Of a stretch of 64,000 nt of DNA, positions 1-64,000 are shown in pieces; positions within the stretch are counted from its first letter, which is position 1; each line of letters opens with the position of its first letter. This DNA comes from Nemertoderma westbladi (lineage: Eukaryota > Animalia > Xenacoelomorpha). The position numbers and the translations under genes were made by a program. The notes beneath the pieces are model-generated. The model did not search any database. It saw only the letters and a program-made list of their open reading frames with translations, and was not told the origin of the DNA. Location of the stretch: contig JAUCBJ010006329.1 in the NCBI GenBank assembly GCA_032718475.1, positions 1 through 64,000 on the forward strand, given 5' to 3'.

Positions 1-3000
1 AATAAATATTCTAGAACACAACAATATTAACAGGGAGATAGGCTACTTATCTCTTCAATCTGAGAGCCTCAAAAAGGGGGATGTTCCGACGCAATCAAAA
101 TTCATCCATCTACAGGGGAAAAACGAAGCAAAGAACAGTTGATTACTTCTATGAATGTAAGTGTTACCTGCTCCTTTGACTTTAATTTAAGATTCTTTAT
201 CTTTTGGAGTGGGTTAGAAGTCATGAATATGAAGAACGATGTCGTTTTTTGTAAAAAATCTGAGGATATTTTGATAAATTATTGCTGAAAAACCCCAAGG
301 ATTTTGACATGGCTTTAATACTTCATTATGTTCATGAAATAGCTGAGAAATTTGAGGTGAGTTGTTGTATTACATATTAACTTCGGCTCCAGCCGCTTTG
401 GCAATACGATGAAACTATAATAAATATTCTAGAACACAACAATATTAACAGGGAGATAGGCTACTTATCTCTTCACTCTGAGAGCCTCAAAAACGGGGTG
501 TTCCGACGCAATCAAATTTCATACATCTCCAGGGGAAAGACGAAGCAAAGAACAGCTGATTACTTCTATAAATGTAAGTGTTACCTGTTCTTTTGACTTT
601 CATTTAAGATTCGCAACCTCATGGAGTGGGTTAGAAGTTATAAATATGAAGATCGATGTGGTTTTTGAAAAAAATCAAAGGATATTTTGATTAATTATTG
701 CTGAAAAACACCAAGGATTTTGACATGGCTTTAATACTTCATTATGTTCATGAAATAGCTGAGAAATTTGAGGTGAATTGTTGCATTATATATTAACTTC
801 AGCTCCAGTCTCATTGGCAATACGATGAAACTATAATAAATATTCTAGAACACAACAATATTAACAGGGAGATAGGATACTTATCTCTTCACTCTGAGAG
901 CCTCAAAAAGGGGGTGTTCCGACGCAATCAAAATTCATCCATCTACAGGGGAAAAACGAAGCAAAGAACAGTTGATTACTTCTATAAATGTAAGTGTTAC
1001 CTGCTCCTTTGACTTTCATTTAAGATTCTTTATCTTTTGGAGTGGGTTAGAAGTCATGAATATGAAGAACGATGTCGTTTTTTGTAAAAAATCTCAGGAT
1101 ATTTTGATAAATTATTGCTGAAAAACCCCAAGGATTTTGACATGGCTTTAATACTTCATTATGTTCATGAAATAGCTGAGAAATTTGAGGTGAGTTGTTG
1201 TATTACATATTAACTTCGGCTCCAGCCGCTTTGGCAATACGATGAAACTATAATAAATATTCTAGAACACAACAATATTAACAGGGAGATAGGCTACTTA
1301 TCTCTTCACTCTGAGAGCCTCAAAAAGGGGGTGTTCCGACGCAATCAAAATTCATCCATCTACAGGGGAAAAACGAAGCAAAGAACAGTTGATTACTTCT
1401 ATAAATGTAAGTGTTACCTGCTCCTTTGACTTTCATTTAAGATTCTTTATCTTTTGGAGTGGGTTAGAAGTCATGAATATGAAGAACGATGTCGTTTTTG
1501 AAAAAAATCAGAGGATATTTTGATAAATTATTGCTGAAAAACCCCAAGCATTTTGACATGGCTTTAATACTTCATTATATTCATGAAATAGCTGAGATAT
1601 TTGAGGTGAATTATCGTATCACATATTAACTTCGGCTCCAGGCGCTTTGGCAATACGATGAAACTATAATATATATTCTAGAACACAACAATATTAACAG
1701 GGAGATAGGCTACTTATCTCTTCACTCTGAGAGCCTCAAAAAGGGGGTGTTCCGATGCAATCAAAATTCTTCCATCTCCAGGGGAAAGACGAAGCAAATA
1801 ACAGCTGATTACTTCTATAAATGTAAGTGTTACCAGTTCTTTTGACTTTCATTTAAGATTCTTTATCTTGTGGAGTGGGTTAGAAGTCATGAATAAGAAA
1901 ATCGATTTCGTTTTTTGTAAAAAATCTGAGGATATTTTGATAAATTATTGCTGAAAAACCCCAAGGATTTTGACATGGCTTTGATACTTCATTATTTTTC
2001 ATGAAAATCTGAGATATTTGAGGTGAATTATTGTATCACATATTAACTTCGGCTCCAGGCGCTTTGGCAATACGATGAAACTATAATATATATTCTAGAA
2101 CACAACAATACTAACAGGGATATAGGCTACTTATCTCTTCACTATGAGAGCCTCAAAAAGGGGGTGTTCCGACGCAATCAAAATTCATCCATCTCCAGGG
2201 GAAAGACGAAGCAAATAATAGCTGATTACTTCTATAAATGTAAGTGTTGTGTTACCTGTTCTTTTGACTTTCATTTAAGATTCTTTATCTTGTGGAGTGG
2301 GTTAGAAGTCATGAATAAGAAAATCGATTTCGTTTTTTGTAAAAAATCTGAGGATATTTTGATAAATTATTGCTGAAAAACCCAAAGGATTTTGACATGG
2401 CTTTAATACTCATTATATTCATGAAATAGCTGAGATATTTGAGGTGAATTATTGCGTTACATATTAACTTTGGCTCCAGCCGCTTTGGCAATACGATGAA
2501 ACTATAATAAAAATTCTAGATCACAACAATATTAACAGGGAGATAGGCTACTTATCTCTTCACTCTGAGAGCCTCAAAAACGGGGTGTTCCTACGCAATC
2601 AAATTTCATCCATCTCCAGGGGAAAGACGAAGCCAATAACAGCTGATTACTTCTATAAATGTAAGTGCTACCTGTTCTTTTGACTTTCATTTAAGATTCT
2701 TTATCTTTTGGAGTGGGTTAGAAGTCATGAATATGAAGAACGATGTCGTTTTTTGTAAAAAATCTGAGGATATTTTGATAAATTATTGCTGAAAAACCCC
2801 AAGGATTTTGACATGGCTTTAATACTTCATTATGTTCATGAAATAGCTGAGAAATTTGAGGTGAGTTTTTGTATTACATATTAACTTCGGCTCCAGCCGC
2901 TTTGGCAATACGATGAAACTATAATAAATATTCTAGAACACAACAATATTAACAGGGAGATAGGCTACTTATCTCTTCACTCTGAGAGCCTCAAAAACGG

Positions 3001-6000
3001 GGTGTTCCGACGCAATCAAATTTAATACATCTCCAGGGGAAAGACGAAGCAAAGAACAGCTGATTACTTCTATAAATGTAAGTGTTACCTGTTCTTTTGA
3101 CTTTCATTTAAGATTCGCAACCTCATGGAGTGGGTTAGAAGTTATAAATATGAAAATCGATGTGGTTTTTGAAAAAAATCAGAGGATATTTTGATTAATT
3201 ATTGCTGAAAAACCCCAAGCATTTTGACATGGCTTTAATACTTCATTATATTCATGAAATAGCTGAGATATTTGAGGTGAATTATTGTATCACATATTAA
3301 CTTCGGCTCCAGGCGCTTTGGCAATACGATGAAACTATAATATATATTCTAGAACACAACAATATTAACAGGGAGATAGGCTACTTATCTCTTCACTCTG
3401 AGAGCCTCAAAAAGGGGGTGTTCCGATGCAATCAAAATTCTTCCATCTCCAGGGGAAAGACGAAGCAAATAACAGCTGATTACTTCTATAAATGTAAGTG
3501 TTACCAGTTCTTTTGACTTTCATTTAAGATTCTTTATCTTGTGGAGTGGGTTAGAAGTCATGAATAAGAAAATCGATTTCGTTTTTTGTAAAAAATCTGA
3601 GGATATTTTGAGAAATTATTGCTGAAAAACCCCAAGGATTTTGACATGGCTTTGATACTTCATTATTTTTCATGAAAATCTGAGATATTTGAGGTGAATT
3701 ATTGCATTACATAATAACTTTAACTGCAGCCACATTAGCAATACGATGAAACTATAATAAATATTCTAGAACACAACCATATTAACAGGGAGATAGGCTA
3801 CTTATCTCTCCACTCTGAGAGCCTGAAAAAAGGGGGTGTTCCGACGCTATCAAAATTAATCCATCTCCTGGGGAAAGACGAAGCAAAGAACAGCTGATTA
3901 CTTCTATAAATGAAAGTGTTACCTGCTCCTTTGACTTTCATTTAATCAAATTTCATCCATCTCCAGGGGAAAGACGAAGCAAAGAATAGCTGATTTCTTC
4001 TATAAATGAAAGTGTTACCTGCTCTTTTGACTTTCATTTAAGATTCGCTATCTCATGGAGTGGGTTAGAAGTTATAAATATAAAAATTGATGTGGTTTTT
4101 AAAAAAAATCAAAGGATATTTTGATAAATTATTGCTGAAAAACCCCAAGGATTTTGACAGGGCTTTAATACTTCATTATGTTCATGAAATAGCTGAGATA
4201 TTTGAGGTGAATTATTGCGTTACATATTAACTTTGGCTCCAGCCGCTTTGGCAATACGATGAAACTATACTAAATATTCTAGAACACAACAATATTAACA
4301 TGGAGATAGGCTATTTATCTCTCCACTCAGACAGCCACAGATAGGGATGGGTGTTTTGACACAATCAAAATTCAACCATCTCCAGGGGAAAGACGAAGCA
4401 AATAACAGCTGATTACTTCTATAAAGGAAAGTGTTACCTGTTCTTATGACTTTCGTTTCAGATTCTCTATCTCGTGGAGTGGATTAGAAGTGATAAATAT
4501 GAAAATCGATGTGGTTTTTGAAAAAAATTAGACGATATTTTGATAAATTATTGCTGAAAAACCCCAAGGATTTTGACATGGCTTTAATACTCATTATATT
4601 CATGAAATAGCTGAGATATTTGAGGTGAATTATTGCATTACATATTAACTTTGGCTCCAGCCGCTTTGGCAATACGATGAAACAATAATAAATATTCTAG
4701 AACACAACAATATTAACAGGGAGATAGGCTACTTATCTCTTCACTCTGAGAGCCTCAAAGAGGGGGTGTTCCGACGCAATCAAAATTCATCCATATCCAG
4801 GGGAAAGACGAAGCAAATAACAGCTGATTACTTCTATAAATGTAAGTGTTACCAGTTCTTTTGACTTTCATTTAAGATTCTTTATTTTGTGGAGTGGGTT
4901 AGAAGTCATGAATAAGAAAACCGATTTCGTTTTTTGTAAAAAATCTGAGGATATTTTGATAAATTATTGCTGAAAAACCCCAAGGATTTTGACATGGCTT
5001 TAATACTTCATTATGTTCATGAAAAAACTGAGATATTTGAGGTGAATTAATGCATTACATAATAACTTCAGCCACTTTAGCAATACGATGAAACTATAAT
5101 AAATATTCAAGAACACAACAATATTAACATGGAGATAGGCTATTTATCTCTCCACTCAGACAGCCACAGATAGGGAGGGGTGTTTTGACACAATCAAAAT
5201 TCAAACATCTCCAGGGGAAGACGAAGCAATTAATAGCTGATAACTTCTATAAATGTAAGTGTTACCTGTTCTTTAGACTTTCGTTTAAGATTGTCGATCT
5301 CTTGGATTGGGTTAGAAGTCATGAATATGATAATCGATGTCGTTTTTAGTAAAAAATCAGAGGAGATTTTAATAAATTATTGCTGAAAAACACCAAGGAT
5401 TTTGACAAGGATTTAATACTCATTATATTCATGAAATAGCAGAGATATTTGAGGTGAATTATTGCATTACATATTAACTTTGGCTCCAGCCGCTTTGGCA
5501 ATACGATGAAACTATAATAAATATTCTAGAACACAACAATATTAACAGGGAGATAGGCTACTCATCTCTTCACTCTGACAGCCTCAAAAAGGGGGTGTTC
5601 CGACGCAATCAAAATTAATCCATCTCCAGGGGAAAGACGAAGCAAAGAATAGCTGATTACTTCTATAAATGTAAGTGTTACCTGTTCTTTAGACTTTCGT
5701 TTAAGATTGTCGATCTCTTGGATTGGGTTAGAAGTCTTGAATATGATAATCGATGTCGTTTTTAGTAAAAAATCAGAGGAGATTTTTATAAATTATTGCT
5801 GAAAAACACCAAGGATTTTGACAAGGATTTAATACTCATTATATTCATGAAATAGCAGAGATATTTGAGGTGAATTATTGCATTACATATTAACTTTGGC
5901 TCCAGCCGCTTTGGCAATACGATGAAACTATAATAAATATTCTAGAACACAACAATATTAACAGGGAGATAGGCTACTCATCTCTTCACTCTGACAGCCT

Positions 6001-9000
6001 CAAAAAGAGGGTGTTCCGACGCAATCAAAATTAATCCATCTCCAGGGGAAAGACGAAGCAAAGAACAGCTGATTACTTCTATAAATGTAAGTGTTACCTG
6101 TTCTTTTGACTTTCATTTAAGATTCGCTATCTCATTGAGTGGGTTAGAAGTTATAAATATAAAAATCGATGTGGTTTTTGAAAAAAATCAAAGGATATTT
6201 TGATTAATTATTGCTGAAAAACACCAAGGATTTTGACATGGCTTTAATACTCATTATGTTCATGAAATAGCTGAGATATTTGAGGTGAATTATTGTATTA
6301 CATATTAACTTTGGCTCCAGCCGCTTTGGCAATACGATGAAACTATAATAAAAATTCTAGACCACAACAATATTAACAGGGAGATAGGCTACTTATCTCT
6401 TCATTCTGAGAGCCTCAAAAAGGGGGTGTTCCAACGCAATCAAAATTCATCCATCTCCTGGGGAAAGACGAAGCAAATAACAGCTGATTACTTCTATAAA
6501 TGAAAGTGTTACCTGCTCCTTTGACTTTCATTTAAGATTCTTTATCTTTTGCAGTGGGTTAGAAGTCATGATTATGAAAAACGATGTCGTTTTTTTGTAA
6601 AAAATCTGAGGAGATTTTGATAAATTATTGCAGAAAAACCCCAAGGATTATGACATGGCTTTAATACTTCATTATGTTCATGAAAAAACTGAGATATTTG
6701 AGGTGAGTTATTGTATTACATATTAACTTCGGCTCCAGCCGCTTTGGTAATACGATTAAACTATAATAAATATTCTAGAACACAACAATATTAACAGGGA
6801 GATAGGCTACTTATCTCTTCACTCTGAGAGCCTCAAGAACGGGGTGTTCCGACGCAATCAAATTTCATTCATCTCCATGGGAAAGACGAAGCAAAGAACA
6901 GCTGATTACTTCTATAAATGTAAGTGTTACCTGTTCTTTTGACTTTCATTTAAGATTCGCTATCTCATAGAGTGGGTTAGAAGTTATAAATATGAAAATC
7001 GTTGTGGTTTTTGAAAAAAATCTGAGGATATTTTGATAAATTATTGCTGAAAAACACCAAGGATTTTGACATGGCTTTAATACTTCATTATGTTCATGAA
7101 ATAGCTGAGATATTTGAGGTGAATTATTGCATTACATAATAACTTTAACTGCAGCCACATTAGCAATACGATGAAACTATAATAAATATTCTAGAACACA
7201 ACAATATTAACAGGGAGATAGGCTACTTATCTCTCCACTCTGAGAGCCTCAAAAAGGGGGTGTTCCGACGCTATCAAAATTCATCCATCTCCTGGGGAAA
7301 GACGAAGCAAAGAACAGCTGATTACTTCTATAAATGAAAGTGTTACCTGCTCCTTTGACTTTCATTTAAGATTCTTTATCTTTTGGAGTGGGTTAGAAGT
7401 CATGAATATGAAAAACGATGTCGTTTTTTGTAAAAAATCTGAGGATATTTTGATAAATTATTGCTGAAAAACACCAAGGATTTTGACATGGCTTTAATAC
7501 TTCATTATGTTCATGAAAAAACTGAGATATTTGAGGTGAATTATTGCATTACATAATAACTTTAACTCCAGCCACTTTAGCAATACGATGAAACTATACT
7601 AAATATTCTAGAACACAACAATATTAACATGGAGATAGGCTATTTATCTCTCCACTCAGACAGCCACAGATAGGGAGGCGTGTTTTGACACAATCAAAAT
7701 TCAACCATCTCCAGGGGAAGACGAAGCAAATAACAGCTGATAACTTCTATAAATGTAAGTGTTACCTGTTTTTTGACTTTCGTTTAAGATTCTTTATCTT
7801 GTGGACTGGGATAGAAGTCATGAATATGAAAATCGATGTCGTTTTTTGTAAAAAATCGGAGGAGATTTTGATAAATTATTTTGACATGGCTTTAATACTT
7901 CATTATGTTCATGAAAAAACTGAGATATTTGAGGTGAATTCTTGCATTACATAATAACTTTAACTCCAGCCACTTTAGCAATACGATGAAACTATACTAA
8001 ATATTGTAGAACACAACAATATTAACAGGGAGATAGGCTACTTATCTCTTCACTCTGAGAGCCTCAAGAACGGGGTGTTCCGACGCAATCAAATTTCATT
8101 CATCTCCATGGGAAAGACGAAGCAAAGAACAGCTGATTACTTCTATAAATGTAAGTGTTACCTGTTCTTTTGACTTTCATTTAAGATTCGCTATCTCATA
8201 GAGTGGGTTAGAAGTTATAAATATGAAAATCGTTGTGGTTTTTGAAAAAAATCAAAGGATATTTTGATTAATTATTGCTGAAAAACACCAAGGATTTTGA
8301 CATGGCTTTAATACTTCATTATGTTCATGAAAAAACTGAGATATTTGAGGATTATTAAACTATAATAAATATTCTAGAACACAACAATATTAACAGGGAG
8401 ATAGGCTACTTATCTCCTTCACTCTGAGAGCCTCAATAACGGGGTGTTCCGACGCAATCAAATTTCATTCATCTCCATGGGAAAGACGATGCAAAGAACA
8501 GCTGATTACTTCTATAAATGTAAGTGTTACCTGTTCTTTTGACTTTCATTTAAGATTCGCTATCTCATAGAGTGGGTTAGAAGTTATAAATATGAAAATC
8601 GTTGTGGTTTTTGAAAAAAATCAAAGGATATTTTGATTAATTATTGCTGAAAAACACCAAGGATTTTGACATGGCTTTAATACTTCATTATGTTCATGAA
8701 ATAGCTGAGATATTTGAGGTGAATTATTGCGTTACATATTAACTTTGGCTCCAGCCGCTTTGGCAATACGATGAAACTATAATAAAAATTCTAGACCACA
8801 ACAATATTAACAGGGAGATAAGCTACTTATCTCTTCACTATGAGAGCCTCAAAAAGGGGGTGTTCCGACGCAATCAAAATTCATCCATCTCCAGGGGAAA
8901 GACGAAGCAAAGAATAGCTGATTACTTCTATAAATGTAAGTGTTACCTGTTCTTATGACTTTCGTTTAAGATTCTCTATCTTGTGGAGTGGGTTAGAAGT

Positions 9001-12000
9001 TATAAATATGAAAATCGATGTGGTTTTTGAAAAAAATCAGAGGATATTTTGATTAATTATAGCTGAAAAACCCCAAGGATTTTGACATGGCTTTAATACT
9101 CATTATATTCATGAAATAGCTGAGATATTTGAGGTGAATTATTGCGTTACATATTAACTTTGGCTCCAGCCGCTTTGGCAATACGATGAAACTATAATAA
9201 AAATTCTAGACCACAACAATATTAACAGGGAGATAGGCTACTTATCTCTTCATTCTGAGAGCCTCAAAAAGGGGGTGTTCCGACTCAATCAAAATTCATC
9301 CATCTCCTGGGGAAAGACGAAGCAAATAACAGCTGATTACTTCTATAAAGGAAAGTGTTACCTGTTCTTATGACTTTCGTTTAAGATTATCTATCTCGTG
9401 GAGTGGATTATAAGTTATAAATATGAAAATCGATGTGGTTTTTGAAAAAAATCAGAGGATATTTTGATAAATTATTGCTGAAAAACCCCAAGGATTTTGA
9501 CATGGCTTTAATACTCATTATATTCATGAAATAGCTGAGATATTTGAGGTGAATTATTGCATTACATATCAACTTTGGCTCCAGCCGCTTTGGCAATACG
9601 ATGAAACTATAATAAATATACTAGAACACAACAATATTAACAGGGAGATAGGCTACTTATCTCTCCACTCTGAGAGCCTCAAAAAGGGGGTGTTCCGATG
9701 CAATCAAAATTCATCCATCTCCAGGGGAAAGACGAAGCAAAGAATAGCTGATTACTTCTATAAATGTAAGTGTTACCTGTTCTTTTGACTTTCATTTAAG
9801 ATTGTTTATCTTGTGGAGTGGGTTAGAAATCATGAATATGAAAATCGATGTCGTTTTTTGTAAAAAATCTGAGGATATTTTGATAAATTATTGCTGAAAA
9901 ACCCCAAGGATTTTGACATAGCTTTAATACTCATTATATTCATGAAATAGCTGAGATATTTGAGGTGAATTATTGCGTTACATATTAACTTTGGCTCCAG
10001 CCGCTTTGGCAATACGATGAAACTATAATAAATATACTAAAACACAACAATATTAACAGGGAGATAGGCTACTTATCTCTCCACTCTGAGAGCCTCAAAA
10101 AGGGGGTGTTCCGACGCAATCAAAATTCATCCATCTCCAGGGGAAAGACGAAGCAAAGAATAGCTAATTACTTCTATAAATGTAAGTGTTACCTGTTCTT
10201 TTGACTTTCATTTAAGATTGTTTATCTTGTGGAGTGGGTTAGAAATCATGAATATGAAAATCGATGTCGTTTTTTGTAAAAAATCTGAGGATATTTTGAT
10301 AAATTATTGCTGAAAAACCCCAAGGATTTTGACATGGCTTTAATACTCATTATAATTCATGAAAAAACTGAGATATTTGAAGTGAATTATTGCATTACAT
10401 AATAACTTTAACTCTAGCCACATTAGCAATACGATGAAACTATAATAAAAATTCTAGAACACAACAATATTAACAGGGAGATAGGCTACTTATCTCTTCA
10501 TTCTGAGAGCCTCAAAAAGGGGGTGTTCCGACGCAATCAAAGTTCATCCATCTCCTGGGGAAAGACGAAGCAAATAACAGCTGATTACTTCTATAAATGT
10601 AAGTGTTACCTGTTCTTATGACTTTTGTTTAAGATTCTCTATCTCGTGGAGTGGATTAGAAGTTATAAATATGAAAATCGATGTGGTTTTTGAAAAAAAT
10701 CAGAGGATATTTTGATAAATTATTGCTGAAAAACCCCAAGGATTTTGACATGGCTTTAATACTTCATTATGTTCATAAAAAAACTGAGATATTTGAGGAT
10801 TATTAAACTATAATAAATATTCTAGAACACAACAATATTAACAGGGAGATAGGCTACTTATCTCTTCACTCTGAGAGCCTCAAGAACGGGGTGTTCCGAC
10901 GAAATCAAATTTCATTCATCTCCATGGGAAAGACGACGCAAAGAACAGCTGATTACTTCTATAAATGTAAGTGTTACCTGTTCTTTTGAATTTCATTTAA
11001 GATTCGCTATCTCATAGAGTGGGTTAGAAGTTATAAATATGAAAATCGTTGTGGTTTTTGAAAAAAATCAAAGGATATTTTGATTAATTATTGCTGAAAA
11101 ACACCAAGGATTTTAACATGGCTTTAATACTTCATTATGTTCATGAAATAGCTGAGATATTTGAGGTGAATTATTGCATTACATAATAACTTTAACTGAA
11201 GCCACATTAGCAATACGATGAAACTATAATAAATATTCTAGAACACAACAATATTAACAGGGAGATAGGCTACTTATCTCTCCACTCTGAGAGCCTCAAA
11301 AAGGGCGTGTTCCGGCGCTATCAAAATTCATCCATCTCCTGGGGAAAGACGAAGCAAAGAACAGCTGATTACTTCTATAAATGAAAGTGTTACCTGCTCC
11401 TTTGACTTTCATTTAAGATTCTTTATCTTTTGGAGTGGGTTAGAAGTCATGAATATGAAAAACGATGTCGTTTTTTGTAAAAAATCTGAGGATATTTTGA
11501 TAAATTATTGCTGAAAAACCCCAAGGATTTTGACATGGCTTTAATACTTCATTATGTTCATGAAAAAACTGAGATATTTGAGGTGAATTATTGCATTACA
11601 TAATAACTTTAACTCCAGCCACTTTAGCAATACGATGAAACTATACTAAATATTCTAGAACACAACAATATTAACATGGAGATAGGCTATTTATCTCTCC
11701 ACTCAGGCAGCCACAGATAGGGAGGGGTGTTTTGACACAATCAAAATTCAACCATCTCCAGGGGAAAGACGAAGCAAATAACAGCTGATTACTTCTATAA
11801 ATGTAAGTGTTACCTGTTCTTTTGACTTTCATTTAAGATTCGCTATCTCATAGAGTGGGTTAGAAGTTATAAATATGAAAATCGTTGTGGTTTTTGAAAA
11901 AAATCAAAGGATATTTTGATTAATTATTGCTGAAAAACACCAAGGATTTTAACATGGCTTTAATACTTCATTATGTTCATGAAATAGCTGAGATATTTGA

Positions 12001-15000
12001 GGTGAATTATTGCATTACATAATAACTTTAACTGCAGCCACATTAGCAATACGATGAAACTATAATAAATATTCTAGAACACAACAATATTAACAGGGAG
12101 ATAGGCTACTTATCTCTCCACTCTGAGAGCCTCAAAAAGGGCGTGTTCCGACGCTATCAAAATTCATCCATCTCCTGGGGAAAGACGAAGCAAAGAACAG
12201 CTGATTACTTCTATAACTGAAAGTGTTACCTGTTCTTATGACTTTCGTTTAAGATTCTCTATCTTGTGGAGTGGATTAGAAGTTATAAATATGAAAATCG
12301 ATGTGGTTTTTGAAAAAAATCAGAGGATATTTTGATAAATTATTGCTGAAAAACCCCAAGTATTTTGACATGGCTTTAATACTCATTATATTCATGAAAT
12401 AGCTGAGATATTTGAGGTGAATTATTGCGTTACATATTAACTTTGGCTCCAGCCGCTTTGGCAATACGATGAAACTATAATAAAAATTCTAGACCACAAC
12501 AATATTAACAGGGAGATAGGCTACTTATCTCTTCATTCTGAGAGCCTCAAAAAGGGGGTGTTCCGACGCAATCAAAATTTATCCATCTCCTGGGGAAAGA
12601 CGAAGCAAATAACAGCTGATTTCTTCTATAAATGAAAGTATTACCTGCTCTTTTGACTTTCATTTAAGATTCTCTATCTCGTGGAGTGGATTATAAGTTA
12701 TAAATATGAAAATCGATGTGGTTTTTGAAAAAAATCAGAGGATATTTTGATAAATTATTGCTGAAAAACCCCAAGGATTTTGACATGGCTTTAATACTTC
12801 ATTATGTTCATGAAAAAACTGAGATATTTGAGGATTATTAAACTATAATAAATATTCTAGAACACAACAATATTAACAGGGAGATAGGCTACTTATCTCT
12901 TCACTCTGAGAGCCTCAAGAACGGGGTGTTCCGACGCAATCAAATTTCATTCATCTCCATGGGAAAGACGACGCAAAGAACAGCTGATTACTTCTATAAA
13001 TGTAAGTGTTACCTGTTCTTTTGAATTTCATTTAAGATTCGCTATCTCATAGAGTGGGTTAGAAGTTATAAATATGAAAATCGTTGTGGTTTTTGAAAAA
13101 AATCAAAGGATATTTTGATTAATTATTGCTGAAAAACACCAAGGATTTTAACATGGCTTTAATACTTCATTATGTTCATGAAATAGCTGAGATAATTGAG
13201 GTGAATTATTGCATTACATAATAACTTTAACTGAAGCCACATTAGCAATACGATGAAACTATAATAAATATTCTAGAACACAACAATATTAACAGGGAGA
13301 TAGGCTACTTATCTCTCCACTCTGAGAGCCTCAAAAAGGGCGTGTTCCGACGCTATCAAAATTCATCCATCTCCTGGGGAAAGACGAAGCAAAGAACAGC
13401 TGATTACTTCTATAAATGAAAGTGTTACCTGCTCCTTTGACTTTCATTTAAGATTCTTTATCATTTGGAGTGGGTTAGAAGTCATGAATATGAAAAACGA
13501 TGTCGTTTTTTGTAAAAAATCTGAGGATATTTTGATAAATTATTGCTGAAAAACCCCAAGGATTTTGACATGGCTTTAATACTTCATTATGTTCATGAAA
13601 AAACTGAGATATTTGAGGTGAATTACATAATAACTTTAACTCCAGCCACTTTAGCAATACGATGAAACTATACTAAATATTCTAGAACACAACAATATTA
13701 ACATGGAGATAGGCTATTTATCTCTCCACTCAGGCAGCCACAGATAGGGAGGGGTGTTTTGACACAATCAAAATTCAACCATCTCCAGGGGAAAGACGAA
13801 GCAAATAACAGCTGATTACTTCTATAAATGTAAGTGTTACCTGTTCTTTTGACTTTCATTTAAGATTCGCTATCTCATAGAGTGGGTTAGAAGTTATAAA
13901 TATGAAAATCGTTGTGGTTTTTGAAAAAAATCAAAGGATATTTTGATTAATTATTGCTGAAAAACCCCAAGGATTTTAACATGGCTTTAATACTTCATTA
14001 TGTTCATGAAATAGCTGAGATATTTGAGGTGAATTATTGCATTACATAATAACTTTAACTGCAGCCACATTAGCAATACGATGAAACTATAATAAATATT
14101 CTAGAACACAACAATATTAACAGGGAGATAGGCTACTTATCTCTTTATTCTGAGAGCCTCAAAAAGGGGGTGTTCCGACGCAATCAAAATTCATCCATCT
14201 CCTGGGGAAAGACGAAGCAAATAACAGCTGATTACTTCTATAAAGGAAAGTGTTACCTGTTCTTATGACTTTCGTTTAAGATTCTCTATCTCGTGGAGTG
14301 GATTATAAGTTATAAATATGAATATCGATGTGGTTTTTGAAAAAAATCAGAGGATATTTTGATAAATTATTGCTGAAAAACCCCAAGGATTTTGACATGG
14401 CTTTAATACTCATTATATTCATGAAATAGCTGAGATATTTGAGGTGAATTATTGCGTTACATATTAACTTTGGCTCCAGCCGCTTTGGCAATACGATGAA
14501 ACTATAATAAATATTATAGAACACAACAATATTAACAGGGAGATAGGCTACTTATCTCTCCACTCTGAGAGCCTCAAAAAGGGCATGTTCCGACGCTATC
14601 AAAATTCATCCATCTCCTGGGGAAAGACGAAGCAAAGAACAGCTGATTACTTATATAACTGAAAGTGTTGCCTGTTCTTATGACTTTCGTTTAAGATTCT
14701 CTATCTTGTGGAGTGGATTAGAAGTTATAAATATGAAAATCGATGTGGTTTTTGAAAAAAATCAGAGGATATTTTGATAAATTATTGCTGAAAAACCCCA
14801 AGTATTTTGACATGGCTTTAATACTCATTATATTCATGAAATAGCTGAGATATTTGAGGTGAATTATTGCGTTACATATTAACTTTGGCTCCAGCCGCTT
14901 TGGCAATACGATGAAACTATAATAAAAATTCTAGACCACAACAATATTAACAGGGAGATAGGCTACTTATCTCTTCATTCTGAGAGCCTCAAAAAGGGGG

Positions 15001-16072
15001 TGTTCCGACGCAATCAAAATTCATCCATCTCCTGGGGAAAGACGAAGCAAATAACAGCTGATTACTTCTATAAAGGAAAGTGTTACCTGCTCTTATGACT
15101 TTCGTTTAAGATTCTCTATCTCGTGGAGTGGATTATAAGTTATAAATATGAAAATCGATGTGGTTTTTGAAAAAAATCAGAGGATATTTTGATAAATTAT
15201 TGCTGAAAAACCCCAAGGATTTTGACATGGCTTTAATACTCATTATATTCATGAAATAGCTGAGATATTTGAGGTGAATTATTGCGTTACATATTAACTT
15301 TGGCTCCAGCCCCTTTGGCAATACGATGAAACTATAATAAATATTCTAGAACACAACAATATTAACAGGGAGATAGGCTACTTATCTCTTCACTCTGAGA
15401 GCCTCAAAAACGGGGTGTTCCTACGCAATCAAATTTCATCCATCTCCAGGGGAAAGACGAAGCAAATAACAGCTGATTACTTCTATAAATGTAAGTGTTA
15501 CCTGTTCTTTTGACATTCATTTAAGATTCACTATCTCATGGAGTGGGTTAGAAGTTATAAATATAAAAATCGATGTGGTTTTTGAAAAAAATCAAAGGAT
15601 ATTTTGATTAATTATTGCTGAAAAACCCCAAGGATTTTGACATGGCTTTAATACTCATTATATTCATGAAATAGCTGAGATATTTGAGGTGAATTATTGT
15701 ATCACATATTAACTTCGGCTCCAGGCGCTTTGGCAATACGATGAAACTATAATATATATTCTAGAACACAACAATACTAACAGGGAGATAGGCTACTTAT
15801 CTCTTCACTATGAGAGCCTCAAAAAGGGGGTGTTCCGACGCAATCAAAATTCATCCATCTCCAGGGGAAAGACGAAGCAAATAATAGCTGATTACTTCTA
15901 TAAATGTAAGTGTTGTGTTACCTGTTCTTTTGACTTTCATTTAAGATTCTTTATCTTGTGGAGTGGGTTAGAAGTCATGAATAAGAAAATCGATTTCGTT
16001 TTTTGTAAAAAATCTGAGGATATTTTGATAAATTATTGCTGAAAAACCCAAAGGATTTTGACATGGCTTTAA
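1..16072 (+). repeat. ~416-bp satellite DNA tandem array, segment 1
   Basis: Anchor CTAGAACACAACAATATTAACAGGGAGATAGG recurs at 11, 429, 845, 1262, 1678 (period 416-418). AT-rich with A/T tracts; runs off the left edge. Confidence 0.97.
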
Positions 16073-17162
16073 CCCTATTAGCACTGGGGGGGGGGCCGAA
16101 TCGGTCCTTTCCTAGTTTTTAGTTGCTGTAACTATGCAACCACATTACGTACCGGCCCAATTTTTTGTGAGAATTAGCCAAATTTAATGCCGCATCTTTT
16201 GCAAAAAACGCCGTTGCAATTGGATTTCTACTTTTCGATGTGGGTGCCACCTCAAAATTTGGTCTCCAGCACCACATTTTTTGAAATTTTCGAATTTTAC
16301 AAAGTCATTCGTGATTTAGTAATTATTTATGTTTGGGCTATTTTTATTTATTTTTTTGGTTTGAATCACTCTAATGTTCTATACAAGTATGTAAGTGTAG
16401 TGGTTCGCCATTTTTGGTGCACCAAAATTAGGGCGTGGCACTTCAAATTTTGAAAAATACGAGATTCGGAAAACACACTAAAGTTTTGATTTTCAAAGCA
16501 TTTTTATAGGTTTTCTGGAGCGCTGAATCGATTGAAAGTAATATAGAAGCCTGAAGACTTAGTGGTTCGCCATTTTTGGTGCACCAAAATTAGGGCGTGG
16601 CACTTCAAATTTTCAAAATTACTTTATTCGGAAAAAACACTAAAGTTTTGATTTCAAAAAATGGCTAACTTCTAAGTCTTCAGGCTTCTATATTACTTTC
16701 AATCGATTCAGCGGTCTGGAAAACCTATATAAATTCGTTAAAATTTCAATTTTGGTTTATTTTCCGAATCTCGTATTTTTCAAAATTTGAAGTGCCACGC
16801 CCACTTCTTAGGTGCACGAAAAATAGCATCCACTTCAATTTTTGGAAGTGGAATATAATCACATTCGATTCAGCGTCTTGAAAAACCTACTAAATCTAGC
16901 CAACACTGCCACACTATTAGTTTTTAGAAAACGAAAAATTTTGTAATTTTGTCCTGGGACTACTTTTATTTTTCATCAAAATTATGAGACCCTGCTTATG
17001 AAATTTTAATTTTTTAAGGTTTGGTAGTGTTCATCTATAGTTGTTTCACCAACAGCCCAAATTTTGTAGGATTTCATTGGACGACTACAAAAATATAGTG
17101 GGTGGGCCGAATCGGCCCCCCCCAGTGGTGCTAATGGTCAAAACACCCCAGTGGTAATAGGG
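16073..17162. mobile_element. Non-autonomous piggyBac-like element (MITE family 1), 1090 bp
   Basis: TTAA on both sides (16069-16072, 17163-17166). Termini CCCTATTAGCACTGGGG / CCCCAGTGGTAATAGGG form a 17-bp inverted repeat with 1 mismatch. Subterminal palindrome GGGCCGAATCGG(T/C)CC at both ends. No transposase ORF. Satellite resumes in register; empty paralogous site at 2403-2406. Confidence 0.92.
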
Positions 17163-18288
17163 TTAATACTCATTATATTCATGAAATAGCTGAGATATTT
17201 GAGGTGAATTATTGCGTTACATATTAACTTTGGCTCCAGCCGCTTTGGCAATACGATGAAACTATAATAAAAATTCTAGATCACAACAATATTAACAGGG
17301 AGATAGGCTACTTATCTCTTCACTCTGAGAGCCTCAAAAACGGGGTGTTCCTACGCAATCAAATTTCATCCATCTCCAGGGGAAAGACGAAGCAAATAAC
17401 AGCTGATTACTTCTATAAAGGAAAGTGTTACCTGTTCTTATGACTTTCGTTTAAGATTCTCTATCTCGTGGAGTGGATTAGAAGTGATAAATATGAAAAT
17501 CGATGTGGTTTTTGAAAAAAATCAGAGGATATTTTGATAAATTATTGCTGAAAAACCCCAAGCATTTTGACATGGATTTAATACTTCATTATATTCATGA
17601 AATAGCTGAGATATTTGAGGTGAATTATTGTATCACATATTAACTTCGGCTCCAGGCGCTTTGGCAATACGATGAAACTATAATATATATTCTAGAACAC
17701 AACAATATTAACAGGGAGATAGGCTACTTATCTCTTCACTCTGAGAGCCTCAAAAAGGGGGTGTTCCGATGCAATCAAAATTCTTCCATCTCCAGGGGAA
17801 AGACGAAGCAAATAACAGCTGATTACTTCTATAAATGTAAGTGTTACCAGTTCTTTTGACTTTCATTTAAGATTCTTTATCTTGTGGAGTGGGTTAGAAG
17901 TCATGAATAAGAAAATCGATTTCGTTTTTTGTAAAAAATCTGAGGATATTTTGATAAATTATTGCTGAAAAACCCCAAGGATTTTGACATGGCTTTGATA
18001 CTTCATTATTTTTCATGAAAATCTGAGATATTTGAGGTGAATTATTGCATTACATAATAACTTTAACTGCAGCCACATTAGCAATACGATGAAACTATAA
18101 TAAATATTCTAGAACACAACCATATTAACAGGGACATAGGCTACTTATCTCTCCACTCTGAGAGCCTGAAAAAAGGGGGTGTTCCGACGCTATCAAAATT
18201 AATCCATCTCCTGGGGAAAGACGAAGCAAAGAACAGCTGATTACTTCTATAAATGAAAGTGTTACCTGCTCCTTTGACTTTCATTTAA
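17163..18288 (+). repeat. ~416-bp satellite, segment 2
   Basis: Same monomer sequence between the two MITEs. Confidence 0.95.
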
Positions 18289-19843
18289 CCCTATTAGTAC
18301 CGGGCTATAAAATGTTGTACAAATACCGGGGGGGGGGGGTCATATTGACCCCCCCCCTCTAAAATCTACAAATATTTACGAAAACGTTCGATTTTTTGTT
18401 TGTACGTAGGTATCACTTGTCTGGATCCGACCGAAAAAAAAAATTTTCGAAAAAATGTACTGGGGTGGTTATATTGCAGCACCAAAATTACAAGTAGTGC
18501 ACAATTTTCACCAAATTTGAAAGTTACATTTTCGGCTAATTATTTTTCAATACAGGTTTTCTGGGGTGCAAAATACATTGGAAAATATTAAAAAATGATA
18601 TGATTAATATAAATGGCTGTTTAGTCCTCTCTGCGTAGGAAAAAAATGAAAAAAACAAGTAACCAGCACTTTTCAGTTAGAACACAAAATTTTTAATTAA
18701 CTTATACGATGCTATAAATTCACATTTTCAGGTTTTCGAGGGCGCTGATTCTAATGGAATACATTTCTAATATGCCAGATCATTGCTACTTGTATTTTTC
18801 GACGTAATTTGGCAAATTTTGGTGCTAGCACCAAATTTCGTACCCATCACCAAAAAGTACAAGTTTGCGATGTCCAGTTCTGTTTTTATTGATTCCATCG
18901 GATTCAGGACCCTCATAAACCCGTATAACGCAAGATACAAGGTGATACTATCTACTTATCAATTTGCATATTTTCCAAAATTTGGTGCTGGCACAACAAT
19001 TTTCACCCACCGGCGAAAAATACAAGTTTGAGAACTCTTATGAAATTTTTACTGATTCCATTGAATTCAGAACCATCACAAACCCGTATAACGCAAGAAA
19101 CAAGGTGACACAATTAATTGATATATTTGATGGTTTTCAAAATTTGGTGCTAGCACCACATTTTGCACCCACATCCGAAAAATACAAGTTTTAGATGTCT
19201 AGTTCGATAATTATATTTTCCATTGAATTCAGAACAGCCATAAACCTCTAAAACGCAAGAAATAAATTGTCACAAGCAATTTTATCTATTGATTGGATTT
19301 TAAAAATTTCGTGCTAGCACCAAAATTTGCACACAGCACCGAAAAATACAAGTTTGATATGTTTGGTGCAACTCATATATATTTCATCGAATCCAGAAAC
19401 CCAAAAAACCCCAATAGCGTAAAAAACAAGTTTCAAACGATCAATTTACAAAATTGACTTATTTCAAAATTTGGTGCTGGCACCAAAATTTGGCACCCAC
19501 CGAAAAAAACAAGTTTAAAATTTCTAAATCAATTTATATGAATTCCATCAAATTTCTAACACCAAAAAACCGGTGTAAATCAAAAATAGAGATGTTACAA
19601 TTCATATTTAATGAAATGTAATTTTCAAAAAACGTCTCAAAAAAAGTGCCAAAAGTAGGGTTAAAAAATGGTGCTATAACTAGAAAAGTACCGAATATTT
19701 TTGAAAACGGTTTTCACTACTAGAAAGACAATAGATTTTTAGGAAAAGTCATAAAATTTCAGATTCCCAACTGCGCTTGTTTCAGAATTATAATAAAAAA
19801 ACCACGGGAGGGGTCATATTGACCCCCCCCGGGTTTAATAGGG
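18289..19843 (+). mobile_element. Non-autonomous piggyBac-like element (MITE family 2), copy A, 1555 bp
   Basis: TTAA at 18285-18288 and 19844-19847. Ends CCCTATTAGTACCGGG / CCCGGGTTTAATAGGG. Subterminal palindrome GGGGTCATATTGACCCC at both ends with asymmetric spacing, as in piggyBac. Empty paralogous site at 38658-38661. Strand is arbitrary. Confidence 0.93.
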
Positions 19844-22800
19844 TTAAGATTCTTTATCTTTTGGAGTGGGTTAGAAGTCATGAATATGAAAAACGATATC
19901 ATTTTTTGTAAAAAATCTGAGGATATTTTGATAAATTATTGGTGAAAAACCCCAAGGATTTTGACATGGCTTTAATACTTCATTATGTTCATTAAAAAAC
20001 TGAGATATTTGAGGTGAATTATTGCATTACATAATAACTTTAACTCCAGCCACTTTAGGAATACGATGAAACTATAATAAATATTCTAGAACACAACAAT
20101 ATTAACATGGAGATAGGCTATTTATCTCTCCACTCAGACAGCCACAGATAGGGAGGGGTGTTTTGACACAATCAAAATTCAACCATCTCCAGGGGAAAGA
20201 CGAAGCAAATAACAGCTGATTACTTCTATAAAGGAAAGTGTTACCTGTTCTTATGACTTTCGTTTAAGATTCTCTATCTCATGGAGTGGATTAGAAGTGA
20301 TAAATATGAAAATCGATGTGGTTTTTTAAAAAAATCAGAGGATATTTTGATAAATTATTGCTGAAAAACCCCAAGGATTTTGACATGGCTTTATACTCAT
20401 TATATTCATGAAATAGCTGAGATATTTGAGGTGAATTATTGCGCTACATATTAACTTTGGCTCCAGCCGCTTTGGCAATACGATGAAACTATACTAAATA
20501 TTCTAGAACACAACAATATTAACATGGAGATAGGCTATTTATCTCTCCACTCAGACAGCCACAGATAGGGAGGGGTGTTTTGACACAATCAAAATTCAAC
20601 CATCTCCAGGGGAAAGACGAAGCAAATAACAGCTGATTACTTCTATAAAGGAAAGTGTTACCTGTTCTTATGACTTTCGTTTAAGATTCTCTATCTCGTG
20701 GAGTGGATTAGAAGTGATAAATATGAAAATCGATGTGGTTTTTGAAAAAAATCAGAGGATATTTTGATAAATTATTGCTGAAAAACCCCAAGGATTTTGA
20801 CATGGCTTTAATACTCATTATATTCATGAAATAGCTGAGATATTTGAGGTGAATTATTGCGTTACATATTAACTTTGGCTCCAGCCGCTTTGGCAATACG
20901 ATGAAACTATACTAAATATTCTAGAACACAACAATATTAACATGGAGATAGGCTATTTATCTCTCCACTCAGACAGCCACAGATAGGGAGGGGTGTTTTG
21001 ACACAATCAAAATTCAACCATCTCCAGGGGAAAGACGAAGCAAATAACAGCTGATTCCTTCTATAAAGGAAAGTGTTACCTGTTCTTATGACTTTCGTTT
21101 AAGATTCTCTATCTCGTGGAGTGGATTAGAAGTGATAAATATGAAAATCGATGTGGTTTTTGAAAAAAATCAGAGGATATTTTGATAAATTATTGCTGAA
21201 AAACCCCAAGGATTTTGACATGGCTTTAATACTTCATTATATTCATGAAATAGCTGAGATATTTTAGGTGAATTATTGTATCACATATTAACTTCGGCTC
21301 CAGGCGCTTTGGCAATACGATGAAACTATAATATATATTCTAGAACACAACAATACTAACAGGGAGATAGGCTACTTATCTCTTCACTATGAGAGCCTCA
21401 AAAAGGGGGTGTTCCGACGCAATCAAAATTCATCCATCTCCAGGGGAAAGACGAAGCAAATAATAGCTGATTACTTCTATAAATGTAAGTGTTGTGTTAC
21501 CTGTTCTTTTGACTTTCATTTAAGATTCTTTATCTTGTGGAGTGGGTTAGAAGTCATGAATAAGAAAATCGATTTCGTTTTTTGTAAAAAATCTGAGGAT
21601 ATTTTGATAAATTATTGTTGAAAAACCCAAAGGATTTTGACATGGCTTTAATACTCATTATATTCATGAAATAGCTGAGATATTTGAGGTGAATTATTGC
21701 GTTACATATTAACTTTGGCTCCAGCCGCTTTGGCAATACGATGAAACTATAATAAAAATTCTAGATCACAACAATATTAACAGGGAGATAGGCTACTTAT
21801 CTCTTCACTCTGAGAGCCTCAAAAACGGGGTGTTCCTACGCAATCAAATTTCATCCATCTCCAGGGGAAAGACGAAGCCAATAACAGCTGATTACTTCTA
21901 TAAATGTAAGTGCTACCTGTTCTTTTGACTTTTATTTAAGATTCTGTATCTTTTGGAGTGGGTTAGAAGTCATGAATATGAAGAACGATGTCGTTTTTTG
22001 TAAAAAATCTGAGGATATTTTGATAAATTATTGCTGAAAAACCCCAAGGATTTTGACATGGCTTTAATACTTCATTATGTTCATGAAATAGCTGAGAAAT
22101 TTGAGGTGAGTTTTTGTATTACATATTAACTTCGGCTCCAGCCGCTTTGGCAATACGATGAAACTATAATAAATATTCTAGAACACAACAATATTAACAG
22201 GGAGATAGGCTACTTATCTCTTCACTCTGAGAGCCTCAAAAACGGGGTGTTCCGACGCAATCAAATTTAATACATCTCCAGGGGAAAGACGAAGCAAAGA
22301 ACAGCTGATTACTTCTATAAATGTAAGTGTTACCTGTTCTTTTGACTTTCATTTAAGATTCGCAACCTCATGGAGTGGGTTAGAAGTTATAAATATGAAG
22401 ATCGATGTGGTTTTTGAAAAAAATCAAAGGATATTTTGATTAATTATTGCTGAAAAACACCAAGGATTTTGACATGGCTTTAATACTTCATTATGTTAAT
22501 GAAATAGCTGATAAATTTGAGGTGAATTGTTGCATTATATATTAACTTCAGCTCCAGTCTCTTTGGCAATACGATGAAACTATAATAAATATTCTAGAAC
22601 ACAACAATATTAACAGGGAGATAGGCTACTTATCTCTTCACTCTGAGAGCCTCAAAAACGGGGTGTTCCTACGCAATCAAATTTCATCCATCTCCAGGGG
22701 AAAGACGAAGCAAATAACAGCTGATTACTTCTATAAATGTAAGTGTTACCTGTTCTTTTGACATTCATTTAAGATTCACTATCTCATGGAGTGGGTTAGA

Positions 22801-25800
22801 AGTTATAAATATAAAAATCGATGTGGTTTTTGAAAAAAATCAAAGGATATTTTGATTAATTATTGCTGAAAAACACCAAGATTTTGACATGGCTTTAATA
22901 CTTCATTATGTTCATGAAATATCTGAGATATTTGAGGTGAATTATTGTATTACATATTAACTTTGGCTCCAGCCGCTTTGGCAATACGATGAAACTATAA
23001 TAAATATTCTAGAACACAACAATATTAACAGGGAGATAGGCTACTTATCTCTTCAATCTGAGAGCCTCAAAAAGGGGGGTGTTCCGACGCAATCAAAATT
23101 CATCCATCTCCAGGGGAAAGACGAAGCAAATAACAGCTGATTACTTCTATAAAGGAAAGTGTTACCTGTTCTTATGACTTTCGTTTAAGATTCTCTATCT
23201 CGTGGAGTGGATTAGAAGTGATAAATATGAAAATCGATGTGGTTTTTGAAAAAAATTTGAGGATATTTTGATAAATTATTGCTGAAAAACCCCAAGGATT
23301 TTGACATGGCTTTAATACTCATTATATTCATGAAATAGCTAAGATATTTGAGGTGAATTATTGCATTACATATTAACTTTGGCTCCAGCCGCTTTGGCAA
23401 TACGATGAAACAATAATAAATATTCTAGAACACAACAATATTAACAGGGAGATAGGCTACTTATCTCTTCACTCTGAGAGCCTCAAAGAGGGGGTGTTCC
23501 GACGCAATCAAAATTCATCCATATCCAGGGGAAAGACGAAGCAAATAACAGCTGATTACTTCTATAAATGTAAGTGTTACCAGTTCTTTTGAGGTGAATT
23601 AATGCATTACATAATAACTTTAACTCCAGCCACTTTAGCAATACGATGAAACTATAATAAATATTCTAGAACACAACAATATTAACATGGAGATAGGCTA
23701 TTTATCTCTCCACTCAGACAGCCACAGATAGGGAGGGGTGTTTTGACACAATCAAAATTCAAACATCTCCAGGGGAAGACGAAGCAATTAATAGCTGATA
23801 ACTTCTATAAATGTAAGTGTTACCTGTTCTTTAGACTTTCGTTTAAGATTGTCGATCTCTTGGATTGGGTTAGAAGTCATGAATATGATAATCGATGTCG
23901 TATTTAGTAAAAAATCAGAGGAGATTTTAATAAATTATTGCTGAAAAACACCAAGGATTTTGACAAGGATTTAATACTCATTATATTCATGAAATAGCAG
24001 AGATATTTGAGGTGAATTATTGCATTACATATTAACTTTGGCTCCAGCCGCTTTGGCAATACGATGAAACTATAATAAATATTCTAGAACACAACAATAT
24101 TAACAGGGAGATAGGCTACTCATCTCTTCACTCTGACATCCTCAAAAAGGGGGTGTTCCGACGCAATCAAAATTAATCCATCTCCAGGGGAAAGACGAAG
24201 CAAAGAATAGCTGATTACTTCTATAAATGTAAGTGTTACCTGTTCTTTAGACTTTCGTTTAAGATTGTCGATCTCTTGGATTGGGTTAGAAGTCATGAAT
24301 ATGATAATCGATGTCGTTTTTAGTATAAAATCAGAGGAGATTTTTATAAATTATTGCTGAAAAACACCAAGGATTTTGACAAGGATTTAATACTCATTAT
24401 ATTCATGAAATAGCAGAGATATTTGAGGTGAATTATTGCATTACATATTAACTTTGGCTCCAGCCGCTTTGGCAATACGATGAAACTATAATAAATATTC
24501 TAGAACACAACAATATTAACAGGGAGATAGGCTACTCATCTCTTCACTCTGACAGCCTCAAAAAGAGGGTGTACCGACGCAATCAAAATTCATCCATCTC
24601 CAGGGGAAAGACGAAGCAAATAACAGCTGATTACTTCTATAAATGTAAGTGTTACCTGTTCTTTTGACTTTCATTTAAGATTCGCTATCTCATTGAGTGG
24701 GTTAGAAGTTATAAATATAAAAATCGATGTGGTTTTTGAAAAAAATCAAAGGATATTTTGATTAATTATTGCTGAAAAACCCCAAGGATTATGACATGGC
24801 TTTAATACTTCATTATGTTCATGAAAAAACTGAGATATTTGAGGTGAGTTATTGTATTACATATTAACTTCGGCTCCAGCCGCTTTGGTAATACGATTAA
24901 ACTATAATAAATATTCTAGAACACAACAATATTAACAGGGAGATAGGCTACTTATCTCTTCACTCTGAGAGCCTCAAGAACGGGGTGTTCCGACGCAATC
25001 AAATTTCATTCATCTCCATGGGAAAGACGAAGCAAAGAACAGCTGATTACTTCTATAAATGTAAGTGTTACCTGTTCTTTTGACTTTCATTTAAGATTCG
25101 CTATCTCATAGAGTGGGTTAGAAGTTATAAATATGAAAATCGTTGTGGTTTTTGAAAAAAATCTGAGGATATTTTGATAAATTATTGGTAAAAAACACCA
25201 AGGATTTTGACATGGCTTTAATACTTCATTATGTTCATGAAATAGCTGAGATATTTGAGGTGAATTATTGCATTACTTAATAACTTTAACAGCAGCCACA
25301 TTAGCAATACAATGAAACTATAATAAATATTCTAGAACACAACAATATTAACAGGGAGATAGGCTACTTATCTCTCCACTCTGAGAGCATCAAAAAGGGG
25401 GTGTTCCTACGCTATCAAAATTCATCCATCTCCTGGGGAAAGACGAAGCAAAGAACAGCTGATTACTTCTATAAATGAAAGTGTTACCTGCTCCTTTGAC
25501 TTTCATTTAAGATTCTTTATCTTTTGGAGTGGGTTAGAAGTCATGAATATGAAAAACGATGTCGTTTTTTGTAAAAAATCTGAGGATATTTTGATAAATT
25601 ATTGCTGAAAAACCCCAAGAACATGGCTTTAATACTTCATTATGTTCATGAAAAAACTGAAATATTTGAGGTGAATTATTGCATTACATAATAACTTTAA
25701 CTGCAGCCACATTAGCAATACGATGAAACTATAATAAATATTCTAGAACACAACAATATTAACAGGGAGATAGGCTACTTATCTCTCCACTGTGAGAGCC

Positions 25801-28800
25801 TCAAAAAGGGGGTGTTCCGACGCTATCAAAATTCATCCATCTCCTGGGGAAAGACGAAGCAAAGAACAGCTGATTACTTCTATAAATGAAAGTGTTACCT
25901 GCTCCTTTGACTTTCATTTAAGATTCTTTATCTTTTGGAGTGGGTTAGAAGTCATGAATATGAAAAACGATGTCGTTTTTTGTAAAAAATCTGAGGATAT
26001 TTTGATAAATTATTGCTGAAAAAAACCAAGGATTTTGACATGGCTTTAATACTTCATTATGTTCATGAAAAAACTGAGATATTTGAGGTGAATTATTGCA
26101 TTACATAATAACTTTAACTCCAGCCACTTTAGCAATACGATGAAACTATACTAAATATTCTAGAACACAACAATATTAACATGGAGATAGGCTATTTATC
26201 TCTCCACTCAGACAGCCACAGATAGGGAGGCGTGTTTTGACACAATCAAAATTCAACCATCTCCAGGGGAAGACGAAGCAAATAACAGCTGATAACTTCT
26301 ATAAATGTAAGTGTTACCTGTTTTTTGACTTTCGTTTAAGATTCTTTATCTTGTGGACTGGGATAGAAGTCATGAATATGAAAATCGATGTCGTTTTTTG
26401 TAAAAAATCGGAGGAGATTTTGATAAATTATTTTGACATGGCTTTAATACTTCATTATGTTCATGAAAAAACTGAGATATTTGAGGTGAATTCTTGCATT
26501 ACATAATAACTTTAACTCCAGCCACTTTAGCAATACGATGAAACTATACTAAATATTGTAGAACACAACAATATTAACAGGGAGATAGGCTACTTATCTC
26601 TTCACTCTGAGAGCCTCAAGAACGGGGTGTTCCGACGCAATCAAATTTCATTCATCTCCATGGGAAAGAAGAAGCAAAGAACAGCTGATTACTTCTATAA
26701 ATGTAAGTGTTACCTGTTCTTTTGACTTTCATTTAAGATTCGCTATCTCATAGAGTGGGTTAGAAGTTATAAATATGAAAATCGTTGTGGTTTTTGAAAA
26801 AAATCAAAGGATATTTTGATTAATTATTGCTGAAAAACACCAAGGATTTTGACATGGCTTTAATACTTCATTATGTTCATGAAAAAACTGAGATATTTGA
26901 GGATTATTAAACTATAATAAATATTCTAGAACACAACAATATTAACAGGGAGATAGGCTACTTATCTCCTTCACTCTGAGAGCCTCAATAACGGGGTGTT
27001 CCGACGCAATCAAATTTCATTCATCTCCATGGGAAAGACGATGCAAAGAACAGCTGATTACTTCTATAAATGTAAGTGTTACCTGTTCTTTTGACTTTCA
27101 TTTAAGATTCGCTATCTCATAGAGTGGGTTAGAAGTTATAAATATGAAAATCGTTGTGGTTTTTGAAAAAAATCAAAGGATATTTTGATTAATTATTGCT
27201 GAAAAACACCAAGGATTTTGACATGGCTTTAATACTTCATTATGTTCATGAAATAGCTGAGATATTTGAGGTGAATTATTGCGTTACATATTAACTTTGG
27301 CTCCAGCCGCTTTGGCAATACGATGAAACTATAATAAAAATTCTAGACCACAACAATATTAACAGGGAGATAAGCTACTTATCTCTTCACTATGAGAGCC
27401 TCAAAAAGGGGGTGTTCCGACGCAATCAAAATTCATCCATCTCCAGGGGAAAGACGAAGCAAAGAATAGCTGATTACTTCTATAAATGTAAGTGTTACCT
27501 GTTCTTATGACTTTCGTTTAAGATTCTCTATCTTGTGGAGTGGGTTAGAAGTTATAAATATGAAAATCGATGTGGTTTTTGAAAAAAATCAGAGGATATT
27601 TTGATTAATTATAGCTGAAAAACCCCAAGGATTTTGACATGGCTTTAATACTCATTATATTCATGAAATAGCTGAGATATTTGAGGTGAATTATTGCGTT
27701 ACATATTAACTTTGGCTCCAGCCGCTTTGGCAATACGATGAAACTATAATAAAAATTCTAGACCACAACAATATTAACAGGGAGATAGGCTACTTATCTC
27801 TTCATTCTGAGAGCCTCAAAAAGGGGGTGTTCCGACTCAATCAAAATTCATCCATCTCCTGGGGAAAGACGAAGCAAATAACAGCTGATTACTTCTATAA
27901 AGGAAAGTGTTACCTGTTCTTATGACTTTCGTTTAAGATTATCTATCTCGTGGAGTGGATTATAAGTTATAAATATGAAAATCGATGTGGTTTTTGAAAA
28001 AAATCAGAGGATATTTTGATAAATTATTGCTGAAAAACCCCAAGGATTTTGACATGGCTTTAATACTCATTATATTCATGAAATAGCTGAGATATTTGAG
28101 GTGAATTATTGCATTACATATCAACTTTGGCTCCAGCCGCTTTGGCAATACGATGAAACTATAATAAATATACTAGAACACAACAATATTAACAGGGAGA
28201 TAGGCTACTTATCTCTCCACTCTGAGAGCCTCAAAAAGGGGGTGTTCCGATGCAATCAAAATTCATCCATCTCCAGGGGAAAGACGAAGCAAAGAATAGC
28301 TGATTACTTCTATAAATGTAAGTGTTACCTGTTCTTTTGACTTTCATTTAAGATTGTTTATCTTGTGGAGTGGGTTAGAAATCATGAATATGAAAATCGA
28401 TGTCGTTTTTTGTAAAAAATCTGAGGATATTTTGATAAATTATTGCTGAAAAACCCCAAGGATTTTGACATAGCTTTAATACTCATTATATTCATGAAAT
28501 AGCTGAGATATTTGAGGTGAATTATTGCGTTACATATTAACTTTGGCTCCAGCCGCTTTGGCAATACGATGAAACTATAATAAATATACTAAAACACAAC
28601 AATATTAACAGGGTGATAGGCTACTTATCTCTCCACTCTGAGAGCCTCAAAAAGGGGGTGTTCCGACGCAATCAAAATTCATCCATCTCCAGGGGAAAGA
28701 CGAAGCAAAGAATAGCTAATTACTTCTATAAATGTAAGTGTTACCTGTTCTTTTGACTTTCATTTAAGATTGTTTATCTTGTGGAGTGGGTTAGAAATCA

Positions 28801-31800
28801 TGAATATGAAAATCGATGTCGTTTTTTGTAAAAAATCTGAGGATATTTTGATAAATTATTGCTGAAAAACCCCAAGGATTTTGACATGGCTTTAATACTC
28901 ATTATAATTCATGAAAAAACTGAGATATTTGAAGTGAATTATTGCATTACATAATAACTTTAACTCTAGCCACATTAGCAATACGATGAAACTATAATAA
29001 AAATTCTAGAACACAACAATATTAACAGGGAGATAGGCTACTTATCTCTTCATTCTGAGAGCCTCAAAAAGGGGGTGTTCCGACGCAATCAAAGTTCATC
29101 CATCTCCTGGGGAAAGACGAAGCAAATAACAGCTGATTACTTCTATAAATGTAAGTGTTACCTGTTCTTATGACTTTTGTTTAAGATTCTCTATCTCGTG
29201 GAGTGGATTAGAAGTTATAAATATGAAAATCGATGTGGTTTTTGAAAAAAATCAGAGGATATTTTGATAAATTATTGCTGAAAAACCCCAAGGATTTTGA
29301 CATGGCTTTAATACTTCATTATGTTCATAAAAAAACTGAGATATTTGAGGATTATTAAACTATAATAAATATTCTAGAACACAACAATATTAACAGGGAG
29401 ATAGGCTACTTATCTCTTCACTCTGAGAGCCTCAAGAACGGGGTGTTCCGACGAAATCAAATTTCATTCATCTCCATGGGAAAGACGACGCAAAGAACAG
29501 CTGATTACTTCTATAAATGTAAGTGTTACCTGTTCTTTTGAATTTCATTTAAGATTCGCTATCTCATAGAGTGGGTTAGAAGTTATAAATATGAAAATCG
29601 TTGTGGTTTTTGAAAAAAATCAAAGGATATTTTGATTAATTATTGCTGAAAAACACCAAGGATTTTAACATGGCTTTAATACTTCATTATGTTCATGAAA
29701 TAGCTGAGATATTTGAGGTGAATTATTGCATTACATAATAACTTTAACTGAAGCCACATTAGCAATACGATGAAACTATAATAAATATTCTAGAACACAA
29801 CAATATTAACAGGGAGATAGGCTACTTATCTCTCCACTCTGAGAGCCTCAAAAAGGGCGTGTTCCGGCGCTATCAAAATTCATCCATCTCCTGGGGAAAG
29901 ACGAAGCAAAGAACAGCTGATTACTTCTATAAATGAAAGTGTTACCTGCTCCTTTGACTTTCATTTAAGATTCTTTATCTTTTGGAGTGGGTTAGAAGTC
30001 ATGAATATGAAAAACGATGTCGTTTTTTGTAAAAAATCTGAGGATATTTTGATAAATTATTGCTGAAAAACCCCAAGGATTTTGACATGGCTTTAATACT
30101 TCATTATGTTCATGAAAAAACTGAGATATTTGAGGTGAATTATTGCATTACATAATAACTTTAACTCCAGCCACTTTAGCAATACGATGAAACTATACTA
30201 AATATTCTAGAACACAACAATATTAACATGGAGATAGGCTATTTATCTCTCCACTCAGGCAGCCACAGATAGGGAGGGGTGTTTTGACACAATCAAAATT
30301 CAACCATCTCCAGGGGAAAGACGAAGCAAATAACAGCTGATTACTTCTATAAATGTAAGTGTTACCTGTTCTTTTGACTTTCATTTAAGATTCGCTATCT
30401 CATAGAGTGGGTTAGAAGTTATAAATATGAAAATCGTTGTGGTTTTTGAAAAAAATCAAAGGATATTTTGATTAATTATTGCTGAAAAACACCAAGGATT
30501 TTAACATGGCTTTAATACTTCATTATGTTCATGAAATAGCTGAGATATTTGAGGTGAATTATTGCATTACATAATAACTTTAACTGCAGCCACATTAGCA
30601 ATACGATGAAACTATAATAAATATTCTAGAACACAACAATATTAACAGGGAGATAGGCTACTTATCTCTCCACTCTGAGAGCCTCAAAAAGGGCGTGTTC
30701 CGACGCTATCAAAATTCATCCATCTCCTGGGGAAAGACGAAGCAAAGAACAGCTGATTACTTCTATAACTGAAAGTGTTACCTGTTCTTATGACTTTCGT
30801 TTAAGATTCTCTATCTTGTGGAGTGGATTAGAAGTTATAAATATGAAAATCGATGTGGTTTTTGAAAAAAATCAGAGGATATTTTGATAAATTATTGCTG
30901 AAAAACCCCAAGTATTTTGACATGGCTTTAATACTCATTATATTCATGAAATAGCTGAGATATTTGAGGTGAATTATTGCGTTACATATTAACTTTGGCT
31001 CCAGCCGCTTTGGCAATACGATGAAACTATAATAAAAATTCTAGACCACAACAATATTAACAGGGAGATAGGCTACTTATCTCTTCATTCTGAGAGCCTC
31101 AAAAAGGGGGTGTTCCGACGCAATCAAAATTTATCCATCTCCTGGGGAAAGACGAAGCAAATAACAGCTGATTTCTTCTATAAATGAAAGTATTACCTGC
31201 TCTTTTGACTTTCATTTAAGATTCTCTATCTCGTGGAGTGGATTATAAGTTATAAATATGAAAATCGATGTGGTTTTTGAAAAAAATCAGAGGATATTTT
31301 GATAAATTATTGCTGAAAAACCCCAAGGATTTTGACATGGCTTTAATACTTCATTATGTTCATGAAAAAACTGAGATATTTGAGGATTATTAAACTATAA
31401 TAAATATTCTAGAACACAACAATATTAACAGGGAGATAGGCTACTTATCTCTTCACTCTGAGAGCCTCAAGAACGGGGTGTTCCGACGCAATCAAATTTC
31501 ATTCATCTCCATGGGAAAGACGACGCAAAGAACAGCTGATTACTTCTATAAATGTAAGTGTTACCTGTTCTTTTGAATTTCATTTAAGATTCGCTATCTC
31601 ATAGAGTGGGTTAGAAGTTATAAATATGAAAATCGTTGTGGTTTTTGAAAAAAATCAAAGGATATTTTGATTAATTATTGCTGAAAAACACCAAGGATTT
31701 TAACATGGCTTTAATACTTCATTATGTTCATGAAATAGCTGAGATAATTGAGGTGAATTATTGCATTACATAATAACTTTAACTGAAGCCACATTAGCAA

Positions 31801-34800
31801 TACGATGAAACTATAATAAATATTCTAGAACACAACAATATTAACAGGGAGATAGGCTACTTATCTCTCCACTCTGAGAGCCTCAAAAAGGGCGTGTTCC
31901 GACGCTATCAAAATTCATCCATCTCCTGGGGAAAGACGAAGCAAAGAACAGCTGATTACTTCTATAAATGAAAGTGTTACCTGCTCCTTTGACTTTCATT
32001 TAAGATTCTTTATCATTTGGAGTGGGTTAGAAGTCATGAATATGAAAAACGATGTCGTTTTTTGTAAAAAATCTGAGGATATTTTGATAAATTATTGCTG
32101 AAAAACCCCAAGGATTTTGACATGGCTTTAATACTTCATTATGTTCATGAAAAAACTGAGATATTTGAGGTGAATTACATAATAACTTTAACTCCAGCCA
32201 CTTTAGCAATACGATGAAACTATACTAAATATTCTAGAACACAACAATATTAACATGGAGATAGGCTATTTATCTCTCCACTCAGGCAGCCACAGATAGG
32301 GAGGGGTGTTTTGACACAATCAAAATTCAACCATCTCCAGGGGAAAGACGAAGCAAATAACAGCTGATTACTTCTATAAATGTAAGTGTTACCTGTTCTT
32401 TTGACTTTCATTTAAGATTCGCTATCTCATAGAGTGGGTTAGAAGTTATAAATATGAAAATCGTTGTGGTTTTTGAAAAAAATCAAAGGATATTTTGATT
32501 AATTATTGCTGAAAAACCCCAAGGATTTTAACATGGCTTTAATACTTCATTATGTTCATGAAATAGCTGAGATATTTGAGGTGAATTATTGCATTACATA
32601 ATAACTTTAACTGCAGCCACATTAGCAATACGATGAAACTATAATAAATATTCTAGAACACAACAATATTAACAGGGAGATAGGCTACTTATCTCTTTAT
32701 TCTGAGAGCCTCAAAAAGGGGGTGTTCCGACGCAATCAAAATTCATCCATCTCCTGGGGAAAGACGAAGCAAATAACAGCTGATTACTTCTATAAAGGAA
32801 AGTGTTACCTGTTCTTATGACTTTCGTTTAAGATTCTCTATCTCGTGGAGTGGATTATAAGTTATAAATATGAATATCGATGTGGTTTTTGAAAAAAATC
32901 AGAGGATATTTTGATAAATTATTGCTGAAAAACCCCAAGGATTTTGACATGGCTTTAATACTCATTATATTCATGAAATAGCTGAGATATTTGAGGTGAA
33001 TTATTGCGTTACATATTAACTTTGGCTCCAGCCGCTTTGGCAATACGATGAAACTATAATAAATATTATAGAACACAACAATATTAACAGGGAGATAGGC
33101 TACTTATCTCTCCACTCTGAGAGCCTCAAAAAGGGCATGTTCCGACGCTATCAAAATTCATCCATCTCCTGGGGAAAGACGAAGCAAAGAACAGCTGATT
33201 ACTTCTATAACTGAAAGTGTTGCCTGTTCTTATGACTTTCGTTTAAGATTCTCTATCTTGTGGAGTGGATTAGAAGTTATAAATATGAAAATCGATGTGG
33301 TTTTTGAAAAAAATCAGAGGATATTTTGATAAATTATTGCTGAAAAACCCCAAGTATTTTGACATGGCTTTAATACTCATTATATTCATGAAATAGCTGA
33401 GATATTTGAGGTGAATTATTGCGTTACATATTAACTTTGGCTCCAGCCGCTTTGGCAATACGATGAAACTATAATAAAAATTCTAGACCACAACAATATT
33501 AACAGGGAGATAGGCTACTTATCTCTTCATTCTGAGAGCCTCAAAAAGGGGGTGTTCCGACGCAATCAAAATTCATCCATCTCCTGGGGAAAGACGAAGC
33601 AAATAACAGCTGATTACTTCTATAAAGGAAAGTGTTACCTGCTCTTATGACTTTCGTTTAAGATTCTCTATCTCGTGGAGTGGATTATAAGTTATAAATA
33701 TGAAAATCGATGTGGTTTTTGAAAAAAATCAGAGGATATTTTGATAAATTATTGCTGAAAAACCCCAAGGATTTTGACATGGCTTTAATACTCATTATAT
33801 TCATGAAATAGCTGAGATATTTGAGGTGAATTATTGCGTTACATATTAACTTTGGCTCCAGCCCCTTTGGCAATACGATGAAACTATAATAAATATTCTA
33901 GAACACAACAATATTAACAGGGAGATAGGCTACTTATCTCTTCACTCTGAGAGCCTCAAAAACGGGGTGTTCCTACGCAATCAAATTTCATCCATCTCCA
34001 GGGGAAAGACGAAGCAAATAACAGCTGATTACTTCTATAAATGTAAGTGTTACCTGTTCTTTTGACATTCATTTAAGATTCACTATCTCATGGAGTGGGT
34101 TAGAAGTTATAAATATAAAAATCGATGTGGTTTTTGAAAAAAATCAAAGGATATTTTGATTAATTATTGCTGAAAAAACACCAAGATTTTGACATGGCTT
34201 TAATACTTCATTATGTTCATGAAATATCTGAGATATTTGAGGTGAATTATTGTATTACATATTAACTTTGGCTCCAGCCGCTTTGGCAATACGATGAAAC
34301 TATAATAAATATTCTAGAACACAACAATATTAACAGGGAGATAGGCTACTTATCTCTTCAATCTGAGAGCCTCAAAAAGGGGGGTGTTCTGACGCAATCA
34401 AAATTCATCCATCTACAGGGGAAAAACGAAGCAAAGAACAGTTGATTACTTCTATGAATGTAAGTGTTACCTGCTCCTTTGACTTTCATTTAAGATTCTT
34501 TATCTTTTGGAGTGGGTTAGAAGTCATGAATATGAAGAACGATGTCGTTTTTTGTAAAAAATCTGAGGATATTTTGATAAATTATTGCTGAAAAACCCCA
34601 AGGATTTTGACATGGCTTTAATACTTCATTATGTTCATGAAATAGCTGAGAAATTTGAGGTGAGTTGTTGTATTACATATTAACTTCGGCTCCAGCCGCT
34701 TTGGCAATACGATGAAACTATAATAAATATTCTAGAACACAACAATATTAACAGGGAGATAGGCTACTTATCTCTTCACTCTGAGAGCCTCAAAAACGGG

Positions 34801-37800
34801 GTGTTCCGACGCAATCAAATTTCATACATCTCCAGGGGAAAGACGAAGCAAAGAACAGCTGATTACTTCTATAAATGTAAGTGTTACCTGTTCTTTTGAC
34901 TTTCATTTAAGATTCGCAACCTCATGGAGTGGGTTAGAAGTTATAAATATGAAGATCGATGTGGTTTTTGAAAAAAATCAAAGGATATTTTGATTAATTA
35001 TTGCTGAAAAACACCAAGGATTTTGACATGGCTTTAATACTTCATTATGTTCATGAAATAGCTGAGAAATTTGAGGTGAATTGTTGCATTATATATTAAC
35101 TTCAGCTCCAGTCTCTTTGGCAATACGATGAAACTATAATAAATATTCTAGAACACAACAATATTAACAGGGAGATAGGATACTTATCTCTTCACTCTGA
35201 GAGCCTCAAAAAGGGGGTGTTCCGACGCAATCAAAATTCATCCATCTACAGGGGAAAAACGAAGCAAAGAACAGTTGATTACTTCTATAAATGTAAGTGT
35301 TACCTGCTCCTTTGACTTTCATTTAAGATTCTTTATCTTTTGGAGTGGGTTAGAAGTCATGAATATGAAGAACGATGTCGTTTTTTGTAAAAAATCTCAG
35401 GATATTTTGATAAATTATTGCTGAAAAACCCCAAGGATTTTGACATGGCTTTAATACTTCATTATGTTCATGAAATAGCTGAGAAATTTGAGGTGAGTTG
35501 TTGTATTACATATTAACTTCGGCTCCAGCCGCTTTGGCAATACGATGAAACTATAATAAATATTCTAGAACACAACAATATTAACAGGGAGATAGGCTAC
35601 TTATCTCTTCACTCTGAGAGCCTCAAAAAGGGGGTGTTCCGACGCAATCAAAATTCATCCATCTACAGGGGAAAAACGAAGCAAAGAACAGTTGATTACT
35701 TCTATAAATGTATGTGTTACCTGCTCCTTTGACTTTCATTTAAGATTCGCTATCTCGTGGAGTGGATTAGAAGTTATAAATATGAAAATCGATGTGGTTT
35801 TTGAAAAAAATCAGAGGATATTTTGATAAATTATTGCTGAAAAACCCCAAGCATTTTGACATGGCTTTAATACTTCATTATATTCATGAAATAGCTGAGA
35901 TATTTGAGGTGAATTATTGTATCACATATTAACTTCGGCTCCAGGCGCTTTGGCAATACGATGAAACTATAATATATATTCTAGAACACAACAATACTAA
36001 CAGGGAGATAGGCTACTTATCTCTTCACTATGAGAGCCTCAAAAAGGGGGTGTTCCGACGCAATCAAAATTCATCCATCTCCAGGGGAAAGACGAAGCAA
36101 ATAACAGCTGATTACTTCTATAAATGTAAGTGTTACCTATTCTTTTGACTTTCATTTAAGATACTTTATCTTGTGGAGTGGGTTAGAAGTCATGAATAAG
36201 AAAATCGATTTCGTTTTTTGTAAAAAATCCGAGGATATTTTGATAAATTATTGCTGAAAAAACACCAAGATTTTGACATGGCTTTAATACTTCATTATGT
36301 TCATGAAATATCTGAGATATTTGAGGTGAATTATTGTATTACATATTAACTTTGGCTCCAGCCGCTTTGGCAATACGATGAAACTATAATAAATATTCTA
36401 GAACACAACAATATTAACAGGGAGATAGGCTACTTATCTCTTCAATCTGAGAGCCTCAAAAAGGGGGGTGTTCTGACGCAATCAAAATTCATCCATCTAC
36501 AGGGGAAAAACGAAGCAAAGAACAGTTGATTACTTCTATGAATGTAAGTGTTACCTGCTCCTTTGACTTTCATTTAAGATTCTTTATCTTTTGGAGTGGG
36601 TTAGAAGTCATGAATATGAAGAACGATGTCGTTTTTTGTAAAAAATCTGAGGATATTTTGATAAATTATTGCTGAAAAACCCCAAGGATTTTGACATGGC
36701 TTTAATACTTCATTATGTTCATGAAATAGCTGAGAAATTTGAGGTGAGTTGTTGTATTACATATTAACTTCGGCTCCAGCCGCTTTGGCAATACGATGAA
36801 ACTATAATAAATATTCTAGAACACAACAATATTAACAGGGAGATAGGCTACTTATCTCTTCACTCTGAGAGCCTCAAAAACGGGGTGTTCCGACGCAATC
36901 AAATTTCATACATCTCCAGGGGAAAGACGAAGCAAATAACAGCTGATTACTTCTATAAATGTAAGTGTTACCTGTTCTTTTGACTTTCATTTAAGATTCG
37001 CAACCTCATGGAGTGGGTTAGAAGTTATAAATATGAAGATCGATGTGGTTTTTGAAAAAAATCAAAGGATATTTTGATTAATTATTGCTGAAAAACACCA
37101 AGGATTTTGACATGGCTTTAATACTTCATTATGTTCATGAAATAGCTGAGAAATTTGAGGTGAATTGTTGCATTATATATTAACTTCAGCTCCAGTCTCT
37201 TTGGCAATACGATGAAACTATAATAAATATTCTAGAACACAACAATATTAACAGGGAGATAGGATACTTATCTCTTCACTCTGAGAGCCTCAAAAAGGGG
37301 GTGTTCCGACGCAATCAAAATTCATCCATCTACAGGGGAAAAACGAAGCAAAGAACAGTTGATTACTTCTATAAATGTAAGTGTTACCTGCTCCTTTGAC
37401 TTTCATTTAAGATTCTTTATCTTTTGGAGTGGGTTAGAAGTCATGAATATGAAGAACGATGTCGTTTTTTGTAAAAAATCTCAGGATATTTTGATAAATT
37501 ATTGCTGAAAAACCCCAAGGATTTTGACATGGCTTTAATACTTCATTATGTTCATGAAATAGCTGAGAAATTTGAGGTGAGTTGTTGTATTACATATTAA
37601 CTTCGGCTCCAGCCGCTTTGGCAATACGATGAAACTATAATAAATATTCTAGAACACAACAATATTAACAGGGAGATAGGCTACTTATCTCTTCACTCTG
37701 AGAGCCTCAAAAAGGGGGTGTTCCGACGCAATCAAAATTCATCCATCTACAGGGGAAAAACGAAGCAAAGAACAGTTGATTACTTCTATAAATGTATGTG

Positions 37801-39498
37801 TTACCTGCTCCTTTGACTTTCATTTAAGATTCGCTATCTCGTGGAGTGGATTAGAAGTTATAAATATGAAAATCGATGTGGTTTTTGAAAAAAATCAGAG
37901 GATATTTTGATAAATTATTGCTGAAAAACCCCAAGCATTTTGACATGGCTTTAATACTTCATTATATTCATGAAATAGCTGAGATATTTGAGGTGAATTA
38001 TTGTATCACATATTAACTTCGGCTCCAGGCGCTTTGGCAATACGATGAAACTATAATATATATTCTAGAACACAACAATATTTACAGGGAGATAGGCTAC
38101 TTATCTCTTCACTCTGAGAGCCTCAAAAAGGGGGTGTTCCGATGCAATCAAAATTCTTCCATCTCCAGGGGAAAGACGAAGCAAATAACAGCTGATTACT
38201 TCTATAAATGTAAGTGTTACCAGTTCTTTTGACTTTCATTTAAGATTCTTTATCTTGTGGAGTGGGTTAGAAGTAATGAATAAGAAAATCGATTTCGTTT
38301 TTTGTAAAAAATCTGAGGATATTTTGATAAATTATTGCTGAAAAACCCCAACGATTTTGACATGGCTTTGATACTTCATTATTTTTCATGAAAATCTGAG
38401 ATATTTGAGGTGAATTATTGCATTACATAATAACTTTAACTGCAGCCACATTAGCAATACGATGAAACTATAATAAATCTTCTAGAACACAACCATATTA
38501 ACAGGGAGATAGGCTACTTATCTCTCCACTCTGAGAGCCTGAAAAAAGGGGGTGTTCCGACGCTATCAAAATTAATCCATCTCCTGGGGAAAGACGAAGC
38601 AAAGAACAGGTGATTACTTCTATAAATGAAAGTGTTACCTGCTCCTTTGACTTTCATTTAAGATTCTTTATCTTTTGGAGTGGGTTAGAAGTCATGAATA
38701 TGAAAAACGATATCATTTTTTGTAAAAAATCTGAGGATATTTTGATAAATTATTGGTGAAAAACCCCAAGGATTTTGACATGGCTTTAATACTTCATTAT
38801 GTTCATTAAAAAACTGAGATATTTGAGGTGAATTATTGCATTACATAATAACTTTAACTCCAGCCACTTTAGCAATACGATGAAACTATAATAAATATTG
38901 TAGAACACAACAATATTAACATGGAGAGGAGATAGGCTATTTATCTCTCCACTCAGACAGCCACAGATAGGGAGGGGTGTTTTGACACAATCAAAATTCA
39001 ACCATCTCCAGGGGAAAGACGAAGCAAATAACAGCTGATTACTTCTATAAAGGAAAGTGTTACCTGTTCTTATGACTTTCGTTTAAGATTCTCTATCTCA
39101 TGGAGTGGATTAGAAGTGATAAATATGAAAATCGATGTGGTTTTTGAAAAAAATCAGAGGATATTTTGATAAATTATTGCTGAAAAACCCCAAGGATTTT
39201 GACATGGCTTTATACTCATTATATTCATGAAATAGCTGAGATATTTGAGGTGAATTATTGCGTTACATATTAACTTTGGCTCCAGCCGCTTTGGCAATAC
39301 GATGAAACTATACTAAATATTCTAGAACACAACAATATTAACATGGAGATAGGCTATTTATCTCTCCACTCAGACAGCCACAGATAGGGAGGGGTGTTTT
39401 GACACAATCAAAATTCCACCATCTCCAGGGGAAAGACGAAGCAAATAACAGCTGATTACTTCTATAAAGGAAAGTGTTACCTGTTCTTATGACTTTCG
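19844..39498 (+). repeat. ~416-bp satellite, segment 3
   Basis: Continuous monomers, including a near-identical copy of 7120-15625 and a local ~2084-bp (5-monomer) tandem duplication. Confidence 0.97.
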
Positions 39499-40039
39499 TG
39501 TTAGCTTATTCAATCCCGCCAACACCCCATAAAGTTGTAAGCCGATAAGCAATATTGGGAGCCACGAGATTGGGCAATTAACCAACTCGTGCCATCCCAA
39601 TAAGAGTGGGAAGGAAGCACACAATAGAGGGTCAGGGGCCAAACCCCTAACCCAGAGGAAATAGGTGGAGTGAACGGGAATACTCCACGGGGCGCCAACA
39701 AGGGTATTAACCAATCAGAGGGGGGAAAGGCATCGATTGAGTAGCAGTAAGGCCACCGTGCAATATAACCAGTAACCTATTAATCAGTGATTCAGTTATC
39801 TCAGTGCAGCAGTGCTAGCGTAGGTTGGTAATCAATTAGTTTAGTTAGGGGATCACGGGACTTTAGTTACCGTATCCCGCCTTGTACACATTATATCTAT
39901 ATCTATATCTTATGCCCTATCATTATTATACACCGAACTTCAGAACTCAGACACTTTATTTCACCCTTATACACGGCGGGGACGCGTGGACTAAATTACC
40001 ACATCAGATAAATCGGGATCCCTCCTGGATCCCGTCACA
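39499..40039 (+). repeat. 5' LTR (541 bp)
   Basis: Starts TGTTAGC, ends GTCACA. Direct repeat of 53330-53870 with 3 substitutions seen by eye. Several TCAGT Inr-like motifs at ~39784-39805. Confidence 0.96.
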
Positions 40040-40119
40040 GTAACTAAATCCGAGCTGCCGCCCCAGTTAAACTCTGAGAACTACACTGCTAGCTAGTCGA
40101 ACTCCACCGAGCAGACGAG

Positions 40120-42594
40120 ATGAGTGAATCGGGCGAGACACCGCCGCGGACCCCGGATGAAGACCTAACGATCCGCGAGGCCGCGACCAAGCGATACAGG
40201 CCCACGACGCCGGAGCCATCGATAACGGGCGAACCGGAAGTCCAGAACGAGGAGGGCCTGGAACCCGAAGTCGAGCCAAGAGAGAAAGAGAGCGAGACGG
40301 AGGGAGAAGGAGACGAGTCGACACGAGACGGAGAACGGCGCGCCGATGTCGCCGGCCAGCTACCGGCCGAGGGCGACGAGCGGCCCACCGAAACGGCGAC
40401 GATGGGGCCGACGGTGCGACGCCGGACGCGAAGAGACGGAGGAGAGATCGGTACCGATGTCGCCGGCCAGCTACAGGCCGAGGGCGACGGACGGCCCACC
40501 GGAACGGCGACGGTGGAGCCGCCGGTACGACGTCGAACCCGGAGGGACGGAGGAGAGGTCGGCGACGAGGACGTCGGGGTTTCTGAGCGACTTCGACGGG
40601 CCTACAACGCGACCCGGAAGCTGATAAACGACGCCAAGAAGGAAGGGGCGAAGGTAGACGAGGTGAGACTGAGAAAGCGACTAGGTGAGTCGGATAGACA
40701 CTTAAGTTACCTAATACGTTTTGGGCAGAGAGAACTGGCCGGGGAGAGAGCAGAAGGGATAGCCGGCGAACTGTTTGAACTATGGGAGTGTGGGAGTATG
40801 GAACCTAGTATAGCGCCATTGTACATAGGGCCATACTTGGTCGATGCCCGGGGAGTAAAACCAGTGGGTTGGAGGGGACTCGAAGGGGGCGAATCCGAGG
40901 TTAACCCCGAGGATTCGGCCTCGTCGGTCGGAGAAAGCTCCGGGAGGCGGGGGAAAGTTAGTAGGTCGGGAAGGCGGGGGAAGTCCGTCGTAACCGATAA
41001 GTCTGTTACATCCTCCGCGAAAGAAAGAGTGGTGAGAGAGGTAGGTGCCGCATACCGTCTCGACGTGGCAGAGCAAGGTCAGAAGGAAATGGAGGAACGG
41101 CTAGAGGAGGGGAGAGCGCGGTTAGCGAGGGAAGCGGCATTGATTAAAGAGAACGGAGAGAGGCTCGAAAGGGCTTTGATGAGCCTTAGGGAGAGTGACG
41201 AAATAGAGGAAAAGGAGTGTAGAGAGCGTGAGGCTAGGGAGGAAAAGGAACGCAAAGAGCGTGAGGCGGAACGCAAGGAATATGAGGCGAGAAAGGAAAA
41301 GGAACGCAAAGAGCGTGAGGCGGAACGCAAGGAATATGAGGCGAGAAAGGAAAAGGAACGTAAGGAGCGTGAGGCGAGGCGAAGGGAGATCGCTAGGAGT
41401 GTGGTAGAGTCGGACAGACGGGACAGTCAGGAGAGTGAGAAGAGAGGGGCAAAGGCTGAGCAAGAGCTAAGGGATTTAGAGAAACGCCAAGGTGAATCGG
41501 CGAAAAATAAGATTAGACGGGCGCACGAACTGGAACTGGTCCGAGCGTTGCCGTCTGAAAGCGGGGCCGGCTCGAGTATTTTTGAGGAGCCAGGGGCCGT
41601 AGACACGTTTATTAATACCCCACTGACAGGGACCGCACGACAGACCCAAAACTGGTGTGACCGTACGGGCGGGGGGGGGGGTAATAATAATGATGGTACA
41701 GTAGACGTTGTTGATATTAATAGTACCGTATGGGATAACTCTAATCAAACCTTTATTGCAGGGAATACTTTACCTAGTGGTAGTAACTTAAATTTAAATC
41801 AGAACGTCCCTAGTATTAATGTAGAAAATAATCCTAATATTGATGTAGTTACGCAAAATAATTCAAATAATCAAAATAATAACCCGAATTCGGACCTACA
41901 AAATAACTTAAATAACGCAATTACACAAAATAATTCGAATAATTTAAATAATGATCTTAGCCCGAATTTACAAAATAATTCAGATAACGTAGTCGCGCAG
42001 AATAATACAAATGATTTTGTTTCAAACGAGCAAATTAATTCCGTTTCCAATATGGGTGCTATTAATGTAAATACGTCTGGCCTACATAACCAGGGAGCAG
42101 AGGGCCTGGTAGGCCACGTAGTTAGTAGACAGGAAGCAGAGGGCCTGGTAGGCCACGTAGTTAGTAGACAGGCAGCAGAGGGCCTGGTAGGCCACGTAGT
42201 TAGTAGACAGGCAGCAGAGGGCCTGGTAGGCCACGTAGTTAGTAGACAGGGAGCAGAGGGCCTGGTAGGCCACGTAGTTAGTAGACAGGCAGCAGAGGGC
42301 CTGGTAGGCCACGTAGTTAGTAGACAGGGAGGAGAGGGCCTGGTAGGCCACGTAGTTGGTAGGCAGGGAGTAGAGGGTCTGGTAGGCCACGCAATAGCAG
42401 AGGGAGAGGCGGGGGTGAATAGACCCGACCGTGGTAGGGTTGATGTGTCGACTAGAGAGATATATAGTAGCGGGGCGAGAGGTAGCGAAGTAGAATGTAG
42501 CGGGTGGGGGGGGGCTACAAGGGCCCCACAACAGAGAGTTAGCGGCGAGAGGGGGGGGGGGGGCAGAGAGTGTCCCACAGCCGTCAGCGGATAA
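40120..42594 (+). CDS. N-terminal part of the Gag(-Pol) polyprotein: low-complexity, coiled-coil, Asn-rich, with internal tandem repeats
   Basis: 824-aa ORF from an ATG 80 bp after the 5' LTR. E/R/K-rich helical region and N-rich tract. Overlaps the next ORF (open from 42543) across a G13 run, so it probably belongs to one polyprotein. Confidence 0.7.
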   Translation: MSESGETPPRTPDEDLTIREAATKRYRPTTPEPSITGEPEVQNEEGLEPEVEPREKESETEGEGDESTRDGERRADVAGQLPAEGDERPTETATMGPTVRRRTRRDGGEIGTDVAGQLQAEGDGRPTGTATVEPPVRRRTRRDGGEVGDEDVGVSERLRRAYNATRKLINDAKKEGAKVDEVRLRKRLGESDRHLSYLIRFGQRELAGERAEGIAGELFELWECGSMEPSIAPLYIGPYLVDARGVKPVGWRGLEGGESEVNPEDSASSVGESSGRRGKVSRSGRRGKSVVTDKSVTSSAKERVVREVGAAYRLDVAEQGQKEMEERLEEGRARLAREAALIKENGERLERALMSLRESDEIEEKECREREAREEKERKEREAERKEYEARKEKERKEREAERKEYEARKEKERKEREARRREIARSVVESDRRDSQESEKRGAKAEQELRDLEKRQGESAKNKIRRAHELELVRALPSESGAGSSIFEEPGAVDTFINTPLTGTARQTQNWCDRTGGGGGNNNDGTVDVVDINSTVWDNSNQTFIAGNTLPSGSNLNLNQNVPSINVENNPNIDVVTQNNSNNQNNNPNSDLQNNLNNAITQNNSNNLNNDLSPNLQNNSDNVVAQNNTNDFVSNEQINSVSNMGAINVNTSGLHNQGAEGLVGHVVSRQEAEGLVGHVVSRQAAEGLVGHVVSRQAAEGLVGHVVSRQGAEGLVGHVVSRQAAEGLVGHVVSRQGGEGLVGHVVGRQGVEGLVGHAIAEGEAGVNRPDRGRVDVSTREIYSSGARGSEVECSGWGGATRAPQQRVSGERGGGGRECPTAVSG
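42091..42390 (+). repeat. 39-bp coding minisatellite (13 aa, QxAEGLVGHVVSR), 7 full + 1 partial copy
   Basis: Unit CAGG(G/C)AGCAGAGGGCCTGGTAGGCCACGTAGTTAGTAGA read directly from the sequence. Confidence 0.95.
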
Positions 42595-45290
42595 TGCGAG
42601 GGCCGAACAAGGTAAACCGCAACAACCGGCGACGGAAAGTAATAGGGGGATTGCGAGTATCCCCAGCGACGTGCGACCGAGCAGAGAAAGACAGGTTGAC
42701 GTCGCGGAGAGGGCGGACGGAGCGTCGAGCCCGATCAGAGGAGGAAAGAAGAACAGTGGGGTTTAACCGGGAGGTCGACGAGAGATCTCGTGAGCGGGAA
42801 TATTCCACTGATAGGAGAAGAGAGGAAGACAGTAGTAGAAGTATCGCCGCAAACGATAGAAGAGCGAGGACGGACAGCGAGCCGTCGGTAGTCGAGATGA
42901 GAACGGAGAGTCAGTGGGGTCGGACTCCGGGAGATTGCCGTCGCCCCGGAGGGATGCGATCCGGTGAGGCGCATTACACGCCGAGAGAGGGGTACGCGAT
43001 GTACCGGTACGAGGATGAAAACAGTGGAGAGGGGGGTCGAAGAGAAACTTTCCGACGGAATATACCTACCGATCGAGAATACGGTAGCCGCGGGGAGGAT
43101 TATTCGAGAAGAATAAACTTCGATCCCGAGCAACACATGCAGACTGTAGGGCATACTGTAGGTCTTACTGCACATACCGTAGGCCATACTGAGAGAGGCA
43201 ATGTAGGCGATAGGATAGCGTGGACAACGGGATTAAACCCGGAAGTCGCGGAATACATACCGGCGAGTAGGCCAGAAGCTGATAGGCCTATACCGGTACC
43301 AGCACAGCAGTATGACTACAGCATGCAGGGACATAACATATACCCAGGGGAGGGGGGAATTATTGCGGATAGGTGCATGGGCCCCAACATATTAACATCA
43401 ACCCCAGTACCAGACATACCGGTGGGGGGGGGACAGGGTGACATTCCCCCATCACAATATCAACAATATACCCCAACAGGAACAAGAACAACGAGACCCC
43501 TAGATGAAAACAGGTCGTGTGATACAGACATATGGAGGGGGCCGCTACCCCCGATGACATATCCGAGTCAGAGAAGATCAAGAAATAGGACGGACGAACC
43601 GCACCAGACAGGGGAAACTATACAGCGCCCGTCGAATCCATTGGAAGCGCAGGCGATGGGGATGGCCACGTTGATCGATGCGTTGAAAACGAGGATCGAA
43701 TTACCACCCGTGGAACCATTCAAATTCGATGGGAGCAGGCCGGAAGAATACTTACAGTTTCGGCGAATGTATAGTAACGAAATACTAACAAAAAACTTGA
43801 CGCAGGCGGAGTGCCTAAAGTATCTACAAGTGTACACGGGAGGCCCAGCATACGACATCGTGAGGCAATATCAGGGAATAGAGGGCGGCTTCACGACAGC
43901 ATGGCGGGCACTGGATAGGGAATACGGGCACCCGGCCAAGATCATCAGGCAGACGCTGAGAGGCATAACATCGGGTGGCCTACAGGATAATCCCGTTAGC
44001 ATTAAGACGTTTGCTAACAAAGTCGAGAAGGCGCTGATCGTGCTGAAGACGCTAGACGCGCCATACGAGCTCAACGCGTCCAACAACATCACCACGATAG
44101 CGCAGGCACTACCGAGCTGGCTGCGCAACAAATGGAGGAAGATCGCTTTCTCCACTCGAGACAAGAAGGGTGCGGAACCAGGTTTAGAAGAAATGTCAAA
44201 CTTCTTAAATTACGAGGCTGAACTAATAACTGACCCAGTCTATAGCGAAGACAGCCTGGGAAAGGGACCAAAGACAGACTACCATAGACCAAAACCAGAG
44301 CACAACACATCGAACGCGTTACCGAGACTCAGGCAATCATTGCCATATGCAGCGACGCAGGGGACTGCAAGTCCACAGACAAACGAAGATAAGACAACAT
44401 CAAGGGACGGACAGGGGAACAATAACAACATGAATAAACATAACCCCAGTACGTCCAGTAGGCCAAACCCAGTCAATAAGAATAGTAGGGACTTTGGTAC
44501 GAATATAACTGCGATACGCAATGCATTGTATAAAGAGGGCTACGACCCAAAGAGCAAATGCCAGTTACACGCAAATGCGCTTCATAAAACCATGAACTGC
44601 AGGTACTGGCAGGCGCTACCGAGGCAAGACCAGATAGATTACGCGTCGAGCAATAAAATCTGCTCGCGATGTGTGAAGAGTGGACACAAGGCCAGGGAAT
44701 GCCAAGAGAAGCCGGTCAAGTTTGGCCAAAGGAGAGGCCAAACGATGGCAACGAGCACGGTAGGGGCGAAGAAGAGAGGTACGGTGTTACTTGGAGTAGT
44801 ACCAGTACGAGTGATCGGGGAAGGCAATCGATCAGTAACAACACTAATGCTGGTTGATAGTGGAGCTGCCTTCACATTAGTTGAGGAATGGGTAGCCGAA
44901 GAAATAGGGTTGAGAACGAGGCCAAGCAGAATGGCGGTAACAACCATCTCTAGCAAAGATGAGGTCCTAGAGATGAGGACAGGACGGTGCGCAATTGCAG
45001 CAGTGGCACCAGGATGCGATTATGGGGCAACCATCGACCCCATCCAAGTAATAGAGTCAATTAACATCAATGCCAGGCGGCCAACCAACATCGAGGTCGA
45101 GCAATACAAATTCCTGGACGACATTGACTTCTCGATCCCAGACGTGGACGTTAGGAAGGTATCCATCATAGTAGGAATGGACTGCCCGACGGCCCACGAG
45201 AAGAATGCAAACGGTCTTCGGCGAAGACAAGCAGAGCGACCCGGTGGCCATATTAACACCATTCGGGTGGACGCTGAGTGGTCCAATTAA
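42570..45290 (+). CDS. gag: BEL/Pao Gag core (DUF1759-like), zinc knuckles and aspartic protease; frameshifted fragment
   Basis: FKFDGSRPEEYLQF...AWRALDREYG capsid-like region; CQLHANALHKTMNC and CSRCVKSGHKAREC knuckles; protease MLVDSGA...IIVGMD. Homology moves to another frame near 45200. Confidence 0.88.
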   Translation: MSHSRQRIMRGPNKVNRNNRRRKVIGGLRVSPATCDRAEKDRLTSRRGRTERRARSEEERRTVGFNREVDERSREREYSTDRRREEDSSRSIAANDRRARTDSEPSVVEMRTESQWGRTPGDCRRPGGMRSGEAHYTPREGYAMYRYEDENSGEGGRRETFRRNIPTDREYGSRGEDYSRRINFDPEQHMQTVGHTVGLTAHTVGHTERGNVGDRIAWTTGLNPEVAEYIPASRPEADRPIPVPAQQYDYSMQGHNIYPGEGGIIADRCMGPNILTSTPVPDIPVGGGQGDIPPSQYQQYTPTGTRTTRPLDENRSCDTDIWRGPLPPMTYPSQRRSRNRTDEPHQTGETIQRPSNPLEAQAMGMATLIDALKTRIELPPVEPFKFDGSRPEEYLQFRRMYSNEILTKNLTQAECLKYLQVYTGGPAYDIVRQYQGIEGGFTTAWRALDREYGHPAKIIRQTLRGITSGGLQDNPVSIKTFANKVEKALIVLKTLDAPYELNASNNITTIAQALPSWLRNKWRKIAFSTRDKKGAEPGLEEMSNFLNYEAELITDPVYSEDSLGKGPKTDYHRPKPEHNTSNALPRLRQSLPYAATQGTASPQTNEDKTTSRDGQGNNNNMNKHNPSTSSRPNPVNKNSRDFGTNITAIRNALYKEGYDPKSKCQLHANALHKTMNCRYWQALPRQDQIDYASSNKICSRCVKSGHKARECQEKPVKFGQRRGQTMATSTVGAKKRGTVLLGVVPVRVIGEGNRSVTTLMLVDSGAAFTLVEEWVAEEIGLRTRPSRMAVTTISSKDEVLEMRTGRCAIAAVAPGCDYGATIDPIQVIESININARRPTNIEVEQYKFLDDIDFSIPDVDVRKVSIIVGMDCPTAHEKNANGLRRRQAERPGGHINTIRVDAEWSN

Positions 45291-45891
45291 GAGCAAGATA
45301 CCATTCAGGATGTCGGAGACATCAGGATGCATGTTCGCGGGAACAATGCAGGAAATGGGTGATGAGGGAGCAGAGGAGCAGCTTAAAAGACTGCTCAGAC
45401 AAGACTTTGAGGGACTGAAAGAGACCGGGGTCGGGACCTCGGTAGAAGACAAACAGGCTCTACAAAGCGTGGAGGAATCGATGACGTGTGATGAGGGGCG
45501 GTATACAATAGGAATGGTATGGAAACTACCGAAGATACCGCTACCCGATAATAGAGGGATGGTACTCACGAGACTCCGCAAGCTGAAACAAACACTACAA
45601 CGGAGCCCCGAGAAGAACGAGTACATTCACAAAACGATAAAGAAGTACGTCGAGAAAGGATGGGCCGTGGAGTTACCGGTCGACGAGCCGAACACGGACA
45701 GGACATACTACCTGCCACTCCACGTAGCTTTAGACCCAAAGAAAGGTAAACTTAGGATGGTAGTCGATGCATCGGCAAAGACCGACGGAAAGTGCTTAAA
45801 CGACTACCTACTAGAGGGCCCAAACATATACAATTCGGGCATAGAAGTACTACTTAGATTTCAGGAATGGGAAACACGCCTTCACGTGTGA
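45205..45891 (+). pseudogene. pol: Pol fragment: PR-RT linker and N-terminal RT, bounded by frameshifts
   Basis: PVAILTPFGWTLSGP, YYLPLH, KLRMVVDAS, LNDYLLEGPN, LLRF. The continuation HAFTCDIEGMFNQV lies in the next frame (shift at ~45870). Confidence 0.88.
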
Positions 45892-45901
45892 CATAGAAGG
45901 C

Positions 45902-48766
45902 ATGTTCAACCAAGTCCGAGTAACAGAGGAAGATAGCGACAGTCAACGCTTCTTATGGTATAACGGCGAAGAAGAACCGCCTATAATACCGGCATATAAG
46001 ATGGTAGTACAAAACATGGGGGCCAAGTCGTCCTCATTTACGACGACTATGGCAGTGAGAGACACGGTAAAGGGGAAGGAAGATAGATACAGCAGTAGGG
46101 CCGTCGATATGATCCGACGCGGCTTCTACGTAGACGACGGTATGGAGTCTGGAAATACGGTTGAGGAGATACTGGAAACAGGGCGCGAGGTTCGCGACAT
46201 CCTGAAAGGATCCGGCTTCAACCTGACCAAATTCCAATCCAGTTCAGAAGAATTTATCAAGGCAATAGAGGACAAGAAACCAGAATCGACCATGGACAAC
46301 CCTACAACAGCCAAAGGACAGGACATGGCGATTAAGAGAACGGAATCCCAGCAGAAGGCATTGGGAATCGTGTGGGATAGAAAAACAGACGAACTGAAGT
46401 ATCAGCTGAGCCAGGAGGGCGCAGACACCCATACGAAGAGGGGTTATGTATCGTATATAGCAAGGATATACGATCCCCTAGGCCTAGCATCCCCATTACT
46501 AGTCACGGGGAAACAGATACTCAAGAGAGTATATAAATTGAAGGATGAGTGGGATGTAGAGGTACCAGAGGACATCAAGAAACAGTGGAGCAAATGGACA
46601 GGAGACTTGGAGAGGATGGGAACATACAACATGCCGCGAGTGTATTTCCCGGACGGGAACATGACGAATCTGGACCTACATATGTTCTCCGACGCGTCGT
46701 TAGAGGCATACGGAGCGGCACTCTATTTAGTACAACGAGAGGGGCCTCACAAGCCCAGACTAGCCTTTAGCAAAGCTAAGTCAACGCCGCCAGATTCAGC
46801 ATCTGTTCCCAAGTTAGAATTGACAGCTGCGAGACTAGGAGTTAGAGCCACAGCCTACCTAGTGGATACAATTCCCAACATAGTGGAGACACACTACTGG
46901 ACGGACTCCATGGTAGTGCTTGGTTGGCTACACAACGAAAAGACGAGATACCCGATATTCGTCGCGAATAGAGTGGACGAAATAAGAGCAACCACAGAAC
47001 TAGAAAGGTGGCACTACTGCCCAACAGATGAGAACCCAGCGGACTTGCTGTCGAGGGGCGTGGAACGCCACACTTTCCTGAAGAAGGAAGTATTGTGGCA
47101 ACATGGGCCACAATTTCTGAGCGATAGAGAGGCCTGGCCGCCGATGAGGAAGGTGGACCCGGGCTCGGAAGTAGTATCAGAAGGAGAAGAGGGAGATTCA
47201 GAGGGAGAAGAGATATACTCCCAGATGGTGAGGGAGATTAGGGACGTGCAACCAGGAAGGGAACTGTGCGATAACCCGACGGATAAACTCCTCAGCTACA
47301 GTTCTAGTTGGTATAAGACCAAGAAACTAGTGGCGTACTGGAGAGCCTTTGGGAATTTCCTTGCGGGAGTCGGCAAGGACAAGAAGATCAGGACAACCAT
47401 AGATCTGGAAGGAGCGGCCAAGGCAGTGATCCGCTATGAACAACGGAAGAACTACGGCGACGAGGTGGAACGCGTCGGTAACCAACAGCACCTCCGACGG
47501 GACAGCGAGTTGATCACGCTGTCGCCACAACTCAATGACGACGGGATTCTAGTAATGAATTCTAGGGTGGGATACAACAACAGTATAGTCGTACCACCGA
47601 AACCCATCATCATTCCTACAGGATCGCCAATAGTCCACCAGATTATATGGGACTCCCATAAATCGATATTGCATGGGGGCACCAACCGAACCCTCACAGA
47701 GATAAGGAGGACCTTTTGGGTCAAACAACTAAGGAAGAAGGTTAAAGCGGTAGTGGGGCAGTGCCAGACCTGCCGACGGGCGAAGAAGGAGCGAGCCATA
47801 CAGGAGATGGCGCCACTACCGGCGAGTAGGGTAAGACAGCACGACCCGCCATTTACGCATTGCGGTGTGGACATGTTCGGGCCGATAAAGATCAAGGTGA
47901 TGCGACACACGGAGAAACGCTACGGTATTATCTTCGTATGCAACAATACGCGGGCGGTAGGGATAGAACTCGCCCAAGATGCAACCGCATCAGCATTCAT
48001 TAACGCCTTAGAAAGGTTTAGGGACCGCAAAGGTGGGACGATCGCAGTGATATATAGCGACAACGGCACCAACTTTGTGGGCGCAGAGAGTGAGATGGCA
48101 GAGGCCTTAGACATCTTGGAGGGAGAAGAAGTCAGGGCGGCCATGAGGAGACGACAAGTGAAGTGGGAGAGAAGGACGCCGTATGCACCACATACACTAG
48201 GATGCGTCGAGAGACTGGTGGGCAGTTCAAAACGTCTAATGACGAAGCTGATGAACACCCACATGGTCACTGAAGACGTCTTACGGACAGTACTTGCGAA
48301 GTGCGAGGGGATCATTAATAGCAGACCGCTATATCCAGAGAATGATGACCCTGAGTCATTAGACGTGCTAACACCTAGCCATTTCCTGATGGAAAGGCCA
48401 GCGACCATCGATATGCGGGGTGTAGACCCAGATGATATACACTCCCGCCAAAGTTGGAAAGTAGCTAAAGCAATTAGCGCAGAATACTGGAGGAGGTGGG
48501 TAGAGGAATACCTACCCACACTCCATAAGCGGAGCAAGTGGAGGAAGCCGAACAGGGAGTTAAGAGAGGGAGATCTCGTAATCGTCACGGATGATACTAT
48601 CATCAACAACCAGTGGCGGTTGGCGAGAGTTGTAGGCACCTACTCCGACGAGGACGGAAGAGTCCGATCGGTAGAAGTGCGGATAGGTGGAAAGATAGGT
48701 GCGAAGGACAGAAAAACCTACAGGAGAGCGGTAGGTAAATGCTGTCTTCTAGAAGGGGCACCTTAA
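45902..48766 (+). CDS. pol: Pol: RT core, RNase H (Pao peptidase A17-like domain), integrase
   Basis: RGFYVDD; HMFSDASLEAYGA; PKLEL; WTDS; HHCC (SHKSILHGG...CQTC); DDE (GVDMFGP, YSDNGTNF, VERLV); C-terminal W..W.EEYL..L..RSKW and GDLV...W.LARV. The ATG at 45902 is internal, not a true start. Confidence 0.93.
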   Translation: MFNQVRVTEEDSDSQRFLWYNGEEEPPIIPAYKMVVQNMGAKSSSFTTTMAVRDTVKGKEDRYSSRAVDMIRRGFYVDDGMESGNTVEEILETGREVRDILKGSGFNLTKFQSSSEEFIKAIEDKKPESTMDNPTTAKGQDMAIKRTESQQKALGIVWDRKTDELKYQLSQEGADTHTKRGYVSYIARIYDPLGLASPLLVTGKQILKRVYKLKDEWDVEVPEDIKKQWSKWTGDLERMGTYNMPRVYFPDGNMTNLDLHMFSDASLEAYGAALYLVQREGPHKPRLAFSKAKSTPPDSASVPKLELTAARLGVRATAYLVDTIPNIVETHYWTDSMVVLGWLHNEKTRYPIFVANRVDEIRATTELERWHYCPTDENPADLLSRGVERHTFLKKEVLWQHGPQFLSDREAWPPMRKVDPGSEVVSEGEEGDSEGEEIYSQMVREIRDVQPGRELCDNPTDKLLSYSSSWYKTKKLVAYWRAFGNFLAGVGKDKKIRTTIDLEGAAKAVIRYEQRKNYGDEVERVGNQQHLRRDSELITLSPQLNDDGILVMNSRVGYNNSIVVPPKPIIIPTGSPIVHQIIWDSHKSILHGGTNRTLTEIRRTFWVKQLRKKVKAVVGQCQTCRRAKKERAIQEMAPLPASRVRQHDPPFTHCGVDMFGPIKIKVMRHTEKRYGIIFVCNNTRAVGIELAQDATASAFINALERFRDRKGGTIAVIYSDNGTNFVGAESEMAEALDILEGEEVRAAMRRRQVKWERRTPYAPHTLGCVERLVGSSKRLMTKLMNTHMVTEDVLRTVLAKCEGIINSRPLYPENDDPESLDVLTPSHFLMERPATIDMRGVDPDDIHSRQSWKVAKAISAEYWRRWVEEYLPTLHKRSKWRKPNRELREGDLVIVTDDTIINNQWRLARVVGTYSDEDGRVRSVEVRIGGKIGAKDRKTYRRAVGKCCLLEGAP

Positions 48767-48885
48767 AGCGGAGTTAGAGTGAAGTTTAGTCGTCCAAGTT
48801 TTGGACTGAGGGGGGTGGGATTGAGGGCGAGACGCCCTTCCCACACAAATAAAAATAAAAATAAAATAAAAATAATAGTACATAG

Positions 48886-49580
48886 TAGGTACGTAGTACC
48901 TAGAGTTAGTTACTTAGTTAGTAGGTACGTAGTACCTAGAGTTAGTTAGAGAGTTAGTAGGCAGAAATTAGCTAAGAGGTACGTAGTACCTAGTTAGTTA
49001 GTTAGTTAATAGGTACGTAGTACCTAGTTAGAGTTAGAGAGTTAGTAGGTACGTAGTACCTAGAGTTAGTTAGTTAGTAGGTACGTAGTACCTAGAGTTA
49101 GTTAGTTAGTAGGTACGTAGTACCTAGTTAGAGTTAGAGAGTTAGTAGGTACGTAGTACCTAGAGTTAGGGAGTTAGTAGGTATGTAGTACCTAGAGTAG
49201 AGAGTTAGTAGGTACGTAGTACCTAGAGTTAGTTAGAGAGTTAGTAGGTACGTAGTACCTAGAGTTAGAGAGTTAGTAGGTACGTAGTACCTAGAGTTAG
49301 TTAGAGAGTTAGTAGGTACGTAGTACCTAGAGTTAGTTAGAGAGTTAGTAGGTACGTAGTACCTAGAGTTAGTTAGAGAGTTAGTAGGTACGTAGTACCT
49401 AGTTAGAGTTAGAGTTAGAGGGTACGTAGTACTGCTAGTTAGAGTTAGAGTTAGAGGGTACGTAGTACCGCTAGTTAGAGTTAGAGTTAGAGGGTACGTA
49501 GTACCGCTAGTTAGAGTTAGAGTTAGAAGGTACGTAGTACCGTTAGTTAGAGTTAGAGGGTACGTAGTACCATTAGTTAG
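48886..49580 (+). repeat. Array of 20 palindromic units (T)AGGTAC-GTA-GTACCT(A) with variable AGTT/AGAGTT spacers, period mostly 30-36 bp
   Basis: Cores counted at about 48886, 48922, 48977, 49010, 49046, 49078, 49110, 49146, 49178, 49209, 49245, 49277, 49313, 49349, 49385, 49421, 49457, 49493, 49529, 49559. Confidence 0.93.
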
Positions 49581-50087
49581 AAGAAGAGAGAGTAAGAGGT
49601 AAAAGGGGGTAAATAGGATATAGATATTAATTAGCAGTAAGTAGAGTTAGTAGCGAGAGGGGGGCATATGAGTACAGCTGGATAAATCGTGTGGCCACAC
49701 GACGCATACTGCTGTACTGCATAGGCCCACTGAGTAGGCCAGAATATGGATCAGAGAGAGAATAGAATAAATCCATAGGCAGTAGTAAGTAGTAGGACAG
49801 TAGAATCAAAGCAAAATAAACAAATAAATAGAATAGGGCTGAAAGTTAGGAAATAGTGGCAACACAAGCGAAATCGTTCTAGAACATAATAAAAGTAACG
49901 GACAGAAATTGTAAATTAGGCTGATTTACTAGCTCTGAAATTAATTAGGTAAAATTAAGCTTGAAAGGCGCAATTAAGTAGAAAGTAGGCCATTGTCGAA
50001 CTGTACGAAACATCTTAAATACTTCACTCATCTGTATTGCGCCTTGGTAAGGCACCACCCTACAGGTGAGCGAGTGTAGTGTTCGGA

Positions 50088-52622
50088 ATGGCGAGTAAGC
50101 TGATCAGGAAGAGAAAGGCGGAGTCAGGAGGAAAAGAAATATTGGTGGATTTCACCGAAAGACACCCGGAAGAGAAGACGAGAGGATACTACGAGAGGTT
50201 GGAAAGGGGTCACGCGGCACGAGCGCTGCAGGATCACTTCCGGGAGGCGCACGAACAGCGGTTGGTCGGGACCTACGGGACCCCGTCACTAGACAACGCG
50301 ATCTTCCAACACTTCCACTACGTGGTGAAAGGGGACGAGGCGAAGTTCGGGATTCCGAAGTATCCGAGGGAATCGCCGAGGAAGGACTGGAAAAGATTCA
50401 TAGAGTCCGTCAACAGAGGAGGATATATGATCCTAGATGACGAGGGAACCGTGGAGGACGAAGCGGGTTCAAGGCGAGGAACGGCAGGGTCGGCCAGGAC
50501 CATACTCCTACATTTGGCCGCGCCGAATGGGGACATCTTCTTATTCGATCTAGGGACGTATGGGAAGAAGGACGGGCCGAAATTAGACCGATTGCCGAAA
50601 GCGGTACAAGTCTTAGTAAGAGAGAAGTCGACGACGAAAGTGGGATCGGCGATTCGCGAGGATGCGGAGAGGATCATCGGTCCGGACGCCACCAACCTCC
50701 TGGACATGCAGAAAGTCTTTATGGCTATGACGGCACCGGATGGATTGGGGGTGGTCGAGAACACAGGCCAATGCGGGGCGGTGGCGATGGGCCAATTATT
50801 GGGGCTCGTATGCCACAAACCGATGGATTGGGGGAAGTTTAGGGAAGAATACGGAGCAGAACTAGCGAACTCGCTGAAGTGGGGAGCGAGACCGGGAAAG
50901 CAGGAGGTATATCAGTTTCGCAGAGGAGCGATAAAGGTATATCAGAAGCGATATATCCTGCAGGAGGACTGGATGATGATAAGTTTGCTTAACTTATTCA
51001 TGACCGTAGTTATCGAAAGGGAACCAGGGGCATTTCTGTTATCGGGATCACCCCTAAGCTACAGGAGAGCCTTTAAGACGGCCTTTGACGGTCTGGTAGA
51101 CCACCCGGGGCTGAAGGGCGAGTCGGTGTACTACAACAGCCGACATCTGGTAGACGGGGAGACAGATACACCGTATCAGAGATGGGAGCAGCTAGAGGCG
51201 GACAGACGAGAAGCAAAGCGACTGGAAGAAGTCGCTAGACGGGAGAGGATAGAAGCAGAGGAGAGGGAAGAGGAGGCCAGGGCACAGAGTTACGGCTTCG
51301 AGGAACAGGCGGGCCTAGACGAGCTTCATTGGACTTCGTCAGGGAGTTCGGGGGAGTCTCTAGGACGAGAATTGGGATGGACGGTGGGATCGCCGAAACA
51401 GTCGACGTCGGGGTTGCAAACGATGCCCATACCAGCGGGCGCCGAGGGCGACCAACCGCCAAGGAAGTTAAGGGAGCTAGAGGGATGGAGAGCTACGGGC
51501 GAGAGCCAAGGCGGAAAGGGACATAGTGGATCCATCGGGATACCGGGATTGGAGACACTACCGGAAGAGGAGGACGACGACGACGAGTTCGGAGAGATGC
51601 CGCCCATCGAAAGGATAGGCCACTCGGACACAGACTGGGTTGGCGGAAGGGTGGTGACGGCCAGTGGGGCGAGGGCCTTCTGGAACAGATCCGGCAAGCG
51701 GACCTGGGTGCACGAGGAGCCGGCGATGGATTTCGCGGGGAGCACCATCAGGTTGGGCGAGCAACCGGGGACGGCACCACGGATAGTATTCGGGGAGACG
51801 ATGCCCGAGAGGGGCGGAGAGATCGACGTAAACAGGGAGAGCAACGTGGAGAAGTTCGCCTACCAGCGACTCCATAGACCGCGGAGATCGCTTGGGACGA
51901 AGGACGAGGTGGGACGGGAGACATTGGTACTCGGCTGCGACTACTGTGGGAGACAGACCCATCAGGAAAGCAGCTGCCTATACCGGTTCCAACGGGGAAC
52001 CTTTTGTCTCTACTGTAGAGAACCAAGTCACAGGATGGGGGCGTGTCCACGGTTGCATAACCGATGTCCAAAGTGCCACTTTCGGGGGCACTACGGACGC
52101 GAGTGCGACTGGATGAGCGACGAGGAGAAGTTCACGAGGTTCGAGGAATGGGCCGACGTCGGGGCCATGACGCGCCAGCGCATGAAGGCCCAAGAGTTCA
52201 AGTGGGGTTTCTTCCTCATAAACCAGGAGACCCACATGGAAATCATAAAGCGAAGGTTACCGTTTACCTATCAAGAGGTAGCTACGGCGGCATCGTTCGC
52301 TGGAGTTATGAACACGCAACGGTACCTGGACAGGTGGACACCAGAGAACCGGAGGGAGTTTAGGGATTTCTTGGCGGAACACGTACCAAAGGCAATGAAA
52401 ATGATCCTATGGGACGCCACTCGAGGGAAACAACCAGGCCATTCTGAGGGGCCACCGGCGAAGCGGTATCGGGCTTTAATAACACCAGCGCCCAAGGAGC
52501 CGACGACCGGGATCAGCAAGGAAGTGGCAGCGAAGGTCCGGAAACAGAAAGCGGATGATGCCAGAGGAGCGGTGATAACCAAGAAACGGGCCAGGGAAGA
52601 GGATGTGAGGAGGTACAGATAA
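50088..52622 (+). CDS. Additional retrotransposon ORF: putative DEDDy 3'-5' exonuclease (WRN/Mut-7/EXD-like) plus 3 CCHC zinc knuckles
   Basis: First ATG at 50088 in good Kozak context (GGAATGG); uninterrupted ~845 codons. Motifs in order: ILDDEG (ExoI), LLHLA..GDIFLFDL, LP..V..L....TKVGSAIREDAERI (ExoII), NLLDM, LLG...K, YQKRYILQED (ExoIII-like). Knuckles CDYCGRQTHQESSC, CLYCREPSHRMGAC, CPKCHFRGHYGREC. Confidence 0.78.
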   Translation: MASKLIRKRKAESGGKEILVDFTERHPEEKTRGYYERLERGHAARALQDHFREAHEQRLVGTYGTPSLDNAIFQHFHYVVKGDEAKFGIPKYPRESPRKDWKRFIESVNRGGYMILDDEGTVEDEAGSRRGTAGSARTILLHLAAPNGDIFLFDLGTYGKKDGPKLDRLPKAVQVLVREKSTTKVGSAIREDAERIIGPDATNLLDMQKVFMAMTAPDGLGVVENTGQCGAVAMGQLLGLVCHKPMDWGKFREEYGAELANSLKWGARPGKQEVYQFRRGAIKVYQKRYILQEDWMMISLLNLFMTVVIEREPGAFLLSGSPLSYRRAFKTAFDGLVDHPGLKGESVYYNSRHLVDGETDTPYQRWEQLEADRREAKRLEEVARRERIEAEEREEEARAQSYGFEEQAGLDELHWTSSGSSGESLGRELGWTVGSPKQSTSGLQTMPIPAGAEGDQPPRKLRELEGWRATGESQGGKGHSGSIGIPGLETLPEEEDDDDEFGEMPPIERIGHSDTDWVGGRVVTASGARAFWNRSGKRTWVHEEPAMDFAGSTIRLGEQPGTAPRIVFGETMPERGGEIDVNRESNVEKFAYQRLHRPRRSLGTKDEVGRETLVLGCDYCGRQTHQESSCLYRFQRGTFCLYCREPSHRMGACPRLHNRCPKCHFRGHYGRECDWMSDEEKFTRFEEWADVGAMTRQRMKAQEFKWGFFLINQETHMEIIKRRLPFTYQEVATAASFAGVMNTQRYLDRWTPENRREFRDFLAEHVPKAMKMILWDATRGKQPGHSEGPPAKRYRALITPAPKEPTTGISKEVAAKVRKQKADDARGAVITKKRAREEDVRRYR

Positions 52623-53291
52623 GTTCCCAGAGACGAGGGAATGAGACTGAGACTGGGACGTGGTGCGCCTGGAAGGCGCCGCATGTAACGTACGAACTAT
52701 TAAGTACAAATTTAATTAACGCAAATAATCATATAAGTGCAATTTGTATGTACGTACGTAGTGATTAGCAGTAAAATACATACGTTTGGAGTAAGTACTA
52801 TAGTCATACAACCTTTCTCAATTAGCTACTGGGACTGGGGCATAACTGACTATGGCACTATGGACGAGACAACTGACAATTTCACACTTCTCGAGTGCGA
52901 CGGCACGAGAGGGGGGGGGAGGTTCGTCAGGAGAGATAAAACAGTCGAAGTGAGGTTGAGGGATGGAGTGATAGAGTGGAGTGCAAAGAGAGTGCGGACG
53001 CGATTCTAGAGTGTGGGGGGGGAGAATAAGAGGCTGAGTAAGGGACGAGGAGGTCCGAATGTGAGAGAGTTAGGGTGAGAGTGAAGGTGAGATAGGGCGA
53101 AAGTGTTGGGGAAACAAAAGTCGTGTGAAGAGGTGAGCGCGATCGGCCCGACATGAGACACCAGGCACACAGGGTAGCGTTATCATACCCATAGGGGGCG
53201 GCCTGGAAAGCCGACCCCAAGAGAAAAGAATTCCACCCCACACCCGATACTAGATCGGGATCCAGCGGGATTGTAACGCACTTTTAGGTTG

Positions 53292-53329
53292 ATGCTATCT
53301 TCTTACCGGGAAGATAGCATGGGGGGGAG
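53292..53329 (+). promoter_or_regulatory. Hairpin plus polypurine tract before the 3' LTR
   Basis: ATGCTATCTTC-ttaccgg-GAAGATAGCAT (11-bp perfect stem), then GGGGGGGAG abutting the LTR TG. Confidence 0.85.
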
Positions 53330-53870
53330 TGTTAGCTTATTCAATCCCGCCAACACCCCATAAAGTTGTAAGCCGATAAGCAATATTGGGAGCCACGAGA
53401 TTGGGCAATTAACCAACTCGTGCCATCCCAATAAGAGTGGGAAGGAAGCACACAATAGAGGGTCAGGGGCCAAACCCCCAACCCAGAGGAAATAGGTGGA
53501 GTGAACGGGAATACTCCACGGGGCGCCAACAAGGGTATTAACCAATCAGAGGGGGGAAAGGCATCGATTGAGTAGCAGTAAGGCCACCGTGCAATATAAC
53601 CAGTAACCTATTAATCAGTGATTCAGTTATCTCAGTGCAGCAGTGCTAGCGTAGGTTGGTAATCAATTAGTTTAGTTAGGGGATCACGGGACTTTAGTTA
53701 CCGTATCCCGCCTTGAACACATTATATCTATATCTATATCTTATGCCCTATCATTATTATACACCGAACTTCAGAACTCAGACACTTTATTTCACCCTTA
53801 TACACGGCGGGGACGCGTGGACTAAATTACCACATCGGATAAATCGGGATCCCTCCTGGATCCCGTCACA
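53330..53870 (+). repeat. 3' LTR (541 bp)
   Basis: Direct repeat of 39499-40039, followed by the TSD TTTCG. Confidence 0.96.
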
Positions 53871-56800
53871 TTTCGTTTAAGATTCTCTATCTCGTGGAGT
53901 GGATTAGAAGTGATAAATATGAAAATCGATGTGGTTTTTGAAAAAAATCAGAGGATATTTTGATAAATTATTGCTGAAAAACCCCAAGGATTTTGACATG
54001 GCTTTAATACTCATTATATTCATGAAATAGCTGAGATATTTGAGGTGAATTATTGCATTACATATTAACTTTGGCTCCAGCCGCTTTGGCAATACGATGA
54101 AACTATAATAAAAATTCTAGACCACAACAATATTAACAGGGAGATAGGCTACTTATCTCTTCATTCTGAGAGCCTCAAAAAGGGGGTGTTCTGACGCAAT
54201 CAAAATTCATCCATCTCCTGGGGAAAGACGAAGCAAATAACAGCTGATTACTTCTATAAAGGAAAGTGTTACCTGTTCTTATGACTTTCGTTTAAGATTC
54301 TCTATCTCGTGGAGTGGATTAGAAGTGATAAATATGAAAATCGATGTGGTTTTTGAAAAAAATCAGAGGATATTTTGATATTTTATTGCTGAAAAACCCC
54401 AAGGATTTTGACATGGCTTTAATACTCATTATATTCATGAAATAGCTGAGATATTTGAGGTGAATTATTGCATTACATATTAACTTTGGCTCCAGCCGCT
54501 TTGGCAATACGATGAAACTATAATAAATATTCTAGAACACAACAATATTAACAGGGAGATTGGCTACTTATCTCTCCACTCTGAGAGCCTCAAAAAGGGG
54601 GTGTTCCGACGCAATCAAATTTCATCCATCTCCAGGGGAAAGACGAAGCAAAGAATAGCTGATTTCTTCTATAAATGAAAGTGTTACCTGCTCTTTTGAC
54701 TTTCATTTAAGATTCGCTATCTCATGGAGTGGGTTAGAAGTTATAAATATAAAAATTGATGTGGTTTTTAAAAAAATCAAAGGATATTTTGATAAATTAT
54801 TGCTGAAAAACCCCAAGGATTTTGACAGGGCTTTAATACTTCATTATGTTCATGAAATAGCTGAGATATTTGAGGTGAATTATTGCGTTACATATTAACT
54901 TTGGCTCCAGCCGCTTTGGCAATACGATGAAACTATACTAAATATTCTAGAACACAACAATATTAACATGGAGATAGGCTATTTATCTCTCCACTCAGAC
55001 AGCCACAGATAGGGATGGGTGTTTTGACACAATCAAAATTCATCCATATCCAGGGGAAAGACGAAGCAAATAACAGCTGATTACTTCTATAAATGTAAGT
55101 GTTACCAGTTCTTTTGACTTTCATTTAAGATTCTTTATTTTGTGGAGTGGGTTAGAAGTCATGAATAAGAAAACCGATTTCGTTTTTTGTAAAAAATCTG
55201 AGGATATTTTGATAAATTATTGCTGAAAAACCCCAAGGATTTTGACATGGCTTTAATACTTCATTATGTTCATGAAAAAACTGAGATATTTGAGGTGAAT
55301 TAATGCATTACATAATAACTTTAACTCCAGCCACTTTAGCAATACGATGAAACTATAATAAATATTCTAGAACACAACAATATTAACATGGAGATAGGCT
55401 ATTTATCTCTCCACTCAGACAGCCACAGATAGGGAGGGGTGTTTTGACACAATCAAAATTCAAACATCTCCAGGGGAAGACAAAGCAATTAATATCTGAT
55501 AACTTCTATAAATGTAAGTGTTACCTGTTCTTTAGACTTTCGTTTAAGATTGTCGAACTCTTGGATTGGGTTAGAAGTCATGAATATGATAATCGATGTC
55601 GTTTTTAGTAAAAAATCAGAGGAGATTTTAATAAATTATTGCTGAAAAACACCAAGGATTTTGACAAGGATTTAATACTCATTATATTCATGAAATAGCA
55701 GAGATATTTGAGGTGAATTATTGCATTACATATTAACTTTGGCTCCAGCCGCTTTGGCAATACGATGAAACTATAATAAATATTCTAGAACACAACAATA
55801 TTAACAGGGAGATAGGCTACTCATCTCTTCACTCTGACAGCCTCAAAAAGGGGGTGTTCCGACGCAATCAAAATTAATCCATCTCCAGGGGAAAGACGAA
55901 GCAAAGAATAGCTGATTACTTCTATAAATGTAAGTGTTACCTGTTCTTTAGACTTTCGTTTAAGATTGTCGATCTCTTGGATTGGGTTAGAAGTCATGAA
56001 TATGATAATCGATGTCGTTTTTAGTAAAAAATCAGAGGAGATTTTTATAAATTATTGCTGAAAAACACCAAGGATTTTGACAAGGATTTAATACTCATTA
56101 TATTCATGAAATAGCAGAGATATTTGAGGTGAATTATTGCATTACATATTAACTTTGGCTCCAGCCGCTTTGGCAATACGATGAAACTATAATAAATATT
56201 CTAGAACACAACAATATTAACAGGGAGATAGGCTACTCATCTCTTCACTCTGACAGCCTCAAAAAGAGGGTGTTCCGACGCAATCAAAATTAATCCATCT
56301 CCAGGGGAAAGACGAAGCAAAGAACAGCTGATTACTTCTATAAATGTAAGTGTTACCTGTTCTTTTGACTTTCATTTAAGATTCGCTATCTCATTGAGTG
56401 GGTTAGAAGTTATAAATATAAAAATCGATGTGGTTTTTGAAAAAAATCAAAGGATATTTTGATTAATTATTGCTGAAAAACACCAAGGATTTTGACATGG
56501 CTTTAATACTCATTATGTTCATGAAATAGCTGAGATATTTGAGGTGAATTATTGTATTACATATTAACTTTGGCTCCAGCCGCTTTGGCAATACGATGAA
56601 ACTATAATAAAAATTCTAGACCACAACAATATTAACAGGGAGATATGCTACTTATCTCTTCATTCTGAGAGCCTCAAAAAGGGGGTGTTCCGACGCAATC
56701 AAAATTCATCCATATCCTGGGGAAAGACGAAGCAAATAACAGCTGATTACTTCTATAAATGAAAGTGTTACCTGCTCCTTTGACTTTCATTTAAGATTCT

Positions 56801-56923
56801 TTATCTTTTGCAGTGGGTTAGAAGTCATGATTATGAAAAACGATGTCGTTTTTTTGTAAAAAATCTGAGGAGATTTTGATAAATTATTGCAGAAAAACCC
56901 CAAGGATTATGACATGGCTTTAA
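53871..56923 (+). repeat. ~416-bp satellite, segment 4
   Basis: Resumes in register after the TSD (TTTCGTTTAAGATTCTC). Confidence 0.96.
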
Positions 56924-58475
56924 CCCTATTAAACCCGGGGGGGGGGTCAATATGACCCCTCCCGTGGTTTTTTTATTATAATTCTGAAACAAACGCAGTT
57001 GGGAATCTGAAATTTTATGACTTTTCCTAAAAATCTATTGTCTTCCTAGTAGTGAAAACCGTTTTCAAAAATATTGGGTACTTTTCGAGTTATAGCGCCA
57101 TTTTTTAACCCTACTTTTGGCACTTTTTTTGAGACGTTTTTTGAAAATTACATTTCATTAAATATGAATTGTAACATCTCTATTTTTTATTTACACGGTT
57201 TTTTTGGAGTTAGAAATTTGATGGAATTCATATAAATTGATTTAGAAATTTGAAACTTGTTTTTTTCGGTGGGTGCCAAATTTTGGTGCCAGCACCAAAT
57301 TTTGAAATAAGTCAATTTTGTAAATTGATCGATTGAAACTTGTTTTTTACGCAATTGGGGTTTTTTGGGTTTCTGGATTCGAAGAAATATATACGAGTTG
57401 CACCAAGCGTATCAAACTTGTATTTTTCGGTGCTGTGTGCAAATTTTGGTGCTAGCACGAAATTTTGAAAATCCATTCAATAGATAAAATTGCTTGTGAG
57501 AATTTATTTCTTGCGTTTTAGAGGTTAATGGCTGTTCTGAATTCAATGGAAAATATAATTATCGAACTAGACATCTCAAACTTGTATTTTTCGGATGTGG
57601 GTGCAAAATGTGGTGCTAGCACCAAATTTTGAAAACCATCAAATATATCAATTGATTGTGTCACCTTGTTTCTTGCGTTATACGGGTTTGTGATGGTTCT
57701 GAATTCAATAGAATCAGTAAAAATTTCATAAGAGTTGTCAAACTTGTATTTTTCGCCGGTGGGTGAAAATTGTTGTGCCAGCACCAAATTTTGGAAAATA
57801 TGCAAATTGATAAGTAGATAGTATCACCTTGTTTCTTTCGTTATACGGGTTTATGAGGGTCCTGAATCCGATGGAATCAATAAAAACTGCCCTGGACATC
57901 GCAAACTTGTACTTTTTGGTGATGGGTACGAAATTTGGTGCTAGCACCAAAATTTCCCAAATTACGCCGAAAAATACAAGTAGCAATGATCTAGCATATT
58001 AGAAATGTATTCCATTAGAATCAGCGCCCTCGAAAACCTGAAAATGTGAATTTATAGCATCGTATAAGTGAATTAAAAATTTTGAGTTCTAACTGAAAAG
58101 TGCTGGTTACTTGTTTTTTTCATTTTTTTCCTACGCAGAGAGGACTAAACAGCCATTTATAGTAATCATATCATTTTTTAATATTTTCCAATGTATTTTA
58201 CACCCCAGAAAACCTGTATTGAAAAATAATTAGCCGAAAATGTAACTTTCAAATTTGGTGAAAATTGTGCACTACTTGTAATTTTGGTGCTGCAATATAA
58301 CCACCCCAGTACATTTTTTCGAAAATTTTTTTTTCGGTCGGATCCAGACAAGTGATACCTACGTACAAACAAAAAATCAGACGTTTTCGTAAATATTTGT
58401 AGATTTTAGAGGGGGGGGTCAATATGACCCCCTCCCGGTATTTGTACAACATTTTATAACCCGGTACTAATAGGG
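56924..58475 (-). mobile_element. piggyBac-like MITE family 2, copy B (inverted relative to A), 1552 bp
   Basis: TTAA at 56920-56923 and 58476-58479. Reverse complement of 18289-19843 with scattered substitutions. Empty paralogous site at 6661-6664. Confidence 0.93.
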
Positions 58476-61400
58476 TTAATACTTCATTATGTTCATGAAA
58501 AAACTGAGATATTTGAGGTGAGTTATTGTATTACATATTAACTTCGGCTCCAGCCGCTTTGGTAATACGATTAAACTATAATAAATATTCTAGAACACAA
58601 CAATATTAACAGGGAGATAGGCTACTTATCTCTTCACTCTGAGAGCCTCAAGAACGGGGTGTTCCGACGCAATCAAATTTCATTCATCTCCATGGGAAAG
58701 ACGAAGCAAAGAACAGCTGATTACTTCTATAAATGTAAGTGTTACCTGTTCTTTTGACTTTCATTTAAGATTCGCTATCTCATAGAGTGGGTTAGAAGTT
58801 ATAAATATGAAAATCGTTGTGGTTTTTGAAAAAAATCTGAGGATATTTTGATAAATTATTGCTGAAAAACCCCAAGGATTTTGACATGGCTTTAATACTT
58901 CATTATGTTCATGAAAAAACTGAAATATTTGAGGTGAATTATTGCATTACATAATAACTTTAACTGCAGCCACATTAGCAATACGATGAAACTATAATAA
59001 ATATTCTAGAACACAACAATATTAACAGGGAGATAGGCTACTTATCTCTCCACTCTGAGAGCATCAAAAAGGGGGTGTTCCGACGCAATCAAAATTCATC
59101 CATCTCCAGGGGAAAGACGAAGCAAATAACAGCTGATTACTTCTATAAATGTAAGTGTTACCTGCTCCTTTGACTTTCATTTAAGATTCTTTATCTTTTG
59201 GAGTGGGTTAGAAGTCATGAATATGAAAAACGATGTCGTTTTTTGTAAAAAATCTGAGGATATTTTGATAAATTATTGCTGAAAAACCACAAGGATTTTG
59301 ACATGGCTTTAATACTTCATTATGTTCATGAAAAAACTGAAATATTTGAGGTGAATTATTGCATTACATAATAACTTTAACTGCAGCCACATTAGCAATA
59401 CGATGAAACTATAATAAATATTCTAGAACACAACAATATTAACAGGGAGATAGGCTACTTATCTCTCCACTGTGAGAGCCTCAAAAAGGGGGTGTTCCGA
59501 CGCTATCTAAATTCATCCATCTCCTGGGGAAAGACGAAGCAAAGAACAGCTGATTACTTCTATAAATGAAAGTGTTACCTGCTCCTTTGACTTTCATTTA
59601 AGATTCTTTATCTTTTGGAGTGGGTTAGAAGTCATGAATATGAAAAACGATGTCGTTTTTGTAAAAAATCTGAGGATATTTTGATAAATTATTGCTGAAA
59701 AACACCAAGGATTTTGACATGGCTTTAATACTTCATTATGTTCATGAAAAAACTGAGATATTTGAGGTGAATTATTGCATTACATAATAACTTTAACTCC
59801 AGCCACTTTAGCAATACGATGAAACTATACTAAATATTCTAGAACACAACAATATTAACATGGAGATAGGCTATTTATCTCTCCACTCAGACAGCCACAG
59901 ATAGGGAGGCGTGTTTTGACACAATCAAAATTCAACCATCTCCAGGGGAAGACGAAGCAAATAACAGCTGATAACTTCTATAAATGTAAGTGTTACCTGT
60001 TTTTTGACTTTCGTTTAAGATTCTTTATCTTGTGGACTGGGATAGAAGTCATGAATATGAAAATCGATGTCGTTTTTTGTAAAAAATCGGAGGAGATTTT
60101 GATAAATTATTTTGACATGGCTTTAATACTTCATTATGTTCATGAAAAAACTGAGATATTTGAGGTGAATTCTTGCATTACATAATAACTTTAACTCCAG
60201 CCACTTTAGCAATACGATGAAACTATACTAAATATTCTAGAACACAACAATATTAACAGGGAGATAGGCTACTTATCTCTTCACTCTGAGAGCCTCAAGA
60301 ACGGGGTGTTCCGACGCAATCAAATTTCATTCATCTCCATGGGAAAGACGAAGCAAAGAAGAGCTGATTACTTCTATAAATGTAAGTGTTACCTGTTCTT
60401 TTGACTTTCATTTAAGATTCGCTATCTCATAGAGTGGGTTAGAAGTTATAAATATTAAAATCGTTGTGGTTTTTGAAAAAAATCAAAGGCTATTTTGATT
60501 AATTATTGCTGAAAAACACCAAGGATTTTGACATGGCTTTAATACTTCATTATGTTCATGAAATAGCTGAGATATTTGAGGTGAATTATTGCATTACATA
60601 ATAACTTTAACTGCAGCCACATTAGCAATACGATGATACTATAATAAATATTCTAGAACACAACAATATTAACAGGGAGATATGCTACTTATCTCTCCAC
60701 TCTGAGAGCCTCAAAAAGGGGGTGTTCCGACGTTATCAAAATTCATCCATCTCCTGGGGAAAGACGAAGCAAAGAACAGCTGATTACTTCTATAAATGAA
60801 AGTGTTACCTGCTCCTTTGACTTTCATTTAAGATTCTTTATCTTTTGGAGTGGGTTAGAAGTCATGAATATGAAAAACGATGTCGTTTTTTGTAAAAAAT
60901 CTGAGGATATTTTGATAAATTATTGCTGAAAAACCCCAAGGATTTTGACATGGCTTTAATACTTCATTATGTTCATGAAAAAACTGAGATATTTGAGGTG
61001 AATTATTGCATTACATAATAACTTTAACTCCAGCCACTTTAGCAATACGACGAAACTATAATAAATATTCTAGAACACAACAATATTAACATGGAGATAG
61101 GCTACTTATCTCTCCACTCTGAGAGCCTCAAAAAGGGGGTGTTCCGACGCAATCAAAATTCATCCATCTCCAGGGGAAAGACGAAGCAAAGAATAGCTGA
61201 TTACTTCTATAAATGTAAGTGTTACCTGTTTTTTGACTTTCGTTTAAGATTCTTTATCTTGTGGACTGGGATAGAAGTCATGAATATGAAAATCGATGTC
61301 GTTTTTTGTAAAAAATCGGAGGAGATTTTGATAAATTATTTTGACATGGCTTTAATACTTCATTATGTTCATGAAAAAACTGAGATATTTGAGGTGAATT

Positions 61401-62429
61401 CTTGCATTACATAATAACTTTAACTCCAGCCACTTTAGCAATACGATGAAACTATACTAAATATTCTAGAACACAACAATATTAACAGGGATATAGGCTA
61501 CTTATCTCTTCACTCTGAGAGCCTCAAGAACGGGGTGTTCCGACGCAATCAAATTTCATTCATCTCCATGGGAAAGACGAAGCAAAGAACAGCTGATTAC
61601 TTCTATAAATGTAAGTGTTACCTGTTCTTTTGACTTTCATTTAAGATTCGCTATCTCATAGAGTGGGTTAGAAGTTATAAATATGAAAATCGTTGTGGTT
61701 TTTGAAAAAAATCAAAGGATATTTTGATTAATTATTGCTGAAAAACACCAAGGATTTTGACATGGCTTTAATACTTCATTATGTTCATGAAAAAACTGAG
61801 ATATTTGAGGATTATTAAACTATAATAAATATTCTAGAACACAACAATATTAACAGGGAGATAGGCTACTTATCTCCTTCACTCTGAGAGCCTCAATAAC
61901 GGGGTGTTCCGACGCAATCAAATTTCATTCATCTCCATGGGAAAGACGACGCAAAGAACAGCTGATTACTTCTATAAATGTAAGTGCTACCTGTTCTTTT
62001 GACTTTCATTTAAGATTCGCTATCTCATAGAGTGGGTTAGAAGTTATAAATATGAAAATCGTTGTGGTTTTTGAAAAAAATCAAAGGATATTTTGGTTAA
62101 TTATTGCTGAAAAACACCAAGGATTTTGACATGGCTTTAATACTTCATTATGTTCATGAAATAGCTGAGATATTTGAGGTGAATTATTGCATTACATAAT
62201 AACTTTAACTGCAGCCACATTAGCAATACGATGAAACTATAATAAATATTCTAGAACACAACAATATTAACAGGGAGATAGGCTACTTATCTCTTCATTC
62301 TGAGAGCCTCAAAAAGGGGGTGTTCCGACGCAATCAAAATTCATCCATCTCCTGGGGAAAGACGAAGCAAATAACAGCTGATTTCTTCTATAAATGAAAG
62401 TGTTACCTGCTCTTTTGACTTTCATTTAA
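58476..62429 (+). repeat. ~416-bp satellite, segment 5
   Basis: Same monomers, in a variant order similar to ~6660-8700 and ~24800-27200. Confidence 0.96.
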
Positions 62430-63981
62430 CCCTATTAAACCCGGGGGGGGGGTCAATATGACCCCCCCCGTGGTTTTTTTATTATAATTCTGAAACAAAC
62501 GCAGTTGGGAATCTGAAATTTTATGACTTTTCCTAAAAATCTATTGTCTTCCTAGTAGTGAAAACCGTTTTCAAAAATATTGGGTACTTTTCGAGTTATA
62601 GCACCATTTTTTAACCCTACTTTTGGCACTTTTTTTGAGACGTTTTTTGAAAATTACATTTCATTAAATATGAATTGTAACATCTCTAATTTTGATTTAC
62701 ACCGGTTTTTTGGTGTTAGAAATTTGATGGAATTCATATAAATTGATTTAGAAATTTCAAACTTGTATTTTTCGGCGGGTACCAAATTTTGGTGCCAGCA
62801 CCAAATTTTGAAATAAGTCAATTTTGTAAATTGAACGTTTGAAACTTGTTTTTTACGCAATTGGGGTTTTTTGGGTTTCTGGATTCAATGAAATATATGC
62901 GAGTTGCACCAAGCGTATCAAACTTGTATTTTTCGGTGCTGTGTGCAAATTTTGGTGCTAGCACGAAATTTTGAAAAATCCATTCAATAGATAAAATTGC
63001 TTGTGACAATTTATTTCTTGCTTTTTAGAGGTTTATGGCTGTTCTGAATTCAATGGAAAATATAATTATCGAACTAGACATCTCAAACTTATTTTTCGGA
63101 TGTGGGTGCAAAATGTGGTGCTAGCACCAAATTTTGAAAACCATCAAATATATCAATTGATTGTGTCACCTTGTTTCTTGCGTTATACGGGTTTGTGATG
63201 GTTCTGAATTCAATGGAATCAGTAAAAATTTCATAAGAGTTCTCAAACTTGTATTTTTCGCCGGTGGGTGAAAATTGTTGTGCCAGCACCAAATTTTGGA
63301 AAATATGCAAATTGATAAGTAGATAGTATCACCTTGTTTCTTGCGTTATACGGGTTTATGAGGGTCCTGAATCCGATGGAATCAATAAAAACAGCACTGG
63401 ACATCGCAAACTTGTACTTTTTGGTGATGGGTACGAAATTTGGTGCTAGCACCAAAATTTGCCAAATTACGCCGAAAAATACAAGTAGCAATGATCTGGC
63501 ATATTAGAAATGTATTCCATTAGAATCAGCGTCCTCGAAAACCTGAAAATGTGAATTTATAGCATCGTATAAGTGAATTAAAAATTTTGTGTTCTAACTG
63601 AAAAGTGCTGGTTACTTGTTTTTTTCATTTTTTTCCTACGCAGAGAGGACTAAACAGCCATTTATAGTAATCATATCATTTTTTAATATTTTCCAATGTA
63701 TTTTGCACCCCAGAAAACCTGTATTGAAAAATAATTAGCCGAAAATGTAACTTTCAAATTTGGTGAAAATTGTGCACTACTTGTAATTTTGGTGCTGCAA
63801 TATAACCACCCCAGTACATTTGTTCGAAATTTTTTTTTTTCGGTCGGATCCAGACAAGTGATACCTACGTACAAACAAAAAATCAGACGTTTTCGTAAAT
63901 ATTTGTAGATTTTAGAGGGGGGGGTCAATATGACCCCCTCCCGGTATTTGTACAACATTTTATAGCCCGGTACTAATAGGG
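62430..63981 (-). mobile_element. piggyBac-like MITE family 2, copy C (inverted relative to A), 1552 bp
   Basis: TTAA at 62426-62429 and 63982-63985. Co-linear with copy B; satellite resumes (GATTCTCTATCTCGT). Confidence 0.93.
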
Positions 63982-64000
63982 TTAAGATTCTCTATCTCGT

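Follow-up and report, generated by a model that had tools for sequence, protein, structure and literature searches.

An array between pol and an extra ORF of a BEL/Pao element

The window, i.e., the whole 64,000-nucleotide stretch of Nemertoderma westbladi DNA that was analyzed, contains a 14.4-kb LTR element (39499-53870) inserted into a 416-bp satellite. This element carries a minisatellite array in the interval from pol to an extra ORF, 117 nt past the pol stop codon, and three further tandem repeats are present within the element. The following features, all on the + strand, were located.

39499..40039, +: 5' LTR, 541 bp, TG...CA; preceded by the target-site duplication TTTCG (39494-39498)
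40093..42594, +: first long ORF, 833 aa between stops; of low complexity, containing coding repeats of 111, 54 and 39 bp; no match to a Pfam family
42543..45290, +: gag-protease frame with DUF1759, zinc knuckle and aspartyl protease
45175..48766, +: BEL/Pao pol in two frames (45175-45891 and 45845-48766) with RT, Peptidase_A17, integrase and DUF5641; the stop ends at 48766
48848..48882, +: candidate internal poly(A) site; AATAAA at 48848, 48854, 48860 and 48865, and CA at 48881-48882, 10-27 nt later
48883..49580, +: minisatellite of 20 units; each contains the interrupted palindrome GGTAC-GTA-GTAC(C), separated by spacers of TTAG/AG; the TAGG..CCTA type accounts for 15 units, and the 5 terminal units are variants
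49660..49731, +: predicted single stem-loop behind the array; z -2.1, with 7 of 200 shuffles equally stable
50044..50071, +: splice-donor-like sites TTG/GTAAGG and CAG/GTGAGC (pattern match), the only two between pol and the extra ORF
50088..52622, +: extra ORF, 844 aa; putative EXD2/WRN-like DEDDy-type exonuclease domain and three CCHC-type knuckles starting at C617, C640 and C660
53330..53870, +: 3' LTR; TTTCG (53871-53875) and then the 416-bp satellite come next; neither AATAAA nor ATTAAA occurs on the + strand

BEL/Pao LTR retrotransposons have TG...CA LTRs and a 5-bp target-site duplication. The Pfam domain order of the element (DUF1759, protease, RT, Peptidase_A17, integrase, DUF5641) matched that of BEL/Pao elements, and the nearest relatives of its pol were BEL/Pao pols with 28-35% identity. 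By these sequence characters, the element is a BEL/Pao LTR retrotransposon. Its insertion is recent because the 541-bp LTRs differ at 3 positions (99.4% identity) and the TTTCG duplication is present. The gag-pol of this copy is spread over several frames, either from mutation or from assembly error. The frame at 40093-42594, upstream of gag, has an Asn-rich part and could be a separate ORF or an extension of gag. The surroundings (1-39497 and 53871-64000) consist of the 416-bp satellite, its 368/369-bp deletion variants in a higher-order pattern, and interspersed 162/163-bp repeats.

Public DNA runs contained thousands of contigs over the region, with summed depths of 1e4-1e5 and rare variants at ~10-50. 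These summed depths are not copy numbers but are consistent with a family of very high copy number. Run X5, presumed to be RNA, yielded 9 contigs, many of which continue into dissimilar sequence, and was left out.

Sequence and motif content of the array

The initial annotation had described twenty units with a conserved core and nearly C-free spacers of the TTAG type, and both descriptions proved correct. Twenty cores GGTAC-GTA-GTAC(C) (pattern GGTA[C/T]GTAGTAC) were found on the + strand at 48888-49571, with start-to-start spacings of 30-54 bp, mostly 32-36 bp. Tandem Repeats Finder reported 19.5 copies of period 36 at 48883-49571 (82% matches, score 660). The core had no further match on either strand of the 64-kb window with one mismatch allowed, and no satellite-length expansion of the array was seen in the window. 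The C content of the array is 9% (64/698), and its spacers resolve nearly entirely into TTAG, TAG and AG words, with length differences among units corresponding to 2- and 4-nt words. The DNA behind the array is likewise rich in TAG (49 per kb) and poor in C (14%). Outside the repeats, TAG, TAGG and GTAC were not enriched in the element.

A 7-bp stem had been assigned to the core. This stem is perfectly Watson-Crick paired in 13 of the 20 units but not in the remaining seven: 6 pairs are left in unit 3, 6 pairs and a G-T closing pair in unit 9, 4 pairs and a G-T in unit 16, and 5 pairs in each of units 17-20. Despite their altered flanks, these five terminal units retained the 12-bp core. A C-G closed GNA loop is present in 19/20 units on the + strand only; on the - strand, the loop reads TAC.

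The claimed very high density of Musashi-type motifs was confirmed. With the definition used in PMC12342889, (G/A)T1-3AGT occurred 48 times on the + strand of the array and 0 times on the - strand. Strand asymmetry is, however, common to all tandem repeats, and the entire element is purine-rich on its + strand. The density was 68.8 per kb, compared with 3.8 per kb in the rest of the element (18 times background).

The arthropod telomeric repeat is (TTAGG)n. An origin of the array from this repeat was rejected, with a single TTAGG found in the array. The array shares the word GTAGG(T/CC)ACGTAGT with the 39-bp repeat in the coding sequence of the first ORF, but this was not significant, as equal scores were reached by 633/2000 dinucleotide shuffles, 170/2000 synonymous controls and 20/976 39-mers of the element. 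An Rfam search of 39400-54000 gave two chance-level snoRNA matches only, and none to the array. An additional GTACGTAGT was observed at 52745-52765, within a GTAC/TACG-rich patch past the stop of the extra ORF. Beyond the window, viral contigs were scanned with the array pattern. In one unrelated phage contig (L001, 5001-5120, - strand), the word AGGTAC-GTA-GTACCT occurs in about five close copies, iteron-like, behind a small HTH gene, which is most likely convergence.

Poly(A) signals and a predicted stem-loop around the array

Past the pol stop (48766), the order is a G run, AATAAA x4, CA, the array, the stem-loop, four more AATAAA, the two donor-like sites and the extra ORF. A poly(A) site comprises AATAAA, a CA 10-30 nt downstream, and then a GU-rich element. 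This anatomy was matched at 48848-48882, judging from the sequence alone, and the array starts at 48883, directly behind the AATAAA x4 and CA, which may act as a poly(A) site. The four further AATAAA behind the array (49766-49893) bring the number around it to eight. The LTR has no AATAAA on the + strand and one on the - strand, at 39955 and 53786.

Among the matches listed, none of 40 related elements (described below) had an AATAAA within the first 700 nt past the pol stop (or up to the exonuclease start where that comes sooner), while shuffles of their intervals gave an expectation of 4.0 (Poisson p ~0.02). Because of these 0/40 listed relatives, the window family appears exceptional among the relatives compared in combining AATAAA signals with an array.

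The stem-loop at 49660-49731 had no family variant at ≥10% across ~75 nt (run X1), and 6 of 7 family stem variants still pair as G-U, on the + strand only. It is a better candidate for structured RNA than the array units, although its z is only -2.1.

The extra ORF belongs to a family with an exonuclease-like domain and knuckles

The extra ORF, labeled a nuclease ORF in the initial annotation, had no Pfam match. However, a profile of this ORF and 20 relatives (21 sequences) matched the human EXD2 exonuclease domain (E 1.1e-9), Egalitarian (2e-4) and WRN (0.01), as well as Lin28/nucleocapsid knuckles, and two relatives matched DNA_pol_A_exo1 just under the cut-off. The candidate catalytic residues D117, E119, D192 and Y289 align; the last acidic position is E293, where relatives carry D, E or another residue. 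A single-sequence structure model of the exonuclease region reached a pLDDT of 32. The label is supported by the profile homology to an EXD2/WRN-type domain, and we regard the ORF as encoding an EXD2/WRN-like domain with putative exonuclease activity.

Among 1.84 billion cluster representatives, 76 remote relatives of the ORF were found; the ten that were checked all lacked a name. A word-based protein search gave 0 relatives among 7987 candidates, none of 590 candidates from a metagenome search by the related-locus method was confirmed, and the knuckle motif was found in 0 viral contigs. Conservation within the family is highest in the knuckle domain. At least 40 metagenome BEL/Pao loci (within loci L002-L081), from several deep lineages, carry a member of the family immediately after pol. 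In relatives L005, L038 and L045, the exonuclease-knuckle ORF has 1400-1600 aa, with a large pre-exonuclease extension in L038 and L045.

The array is absent from the relatives compared

A degenerate pattern of the family knuckle motif retrieved at least 120 metagenome loci, among these 80 with long flanks and 40 with 300-base flanks. Among the matches listed, 44 of the 80 long-flank loci had a BEL pol end upstream on the same strand. The exonuclease start was placed in 40 of these 44 listed loci, which formed the comparison set; the 4 loci set aside had 2-12 TAG per kb upstream. Clustering of the 40 listed loci and the window at 80% DNA identity yielded 38 clusters. The window element sits on a long branch of an integrase-region tree with 48 rows, drawn from 32 of these loci, 15 database pols and the window itself.

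The 40 listed relatives have the same gene order without the array. Between the pol stop and the exonuclease, 0/40 loci among the matches listed had the array, its core or a comparable TAG density. The best repeat score in these gaps was 173, with two copies, and their non-coding TAG density was 0-39 per kb, compared with 105 per kb in the window. The array monomer is specific to the window family: its core, with one mismatch allowed, was absent from 120/120 loci among the matches listed, and contigs join the array end to the flank in three runs.

It had been proposed that the array is a functional module paired with the extra ORF, which would be seen as co-occurrence of the two; absence of the array from sister elements that keep the ORF had been named as a refuting outcome. 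This pairing was not borne out, as the array was missing from all 40 listed ORF carriers, which are remote (pol identity to the window only 25-34%) and whose assemblies may break at or lose arrays. Because none of these listed elements with the ORF has it, the array does not appear to be an obligate partner of the extra ORF, at least across the remote relatives compared.

Variation and probable constraint within the family

Family contigs were aligned to units 15-20 and the flank, and variants at ≥1% were counted. Only 3 of 72 core sites (six copies of 12 sites) varied, namely the loop G twice and one arm G. Loop variants prevailed over arm variants, with loop G>A, which is also a CpG transition, at 1.4-3% and arm G>T at 1%; an added A in the loop (3-6%) was the commonest core variant. 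The core did not differ significantly in variability from the flank (3/72 vs 13/175, p 0.41) or the spacers (3/72 vs 15/134, p 0.12), and most spacer variant rows were unit types overlaid on one another. A minority unit type (49463, 49499 and family contigs) has an extra loop A, giving GTAA, which as RNA is a tetraloop of the GNRA type.

In run X6, the six longest listed ORF-region contigs differed from the window by 7-19% (mean 13%), and one contig failed to fit between 49755 and 49986. In the same run, array pieces 35 and 46 letters long, with spacer sequence in them, were identical at depths of 979 and 682, respectively, and the window-like copy had a depth of 13. A window-like copy would need ~200 units to explain the X6 depth, whereas diverged copies would need 10-29. 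At 13% divergence, the probability of an identical 35-mer is ~0.008. The whole array unit, spacer words included, therefore looks constrained, since the X6 units are identical while the X6 ORF contigs are ~13% divergent. This comparison is unphased and based on depths, which are not copy numbers, without a contig linking the array to a diverged ORF, and array exchange between subfamilies would give the same picture. The low X6 coverage at 49549-49704 was left out of this comparison.

Predicted folding of the array

The annotated mini-hairpins hold as a symmetry of the sequence but not as the predicted RNA fold. The RNA ensemble favors pairing of each core with a different unit (mean 0.98), via GUA/GUA internal loops, over the local triloop (0.02); local hairpins were favored only when the pairing span was restricted to 30 nt. 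For two adjacent units, inter-unit pairing gave -19.3 kcal/mol, compared with -14.6 kcal/mol for the triloops. With DNA parameters, the local hairpin (0.37) and inter-unit pairing (0.46) were about equal. The longest uninterrupted helix in the predicted fold has 8 bp, and spacer UAGs were predicted to be unpaired at 0.53. The expected covariation of the stem was not seen: the flanks of units 16-20 are altered on both sides, and the lost outer pairs are not restored. The inner arms are uninformative on covariation because they are nearly invariant.

The exceptional stability attributed to the C-GNA-G triloops is, as reported in PMC13037366, a property of DNA, with GTA the weakest loop and a much less stable RNA mini-hairpin counterpart; the same source reports that GNA mini-hairpins resist 3' exonucleases. 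The loop itself is present in nearly all units (19/20), but on the + strand only, and the commonest core variants alter it.

Discussion

The array is a further case of the known retrotransposon-internal minisatellites, as far as its sequence and position tell, with its own unit and setting. Tandem arrays behind gag-pol are described as common in plant Ogre/Tat LTR elements, where they lie in the 3' untranslated region and their monomers differ between families (PMC7004042). Like these, the window array is a short-unit, family-specific tandem array directly downstream of gag-pol in an LTR element. Unlike them, it resides in an animal BEL/Pao element, has an interrupted palindrome and UAG-type spacers, and is followed by an ORF and preceded by a cluster of poly(A) signals. 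It also resembles the repeats of the gypsy Su(Hw) insulator, copia and ZAM, in which a short core recurs 12-20 times within the non-coding part of an LTR retrotransposon (PMC7168160). However, those arrays occupy the 5' UTR and are targets of known DNA-binding proteins, whereas the window array is located between pol and the extra ORF. Retroviruses offer a precedent for protein binding shortly past a stop codon in the RNA stability element of Rous sarcoma virus, where PTBP1 protects the stop codon (PMC4764554; PMC5580461). Both would be multivalent elements for RNA-binding proteins located shortly past a stop codon with a several-kb tail. The viral element binds PTBP1 and is not described as a tandem repeat in these sources, whereas the window array is free of pyrimidine tracts and UAG-rich, and its function is putative.

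For the extra ORF, the closest precedent is the DEDDy exonuclease ORF3 of the bdelloid rotifer LTR retrotransposons Juno and Vesta (PMC5408684; cited in PMC6338049). Both are separate ORFs behind pol with an RNase D/WRN-type exonuclease domain, but in the window ORF, which occurs in BEL/Pao lineages, this domain is combined with three knuckles. The main text of the Juno/Vesta paper does not use the word 'tandem'. In the literature found, with supplements and repeat databases such as Repbase outside its scope, exonuclease ORF3 was limited to the Juno and Vesta elements. No report of a BEL/Pao exonuclease-knuckle ORF was found there either (subscription journals, supplements and repeat databases outside scope), and the extra-ORF family is probably more novel than the array.

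The reading that we favor, with a probability of roughly 0.4, is that the array, specific to its family, offers host RNA-binding proteins a multivalent UAG platform, which tunes the internal poly(A) site. Of the protein-binding platform suggested in the initial annotation, the host-protein version would thus stand, while its tie to the extra ORF would not (0/40 listed relatives). Action on the sense RNA is favored because the motifs number 48 on the + strand and 0 on the - strand and because the spacer words appear as conserved as the palindrome. A host-protein platform is the best reading since the motifs are sense-only and the unit seems unchanged in diverged subfamilies. Dense sense-strand UAG motifs match what a platform for Musashi or hnRNP A/B proteins would require, with accessibility by prediction (spacer UAG unpaired 0.53).

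The repeat would have arisen by slippage or template switching and then been kept by selection. Adjacent palindromes would pair in 7-8 bp helices, with the UAG spacers predicted to be mainly looped out. hnRNP A/B- or Musashi-class proteins could then coat the array and mask the GU-rich element on the downstream side of the internal poly(A) site. Since the array occupies the position of the GU-rich element, with four AATAAA here and none on the + strand of the LTR, such a coat could balance cleavage and read-through. Read-through would yield full-length genomic RNA and cleavage the gag-pol message. The same coat may also shield the pol stop codon and the 5-kb tail from decay. Against the covering of a single site, the four AATAAA behind the array (49766-49888) are left unexplained. 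An elaborated form of this model is improbable: a built-in poly(A) switch in which the AATAAA x4 cut behind pol, the self-pairing UAG array decides on the cut and blocks 5'-3' decay, and the downstream piece serves, operon-like, as messenger for the exonuclease-knuckle protein.

A serious rival, if less likely, is that the array is instead an unselected hypervariable repeat, i.e., a chance palindrome in TAG-rich, C-poor spacer DNA whose copies multiplied through slippage or template switching and then travelled with a very successful family. Its absence from 40/40 listed relatives, the lack of compensatory stem changes and a core that is not significantly more conserved than the flank agree with this, as do spacer variation in 2- and 4-nt words, which slippage predicts, the similar composition of the DNA behind the array (49 TAG per kb, 14% C) and the three other tandem repeats in the element. 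Arrays downstream of gag-pol are, moreover, described as common in Tat/Ogre elements (PMC7004042). Against a neutral repeat stand the identical units of 35-46 letters in X6, a run dominated by copies that diverge by ~13% in the ORF and do not align in part of the spacer, and the 12-bp core kept in five terminal units with changed flanks.

Slightly less likely, but also a serious rival, is an array of double-stranded DNA sites, in which a dimeric host transcription or insulator factor binds the inverted repeat, making the array an insulator or an enhancer that acts on an internal promoter of the extra ORF. A fixed core with variable spacers would suit such sites, as would terminal units that keep the core sequence while losing outer pairs, and the array lies 507 nt upstream of the extra ORF start. 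In Drosophila retrotransposons, UTR minisatellites consist of arrayed DNA-binding sites (PMC7168160). The 15-bp inverted repeat behind the HTH gene of the unrelated phage contig shows only that such words suit protein sites. However, the commonest core variant (3-6%) is an added base between the half-sites, and in X6 the core seems no better conserved than the spacer words. Zelda recognizes the motif CAGGTA, and this motif, the one known motif compared, had 0 matches in the array.

Quite improbably, the array could be a ligand of element-encoded knuckles, of the extra ORF or Gag, acting as a packaging or dimerization signal in which self-complementary cores pair two genomes. By symmetry, the cores pair in trans as in cis, and the three knuckles of the extra ORF are similar to those of Lin28 and nucleocapsid proteins, yet the knuckle domain is the best conserved of the family while the array occurs in 0/40 listed relatives.

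Single-stranded GNA mini-hairpins formed during reverse transcription, or a source of small RNAs as previously suggested, are very improbable: the local hairpins reach 0.37 with DNA parameters, but the GNA loop is on the + strand only and the + strand of the cDNA is mostly double-stranded, loop variants are the commonest core variants, and small RNAs are unlikely because the longest predicted helix has 8 bp and Dicer needs a longer one. Although C(GTA)G fits the GNA rule for hairpins that resist 3' exonucleases, GTA is the least stable GNA loop (PMC13037366).

If the favored host-protein platform does regulate the internal poly(A) site, the array would show how a very successful retrotransposon balances its gag-pol message, genomic RNA and accessory gene, and would constitute a compact natural multivalent UAG element. 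If neutral, it would be another retrotransposon-borne seed of satellite DNA. The presence of the exonuclease-knuckle ORF in many deep BEL/Pao lineages may matter more than the array.

Follow-up and report, generated by a model that had tools for sequence, protein, structure and literature searches.

The BEL/Pao element and its setting

The window, a stretch of 64,000 nucleotides of Nemertoderma westbladi (contig JAUCBJ010006329.1), consists of an array of a ~416-bp satellite and a single 14.4-kb insert of higher GC. The insert is bounded by two LTRs of 541 bp with TG...CA ends, which differ at 3 of 541 bases, and is flanked on both sides by a 5-bp target duplication (TTTCG) lying within a 416-bp satellite monomer. 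The near-identical TG...CA LTRs, the TTTCG duplication and the polypurine tract indicate a single, young insertion. Pfam analysis of gag-pol revealed the BEL/Pao domain set: DUF1759, aspartic protease, reverse transcriptase (RT) with the YVDD motif, Peptidase_A17, identified as an RNase H (PMC6681497), integrase and DUF5641. The domains are arranged in the order gag-PR-RT-RNase H-IN, Pao-type domains included. By its LTRs, target duplication and Pao-type Pfam domains the insert is a BEL/Pao LTR retrotransposon, as an earlier reading made from the letters of the window (the sequence-only reading) had proposed.

The features of the element are collected in Table 1. The gag-pol region of the window copy is split over four frames, the breaks being possible mutations, programmed shifts or assembly errors, whereas many relatives possess a single gag-pol frame of 2100-2400 codons. 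The window pol is at most 35% identical to any match and forms a long branch in trees, the sequences compared including no named BEL, Pao, Sinbad, Suzu, Tas, Dan or Flow reference. The spacer between pol and the third gene, ORF3, holds an array of 36-bp units, whose candidacy as a conserved ORF3 target was not supported, nothing similar being present in the spacers of 38 listed relatives.

Table 1. Features of the BEL/Pao insertion in the window
Feature	Position	Strand	Basis
Target-site duplication, left copy, 5 bp, in 416-bp satellite monomer	39494..39498	+	repeat comparison
5' LTR, 541 bp, TG...CA	39499..40039	+	3 differences from 3' LTR
Primer-binding position without tRNA-type TGG start; pairs with LTR 39858-39870; possible self-priming site	40040..40052	+	45 of 20000 shuffles give an exact 9-mer match
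ORF1, gag-side N-terminal frame, charged, low-complexity, 39-bp repeats	40120..42594	+	no significant Pfam match
Frame with gag (DUF1759, weak knuckle) and aspartic protease	42543..45290	+	Pfam
pol N-terminal part, before RT core; own frame in window copy	45175..45891	+	ORF list
pol: RT (YVDD at 46127), Pao RNase H (Peptidase_A17), integrase, DUF5641	45845..48766	+	Pfam
36-bp unit with palindrome, ~19.5 copies, in pol-ORF3 spacer	48883..49571	+	absent from spacers of 38 listed relatives
ORF3, accessory gene, 844 aa, uninterrupted	50088..52622	+	
Predicted DEDDy-type 3'-5' exonuclease domain, ~aa 68-350	50289..51137	+	profile, fold, alignment
Charged helix (aa 362-411) followed by acidic, disordered linker up to ~aa 610	51165..51917	+	pLDDT <50 for 412-610
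Zinc module, conserved: three CCHC knuckles (51936-52106) and helical FExxADxGxxT...WGFF segment	51936..52427	+	alignment, model
Polypurine tract	53321..53329	+	
3' LTR	53330..53870	+	
Target-site duplication, right copy	53871..53875	+	

Organization of ORF3

ORF3 starts downstream of pol, which ends at 48766, and is followed by the polypurine tract and 3' LTR; this is the place where env would be expected. The sequence-only reading had described here an uninterrupted frame of ~845 residues with no evident signal peptide or transmembrane anchor, and both points hold: the frame has 844 codons, and the maximum 19-residue hydropathy is only 1.3, so ORF3 carries no signal or transmembrane stretch and hence neither of these env-type features. 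The motifs named in that reading are all present in the order given: LDDEG (50433), LHLA (50508), IFLFDL (50535), KVG (50637), IRED (50652), NLLDM (50694) and QKRYILQED (50943). The key residues of the predicted nuclease domain are D117 (50436), E119 (50442), D192 (50661), Y289 (50952) and E293 (50964).

The three knuckles at the C-terminal side (51936-51977, 52005-52046 and 52065-52106) all follow the strict CX2CX4HX4C pattern, and the conserved C-terminal unit extends past them to take in a helical FExxADxGxxT...WGFF segment. Across 72 of the 76 homologues found by phmmer, this segment and knuckles 2 and 3 are near-invariant. The linker between nuclease and zinc domains varies from 30 to 439 aa among relatives and spans ~260 residues in the window ORF3. 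An ESM Atlas search with the zinc module alone reached a best score of 0.86, which provides leads only.

The window ORF3 gave no match in Pfam, only weak knuckle matches in a phmmer search of the PDB, and no matches in word-based homologue searches, whether made with the protein or with its alignment.

Fold and family of the nuclease domain

An alignment of the window ORF3 with 37 long phmmer matches revealed D117, E119, D192 and Y289 as conserved columns, the first three of which line up with the ExoI D-x-E and ExoII Asp columns of EXD2 and WRN. A PDB profile search with the 37-match alignment retrieved EXD2 (E 3.3e-10), Egalitarian, WRN, Mut-7 and trypanosome RNase D; both domains of the last protein are weakly matched by the family profile (per-domain E 0.027 and 0.005). 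A profile restricted to the nuclease domain (24 rows) retrieved EXD2 with E 1.2e-13 over the ExoI-ExoII half. In the ESM Atlas, 25 of 30 matches to residues 60-350 fall in clusters sharing PF01612 (34% of members in the best cluster, score 0.94).

The alignment-based AlphaFold model shows confident nuclease and zinc domains with a disordered stretch between them; a single-sequence model (pLDDT 32) was not used. Foldseek matches of the model include TbRND (the RNase D of Trypanosoma brucei), Egalitarian, Nibbler, EXD2, EXD1 and Rrp6, the best rows being trypanosome RNase D, Egalitarian, Nibbler and EXD2, all of them RNA-binding or RNA-trimming proteins. VIA-align matched the model to Nibbler (Z 14.5, rmsd 3.5 over 207 residues), WRN (Z 13.3) and RNase D (Z 13.2). 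Its matches in BFVD include viral 3'-5' exonucleases.

As judged from profile and predicted model, the DnaQ-like fold can be regarded as settled and the subfamily not, and the N-terminal domain is a predicted EXD2-like DEDDy exonuclease. The assignment in the sequence-only reading to the DnaQ-like DEDDy group (WRN/EXD/Mut-7/RNase D) agrees with both family profile and predicted fold, the search proposed there having recovered that fold (EXD2 E 1.2e-13, Nibbler Z 14.5). Among solved structures, EXD2 rather than Nibbler is closest in sequence. Since EXD2 and WRN cut DNA as well (PMC6648332), the fold leaves RNA as the substrate unfixed.

Relatives of ORF3 and their linkage to pol

A phmmer search of ORF3 against 1.84 billion representatives returned 76 matches, 75 of which match best in the zinc module; the search thus did not select for the N-terminal domain. 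The nuclease domain was recognized upstream of the zinc module in 36 of the 76, equal to 36 of the 42 matches of at least 440 aa, a count that depends on its own rows, as the profile was built from them. None of 20 relatives looked up bears a functional name. Metagenomes were searched with a degenerate DNA pattern for knuckles 2-3, which yielded at least 120 loci, at least 80 of them with flanks; a pattern scan of IMG/VR found 0 matches. Two of the at least 120 loci listed, L014 and L071, lack a zinc-module match and are chance pattern matches. Because both the phmmer and the DNA-pattern search selected on the zinc module, its seeming primacy is partly built in.

Among the listed loci with at least 4 kb upstream, pol lies upstream on the same strand in 30 of 34 (the exceptions are L005, L012, L022 and L071), and the nuclease domain is present in 45 of 48 listed loci with at least 2.5 kb upstream. 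Peptidase_A17 or DUF5641 was detected in 38 of 40 upstream pol stretches of listed loci, the other two being one short stretch without a match and one with rve only. LTR-like repeats bracket ORF3 in three loci (L013, L022, L023), and six further contigs close into circles that contain it.

For 21 listed loci and the window, the ORF3 and pol trees have 15 of 19 splits in common, with a distance correlation of 0.94 (p 0.0001); the window pol is 26-31% identical to the pols of these loci. The position of pol directly upstream and the common splits of the two trees indicate that ORF3 is an old accessory gene, inherited vertically within a broad set of BEL/Pao elements. The idea that this element acquired its ORF3 from another lineage was also considered. 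In an unrooted RT/RNase H tree the window pol falls on a long branch among other BEL/Pao, comparison proteins that may or may not carry ORF3, but by an AU test a single group of ORF3 bearers could not be rejected (p 0.63). In an unrooted full-pol tree, all ORF3 bearers are split from other BEL/Pao with support 97. ORF3 is a family trait of BEL/Pao elements and no one-off capture, and constitutes a real and conserved accessory gene family that apparently has not been described before. An extra gene in an LTR element is commonly taken for env; ORF3 forms a large unannotated family that is the stable third gene of many BEL/Pao elements.

Selection on ORF3

Sister copies, seen as short contig pieces, were identified by comparing the contigs of four public runs with ORF3. 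The two best DNA runs contributed 7850 and 4453 pieces at 80-100% identity, which indicates many diverged copies. Among the best 40 of 566 differences, 36 lie within ORF3, and 30 of these are silent (29% expected); among the best 12 of 35 indels, none falls inside ORF3. The nuclease region (50400-51000) behaves alike: 35 of the best 40 of 123 differences are silent, against 29% expected, none of those 40 alters a catalytic residue, and no indel is listed at 1%. The two lists of differences overlap, and the figures rest on the best-supported sites of each. One silent change was noted at the D192 codon.

The dN/dS of the nuclease region ranges from 0.04 to 0.17 (12 non-identical pairs, at least 79% identity): the 8 pairs of homologues with intact catalytic residues, one partner being incomplete, give 0.11-0.17, and the 4 pairs with altered residues 0.04-0.17. 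It reaches 0.86 in distant pairs, near saturation; all ratios are pairwise, domain-wide values below 1. The sister copies of ORF3 are under purifying selection, and in related copies the gene is neither absent nor decaying neutrally. The motifs proposed from the sequence alone exceed chance: the motif residues form conserved columns among the 76 relatives, and most of the variation between sister copies is silent.

Catalytic residues

In total 93 nuclease domains were aligned, and 11 incomplete ones were dropped, leaving 82 scorable rows with a few duplicates among them. The four catalytic columns read D-E-D-D in 36 rows, D-E-D-E in 6, the window ORF3 included, and are altered in 40. In the window ORF3 they are D117, E119, D192 and E293, and its ExoIII motif is Y289-x3-E293. 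The sequence-only reading had called the ExoIII spacing atypical; the spacing is canonical, and the oddity is Glu293 in place of Asp, common to 5 other homologues. With Glu instead of Asp as the fourth acid, even the window ORF3 may be weak or dead, and Glu293 may itself reduce activity.

All four acids are kept in 42 of the 82 rows despite very deep divergence (~20% identity), a retention that requires selection for catalysis or for binding of metal in the lineages concerned. The altered rows are spread over several separate groups, the biggest a clade of 21 rows (support 100); 10 changes are needed on the tree, although its deep branches have weak support and the starred ones by themselves demand only 1. 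A profile of the dead clade alone matched nothing in the PDB but is clearly homologous to the mostly intact set (probability 99.7). This clade is under selection and stands beside long gag-pol frames. In three loci (L047, L059, L061) the zinc module is retained, but no nuclease domain was matched.

Catalysis thus appears optional across the family. As catalytic residues have been lost in 40 of 82 scorable homologues and close pairs are yet constrained, RNA binding probably counts more than cutting. Loss of catalysis in about half of the constrained homologues, beside long open gag-pol, also argues against obligatory primer or cDNA trimming.

Comparison with known systems

DEDDy ORF3s have been described in the Juno1/2 and Vesta2/5 LTR elements of bdelloid rotifers and in Athena/Terminons (PMC5408684; PMC6431247). 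Like the BEL/Pao ORF3, the rotifer ORFs follow pol, lie within the LTRs and lack transmembrane segments, and the function of both is putative. There are also differences. The rotifer lineages are Juno and Vesta, with no BEL/Pao among the four treated in PMC5408684; their motif is given as DEED, and the descriptions, the sole level of this comparison, mention no triple-knuckle module. Moreover, the rotifer ORF3s are described as recent, of patchy distribution and swapped among element types; the BEL/Pao ORF3, in contrast, co-diverges with pol.

The combination of nuclease and knuckles was put forward in the sequence-only reading as one not known from BEL/Pao. No published report of a BEL/Pao element with such an ORF was found in word searches of openly accessible texts, and Repbase, subscription journals or supplements may hold an annotation; the consulted part of the BEL/Pao survey PMC3118150 holds no word starting with "nuclease", and the main text of the env survey PMC13524379 neither "exonuclease" nor "DEDD". 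That reading missed a cellular precedent. TbRND (PDB 7C42/7C45; PMC7797062), the top Foldseek match, has a DEDD exonuclease followed by CCHC knuckles, as in ORF3. In contrast to ORF3, with three knuckles, a larger helical module and the longer linker, TbRND is described as a cellular mitochondrial enzyme with four fingers and a 28-residue linker. Members of the trypanosomatid RNase D group containing this zinc-finger domain are reported to be more than 80% similar, whereas ORF3 is 14-16% identical to them, and the architecture is likely convergent.

EXD2 (PDB 6K17; PMC6648332) has the same fold but is described with an N-terminal membrane anchor, a swapped dimer and no knuckles, whereas ORF3 lacks the anchor and carries a family-specific insertion between ExoII and ExoIII. 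An extra ORF is likewise present in env-carrying BEL/Pao elements, such as roo and mosquito elements with a chuvirus-like glycoprotein; these env products are membrane fusogens, unlike the anchorless ORF3 (PMC13524379). The Dada DNA transposons of Laccaria and Ectocarpus also encode a DEDDy exonuclease, which is located inside the DDE transposase and proposed to process DNA ends, whereas ORF3 is a separate gene of a retroelement (PMC3706591).

Putative function

Our preferred reading, held tentatively, is that ORF3 is a long-standing BEL/Pao accessory gene for an RNA-binding counter-defence factor that would shield element RNA from small-RNA silencing or decay. In TbRND the knuckles enhance both the binding of RNA and its cleavage (PMC7797062); by analogy, the zinc module would grip single-stranded RNA and hand its 3' end to the nuclease pocket. 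The window version, with its four acids, would probably trim the RNA 3' end, whereas binding and blocking this end would be all that disabled versions do. Putative targets are piRNA or siRNA guides or their precursors, or decay tags on the RNA of the element itself. The catalytically dead DEDD relatives EXD1 and Maelstrom act in piRNA biology (PMC5408684). Among the roles that the sequence-only reading had listed (anti-silencing, primer or RNA processing, cDNA trimming), an obligatory catalytic step on primer or cDNA is argued against, and anti-silencing stays a conjecture. A role in which RNA binding alone can suffice seems to fit better than obligatory catalysis, and counter-defence is ranked ahead of a replication helper and of a packaging or transport adaptor, both of which we consider doubtful and equally so.

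Several points count against counter-defence. The 2'-O-methyl end of mature piRNAs is resistant to trimming. Counter-defence genes often evolve adaptively, and the pairwise ratios of ORF3 are all below 1. A broad block of the piRNA pathway has been argued to be self-defeating or costly for a transposon (PMC6719617). An adaptor for packaging or transport would explain the loss of catalysis just as well. The bolder version, that an old, widespread branch of animal BEL/Pao elements encodes its own piRNA or small-RNA antagonist, a nuclease of the type with which the host itself trims small RNAs, joined to an RNA-gripping zinc module, with active trimmers in some lineages and dead decoys in others, is considered rather unlikely. 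ORF3 is a specific candidate for a transposon gene, long sought, that would counteract small-RNA silencing in animals. A 2019 review, in the part consulted, names no factor that a transposon encodes against the piRNA pathway; if the proposal is true, ORF3 would be a suppressor of a class undescribed at that date (PMC6719617). Because both active and dead versions occur in nature, the question can be addressed in vitro.

A replication helper, one of the two doubtful readings, would trim the 3' end of primer or RNA, or remove mismatched or untemplated bases from cDNA ends in the manner of arena- and coronavirus ExoN. DEDDy enzymes do trim structured RNA and ssDNA ends (PMC5408684), and viral ExoN excises 3' mismatches (bioRxiv 541698). 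The window copy has no tRNA-type primer-binding site (PBS), and its LTR-leader pairing ends exactly at the LTR boundary; in this element ORF3 might shorten an element-derived primer as far as the LTR/leader duplex. However, tRNA-type PBSs occur in 26 of 80 listed loci, beside intact (L006, L013, L074, L076) and dead (L031, L033, L060) ORF3s alike, so that ORF3 was rejected as the family-wide maker of a self-primer. An every-cycle step fits badly, because lineages without the acids thrive, the 21-row dead clade among them, and because relatives of both kinds have such sites. Moreover, the usual BEL/Pao elements are described with gag and pol only, in the survey PMC3118150.

According to the other doubtful reading, ORF3 is a non-catalytic adaptor that resembles a second nucleocapsid protein and would package, chaperone or route element RNA, for example to the oocyte, with the nuclease fold as an RNA-binding surface as in Egalitarian. 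Egalitarian-BicD structures are indeed among the fold matches, one with I-factor retrotransposon RNA bound, and the near-invariant knuckles 2 and 3 and the three loci with a zinc module and no nuclease-domain match point the same way. Against it stand the 42 rows with all four acids, and the conservation of the zinc module is in part a search artefact. Even if ORF3 served packaging or proofreading in place of the preferred counter-defence, it would be a new component of the BEL/Pao life cycle, and nuclease cargo would be no rotifer oddity.

A passive captured host gene, or a chance ORF with motif-like words, is very improbable: it could draw on the missing Pfam match, the weak knuckle-only PDB matches and the rotifer ORF3s, for which no departure from neutrality is reported within a genome (PMC5408684), but it is refuted by the strong silent-site excess with no frameshift listed in ORF3, by the place after pol conserved in dozens of families and by co-divergence with pol.

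Priming and gene organization of the BEL/Pao element

The 5' LTR of the window element is not followed by a primer binding site of the tRNA type (window 40040-40095), in contrast to the relatives, in which this type of site occurs. The first bases past this LTR, in the same interval, are complementary to an LTR-internal stretch (39813-39870), and the pairing stops exactly at the LTR boundary. These two features suggest a self-priming similar to that of Tf1 in the element's own family. An exact 9-mer match arose in 45 of 20000 shuffles, the duplex energy was equalled in 34 of 2000, and the fold of the whole region gave a z of only -1.5.

The gag-pol (window 40120-48766) is broken up into four frames, although the LTRs are near-identical; ORF1 contains internal repeats of 39 bp and longer. 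Between pol and the accessory gene ORF3 lies an array (window 48883-49571) in which a 36-bp unit, palindromic at its core, is repeated about 19.5 times. This array has strong predicted folding (z -4.2) and no counterpart in the spacers of 38 relatives. Words resembling splice sites occur at window 50055-50075, immediately 5' of the ORF3 start; ORF3 may derive from a spliced message. Neither AATAAA nor ATTAAA was found within the LTR.

ORF3 variants and satellite inserts

Among the protein relatives of ORF3, P0001 carries two copies of the zinc module. P0047 lacks the nuclease domain and combines this module with a homeodomain (Pfam E 1.8e-5) at its C-terminus. In the metagenome locus L022 (~5187-10931), ORF3 and short frames are flanked by LTR-like repeats, between which pol was not found, a possible non-autonomous derivative retaining ORF3.

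Coordinates of ORF3 variants in metagenome loci and of satellite features
Feature	Location	Characteristics
ORF3 variant	L047, 3341-6529	zinc module mid-protein; nuclease-domain match absent
ORF3 variant	L059, 6880-9648	zinc module mid-protein; nuclease-domain match absent
ORF3 variant	L061, 2-2425	zinc module mid-protein; nuclease-domain match absent
Satellite array	window 1-39498 and 53871-64000	AT-rich, 416-417-bp monomers
Non-coding satellite insert 1	window ~16074-17164	TTAA flanks, CCCT...AGGG ends
Non-coding satellite insert 2	window ~18289-19844	TTAA flanks, CCCT...AGGG ends
Non-coding satellite insert 3	window ~56923-58478	TTAA flanks, CCCT...AGGG ends

The satellite monomers are ~85-99% alike, with some shorter variants. 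In their flanks and ends the three inserts resemble non-autonomous piggyBac elements, and inserts 2 and 3 lie in opposite orientation with 97% identity.
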